A stretch of DNA of 20,000 nt. It comes from an uncultured virus (IMG/VR IMGVR_UViG_3300017593_001263). Its lineage: Duplodnaviria; Heunggongvirae; Uroviricota; Caudoviricetes. Every line of letters begins with the position of its first letter. Position 1 is the first letter of the stretch. Below, piece after piece: positions 1 to 20,000 of the stretch. Under the pieces are notes generated by a model that made no database searches, was not told the DNA's origin, and saw only the letters and a list, made by a program, of their open reading frames with translations. The position numbers and the translations under genes are program-made. The stretch lies in IMG/VR virus record IMGVR_UViG_3300017593_001263. One strand, written 5' to 3'.

Positions 1-104
1 GAATACACGTAGTTATCCATCTCTTTAAAGAACCCTTTAAGATCGCAATGTCGTGATTCCATTATCGAATTTATTTTATTCTTTAATACCTCGTATTCTA
101 TCAC
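1..104 (-). CDS. Hypothetical protein, 5' part (runs off the window start; MIEYEVLKNKINSIMESRHCDLKGFFKEMDNYVY...)
   Basis: GTG at 104 preceded by a GGAGGTG RBS; frame open to position 1; read manually. Confidence 0.65.
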   Translation of the reverse strand, partial: MIEYEVLKNKINSIMESRHCDLKGFFKEMDNYVY

Positions 105-147
105 CGCCACCACCTCCCTTTGGTTTTAATGAGCATATTGCATTGAC

Positions 148-177
148 ACCCTCTCCACCCTAAAGAGGGGAGCATTC
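148..177 (+). repeat. Imperfect GC-rich hairpin resembling an IS200/IS605-family subterminal end
   Basis: TTGAC (143-147) followed by ACCCTCTCCACCCTAAAGAGGGGAGCATTC and TCAA; CCCTCT/AGAGGG stem. Confidence 0.35.
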
Positions 178-246
178 TCAAAGGAGGTATTGTAACAGTA
201 CAAACAGAGTCCACGAATCTATTTTTGGCATGTATGGTGGTTGCAT
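178..246 (-). CDS. Short peptide (22 aa, MQPPYMPKIDSWTLFVLLQYLL), possibly truncated
   Basis: ATG 3 nt after the upstream stop, with a GGTGTGA RBS; stop abuts the hairpin at 148-177. Confidence 0.35.
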   Translation of the reverse strand: MQPPYMPKIDSWTLFVLLQYLL

Positions 247-249
247 GAT

Positions 250-408
250 TCACACCTTAACATGATATTCTATGATAGCACCACTAGCAACGAATATCGC
301 TCCTAATACAGATGCAATGCTATCGTTGTTTAGCCAGCTTGCGGTTAATGCTGCTATGCCCATTGCTTGTAGCAATCTCGACATTCCAAACCACCAGTCC
401 TTATTCAT
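250..408 (-). CDS. Small membrane protein, 52 aa, two hydrophobic segments (MNKDWWFGMSRLLQAMGIAALTASWLNNDSIASVLGAIFVASGAIIEYHVKV)
   Basis: Not in the ORF track; GGTGAG RBS; fills the gap in the minus-strand operon. Confidence 0.7.
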   Translation of the reverse strand: MNKDWWFGMSRLLQAMGIAALTASWLNNDSIASVLGAIFVASGAIIEYHVKV

Positions 409-410
409 TG

Positions 411-620
411 TCACTCACCGACTTTGTAGCTTTTCAATACTTCTATTATGCTATCCAGCTTTTTGTCGATCTCTTCCAAAAACGTTTTGAAGTGGGTTTC
501 AACCTCTTCCAGCATAGCCAATTTACCTAAAGCATACTGCTTGAGCATTTTGTCTTCCGTTTCCTCTATTACTTGCTTTAGTTCAGCTTTTCTTGATTCT
601 ATCCACTCTCTCCAAACCAC
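411..620 (-). CDS. Hypothetical coiled-coil protein, 69 aa
   Basis: GGTGAG RBS before GTG; E/K-rich helical sequence; operonic spacing. Confidence 0.75.
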   Translation of the reverse strand: MVWREWIESRKAELKQVIEETEDKMLKQYALGKLAMLEEVETHFKTFLEEIDKKLDSIIEVLKSYKVGE

Positions 621-850
621 TTTCTCACCTTCTTGTCAACATAATTATACCATCTAACAGTAATTTCAATAGCAATAACCACCACAATAACCACCGAAAG
701 AGTAAACAACAATAGAACCAAAGTGTTTTTTATTGAAGTCAGAATGTCGTTCTTAAACACGAAATAGTTAATTAGTAAAAACGCAACCAATAAAGGAGTT
801 ACAAAAAGTAACGTCCTTGTTATTTCTATAAAGTATTCTTTTATCGACAT
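599..850 (-). CDS. Membrane protein with two TM helices, 83 aa (start moved to MSIKEYF)
   Basis: Two long hydrophobic stretches; ATG at 850 lies about 23 nt below a BRE-TATA, consistent with a leaderless start. Confidence 0.75.
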   Translation of the reverse strand: MSIKEYFIEITRTLLFVTPLLVAFLLINYFVFKNDILTSIKNTLVLLLFTLSVVIVVVIAIEITVRWYNYVDKKVRKWFGESG

Positions 851-865
851 GTAGATAGATAACAT

Positions 866-994
866 ATTAACATTTAAATAATTTTTCCGAAAACTTTTTT
901 AAATATTCAAGTATAATTTCAAGGTCTGCTTTTCCACCGCCACCACCTCCTTTCTTCACCAATCTATTAATATTTTTAAGACCATATATTTCTC
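866..994. promoter_or_regulatory. Divergent archaeal promoter region
   Basis: Minus strand GAAAAATTATTTAAA (887-873); plus strand AATATTTTTAAG (969-980) ahead of ATG 995, which has no RBS. Confidence 0.6.
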
Positions 995-1270
995 ATGCGA
1001 TACGAGCTAGAGGAGATTGGCGAAGAGGTATCTTACGACAAGCTCGAAAGCAAGCTGGAAGATTTGATAGCAAACGAGATTAGAACAGACAAACAACAAG
1101 TGATTATACCACCAGGAGGTTGCATTTATGAAGACGACTTTGTTGCTTGTAATTTCGTTATAGATCACATTCCAGGAGCTATAGTCGTTACAATACAAGA
1201 CATCCCAAAAGAAAGAAAAGTGTATCTGAAGCATGGAGTTATATTTTATAAGTGCGAACCTAAGAAGTGA
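995..1270 (+). CDS. Hypothetical protein, 91 aa
   Basis: First gene of a plus-strand operon; leaderless start; typical composition. Confidence 0.75.
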   Translation: MRYELEEIGEEVSYDKLESKLEDLIANEIRTDKQQVIIPPGGCIYEDDFVACNFVIDHIPGAIVVTIQDIPKERKVYLKHGVIFYKCEPKK

Positions 1271-1295
1271 TAAACTTATAGGAGGTTAGTTCGAA

Positions 1296-1547
1296 ATGTC
1301 AGTATTTAAAGTACTTGACATAACGAAACCATTCAAAAACGGTTGCGGTTATAGAAACGGAAAGCTCGAAGATATCGAGGAATTCATGCAATGTGCGATA
1401 ACGCTGGCATCTGTGATTAACCCACAATTAGCTATTGTGAAGTATGGAGTAATGTTTATAAATGCTACTAAGGAATTAAAGGAGTTAGAAGAAACAGCAG
1501 AAGAATTGCAGGAGGTGGTAGAAAGTGTCAGAAAACAAAGCAAGTGA
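1296..1547 (+). CDS. Hypothetical protein with C-terminal coiled coil, 83 aa
   Basis: GGAGGT RBS; overlaps the start of the Alba gene. Confidence 0.75.
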   Translation: MSVFKVLDITKPFKNGCGYRNGKLEDIEEFMQCAITLASVINPQLAIVKYGVMFINATKELKELEETAEELQEVVESVRKQSK

Positions 1548-1794
1548 CTGGGAAGTTCTGGTTTCGAACAAAAAGCCCGTAAGCGTTTATGCGGCGGTAG
1601 CTCTTGCGATTTTGAATAGAGATGGAGAAGTGGTGGTCAAAGGGATTGGTTCTGCCATAAGGAAGGTCGTTGATGTGAGCGAGTTCATCAAGAACAAGTT
1701 CGGCAACGTCAGTATAAATTATGAATCCGAGACAGTAGAGGATGAGAACGGAAAGAAGAGAAGCATGCTGACATCAACAATCAAAAAGAATTAG
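1525..1794 (+). CDS. albA: Alba (Sac10b family) nucleic-acid-binding protein, divergent
   Basis: VLVSNKKPVSVY...LNRDGEVVVKGIGSAIRKVVDVSEFIKNKF...ETVEDENGKKRSM aligns over its length with the archaeal Alba consensus (VxIGKKPVMNY...EVVIKARGRAISKAVDxxExxRNRF); GGAGGTG RBS. Confidence 0.88.
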   Translation: MSENKASDWEVLVSNKKPVSVYAAVALAILNRDGEVVVKGIGSAIRKVVDVSEFIKNKFGNVSINYESETVEDENGKKRSMLTSTIKKN

Positions 1795-2101
1795 CGTGAA
1801 GAGGGTTAATCCTTCTTTTCAATATTTCTTCTGGGTCTGTTGGCATACCAAGTAGCTTGAATAATGCCTCACACAGCTCGGCAACCTTCATTCCGTTATC
1901 AGTTAGCCTAACGTATTTGAACCGAGTTATGGATGTTGATCTCACCCATCTTAACTCTTCGAATTTCTCTATTGTGCTTTTTGTGTGCGAGTAGCTGGTG
2001 TCTGCGTATTTAGACACCATCGTTACGGTTATTTTTGAGTGGTTTTTCATTAAGTTCTTCAGCACCACCAATATTCTCGCTTCAACTTCAGTCAGCCACA
2101 T
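1781..2101 (-). CDS. MarR-like winged-helix DNA-binding protein
   Basis: ITVTMVSKYADTSYSHTKSTIEKFEELRWV (HTH) plus RFKYVRLTDNG wing; start moved to MWLTE behind a GGTGA RBS. Confidence 0.8.
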   Translation of the reverse strand: MWLTEVEARILVVLKNLMKNHSKITVTMVSKYADTSYSHTKSTIEKFEELRWVRSTSITRFKYVRLTDNGMKVAELCEALFKLLGMPTDPEEILKRRINPLHANSF

Positions 2102-2270
2102 CTTCATCACCGTTTTTGATTATGGATGCCATCATATCAAATGTGCCTTCTTCATCTATATTTCCAGAAATTCTAACTATTATTTTCTTCACGTCCCACC
2201 CATGGTCGATTGCTTCCTCGAACAATTCTTCGAGTTTTTCGATTGCATCTTCGAGCAGTTCTTCACTCAT
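2088..2270 (-). CDS. Small acidic hypothetical protein, 60 aa (MSEELLEDA...)
   Basis: GAGGCGA RBS before ATG 2270; overlapping neighbours. Confidence 0.7.
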   Translation of the reverse strand: MSEELLEDAIEKLEELFEEAIDHGWDVKKIIVRISGNIDEEGTFDMMASIIKNGDEDVAD

Positions 2271-2466
2271 AAGGTCGCCTCTTAAAATCCTTATATATAA
2301 CATCTGATTTCCGCAGTTCGGAAAAATACACAATTCTCAACTTTCCACACTCCAAACACATTCCAAATAGAAAGTAATCTTCCCTCTCTGAATCGAAAAT
2401 CATGTCTAAAAAAGATTCTCTGTCGAAGTGGTGGTAAGGGTTTCTGCAAACTTCATGCAGACCCAT
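2263..2466 (-). CDS. Small putative Zn-binding protein (CxxxxHH...CxxC)
   Basis: GGTGAG RBS; start overlaps the upstream stop; CRNPYHH and CLEC. Confidence 0.7.
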   Translation of the reverse strand: MGLHEVCRNPYHHFDRESFLDMIFDSEREDYFLFGMCLECGKLRIVYFSELRKSDVIYKDFKRRPYE

Positions 2467-3125
2467 CACAACTCACCTTTCTGTCTCAATCTGTAAATCT
2501 TGTTTCTTATTGAGCTTATGGTTCTGTACGGCATCAGTTCTTTAATCTCTTTTAGAGACTTACCAGCACGAACCATGTTTTTAAGTATGTTCTCTTCAAC
2601 CTTACTCCACAAGTACACCTTGACTTTAGTACCAGCTTTGGTGGTGTATTCGTAATCGGGAACACGCTTCGATAGCATGGTTTTTATCAGTTCTTCTTTA
2701 GTCATTACTGGCACTTGCCTTCCAACAAACTCCTCAAACAAATCTTCGAATACTCCGTAAGTATCGAGAGTCATGGCAGTACGCCAGCCTTCTTTTATTC
2801 TGGATGCAGCCTTCCTTCCATAAACATCGACAGCTCTATCGTAAACGTCTTCAAGAATGTCCTTTCTGAAAGCACGCTTCACCTCAGATTCGTACTTATC
2901 ACGTGCCTTCAATAGTTTATCAAAGACTTCGTCAAGACGCTTTGCCGTTAAGTCCTTTGTGTATTCATCAAGCGTTCTCTGGAATTTTTTCATTACAGCT
3001 CTCGTATCGTCAAAATCCACATTTTTATGAGCCCAAGTTGTCATCCTTTCGTAATCATCCCTTGTGTAAGTCCTCCTTTTTTTTGGGTCGTCTATCGTCA
3101 TTCCTATTGGAATTATGGTTGGCAT
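2466..3125 (-). CDS. Protein with C-terminal Myb/SANT-like HTH domain, 219 aa
   Basis: WSKVEENILKNM...GKSLKEIKELMPYRTISSIRNKIYRL fits the W-S/T-x-x-E-E...R-T-x-x-S-I pattern; GGAGGTG RBS. Confidence 0.75.
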   Translation of the reverse strand: MPTIIPIGMTIDDPKKRRTYTRDDYERMTTWAHKNVDFDDTRAVMKKFQRTLDEYTKDLTAKRLDEVFDKLLKARDKYESEVKRAFRKDILEDVYDRAVDVYGRKAASRIKEGWRTAMTLDTYGVFEDLFEEFVGRQVPVMTKEELIKTMLSKRVPDYEYTTKAGTKVKVYLWSKVEENILKNMVRAGKSLKEIKELMPYRTISSIRNKIYRLRQKGEL

Positions 3126-3141
3126 AGGTCAGCACCTCCTT

Positions 3142-3261
3142 TCAGACAAATTCCCAATCTTCTATAATCCATCTATCAGTATCAACTAAATGCAAATCTC
3201 TTTCTTCTACGTATGAAATCTCGCCAGTATCTTTGTGTCTTATTCTCCACACTTTTGGCAT
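3142..3261 (-). CDS. Small hypothetical protein, 39 aa (MPKVWRIRHKDTGEISYVEERDLHLVDTDRWIIEDWEFV)
   Basis: Not in the ORF track; GGTGAG RBS; fills the operon gap exactly. Confidence 0.65.
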   Translation of the reverse strand: MPKVWRIRHKDTGEISYVEERDLHLVDTDRWIIEDWEFV

Positions 3262-3265
3262 TATC

Positions 3266-3670
3266 TCACCAATCTTTCGATTTACTAATTACGTCTAAAA
3301 TCTTCACCAACATTTCAGTTCTGTTTTCATCAAACATCTTTTTGTTTCTTGTATAGTGCTCGTAGATTTCTTTCAGTATCTTCAGTATCTTATCGTATTG
3401 TTCTTTGGTTATGTCGTAGTGTATGACCTCAAATGGATACTCGTAAACGCTTATGTAGTAGTGCTCTTTGTTGTCTGCAAAATCAAAGTCTTTTCCTAAT
3501 TTAATGTCTATGTCCGTTGATGGTATGTCGAACTCGAATAAAACTTCATCCCCGTTAATTTCAAGTGTGATGTTATTCACTAACTTAACCTTTTCAATAA
3601 AATAGTTTTTCAGCTTTTCAAGCTCCGTGATCATAACCTCTACGTCGAATTTGATTGCTTCTTTAAGCAT
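3266..3670 (-). CDS. Hypothetical protein, 134 aa
   Basis: Operonic overlap with the upstream gene; G-rich RBS. Confidence 0.75.
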   Translation of the reverse strand: MLKEAIKFDVEVMITELEKLKNYFIEKVKLVNNITLEINGDEVLFEFDIPSTDIDIKLGKDFDFADNKEHYYISVYEYPFEVIHYDITKEQYDKILKILKEIYEHYTRNKKMFDENRTEMLVKILDVISKSKDW

Positions 3671-3950
3671 CTTCAATACCCCACCATCTTTTTAGCTCTC
3701 TTAAATCTGAATCTAGGTCCGTTGCATGGTAGCCGTACTCACCATAGCAATCTATCACGTGTGGTGTGAGATTCAATATTTCTTCTATGTCTTCGAATAT
3801 CGCTTGTGCTGTTTTTCTGATAATAGATTCAACCAAATCCTCGCAAGTTTTACACACGAACTGCTTACCCCTCACATGGAAGTAGTTGTGGTCGTCATCC
3901 TCAAGCTCCTCCAAAATCTCCTTTTTGACTTCTTCAATTTTATTAGCCAT
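3663..3950 (-). CDS. Hypothetical protein with CxxC (MANKIEE...), 95 aa
   Basis: GGAGGT RBS before ATG 3950; HNYFH and CKTC are possible metal ligands. Confidence 0.75.
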   Translation of the reverse strand: MANKIEEVKKEILEELEDDDHNYFHVRGKQFVCKTCEDLVESIIRKTAQAIFEDIEEILNLTPHVIDCYGEYGYHATDLDSDLRELKRWWGIEDA

Positions 3951-4119
3951 GCTCTCCCAACCTCCTAAATAGTTCTTCATCTTCTTCTAAAATATAATCC
4001 ATGAGCTTATGCAGTTCTTTTAAAAACGCCATCTCGACTTCAACTATCTTCTTACCCACTTCAGTTTCTTGCTCGACTTCTTCAATCAATTCATCTTTAC
4101 TGAATACATGTTTAGCCAT
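3943..4119 (-). CDS. Small acidic helical protein, 58 aa (MAKHVFSK...)
   Basis: GAGGTG RBS before ATG 4119. Confidence 0.7.
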   Translation of the reverse strand: MAKHVFSKDELIEEVEQETEVGKKIVEVEMAFLKELHKLMDYILEEDEELFRRLGEHG

Positions 4120-4273
4120 TGAGCACACCTCTTAGCTTTTCTATAATATTCTTTCTATCTTCTGGTTTTTCTGCCCAAAATATCTCTTCGATTATTCTTT
4201 CCAGCACTTGGAAGTCCTCATAAGCCATCTGTTCTTCCAATATCTCAACCATTTGAGACGGCAATATCCCCAT
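4112..4273 (-). CDS. Small hypothetical protein, 53 aa (MGILPSQMVEILEEQMAYEDFQVLERIIEEIFWAEKPEDRKNIIEKLRGVLNG)
   Basis: Not in the ORF track; GGATGGTG RBS; bridges the primase and the next gene with short overlaps. Confidence 0.65.
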   Translation of the reverse strand: MGILPSQMVEILEEQMAYEDFQVLERIIEEIFWAEKPEDRKNIIEKLRGVLNG

Positions 4274-5447
4274 TTTGAGCACCATCCTCTTTGATGAGGG
4301 AAAACACCTTCAAACTCCTCTCACCATAAAGGCTTGTATAGTTTCGCACATATAAATTATTGAACTTGCTTTCCAACAGCTTCAAAAACTGGTAGTGAGC
4401 CAATGAATACATCTTATCTTTGTAGATGAATCCTCTTACCGCACCAATATACCACTTCAGCTCGTGAAGCTTCAACAAGTTGAAACCGAACTTTTCAAGC
4501 TCATTTAAGTTTTTGGGGAAAATGCGCAATATCTTCATCAACCTATTTCTGTGCACGATGTCCAAGCAGATAGCATAAAAGCCATATCTACCCTCAAATA
4601 TGAAAAAGTCGGACAGCTGAAACCTTTTTATGGCGGCAAGTATTTTCTGCACGAATTCATCAAGCTGGGTAGTGCCATCACTAACGAATATGCAGAAGTG
4701 ATCCTTCATGCCAAGGATGTTGTTAGAAATAGCAACGGTGGGGGAAGACCCCCCAACTTCCCCCACCTCTGGCAGATGCTTTACGCTGGGGATTCTGGTC
4801 ATCTCCTTATCGGATCGAGGGGGCAATTTCTTTATGTCTTCCAAACTATTTAAGAGTTTGCACACAACACCGTCAGAAAGAGTAAGCGGGATTTTAACTA
4901 TTTGCCGTGTGTTGATTACGCAAGCGTCTATGTCCACCCCATAGTTTATGACGTCCATCACAAGCTCTTCGTTCTTCTTCAAATACCACACCTCTCTTTT
5001 CCATGCAGTCTGGTATGGGCATTTGAGGTCACGCTTTATAGCTATGTGAACTCCATTGCCAGAGTGGAGCATGTATATTATCTCATACTTGTGGTCTTCT
5101 AGGTATTCAAGCAAGAGTTTAGCATTCTTATAAACATCCTTATCTATGTCGAACACGAACCAATCTTGCTTGAGAAATATGCCGTCATGGTGGTGGAGAA
5201 CTCTTTTGCCAACACGAGATGGGTTCAAGAATCGGCTAACCATATAATAAGCTTTCTGCGGCAAGTACCTCAGCATTATTTTTTGAAGCTGCTCTGGAGT
5301 GCGGACATGGTCAACCTTAACTTTCTTGAATGTGTTGTCTTGGAGCAAGAGTCTTATCTGTCTGAATTTGAAGAAGTTTCTGTCTATCTCGAAGATTGGT
5401 GAAAAGTCCACTTGTTCATAGTATTCTTTAGGGTTCAACTCAATCAC
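4245..5447 (-). CDS. Archaeo-eukaryotic primase (PriS-like AEP) with an extra C-terminal domain, 400 aa
   Basis: FRQIR N-terminal motif, PQKAYY...P, motif I WFVFDID, motif II HSGNGVHI, motif III IDACVINTRQIVKIP. Confidence 0.85.
   Translation of the reverse strand: MIELNPKEYYEQVDFSPIFEIDRNFFKFRQIRLLLQDNTFKKVKVDHVRTPEQLQKIMLRYLPQKAYYMVSRFLNPSRVGKRVLHHHDGIFLKQDWFVFDIDKDVYKNAKLLLEYLEDHKYEIIYMLHSGNGVHIAIKRDLKCPYQTAWKREVWYLKKNEELVMDVINYGVDIDACVINTRQIVKIPLTLSDGVVCKLLNSLEDIKKLPPRSDKEMTRIPSVKHLPEVGEVGGSSPTVAISNNILGMKDHFCIFVSDGTTQLDEFVQKILAAIKRFQLSDFFIFEGRYGFYAICLDIVHRNRLMKILRIFPKNLNELEKFGFNLLKLHELKWYIGAVRGFIYKDKMYSLAHYQFLKLLESKFNNLYVRNYTSLYGERSLKVFSLIKEDGAQNGDIAVSNG
4737..4767. repeat. Perfect 11-bp GC-rich hairpin inside the primase gene
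   Basis: GGTGGGGGAAG (4737-4747), 9-nt loop, CTTCCCCCACC (4757-4767). Confidence 0.9.
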
Positions 5448-5450
5448 CAG

Positions 5451-5984
5451 CTACTCAACAACTATTATTATTTTCACCTTCCTCTTTGCTGGAATCTTTA
5501 TAACTTGTTCCGCTTGCTCTTTGACTGCTTTCACAGATTGTGATTCTGCATCTTTATGTTTAATTTTTCTGGTTTTAGGGTACAATGCATGCAAGTTGTA
5601 TTTCTTGAAGTATGGATATAAGCTCTTTGGAGAAACTCCGAGCTCCTCGGCGATTTTTTCCATAGCTTCTTTCTTCTCCAAACCTTCGTCTGCATACTTC
5701 TTTGCGAGTTCTATAACTTTTGCTGGGTCGATTTGAACTCTCTTCTTCTTTGAACTCTCTTTCTTTTCAACCTTCTTTTTAGGTTTAACGTCTCTGATTC
5801 TCCAACCGCAATGATACAATATTTTATGTATGTAGAAGGGACTTGTATCCAATTCGTATGCGATGTGATTAGCTATCTCGTTTCTCGATTTCCCTTCCTT
5901 TGCCATTTTTGTTGCTTCCGATATAATCCATTCTATCGTATCTTTATCCATCACTTTCGGTCTTTTTATCAACTCGCTTAACAA
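5451..5984 (-). CDS. Basic protein with two HTH-like repeats, 177 aa
   Basis: SRNEIANHIAYELDTSPFYIHKIL and KKEAMEKIAEELGVSPKSLYPYF joined by a Lys-rich linker; GGAGGTGA RBS before TTG. Confidence 0.75.
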   Translation of the reverse strand: MLSELIKRPKVMDKDTIEWIISEATKMAKEGKSRNEIANHIAYELDTSPFYIHKILYHCGWRIRDVKPKKKVEKKESSKKKRVQIDPAKVIELAKKYADEGLEKKEAMEKIAEELGVSPKSLYPYFKKYNLHALYPKTRKIKHKDAESQSVKAVKEQAEQVIKIPAKRKVKIIIVVE

Positions 5985-5985
5985 A

Positions 5986-6249
5986 CTACATCACCTCCTT
6001 AACTACATCTTCTTCCAATATGCCGTAATCCCTTTTCTGTCCGAATCTGTCCAATATGACTTTTTTTAGGTATATGCCACGCCAATGTGCTTTTCTTCTA
6101 TCTTGCGCAAGAGCGAGCACAAACAGTTTTCCTTCCTCATCTCTAACGAATTTGTAGTCGAATGTGTCATCTTCTTTTTTCACCTTTGAGAGTATTTCAT
6201 CAAGGGTGTTTACCCAATCCTTCTCTATTCTAACATAAACCCACATCAT
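5986..6249 (-). CDS. Hypothetical protein, 87 aa
   Basis: GGTGA RBS; ATGA overlap with the upstream gene. Confidence 0.75.
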   Translation of the reverse strand: MMWVYVRIEKDWVNTLDEILSKVKKEDDTFDYKFVRDEEGKLFVLALAQDRRKAHWRGIYLKKVILDRFGQKRDYGILEEDVVKEVM

Positions 6250-6692
6250 TTATTCACCTTGACGTCTTTACTTCCATTATATTTTGATACGTCTTCAGAT
6301 ACCTCAACTATAATCTTTTTAGAGCCCTCCTCCTCAACGTAAGTTCGGTAAACGAAGACGTCTGGGAAATCTCCACCAAAAGCCTTCTGTATGACCTCAA
6401 AAGGTATTGAGATGACTTGAGGATACCTTTTTCCAGCTTTGTTGATTTTCACCTTGAACAGCTTCCATTTATGCTCTTTGCTTGGCTTAATGCCATGTTT
6501 AAGAAGCAAGTTGTTGACATAGCCGTAAGAGTAACCAGTAGCCTCACATATCTTTCTGACGCTTCCGTACTTATCCCATAGTGCTTGAAGAACCTCTTTG
6601 GTCAGAAGTCCAGAGCACTCATGCTTGTTAATGTCAAAATACTCCTCAAGCGAGTTGAAAGTCTTCCAGCACTTCAGACATTTTATTTGCAT
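6246..6692 (-). CDS. Zn-finger + HTH + possible AbrB-like DNA-binding protein, 148 aa
   Basis: CLKC...HEC; GSVRKICEATGYSYGYVNNLL HTH; QVISIPFEVIQK is AbrB-like; leaderless start about 25 nt from TTTAAA. Confidence 0.75.
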   Translation of the reverse strand: MQIKCLKCWKTFNSLEEYFDINKHECSGLLTKEVLQALWDKYGSVRKICEATGYSYGYVNNLLLKHGIKPSKEHKWKLFKVKINKAGKRYPQVISIPFEVIQKAFGGDFPDVFVYRTYVEEEGSKKIIVEVSEDVSKYNGSKDVKVNK

Positions 6693-6775
6693 GTTAATAT
6701 GTTATAAAAAGATAAATTTAAATACTTTTTCTTGATGGGAAAGAAATAAATCTGTTCAGAGATAATATATCATAC
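6693..6775. promoter_or_regulatory. Divergent promoter region
   Basis: Minus strand GAAAAAGTATTTAAA (6731-6717); plus strand GAAAGAAATAAAT ahead of RBS-less ATG 6776. Confidence 0.6.
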
Positions 6776-7060
6776 ATGGAAGTGGAGTGGAATCCCAAAA
6801 CAGTTTTGAACTTCATAAAAACTTGCAGAAGTCACGGAGGAATCCCAGCATTTAGAACTAGGTATGCTGGTGCAAGACTGAAATTGGATCATGGATATAA
6901 AGTTATAGGAATATGCTTGGGTGGTGGTGACGAAGAACCAGTAGATTTCATAAATGTGCCAGAAGAGATTGTTGATGAGCTTGAAGAGAGGGTTGGCGAC
7001 TGGAGATATTTATTTGCAAGATATTCTATGGAACTTGGTAAACCACCTATAATCAGGTAA
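6776..7060 (+). CDS. Hypothetical protein, 94 aa
   Basis: Opens a plus-strand gene block; normal composition. Confidence 0.75.
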   Translation: MEVEWNPKTVLNFIKTCRSHGGIPAFRTRYAGARLKLDHGYKVIGICLGGGDEEPVDFINVPEEIVDELEERVGDWRYLFARYSMELGKPPIIR

Positions 7061-7065
7061 TCGAT

Positions 7066-7419
7066 ATGAGTGAAATAATAACACTATCTAAGAAGCTAAA
7101 AAAATTTGTTGATATTGTAGGAATCGAAATGCGTGATTTGTACAAGACGATAAGGTCGGTTTATGGTGGTAGCATACAGTATATAGTTTTTAAAGACACT
7201 TGCAATATTGGATGGTATCATTGCATCGATTTTAAGTATAGAGGTAATGAATATAGAATTGCTTTCGTTCTACCAAGTTTGAGGATATTTGTTTTCGATG
7301 GTAAGGACGTTATCTTCAAAAGTATGAAGTTACAGAAAGACGGACGATTAGCTCCAAGTAAGGCGAAAGAGGCGGTAAAACAAGTATTTCGTTTTCTTGA
7401 AGAAAAAGTGTTCATCTAA
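7066..7419 (+). CDS. Hypothetical protein, 117 aa
   Basis: AGGTAA RBS-like site; 5 nt after the upstream stop. Confidence 0.75.
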   Translation: MSEIITLSKKLKKFVDIVGIEMRDLYKTIRSVYGGSIQYIVFKDTCNIGWYHCIDFKYRGNEYRIAFVLPSLRIFVFDGKDVIFKSMKLQKDGRLAPSKAKEAVKQVFRFLEEKVFI

Positions 7420-7495
7420 AAAGTTAGAACCACTTTTAAATACTATTTTTGTAAATATAATATTAGCTAATATTAGAAATGAGAGGTGATGTGAG

Positions 7496-7792
7496 ATGGC
7501 AAAGAAAGTACAGTCTGAGCAGACCCCTGGGCGTGTTAGGCATCTCAACGGTATGGGTAGGTTCTTCATAAAGCCCTCTCTTGGAAGAGTGCTTATAAGA
7601 AAGTCTGGTGTGATTAGAAGGAGTGACAAAGTGAGGGCAATCAATAAGAAGGTTGCAGCCAACCCGCCTGCTGCAAGGGCAAAGGCTGCATGTCTGAAAG
7701 ACCACCCAGAGTTTGGAGAGGTCTGCCCGATTCACTACTTCAGGAAGTACCTCAGGAAGGAAATGGAGGCTGTGGTTGGAAAGGGAGCGTAA
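7496..7792 (+). CDS. Highly basic protein, 98 aa; candidate nucleoprotein/DNA-condensing protein
   Basis: About 23 K+R versus 7 D+E; own TTTAAATA promoter (about 7435-7442), GAGGTGA RBS, GC-richer codons, downstream hairpins. Confidence 0.8.
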   Translation: MAKKVQSEQTPGRVRHLNGMGRFFIKPSLGRVLIRKSGVIRRSDKVRAINKKVAANPPAARAKAACLKDHPEFGEVCPIHYFRKYLRKEMEAVVGKGA

Positions 7793-7793
7793 A

Positions 7794-7835
7794 CCTTGCT
7801 GTGCAAGGGGGGTTATACCCCCCATCACTTCTTCT
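7794..7835 (+). terminator. Putative terminator/3' stability structure
   Basis: CCTTGC-tgt-GCAAGG (7794-7808) overlapping GGGGGG-ttata-CCCCCC (7807-7823), then a pyrimidine-rich tract. Confidence 0.5.
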
Positions 7836-7857
7836 ATAATTTGTGGTGGTGATATTA

Positions 7858-8208
7858 GTGTTATTGAAAAAATTTTGCGAGCAAATTGGCGGCGAATACA
7901 AGGTAGAGGAGGATGGTTCTGAGTATTGCGATATGGGGACTCATCTGTCCGCTAAAATATATATTGGAGAGAGTGGTGGAGAAGCATACTTAAATGTAGG
8001 AGTTATAGCTCCTAATGTTGATTTAAAAATACATGCACCTAATATGGAGATTATAAAGATTGGTAGAAGGTATGAGAGAGGTGCACTATTACCACCAATA
8101 CTAAAAGTTGATGTTTCTGGTTCTGAATTTAATATTTCTTATTCAACAACTATTGAGGCTATTAAGGTTAGTTATGTTGGTGACAAGATACGGGTTACGA
8201 TAGATTAA
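7858..8208 (+). CDS. Hypothetical beta-rich protein, 116 aa
   Basis: GGTGA RBS before GTG 7858; alternating hydrophobic pattern. Confidence 0.7.
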   Translation: MLLKKFCEQIGGEYKVEEDGSEYCDMGTHLSAKIYIGESGGEAYLNVGVIAPNVDLKIHAPNMEIIKIGRRYERGALLPPILKVDVSGSEFNISYSTTIEAIKVSYVGDKIRVTID

Positions 8209-8236
8209 TATTATTTGATATACCTATATATCGAGT

Positions 8237-8638
8237 ATGGAGGAAGAAATTTGGGAATTGAGAATAGACGCTCTCGATGTAGCAATACTTGATTTGCTGT
8301 ATCATTCTAAAATAAAGATGACAACGACGGATATTGCTAAAACTTTGTTTTATTATGAGAATAAATACGACCTAATGCGTTCTGATAACTTCGTCAGAAA
8401 GAGGTTGAAGAAGCTTAAAAAGTATGGTTTGGTAGAGTGCATAAAGGAAAACAACAAGATGTATTACACAATTAATCACATCAACATAATTTTTGAAGAG
8501 GATGGTGGGGTTCTTTTCAGAGTTGGCGAAATAGTTGTTAAGATTTGGGAGCTTGAAACTTCGAGACCAAGATTCTCTGGCAATATGCAAAATATATATA
8601 TGTTCGAAGACAATAATGAAGTGAATATAGAGCAATAA
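8237..8638 (+). CDS. Winged-helix DNA-binding protein, 133 aa
   Basis: LDVAILDLL...MTTTDIAKTL...VRKRLKKLKKYGLVE...YYTI wHTH pattern. Confidence 0.8.
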   Translation: MEEEIWELRIDALDVAILDLLYHSKIKMTTTDIAKTLFYYENKYDLMRSDNFVRKRLKKLKKYGLVECIKENNKMYYTINHINIIFEEDGGVLFRVGEIVVKIWELETSRPRFSGNMQNIYMFEDNNEVNIEQ

Positions 8639-8646
8639 TGTTTGTC

Positions 8647-8699
8647 GCAACGGAGAGGAGAACCCACAACAACAATAAAAGGATTCTCCTCTCCGTTGC
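8647..8699. repeat. Perfect 16-bp inverted repeat (21-nt loop) between convergent genes
   Basis: GCAACGGAGAGGAGAA (8647-8662) / TTCTCCTCTCCGTTGC (8684-8699). Confidence 0.92.
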
Positions 8700-8713
8700 T
8701 TGATTAGTCCTTA

Positions 8714-8893
8714 TTCCGAGTCCGCTTATCCCACTTCTATTTTAAATCCATCTTTGAATAGATTTGTTGAAACGCTGTCCACTCGCTTGTGGTAGTTGTA
8801 TAAGCTGTTTTCGAACCACGTGTATGCTTCAACGAGTGCTTCGTTTTCATCTTTTGCTTCTACTTTTATTTCCTTCACCAAGCGGACTCGGAA
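8714..8893. repeat. Perfect 14-bp long-range inverted repeat bracketing a small ORF
   Basis: TTCCGAGTCCGCTT (8714-8727) / AAGCGGACTCGGAA (8880-8893), 152-bp spacer. Confidence 0.9.
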
Positions 8894-8908
8894 AGTTTTT
8901 TTGGTCAT
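8726..8908 (-). CDS. Small protein, 60 aa (MTKKTFRVRLVKEIKVEAKDENEAL...), DpnD/PcfM-like VEAxxExEA motif
   Basis: Start moved to ATG 8908 because the longer ORF-track start runs through the repeat array; motif recognised from memory. Confidence 0.65.
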   Translation of the reverse strand: MTKKTFRVRLVKEIKVEAKDENEALVEAYTWFENSLYNYHKRVDSVSTNLFKDGFKIEVG

Positions 8909-8924
8909 TATTATAGTATATTTT

Positions 8925-9006
8925 TGCAACAAATGAGACAATTGCGACAACTTCTTTTATGTATGTCGTTTTTTAATGCGACAATTTGTGCGACAACATG
9001 CGACAA
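8925..9006 (+). repeat. Iteron-like TGCGACAA direct-repeat array (candidate replication origin/operator)
   Basis: Exact copies at 8943, 8977, 8989 and 8999; one-mismatch copies at 8925 and 8934; an inverted exact copy at 8642-8649; AT-rich flanks. Confidence 0.8.
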
Positions 9007-9035
9007 CCAATTTAATATATATTTTCAAGTAAACA

Positions 9036-10175
9036 TTATTTTGAAATTACGCCTAACTTCCTTAATTTATTTAACCGTCTATAAAACGTTGACCTATGAA
9101 TACCTAATTCATTATGAATCCTATTTGCTCTTTCGTTGTTACTCATTTCTGGATGTTCATTAAATAACCTTACAATTTCCTTATCTATCTCATCCAACTC
9201 GATATCCAACTCAAACAATAGTTTCGCCCTATACTCCCAATCTTTCTTGAAGTTCAGATAAATGTCCTTCAGCAAGTTATAATCCCTTAAAGTTATGCAC
9301 ACTTTATTATCCTTCAGCCAATCCACAACCGCAAAATCGACTCCATCCCTCTTTGCCAAAATATACATCATTTCAAGAAGCTCTTTTCTCGTAAATTTAA
9401 GCTCATAACGAACACATCTTTGTTTTAGAGCTAACATGACTTCATCCGTCTCATCAAAATAATTCATTATGAATATCATTTTGCCTTCAAAATTGAATTC
9501 GTCCAAAATACCTTCTTGTTCTAATGTGTTGTGTGCTGTTTGCCATGATACTTTACCGTCTTTGTCCAAAGCTCCGAGAAGTATATTAACTGCATTATCG
9601 TCATTAAACAAATTAACAACATCATCGAAAATTATGATTCCATTTCTGTGGTTGTATAGCTGTTTGTATAGCATTTTTGCAGTAATCCTACCTCTTATAA
9701 CATGAGTTTTTATGTTCTTCTTTTCAAAATAATTAGTAATGTTGAATGTTTTACCATACCCAGAATTACCTATTATTATGCAACCTTTTACTTCATCGCT
9801 TTTAAGAAACGTATCGAGAACATCGTAAAGCTTTCGATAATACTTTTCAAGCTTCGGTTCGTGCTGTTTCAGTAATTCCTTTTTCTTCTCTTCAAGCTCC
9901 TTCTCGATTAACTCTCTTTCGTATTCAAGCTGTCGTTTGATGAACTCTCTTTCTTCATCTTCAATATCCTTTTTAGATTTATCAACATAACCATACTCTT
10001 TAAGAAACTTGACCATCTCTCTTTTCACTCCGTCTTTATCATTCCAATCCAAGCTGACCAAATCGAATTCTTGCCAATCTATGCCAAGCTCCTCACACTT
10101 TCTGATAAACCACCTAACCAATCTGCCGTCTATCTTATCGTTCTGTTTTTTAAGCTCTCTTATTATGTTGTCCAT
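9036..10175 (-). CDS. AAA+ ATPase with N-terminal coiled coil and C-terminal HTH (candidate initiator/helicase loader)
   Basis: Walker A GNSGYGKT, Walker B IIIFDD, sensor-1 FIMN, Arg finger ALKQRC, HTH RIHNELGIHRSTFYRRL; AAGGTG RBS before ATG 10175; TTTAAA at about 10211-10216. Confidence 0.85.
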   Translation of the reverse strand: MDNIIRELKKQNDKIDGRLVRWFIRKCEELGIDWQEFDLVSLDWNDKDGVKREMVKFLKEYGYVDKSKKDIEDEEREFIKRQLEYERELIEKELEEKKKELLKQHEPKLEKYYRKLYDVLDTFLKSDEVKGCIIIGNSGYGKTFNITNYFEKKNIKTHVIRGRITAKMLYKQLYNHRNGIIIFDDVVNLFNDDNAVNILLGALDKDGKVSWQTAHNTLEQEGILDEFNFEGKMIFIMNYFDETDEVMLALKQRCVRYELKFTRKELLEMMYILAKRDGVDFAVVDWLKDNKVCITLRDYNLLKDIYLNFKKDWEYRAKLLFELDIELDEIDKEIVRLFNEHPEMSNNERANRIHNELGIHRSTFYRRLNKLRKLGVISK

Positions 10176-10218
10176 TAACGACACCTTAATATCTTATACA
10201 TACATAAGTTTTTAAATA

Positions 10219-10803
10219 TTATGATTTAGTAACTTTCTCGATAAGAGCCATCTTTCTTACCATGTCCGCAAACTTATCCTTTTTCAAATACATGTAATCT
10301 TCAAGCTTCTTGTAATACTTCTTATGCAGTTCGTTAAGCTTCCTATCGGATATGAAAAACAATGTTCTGCTTTGAAGACCTATAATCCTTATCGTAAACA
10401 GTATGGTCAGTATCTTTGCCGTTTCTTTATCGAACATCAAGTTTGCCAAGTGGTTGAATATGTCTATTGACTCTTTGATTGTGACACTTATCTTTACATC
10501 AGCTCCATAATCACATCTCAAAAGCAAAACCAATTTATCATTCAAATTGAATTCAATGATAAGTGGGTAATAACACACTCCGTTAATCCACACCGCCTCT
10601 ATGAATATATCGACTGTTGTGTCTATAAACGTTTCAAGTGCTTTATCATCCCCTATTAGCTTGAATCTTACATTTTTTTCATTTGGAAACGGTATTCTCT
10701 CTCCATAATCTGCATTCCACATATATTCAGCTCCCCAATGGGAGTAATGGTAATACCACTCTCCATTCCTTCTTTTCTCTATTATGAAAGCCCTATTTCC
10801 CAT
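10219..10803 (-). CDS. Hypothetical protein with N-terminal MGxRA...HYSHWGA motif (DUF6735-like), 194 aa
   Basis: N-terminus MGNRAFIIEKRRNGEWYYHYSHWGA; GGTGTGA RBS; family name recalled, not searched. Confidence 0.7.
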   Translation of the reverse strand: MGNRAFIIEKRRNGEWYYHYSHWGAEYMWNADYGERIPFPNEKNVRFKLIGDDKALETFIDTTVDIFIEAVWINGVCYYPLIIEFNLNDKLVLLLRCDYGADVKISVTIKESIDIFNHLANLMFDKETAKILTILFTIRIIGLQSRTLFFISDRKLNELHKKYYKKLEDYMYLKKDKFADMVRKMALIEKVTKS

Positions 10804-10814
10804 AGTTCACACCA

Positions 10815-11177
10815 CTACAGATACTTCAATTTAAGCAACATAGCTAATTTCTCTCCATCTCCTTTTCGTTCCTTTAGTACTTCCATCAAAAGCACAATAT
10901 GGGTATCAAATTCCAGCTCGATTTTGTATTCTAATAAAAGTTTTGTCAGCTCTATTATCTTGTCGCTTGCGGAAATCAACCTTTTGGCTATTTCGGATTT
11001 GTTTTCTTCATCCACTATGTCGAAATAAACAACATTTGTGTTTGAGCCACACTCACTACACGAAACCTCCAATAAGTCATCATCGAAATCTATATCTCCA
11101 TCACTACGTAACCATACAGTTCGTGCTATGCTTTCAACAACCCATAAACTTCCACAGTTCAAGCATATATACGGCAT
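10815..11177 (-). CDS. Zn-ribbon paralogue 4 (ICLNCGSL...CSEC)
   Basis: Two CxxC pairs; colinear similarity to three nearby genes; GGTGA RBS. Confidence 0.85.
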   Translation of the reverse strand: MPYICLNCGSLWVVESIARTVWLRSDGDIDFDDDLLEVSCSECGSNTNVVYFDIVDEENKSEIAKRLISASDKIIELTKLLLEYKIELEFDTHIVLLMEVLKERKGDGEKLAMLLKLKYL

Positions 11178-11179
11178 GG

Positions 11180-11563
11180 CTAATCACCTTTTGAAAATAC
11201 CTTTAACAATACTGCCAGCTTATCATGTCCCATGTCTTTCAGCTTGACAATAAGTTTTTCCATACCCTCATCACTTATCTTGATTTTTCCATCCTTCACC
11301 AAATTTGCGAACACTACAATTCTATCATCTCCTTTAGCGCTCAATAATGCTTTAGCAACTTCTCTTTTATCTTCACATACAATCTCGAAATCAATTAGAT
11401 TTACTTCTTCATAACACTCATAACACTCAATTCCGCTAATTTCATCCAGCTCCAAATCGTCTTTGTATACTTCTCCATCTAACTCCAACTCCACAATAGT
11501 GTATGCAACGTAATCAACCCTATATTCTAAACTTCCACAGTTCAAACAAATTCGTGGTCTCAT
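11180..11563 (-). CDS. Zn-ribbon paralogue 3 (ICLNCGSL...CYEC)
   Basis: Two CxxC pairs; LIDFEIV...EVAKALL...LVKDGKIKI shared with 12387-12776; GAGGTG RBS. Confidence 0.85.
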   Translation of the reverse strand: MRPRICLNCGSLEYRVDYVAYTIVELELDGEVYKDDLELDEISGIECYECYEEVNLIDFEIVCEDKREVAKALLSAKGDDRIVVFANLVKDGKIKISDEGMEKLIVKLKDMGHDKLAVLLKVFSKGD

Positions 11564-11566
11564 ACT

Positions 11567-11743
11567 TCAACACCTCTCAAATATATACATTCTTCCCACT
11601 TTCCTGAATTTCAGCTTTCCCTCACTTGCCATCTTGAATAGATACGTCCTTGCAGTTAGAGGACAAATCCTAAATGCTTTTGCTACGTCACCAGCACATA
11701 CGTATTTCATCTTCTTTACGAGTTCCATAATATCTCTCTCCAT
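11567..11743 (-). CDS. Minimal winged-helix protein, 58 aa (MERDIMELVKKMKYVCAGDVAKAFRICPLTARTYLFKMASEGKLKFRKVGRMYIFERC)
   Basis: Not in the ORF track; GGTGA RBS, TGATG overlap; DeoR/FaeA-like wHTH pattern. Confidence 0.8.
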   Translation of the reverse strand: MERDIMELVKKMKYVCAGDVAKAFRICPLTARTYLFKMASEGKLKFRKVGRMYIFERC

Positions 11744-12306
11744 CAGCTATCACCTTTTGTGGATTTTGCCAAAATTATCATTTTTTCGAGTTCTTTCTTT
11801 GTTACGTCAACCCATTTAAACAGTTCAATTAGTTCTAAAATAGATTCAAAAACACCATTAACGAATAACACTATGTAATTGTCTACATAAGAATATGTTA
11901 GTTCTAATTTCGAAATTTTATCTCCAAGTATGCAATATATTTTGTTGAACATTTTTGTTCTCTCAAGGAATGAATCTACCAAATCAGAACCATTAATATT
12001 TTTTATGTGGTCTTCATCTACCAATCTTATCTTTAAGCGTGTATTTATTTGTGTGTTTTCACCAATTAATTTATTCAGAATTTCATAAACATCCATTATT
12101 TCATTCTTTAGATGTGAAAAGTCCTCGTATTTTAGGTCATAGGTTTTATAGCACACATACCCATTTTTACAGTCAATAATTATCAATAAGTCACCGTTAA
12201 ACCTTAACATAGCTCTATCAACACACATCAAACTATGTTTGCTTATACAATAATCTATCAGTTGTTTCATCTCCGTAATGTTCACATCTGTTATCTCTAT
12301 TTCCAT
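11743..12306 (-). CDS. Hypothetical protein, 187 aa
   Basis: GAGGTG RBS; long ORF within the operon. Confidence 0.8.
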   Translation of the reverse strand: MEIEITDVNITEMKQLIDYCISKHSLMCVDRAMLRFNGDLLIIIDCKNGYVCYKTYDLKYEDFSHLKNEIMDVYEILNKLIGENTQINTRLKIRLVDEDHIKNINGSDLVDSFLERTKMFNKIYCILGDKISKLELTYSYVDNYIVLFVNGVFESILELIELFKWVDVTKKELEKMIILAKSTKGDS

Positions 12307-12386
12307 AAGCTACACCTCACAATATTAATCTGCGTTCCATTTTACTATATAGCACGATACCGTCTGCCCTTGAATAACATTTTTCT

Positions 12387-12776
12387 TCAATTATCACCAT
12401 TTGCGTTCACCTTCAGCAATAGTGCCAATTTTCCATGTCCCATATCGTTAAGCTTTTCGATTAACATTTCAAGCTCCTTTTTACTTCTTATTCTGATTTT
12501 TCCGTCCTTAACCAATTGTGCAAACTTAATGATTCTTTCATTTTCATTACAATCGAGTAATGCTTTTGCGACTTCTTCTTTACATTCTTCAACCATTTCA
12601 AAATCTATTAGGTATTCATCTTCATCGCACTCATAACAGTAAACATATTTGACATTTCCATATTCCGTGCCATCAACAACAACATCTCCATTATGCTGAA
12701 ACATCACGTAATCATAAACTTCCGATTCAACAACATAATCCAAACTTCCACATCTCAAACATATTTTTGGTTGCAT
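12387..12776 (-). CDS. Zn-ribbon paralogue 2 (ICLRCGSL...CYEC)
   Basis: Two CxxC pairs; family similarity; GGTGA RBS. Confidence 0.85.
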   Translation of the reverse strand: MQPKICLRCGSLDYVVESEVYDYVMFQHNGDVVVDGTEYGNVKYVYCYECDEDEYLIDFEMVEECKEEVAKALLDCNENERIIKFAQLVKDGKIRIRSKKELEMLIEKLNDMGHGKLALLLKVNANGDN

Positions 12777-13165
12777 GTCACGTCACCTTCATCAGTTACT
12801 TTCAAGAGTAACGATAACTTCTCATATCCGTATTTTCTCAATATGTGATACAGACATTCCCTAACATATTTGTCAATACGGATTTTTTTCTCGATAACAA
12901 ATTTTGCAAACAGTTTTACTCTTTCCTTTCCATCAACCGAATACAGTTTATCAACCACTTCTTTTGGGTTATCTGCTATTATCTTGAAATCAACCAAGTA
13001 ATCCGCATTATCGCAATCGGGACAATACATTTCTTCAAATTCACCAACATCTCCTTCAGTAACAATAGCTTCTCCATCATCATTCAACGAAATTTCATCC
13101 CAAGCACTATAGGTAACTATATACGACAAACTTCCACACTTCAAACATATTTTTGTTTCAACCAT
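12755..13165 (-). CDS. Zn-ribbon paralogue 1 (ICLKCGSL...CPDC)
   Basis: Two CxxC pairs; family similarity; GGTGTGA RBS. Confidence 0.85.
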   Translation of the reverse strand: MVETKICLKCGSLSYIVTYSAWDEISLNDDGEAIVTEGDVGEFEEMYCPDCDNADYLVDFKIIADNPKEVVDKLYSVDGKERVKLFAKFVIEKKIRIDKYVRECLYHILRKYGYEKLSLLLKVTDEGDVTCNQKYV

Positions 13166-13171
13166 ACCACA

Positions 13172-13252
13172 TCACACCTTTTTCAAGCTCCATGTTTCGA
13201 TTCTTATTATTCTTCCATTTGCAACTTCATGTATTACTTCTTTTATCACCAT
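13172..13252 (-). CDS. Short peptide, 26 aa (MVIKEVIHEVANGRIIRIETWSLKKV)
   Basis: AGGTGTG RBS; fills the gap exactly; may be a gene remnant. Confidence 0.45.
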   Translation of the reverse strand: MVIKEVIHEVANGRIIRIETWSLKKV

Positions 13253-13262
13253 CAGCACACAC

Positions 13263-13634
13263 CTAATCACGAGCTTTTTCTATCAACATCCTTTTCCCAA
13301 TTTCATTAAATTTCTCCTTTAGTTTTTCCTTATCATCTATGATTTCTATTAGCTCCTTGAATATCTTTCGTTTATCTTGATATTTTCTCACTAAATGATA
13401 GATTATATTTCCTTCAAAATCATCTACCTCGAATTCAAACGACACTACCCATCTACCGATTAGTATGTTTGACGGTTCGTAATACTTGAACAAATATGTT
13501 GAAACGAATTGTTTGCACTCTATTGAATTACAGCTATATCCGTCTTGTCTATCCTTCTCGATTTTGTAGATAAACATTCTCATGTTTGAATAATTTTGAT
13601 ATGCGGTTGCTTGTAGTGATAACTTCATTTTCAT
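13263..13634 (-). CDS. Hypothetical protein, 123 aa
   Basis: GAGGTGA RBS; operonic. Confidence 0.8.
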   Translation of the reverse strand: MKMKLSLQATAYQNYSNMRMFIYKIEKDRQDGYSCNSIECKQFVSTYLFKYYEPSNILIGRWVVSFEFEVDDFEGNIIYHLVRKYQDKRKIFKELIEIIDDKEKLKEKFNEIGKRMLIEKARD

Positions 13635-13635
13635 A

Positions 13636-13938
13636 TCACGTCACCTCGTATATGTCTGGCTCATGGTAATCATACTTCCATGATTCATCAGCAATTATTA
13701 GTGAATAATCAATCACTTCAACATCATCAAGATGTTCTTTCAGTTTTTCAATTAGCCACTCCTCACAATCATCCAAATCATCAAAAACCTCGTAAAATTC
13801 TTGTTGTATGTTGTAGCAAACATCTGCGATAGGGTTTATTCTATGTGCTGATTTTATCAATATGTGTATTGTGTAGTCATCTGGAAACTTGAATTCAATC
13901 AAATACACCTTTCTCTTTAACTCATTACTGTAAACCAT
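13636..13938 (-). CDS. Acidic hypothetical protein, 100 aa
   Basis: GGGTGA RBS; D/E-rich C-terminal half. Confidence 0.8.
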   Translation of the reverse strand: MVYSNELKRKVYLIEFKFPDDYTIHILIKSAHRINPIADVCYNIQQEFYEVFDDLDDCEEWLIEKLKEHLDDVEVIDYSLIIADESWKYDYHEPDIYEVT

Positions 13939-14478
13939 CTAAATCACCCTCTTCAACAATATCATTTTTTCGGCTTCATTTCTGTTCGTGAACAGCTTTA
14001 GTTTGATTATCGATAAATCACAATCCATACCATCAGCTCTAATACCAAACCATTCATGCATACCTTCTTTATTTGCGACTATGGTTTCATGGATACCCCA
14101 TGCATCGAAAATTCTGCATAAGTATGCATACCCGTTATTTATCTCATATCTCTTTACCATTTTCACACATAGTGCTATTTGTTTAATATCATCGTTCATA
14201 ATCTCTCTAAAGACCTCATCAAAATCTCTAATCTCTCCATCTTTAACCCATAGTATTCTGCTCTTTGGAGTTATCTGAATTCTCATCATCCACTTATCAA
14301 AATCCTTTTCATTATGAATTACTTTTTCACATAATGTTAAGTGTGACACTCTGCCTAAATCTCCTTCAAAATACGATTGAGATATCCATGATACTACAAA
14401 ATGTTCAATTTTTCCTTCTTCATAATACTTTTTCATAGTGTCTTTAGCAAACTTAACAAAATCTTTTATTTCAGCCAC
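13939..14478 (-). CDS. Hypothetical protein, 179 aa
   Basis: AGGTGA RBS before GTG; overlaps the end of the VWA gene. Confidence 0.8.
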   Translation of the reverse strand: MAEIKDFVKFAKDTMKKYYEEGKIEHFVVSWISQSYFEGDLGRVSHLTLCEKVIHNEKDFDKWMMRIQITPKSRILWVKDGEIRDFDEVFREIMNDDIKQIALCVKMVKRYEINNGYAYLCRIFDAWGIHETIVANKEGMHEWFGIRADGMDCDLSIIKLKLFTNRNEAEKMILLKRVI

Positions 14479-15782
14479 ACAACATCACCTAAATGTTTTA
14501 TATTCTCATCACTTCCGTTTTTAGTCAATACCCACAGCACTTTTGCGGGTATGTTGATGTGTTGTGGTGCTTTCGTGTGTCCATCCGTGAAACAAACAAT
14601 TAATCGTGTATTTGGTATATTGTTCTCTATATATTCAAAGATGGGAATGTGAGATGTGCCACCACCACCTTTACATTTAGAAATCAATTCTTCTATGTCA
14701 GTATGTGCGTTAAAATCTACTACTTCATGGATAGTGCAATCTGCAAATATCACTTTAGCGTTCACGTTCTCTATGCTTCTTATTATTCCTTGAAGTTCAC
14801 TAAAGAATTCTTTTAAATCTTCATTATCTATTGAGCCAGATGTGTCTATGCTTATCACTAAATAAACATCTTCTTTCAACAATCGAGGTAGATATACACC
14901 CATCGCATAAGATTTTTTTGATGGTTGTGAATACGTGTATCGAGATGGCAAATTGCTCATTACAAACTTATAAAGAATCTGCTTCCAGCTCAATTTAGGT
15001 TCTAAAAGTTCATCAATCATTCTTAACAATTCAGCAGGAATGTTCCCTCTAATTTTAGATTTTGAGTGTTCTAAAGCAACAGATATAAGCTCTTTAACTC
15101 TATTTTCAAACTCTTTTCTCTCATGTTCGTTCATGTCGTTTAAATCATCGTGTTCATCAAACAGTTTTTTCTTAATCTCTTCTATTATCTTTTTCTTTAT
15201 GTCACTTTTACTGTCATCGTTTTGATTTTCGTTTTTATCAGATTGAGAGTCACCGTCACTATTATTGTTATCTTCATTATCGTTATTTTGTGAATCATGC
15301 GTTACTGATATTGTTAATACTGCTATTTCATCTATTTGTTGCATGAGTTCATCATAAATCATTTCAAAAGATTTTTGTGATATGTTCTCTATTCTTATTT
15401 CTTTATCGAAAATCTGTATCGTTATGGAATCGTTGCACGGTATTAATCCATTTTGCGGTAACTTATAGTTGCTCTTAACTATTATGTTGTTTATGATGAT
15501 GTCTTGAGCTATGTTGCATAGCTCTTTATTTCGATTACCTATTCTTCTTATGTGTTCTAAAGCTATGTGTAGAAGTTCGTGTAACAACACTCCTTTTACT
15601 TCATCTTTATCTAAATTCTCTATGAAGTGTTTGTTATACAACAGCTCAAAATCTTTAGTAACTCCTACCGTGCTTATCATGTCCGTTTCCTTAATCTTTA
15701 GATATAGTGATAAGTAACCGAAAAACGGATGTTCAAACATCAATTGTGTCCGTGCCCACTTCAATTTATCTTTAGCGTCCAT
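14466..15782 (-). CDS. HExxH putative metallopeptidase + VWA domain protein (DUF2201-like), 438 aa
   Basis: HPFFG, VLLHELLHIALEH, NIAQDIIIN, acidic/Asn-rich linker, MIDAS IDTSGS, GGGGTS, FTDG; GGTGA RBS. Confidence 0.9.
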   Translation of the reverse strand: MDAKDKLKWARTQLMFEHPFFGYLSLYLKIKETDMISTVGVTKDFELLYNKHFIENLDKDEVKGVLLHELLHIALEHIRRIGNRNKELCNIAQDIIINNIIVKSNYKLPQNGLIPCNDSITIQIFDKEIRIENISQKSFEMIYDELMQQIDEIAVLTISVTHDSQNNDNEDNNNSDGDSQSDKNENQNDDSKSDIKKKIIEEIKKKLFDEHDDLNDMNEHERKEFENRVKELISVALEHSKSKIRGNIPAELLRMIDELLEPKLSWKQILYKFVMSNLPSRYTYSQPSKKSYAMGVYLPRLLKEDVYLVISIDTSGSIDNEDLKEFFSELQGIIRSIENVNAKVIFADCTIHEVVDFNAHTDIEELISKCKGGGGTSHIPIFEYIENNIPNTRLIVCFTDGHTKAPQHINIPAKVLWVLTKNGSDENIKHLGDVVWLK

Positions 15783-15794
15783 TATCTTTCACCT

Positions 15795-16946
15795 TTACAA
15801 CAAATACTTCTTATACTTCTCAAACATTTCATCTGCAAACTTTTCGTTCAAAAACACATGCTCTAATTCTTCATGAGCGTGTTTTCCTATCAATTTGAAC
15901 GTGAAAGCAACGAACTCGGGTTCTATATATTGACACATCATGAGAGCTTTCTTAACTAAATCGAGCTTCTTCTTATTATCAGCGTTCTTAATTCTGTAAA
16001 CTAATTCAGTTAGAATAGAATAAATAAGCTCCTTTTCAGTTATTTCAGCGTTTTCTTTATCTATCTTTTCAGCTACTTTTCGAATCTCTTTAATTTTTTC
16101 GGGTTTTTCTATGTATTCATTTATGTTTATCTTATTGTGTAGTTTAAGATGTGCATAGAATCTTAAAGCAGTAGCTTCACCGACTGCATGTGATACTAAT
16201 TTTTTCACTTTGTTTATGTCTTCCACACCGCTTATCAATTTACTTGCATACTCCCAGCTCCGGGGAGTCGGAAAAGCTTTATCACTCATTTTAGAATCAA
16301 ATTTAAACAGAAACTCATTATTGGATGATATGAATGATACAATTCTTTTATCTATGTTGTGATTAACAGCCCATTCAATCCATTTATCTACTGAAATATC
16401 TAATTCACAATGAATAAATCGATTTTTGAGCGGTGCGGACATCTCAAATATGTTTGCTTTATCTTCTATACGATTACCAGCACTTATTACTAATACATTA
16501 TCTGAAAGTGGTTTTTCACCAACCACTCTATCGAGTATTATTTGATATGCAGAGGATTGGATTGATGGATGAGCCAGATTTAATTCATCAAAAAATAGTA
16601 TTCCGTGTGCTTTCTCATTAGTGAGAATGTCTAAAGCATGAGGTATTTTCCAAACAACCGTGCCGTCTGTCGGAACGGGAATACCCTTCAAATCTGAAGG
16701 TTCAATTTGTGATAATCTGAAATCCACGAGAATAAAGTATTTATCTATGTTGTTTTCAATTTCATTTTTATCTCTTATTTTGTTGTATTCAACATAAGTT
16801 TTATTGAGCTTTTTAGCTATGCGTTTAGCAGTTTCTCTTATAGTTTCACTCTTTCCGATACCCATAGCTCCCCACACGAACAAAGATAGCTTTTTCTCAT
16901 AACACAATTCAATCAGTTCTGAAAGTTCATCGTGTGTCACGTTCAT
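15795..16946 (-). CDS. MoxR-like AAA+ ATPase, 383 aa
   Basis: Walker A GAMGIGKS, DLKGIP, Walker B ILFFDELN, AGN sensor-1, PLKNRF Arg finger, FPTPRSWE sensor-2; adjacent VWA partner. Confidence 0.92.
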   Translation of the reverse strand: MNVTHDELSELIELCYEKKLSLFVWGAMGIGKSETIRETAKRIAKKLNKTYVEYNKIRDKNEIENNIDKYFILVDFRLSQIEPSDLKGIPVPTDGTVVWKIPHALDILTNEKAHGILFFDELNLAHPSIQSSAYQIILDRVVGEKPLSDNVLVISAGNRIEDKANIFEMSAPLKNRFIHCELDISVDKWIEWAVNHNIDKRIVSFISSNNEFLFKFDSKMSDKAFPTPRSWEYASKLISGVEDINKVKKLVSHAVGEATALRFYAHLKLHNKININEYIEKPEKIKEIRKVAEKIDKENAEITEKELIYSILTELVYRIKNADNKKKLDLVKKALMMCQYIEPEFVAFTFKLIGKHAHEELEHVFLNEKFADEMFEKYKKYLL

Positions 16947-16994
16947 GTGTTACCACCTTTCAGTTAATTATCTTTATCATATATTATTAAACAA

Positions 16995-17012
16995 TAATTT
17001 TAAATACTTATG
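16995..17012 (-). promoter_or_regulatory. BRE-TATA promoter for the MoxR-VWA operon
   Basis: TAAGTATTTAAA on the minus strand in the 80-bp intergenic gap, matching the promoters at about 6720 and 875. Confidence 0.6.
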
Positions 17013-17026
17013 TATCAATCGATATA

Positions 17027-17848
17027 TCAACATGCTTTCACTTTCATCAATAGCAACTTCTTCAATATAGTGTCTTTATTGTAGTAATTCAGCTTTTCGA
17101 TAACATCAGCTATCTTATTTATGTCTTCTACATCTTCAATAGTTTCGACAACATTCAGCTTTTCACGTTTAACAGCAAATTTCGAGATATACCTCTTCAT
17201 TTTATAATACAATTCATCTTTATAGTATATTTTATCGTCTAAAAAGAACACGAAATAAAATCTGTCATAGTATTGTTTTTCAACTCTTATCATTATAGCG
17301 TTCTTGAATATAGCATAATCACTTTCGAGAAGTTTATTAATAGTGTCATGATATTTTAACAATTTAGAAACTCTTTTCACTCTCTTTCTAATTTCTTTAA
17401 TAGCAGTCATTTCATCTTCATTTAATATCAGTTCACAGATGTTTGCTATACTGATACAGTTCATTCTATCAATAGTTTCAAGTTCATCATCGTTAAGTTT
17501 AGATAAAACATTCACTATTTTGCTTATCTCATCTTCATGTTCACATTTAATACTCAATCTCATTTTTGTATTGTTTATCGTAACTTCAACAATACGATAT
17601 ATGTTATCTCTTGAAACGTAATAATCTCTTAATTCACACTCATCTAAAGCTATGCGTATCATATCTGAATCAGAAACAGAAGTTATCAAATAATTCAGTA
17701 TTTTCTTATTCTTAATATCTACTCTTAAAATTTCAGTTCCGTAATGATACAAATATAAAACATCATCTACATAATTCGTTTCGTAACTTCTCAATTTGTA
17801 TCCTTTCTTTTTTTCTAATGTTTTCTTAATCAGTTCGTCACGTCGCAT
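17027..17848 (-). CDS. Hypothetical protein, 273 aa (no Pro, no Trp, 2 Gly)
   Basis: Long ORF in AT-rich DNA; GGTGTG RBS; LYLYHYGTEIL motif. Confidence 0.8.
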   Translation of the reverse strand: MRRDELIKKTLEKKKGYKLRSYETNYVDDVLYLYHYGTEILRVDIKNKKILNYLITSVSDSDMIRIALDECELRDYYVSRDNIYRIVEVTINNTKMRLSIKCEHEDEISKIVNVLSKLNDDELETIDRMNCISIANICELILNEDEMTAIKEIRKRVKRVSKLLKYHDTINKLLESDYAIFKNAIMIRVEKQYYDRFYFVFFLDDKIYYKDELYYKMKRYISKFAVKREKLNVVETIEDVEDINKIADVIEKLNYYNKDTILKKLLLMKVKAC

Positions 17849-18507
17849 GTCAACACACCATCACATCTTAATAGTTCAATAACTTCTTCAACAACGTCAT
17901 CAAGATTAGAAACATAAGCTTCACATCCACGCTCATCAAAATGTTCGAGAATGTATACGAGATTTTTAATAGCGTCTGTAATTCTTCTTTCAAGAACATG
18001 TTCTAAACTATAATACTCATTTTGCATAACTCCATACTTTTCATAATACTCCATTTTTGCTTCATGTTCATCGAGCCACTTTTTATTCTCTTCTATTAGT
18101 TCTTCTCTCAATTTCTTTCTATCAGCTTTAACTTCTATAACTATGCTATCGAAACACACTTCTATAAACTCATAATCAAATGATAAATCAACACTATTTA
18201 TAGCTTCTTTTATTTTTTCAGTCATGTAATCATAAGCTTTATCTTGATATTCTGTCGTTAAGACATTAGCGTATGCCATCTTTATATATTCAATTAATTC
18301 AATATCATCTATATTTATATTCACTCTTTCTTTAACTTTTTTTAGTATGTATTCTATTGTGTCGTTATCTAAATAGACATCGTCACTATGAAATATCAAA
18401 TCTTCATTTATTATTCTTAACGTAGCTTTAACATTATCTATTTCATGAAGTTCTATTGTGAGTTCAATTGTTCTTTTAAACTTAATACGTGTGTCTTTTG
18501 TTAACAT
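17830..18507 (-). CDS. Acidic hypothetical protein, 225 aa
   Basis: Long ORF; GAGTGA RBS-like site. Confidence 0.8.
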   Translation of the reverse strand: MLTKDTRIKFKRTIELTIELHEIDNVKATLRIINEDLIFHSDDVYLDNDTIEYILKKVKERVNINIDDIELIEYIKMAYANVLTTEYQDKAYDYMTEKIKEAINSVDLSFDYEFIEVCFDSIVIEVKADRKKLREELIEENKKWLDEHEAKMEYYEKYGVMQNEYYSLEHVLERRITDAIKNLVYILEHFDERGCEAYVSNLDDVVEEVIELLRCDGVLTCDVTN

Positions 18508-18513
18508 ATACTA

Positions 18514-18978
18514 TCACTCTCTTATCTTTTCTAAAAGTTCCATCCTTTCGGTTAAATAATTTTGAAACTCATACAAATAATTTGGAAACTCATAAAGTTC
18601 ATCATCACAATCGAAAATCTGCATAAGCTTTTCATAAGCTCTTTTACATTCAGTATATGCTTTATTAATTTTCTTTTCATCATAAGTATCAAATAATTGT
18701 GAAAATGCTTCTATATCTTCATATTCTGCATAAAATAGAGCGTCACTTACGTGACTTTCAAGAGCATAAAGTAAATCATAATTATCGAGTTCATATTTTC
18801 CTTGACGATAATTATAAACTGAATCATAAAAATAGAAATAGTGTCTATGTTTATCGCACTTAATCATGATTTTGTGTTTCATGCGATAAGCTTTCATTTC
18901 TTCATCATAATAGTGTTCTGATTTAACTACTTTTACTATAATTGTTTTGTTTTTGAAATGTAGTGTGATTTGTGTCAT
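18514..18978 (-). CDS. Hypothetical protein, 154 aa
   Basis: ATGA overlap; GGCGA RBS-like site. Confidence 0.8.
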   Translation of the reverse strand: MTQITLHFKNKTIIVKVVKSEHYYDEEMKAYRMKHKIMIKCDKHRHYFYFYDSVYNYRQGKYELDNYDLLYALESHVSDALFYAEYEDIEAFSQLFDTYDEKKINKAYTECKRAYEKLMQIFDCDDELYEFPNYLYEFQNYLTERMELLEKIRE

Positions 18979-19691
18979 GCTATCGCCTTCTCTATTATTA
19001 TTTTTTTAGAAACGTCTTTCACAAAATCAACATCGTTTATAATTATAGTGTTCGTTGCGTTATCGAAATCAACACAATAGATTTTGTTGTTTTCTGTATC
19101 GAGATAAATAGAATAGCGTCGTGCGTCAAAATACTTAATTAGTTCTTTAGAATTAACTATATTGTCTTTAAGTTTTAGCTCTAAATCTTTATCTCTATAT
19201 ATACGTATTATCGTCACATCTTTATTAAGTTTATTGCACATCTTCTTAATAATCTTTCTGTATTCTGTAATGTCTTCAGCGTTCTTAATTAGTTTGTTGT
19301 TAAAATATCTATCGTTATATTTTGTTTTTACAACATTTATTTCTTTTTTCATGAGTTCTTTAAGCTCTTCAAAACTCATTTTTTCGAGAAGTTTCTTAAC
19401 TATGTTTTTGATTTCACTTAAATTTTGTTTCTTATATGTGTATCTGTTTGATTGATACAAATAAAAAACAAGTGCGTTGTCAAGCTTAACTACATCATAG
19501 TTTAATACAACTTCATAATTTTCATCGAGTTCTTTGTTTGCGATGTTTGTGAGAGCTTTAAGTGTATAGAAGAAATCTAAAACTATGTCGAGTCCTCGAT
19601 TTCTTAAAGTGTATCGATAATAATACATGTTGTAATCAATATATTTTGTGAATCCGAGCTCGATTAATGTTTTGTTTGTTATTTTTTGCAT
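18975..19691 (-). CDS. Hypothetical protein, 238 aa (no Pro, no Trp, 2 Gly)
   Basis: GAGGTGA RBS; long ORF. Confidence 0.8.
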   Translation of the reverse strand: MQKITNKTLIELGFTKYIDYNMYYYRYTLRNRGLDIVLDFFYTLKALTNIANKELDENYEVVLNYDVVKLDNALVFYLYQSNRYTYKKQNLSEIKNIVKKLLEKMSFEELKELMKKEINVVKTKYNDRYFNNKLIKNAEDITEYRKIIKKMCNKLNKDVTIIRIYRDKDLELKLKDNIVNSKELIKYFDARRYSIYLDTENNKIYCVDFDNATNTIIINDVDFVKDVSKKIIIEKAIA

Positions 19692-19700
19692 TTTATCACC

Positions 19701-19799
19701 TCATATTGAAATTTCAAACTCAAACATTATTTTGAGTATATCTTCAATTTCTTCATTACTTAAAGCCATTTCGTGTAAAGCTTTTATGAAATCAGACAT
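19701..19799 (-). CDS. Short acidic peptide, 32 aa (MSDFIKALHEMALSNEEIEDILKIMFEFEISI)
   Basis: Not in the ORF track; GGGTGA RBS; fills the gap. Confidence 0.55.
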   Translation of the reverse strand: MSDFIKALHEMALSNEEIEDILKIMFEFEISI

Positions 19800-19812
19800 T
19801 TTATCACCCTTT

Positions 19813-19983
19813 TTAATTGTTTTCTTGAGCATTAAGTTTAAATTCATCAAAAGTTATAAAATATGAAATTAAAGTTTTGATTTCATCTTCAGTTAAATTT
19901 TTTGCAGTTTGATACTCAAAATAATCTAATTCTAAATTTTGCATGATTTTTTCAATTAAATTTCGTATTTTCTTTAACATCAT
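19813..19983 (-). CDS. Small hypothetical protein, 56 aa (MMLKKIRNLIEKIMQNLELDYFEYQ...)
   Basis: Not in the ORF track; AAGGTG RBS. Confidence 0.6.
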   Translation of the reverse strand: MMLKKIRNLIEKIMQNLELDYFEYQTAKNLTEDEIKTLISYFITFDEFKLNAQENN

Positions 19984-20000
19984 ATTGACACCTTATTTAT

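Follow-up and report, generated by a model that had tools for sequence, protein, structure and literature searches.

The window analysed here, a 20,000-nt stretch of DNA from an uncultured virus (IMG/VR IMGVR_UViG_3300017593_001263, Caudoviricetes), raises the question of why its rightmost 3 kb should be nearly devoid of the dinucleotides CC and GG. Base composition does not account for this scarcity: in the 3020 bp concerned (A926 C498 G310 T1286), the + strand holds 20 CC and 2 GG (the latter at 18550 and 18584), against 82.1±7.4 (minimum 58) and 32.0±5.0 (minimum 17) in 2000 base shuffles. Both strands are affected (+ strand rho 0.24 for CC and 0.06 for GG), which suggests a double-stranded motif, and every CC context is reduced (CCA 9, CCT 9, CCG 3, CCC 1). 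The statement in the original prediction that CG, GC, TC and GA are plentiful is borne out (rho 1.29, 1.13, 1.39 and 0.94), and neither TC/GA nor CT/AG is depleted. The two longest runs free of CC and GG span 18986-19594 (608 bp) and 17192-17739 (547 bp). The depletion is not uniform within the window, as CC/GG is common in its left 10 kb (rho 0.83-1.12 per 2 kb).

Codon and amino-acid usage likewise fail to explain the pattern. When synonymous codons were permuted in five ORFs (951 codons) so that neither the protein nor the codon pool changed, CC at codon junctions on the coding strand of the desert ORFs numbered 0 against 8.0±2.5 expected, and junction GG 4 against 24.9±3.8; the observed counts were matched by none of 1000 permutations. 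The encoded proteins have paid a price as well, with only 8 Gly, 1 Pro and 1 Trp in the 890 residues of the four long proteins, the very numbers first claimed for them. Because these three residues drop while Ala and Arg are retained, low GC is no explanation. The 22 residual sites comprise 8 Gly codons, 1 Pro, 1 Trp, 4 Met|G junctions, 5 ribosome-binding site (RBS) positions and 3 free sites (two AGG and one ACC); 19 of them are thus obligatory. The earlier observation that the remaining CCs lie chiefly in Gly codons, ATG-G junctions and RBSs holds, with Pro and Trp to be added to the list.

The desert is the innermost of several nested tiers (Table 1). It comprises six ORFs, has a shoulder along which the depletion is graded, and is limited to one lineage.

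Table 1. Coordinates of the tiers and genes in the right part of the window
Feature	Coordinates	Strand	Basis or remarks
Restriction-site-poor tier	8001..20000		Word counts vs expectation
Intermediate tier, synonymous CC/GG loss in AAA and vWA genes	14669..17007		Junction ratios, changepoints
Core CC/GG desert	16981..20000	both strands	Dinucleotide counts, shuffles, changepoint fits
DUF2201 metallopeptidase/vWA protein	14466..15782	-	Domain match
MoxR-like AAA ATPase	15795..16946	-	phrog_1297, E 5e-77
AT-rich intergenic stretch 5' of AAA gene	16947..17026	-	RBS 16953-16957; putative promoter; marks main boundary
ORF273 (P0002)	17027..17848	-	2 Gly, 0 Pro, 0 Trp
ORF225 (P0003)	17830..18507	-	Acidic (net -24, pI 4.5); no family found
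ORF154 (P0001)	18514..18978	-	Contains the only Pro of the four long proteins and both + strand GG
ORF238 (P0004)	18975..19691	-	2 Gly, 0 Pro, 0 Trp; no family found
32-codon ORF	19701..19799	-	GGTGA-type RBS
56-codon ORF	19813..19983	-	Without CC/GG, Gly, Pro or Trp; RBS-like site at 19991

The desert proteins have no Pfam, PHROG, NCBIfam, PADLOC or PDB fold match. Both Gly residues of ORF273 (G16 and G37) are conserved in its family, and its N-terminal domain weakly resembles the small phage proteins Kyano Gp96 and staphylococcal TreP; searches of cultured phages and of the PDB gave no match. ORF154 has no sequence relative (the sole match among seven candidates was ORF154 itself), and its predicted fold is like that of tailed-phage proteins (TM 0.64). 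A search for metagenome contigs carrying ORF238 found none. In the neighboring AAA ATPase, 24 of 27 Gly, Pro and Trp residues are common to at least half of six relatives, and only one is private, compared with 1-15 in the relatives.

The desert has a stepped edge. With one changepoint allowed, the break lies at 16872-16992; a three-segment fit places breaks at 14669 and 17007, with the probability of a repeat given C or G falling from 0.179 to 0.108 to 0.027. In the intermediate segment, CC/GG junction ratios are 0.57 (z -3.0) in the AAA gene and 0.41 (z -3.8) in the vWA gene. The outermost tier lacks restriction words: across 8001..20000, GATC occurs 0 times (40.3 expected), CTAG 0 (24.0), GTAC 1 (24.0), CTNAG 0 (30.5) and GCNGC 0 (7.1), although each occurs 5-14 times in 1-8000, so that in the 20 of about 72 kb covered by the window these words total 1 site at 8-20 kb and 46 at 1-8 kb. 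Both losses, of CC/GG and of restriction sites, point the same way, to the beginning of an 11-kb array of genes that all run in one direction. Scans for repeats and promoters yielded nothing above the level of chance.

Given that about ten palindromic 4-5-mers are avoided by the virus, several of them containing CC/GG, the desert might be what results when many restriction or phosphorothioate motifs are avoided at once. This is unlikely, as the restriction words have already disappeared at 8-14 kb, a segment with almost normal CC/GG (quasi-independence 0.94), and as the loss extends to every CC context and not only to palindromes or CCA. The proposal that restriction targets alone were purged fails on the same ground.

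Local mutation directed at CC (by a deaminase or by end-specific damage), combined with purifying selection on essential sites, would also predict obligatory survivors, and GC is indeed lower in the zone (25-29% per 500 bp, against 29-37% at 9-17 kb). However, there is no excess of product dinucleotides: with CC/GG set aside, TC/GA stands at 1.18 in both the desert and the middle zone and CT/AG at 0.97 versus 0.93, CG is raised (0.97 versus 0.78), and Ala and Arg are retained. The mutational alternative offered in the original prediction is therefore improbable. Selection at the RNA level in a highly expressed early mRNA, for weak structure, absence of internal Shine-Dalgarno (SD) sequences or escape from RNase, finds a parallel in the codon adaptation reported for plasmid leading regions in a preprint (10.1101/2025.04.03.647016). 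Such selection is scarcely credible here, since the coding strand has lost both CC and GG but has kept CG and GC, and SD avoidance would leave CC untouched.

Relatives retain the same gene order without CC/GG depletion. Of 19 loci, 11 have the AAA gene directly downstream of an ORF273 homologue and the remaining eight are contigs of 1.1-2.3 kb; none of the loci with such homologues is depleted. This arrangement was counted in favor of the desert having arisen in situ. Across all comparison windows, 0 of 2169 had a rho below 0.71, against 0.19 for the desert. A related AAA gene is also present in 80 further viral loci, which share only AAA/vWA and one other gene, have no ORF273 homologue, and so serve as a baseline rather than as close kin; no close relative was detected among the viral contigs searched by AAA, ORF273 and DNA pattern. 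One ORF273 homologue, P0016, is similarly poor in Gly, Pro and Trp (0.8%), but it is also poor in Ala and Arg (4.0%) and the corresponding DNA was not found, so that it is not countable as a second case.

The same comparisons bear on the idea that the block came from a CC/GG-poor donor or is an assembly chimera. The step near 17 kb is fairly sharp, and none of the loci compared contains a relative of ORF225, ORF154 or ORF238, as might be expected of acquired DNA. The boundary nevertheless falls inside the conserved ORF273-AAA-vWA order with no break in synteny, the homologues are undepleted, the conserved AAA and vWA genes are themselves partly purged, and the composition of a donor would need explaining in its turn. 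A chimera is already largely refuted, as the boundary is crossed by single contigs in three runs and also, over 15820-19109, by a contig from a different study that belongs to a strain with about 90% identity. This strain, X5, diverges by about 9-14% over 15.8-19.1 kb. Together, these origins are very improbable.

The desert probably lies near a genome end. Contigs stop short of 20000 in four of four runs (at 19861, 19536 and 19629 in X1, X3 and X4), which suggests an end close by. In X4, depth drops from 73 to 3-13 beyond 17215, a fade for which AT-bias of the library could account. A distantly related 69-kb head-tail virus carries vWA/AAA 1.5-4.2 kb from one end of its record and terminase at the other.

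The best explanation appears to be a host DNA defence that reads CC:GG, most likely a CRISPR system with a CCN PAM that acquires spacers at the entering end, and whose pressure has eroded the step; we regard this reading as evenly poised between right and wrong. The right end of the window would then be the first-entering end of the virus, or close to it, where a defence reading double-stranded CC:GG would hit hardest. Among readers of this kind, the best known is a CRISPR-Cas system with the PAM 5'-CCN, which requires CCN to take up spacers and does so preferentially at free DNA ends. Rounds of uptake and PAM escape, together with selection against new CC:GG, may have removed the step wherever protein or RBS permitted, with an effect that weakens with distance from the end. 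The reduction of all CC contexts fits a PAM ending in N. As part of this reading, the virus would be a roughly 72-kb head-tail virus of a deep-sea vent archaeon.

Spacer uptake in Pyrococcus furiosus is reported to have a CCN consensus and to favor free DNA ends, type II-A uptake is reported to favor phage termini (both PMC5737086), and an NGG PAM is reported in Thermococcales and in a vent alkane-degrading archaeon (PMC13676074). The P. furiosus work thus supplies a CCN reader that prefers ends, but it describes a host-side mechanism, the accessible text reports no viral sequence response, and interference is broader than CCN, accepting NGA and NAG as well (PMC4666368). Several observations count against CRISPR as the reader. 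The NGA/NAG-type steps are not depleted in the desert. No such zone is present in six hyperthermophilic archaeal viruses available in culture, Sulfolobus viruses that face a CC PAM among them (minimum 3-kb rho 0.75-1.07). No full-length spacer match was found in 201 genomes of one small-genome archaeal phylum, the desert proteins gave no anti-defence match, and the coverage fade has the possible AT-bias origin mentioned above. The original prediction of a stealth leading region thus stands in part: the depletion is no GC or amino-acid effect, is not uniform, is absent from relatives, is nested in a restriction-site-free zone and probably lies near a genome end. Stealth, however, can only be relative, with 22 CC:GG steps remaining and the NGA/NAG PAMs left intact.

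Published PAM depletion in phages (Kupczok and Bollback 2014, PMC4246573; Ortega-Sanz et al. 2025, PMC12174588, for a type I-F CC PAM) resembles the present case in that CC/GG is under-represented beyond codon and amino-acid use and GC is lower. It is, however, genome-wide and slight (8.27% versus 8.74% CC), whereas the loss here is about five-fold over 3 kb, is graded and has cost three amino acids. The 2014 study left GG out of most analyses.

The strength of the depletion relative to these reports favors a different reader of CC:GG, as does the coincidence of the main boundary with a transcription-unit border. CC/GG in the viral DNA might be modified or coated by the virus itself, or a CC/GG-binding defence might be present in the host, such that the first-expressed unit must lack the step. 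This is possible but doubtful. The eleven intergenic regions are unpurged (57 CC/GG observed, 56.4 expected), and the left 8 kb, although rich in CC, likewise avoids GGCC (0, 10.8 expected), CCGG (0, 8.1) and GGNCC (1, 10.8), so that the steps in these words seem unprotected. No DNA-modifying enzyme was found among the 37 proteins of the window, which covers 20 kb of the 71,981-bp contig. In a broader and equally tentative form, an undescribed CC:GG-reading factor (a defence, a viral modification or a coat) in archaea and bacteria might force the first-working genes to forgo the step at the cost of Gly, Pro and Trp, with this virus as a graded genome-end example.

Target-free ends carrying small, variable genes of unknown function that are read inward are also known from the first-step-transfer DNA of T5/BF23 (PMC10644984) and from the Murciavirus leading region, in relation to type I restriction-modification (PMC12455610). 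There, the missing targets are restriction sites of 6-8 bp, and the phages infect bacteria and have been proven to enter in stages; here a two-letter step is concerned, in what would be an archaeal virus with a presumed terminus and entry order. No report of a local PAM or CC desert was present among the matches listed from the Creative-Commons PMC and bioRxiv literature. If CRISPR is the reader, this footprint of PAM selection is far stronger and more local than published ones, immunity shapes the amino-acid alphabet of a virus, and spacer maps can be used to test how spacer uptake at free ends is linked to the sequence evolution of viruses. In uncultured archaeal viruses, such deserts would then mark the end that enters first, genes that are candidates for anti-defence functions, and the PAM of the host. 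With any other reader, the pattern suggests a DNA-reading system that has yet to be described.

Some minor observations concern the host. The best spacer match to the virus in those 201 genomes (s2732 of genome G002, 34/39 to 19798-19835) was rejected as chance, being T-rich and covering an RBS with the start codon mismatched. Two contigs related to the virus occur in genome G001, although binning is no proof of host. The Alba protein is as close to structures from Methanocaldococcus as to those from Archaeoglobus.

The stretch at 16981-20000, termed the desert here, contains 20 CC and 2 GG dinucleotides where 82 and 32 are expected (2000 base shuffles). These are exactly the counts of the original prediction, and dinucleotide counts also bear out its statement that CG, GC, TC and GA remain plentiful. 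The depletion persists when protein and codon pool are held fixed: on the coding strand, codon-junction CC occurs 0 times against 8.0 expected and GG 4 times against 24.9, and none of 1000 codon-pool-preserving permutations matches these values. Among synonymous codons, GCC encodes 0 of 34 Ala, TCC 0 of 33 Ser and ACC 1 of 47 Thr. The 22 surviving CC/GG fall in codons for Gly (8), Pro (1) and Trp (1), at Met|G junctions (4) and within RBSs (5); the other 3 are free. The desert is real, strongly selected and lineage-specific.

The four long desert proteins (ORF273, ORF225, ORF154 and ORF238; 890 residues) contain 0.9% Gly versus 4.4% in the genes at 9-14.4 kb (p 2e-7), 0.1% versus 0.9% Pro and 0.1% versus 1.3% Trp. 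Ala (3.6 versus 3.5%) and Arg (4.8 versus 4.7%) are unchanged; low GC is therefore not the cause, as had been argued, since both would drop too. In ORF273, Gly, Pro and Trp together account for 0.7% of residues versus a median of 7.6% in 27 homologues, a single one of which (P0016) is equally low. Its two Gly occupy positions conserved across the family, and this retention, with a confident predicted fold (pLDDT 87), argues that ORF273 is a working gene. The predicted reshaping of the encoded proteins is thus demonstrated for ORF273 by homologue comparison, and probably extends to the other three.

The depletion is not uniform. From left to right, rho(CC+GG), the observed/expected ratio, is 0.95, 0.83, 0.96, 1.12, 0.92, 0.87, 0.78, 0.67, 0.54 and 0.24 per 2 kb, so that values of 0.83-1.12 in the left 10 kb stand against 0.24 in the last 2 kb. 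The CC/GG junction ratio is 0.00-0.21 in desert ORFs, 0.57 in the adjacent MoxR-like ATPase gene (AAA) and 0.41 in the DUF2201/vWA gene (vWA), versus 0.65-1.16 in the 22 genes left of vWA, with mildly lowered values in three (z -2.0 to -2.4). Nearly all Gly, Pro and Trp retained in AAA are conserved (24/27). GATC, CTAG, GTAC, CTNAG and GCNGC together occur once in 8-20 kb versus 46 times in 1-8 kb; over the whole window GGCC, CGCG and CASTG are absent, and CCGG and GGNCC occur once each. The first eight of these words are presumably restriction targets. Because the restriction-word tier encloses the AAA/vWA shoulder, which in turn encloses the desert, avoidance grows stricter toward the right end. 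Restriction cannot be the whole cause of the CC/GG loss, since the words are already missing where CC/GG is still normal. A CC-directed mutational process, the alternative originally offered, would in the form of deamination-type decay predict an excess of product dinucleotides, and none is seen. As the main rival, an unknown CC/GG reader or viral self-modification may be responsible instead. Promoters elsewhere in the window are not purged (57 observed versus 56.4 expected) and CC/GG-bearing restriction words are avoided even in its CC-rich part; both results speak against self-modification, as far as the 20-kb window goes, with ~52 kb of contig outside it.

An assembly artefact was rejected, as three runs of one study yielded unbroken contigs across the boundary (one possibly the source of the window), and in another study a contig that is ~9-14% divergent covers 15820-19109. 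Import of a depleted block was likewise rejected. Nineteen loci with an ORF273 homologue were compared, several of them near-duplicates and two representing one palindromic contig. At the homologue, rho ranges over 0.89-1.75, even where GC is <30%; AAA lies closely downstream in 11 loci, and the remaining 8 are too short. Codon-level ratios in orthologues from these loci (7 ORF273, 6 AAA, 4 vWA) are 0.75-1.49. A comparison set of 104 viral loci, among them six cultured hyperthermophilic viruses, amounts to 1.36 Mb and 2169 overlapping 3-kb windows; its lowest rho is 0.71 and its mean 1.01 (s.d. 0.13), versus 0.19 in the desert. Given contigs that span the boundary and syntenic relatives that are undepleted, the purge originated in place, within this lineage. 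In two related loci, the N-terminal part of AAA is partly duplicated upstream of the module (L001, 833-1393; L004, 83-346).

The right end of the window probably lies at a genome terminus. No contig from 4 runs extends beyond 20000, with two stopping at 19861 and 19536; beyond 17215 another run yields fragments at depth 3-13 versus 73, and the divergent strain's contig thins too, although AT-poor coverage could imitate this fade. In all 17 non-palindromic relatives, the ORF273 homologue lies <=3.4 kb downstream of the contig start; 11 of these contigs are <5 kb long. One relative (L007, position 4944) is a 21-kb contig forming a perfect palindrome, whose centre lies upstream of the array's first gene by ~60 bp and of the ORF273 homologue by 5 kb; it is either a hairpin end or an amplification artefact. 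In a 69-kb, 98% complete head-tail virus, which has only AAA/vWA in common with the window, these genes sit 1.5-4.2 kb inside one end of the record, with terminase at the opposite end.

Window DNA was found in hydrothermal vent metagenomes, in a contig of up to 71,981 bp, and all genes annotated across 8.7-20 kb point left, away from the right end. A head-tail archaeal virus is suggested by an Alba gene, GGTGA-type RBSs, the MoxR-like AAA/vWA pair and tailed-phage-like folds; neither capsid nor terminase genes lie within the 20,000-nt window. The divergent strain is missing some CxxC paralogues, with joints at 11166-11550 and 12740-13127.

Features of the window and their positions
Feature	Position	Strand	Remark
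Virus-encoded Alba chromatin protein	1525-1794	+	Pfam E 7.5e-13
400-aa protein, primase-like motifs	4245-5447	-	faint match to PriS (E 0.047; E 0.003 for its one relative)
Basic 98-aa protein, pI 10.9	7496-7792	+	gene 50% GC, highest among genes measured
GC-rich intergenic hairpin	7793-7842
GC-rich intergenic hairpin	8639-8725		between convergent genes, near left edge of restriction-site-free tier
P-loop protein fused to C-terminal HTH	9036-10184	-	phrog_1250, E 8e-29
Four tandem paralogues, 120-136 aa, CxxC motifs	10815-13165	-	34-53% identical
Near-perfect 20-bp tandem duplication inside ORF154	18554-18594		stretch holds both + strand GG

The loss of both CC and GG from the coding strand, which keeps CG and GC, suggests that the motif is recognized in double-stranded DNA, and CRISPR is the reader that fits best. 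A ratchet of spacer uptake and escape, repeated at the entering end, would produce a gradient and would not need full invisibility. Spacer uptake in P. furiosus is reported to require CCN and to prefer free DNA ends, and type II-A uptake to prefer injected phage termini (PMC5737086); other vent archaea are likewise described with an NGG PAM (PMC13676074), and types I-A and I-B are listed with GG (PMC4246573). Against CRISPR, Pyrococcus interference reportedly accepts NGA and NAG (PMC4666368), CC depletion is slight in the published cases described in PMC12174588, and Sulfolobus viruses have no desert. The predicted PAM-purged leading end is partly supported by the loss of both dinucleotides and the tightening toward the likely end, but a convincing spacer match is absent from 201 genomes of one archaeal phylum.

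The desert resembles CRISPR PAM depletion and, in its working, the target-free first-injected regions described for T5/BF23 (PMC10644984) and Murciavirus (PMC12455610), and is a candidate member of either class. The searched open-licence literature and bioRxiv do not describe any local two-letter desert that alters viral amino-acid use, and PAMs go unmentioned in the available main text of a preprint on Thermococcales viruses (PMC12934983). As a separate observation, a 0.8-Mb archaeal genome with cas1 carries a CRISPR array with 56 copies of a 30-bp repeat (L029, 26-3732).
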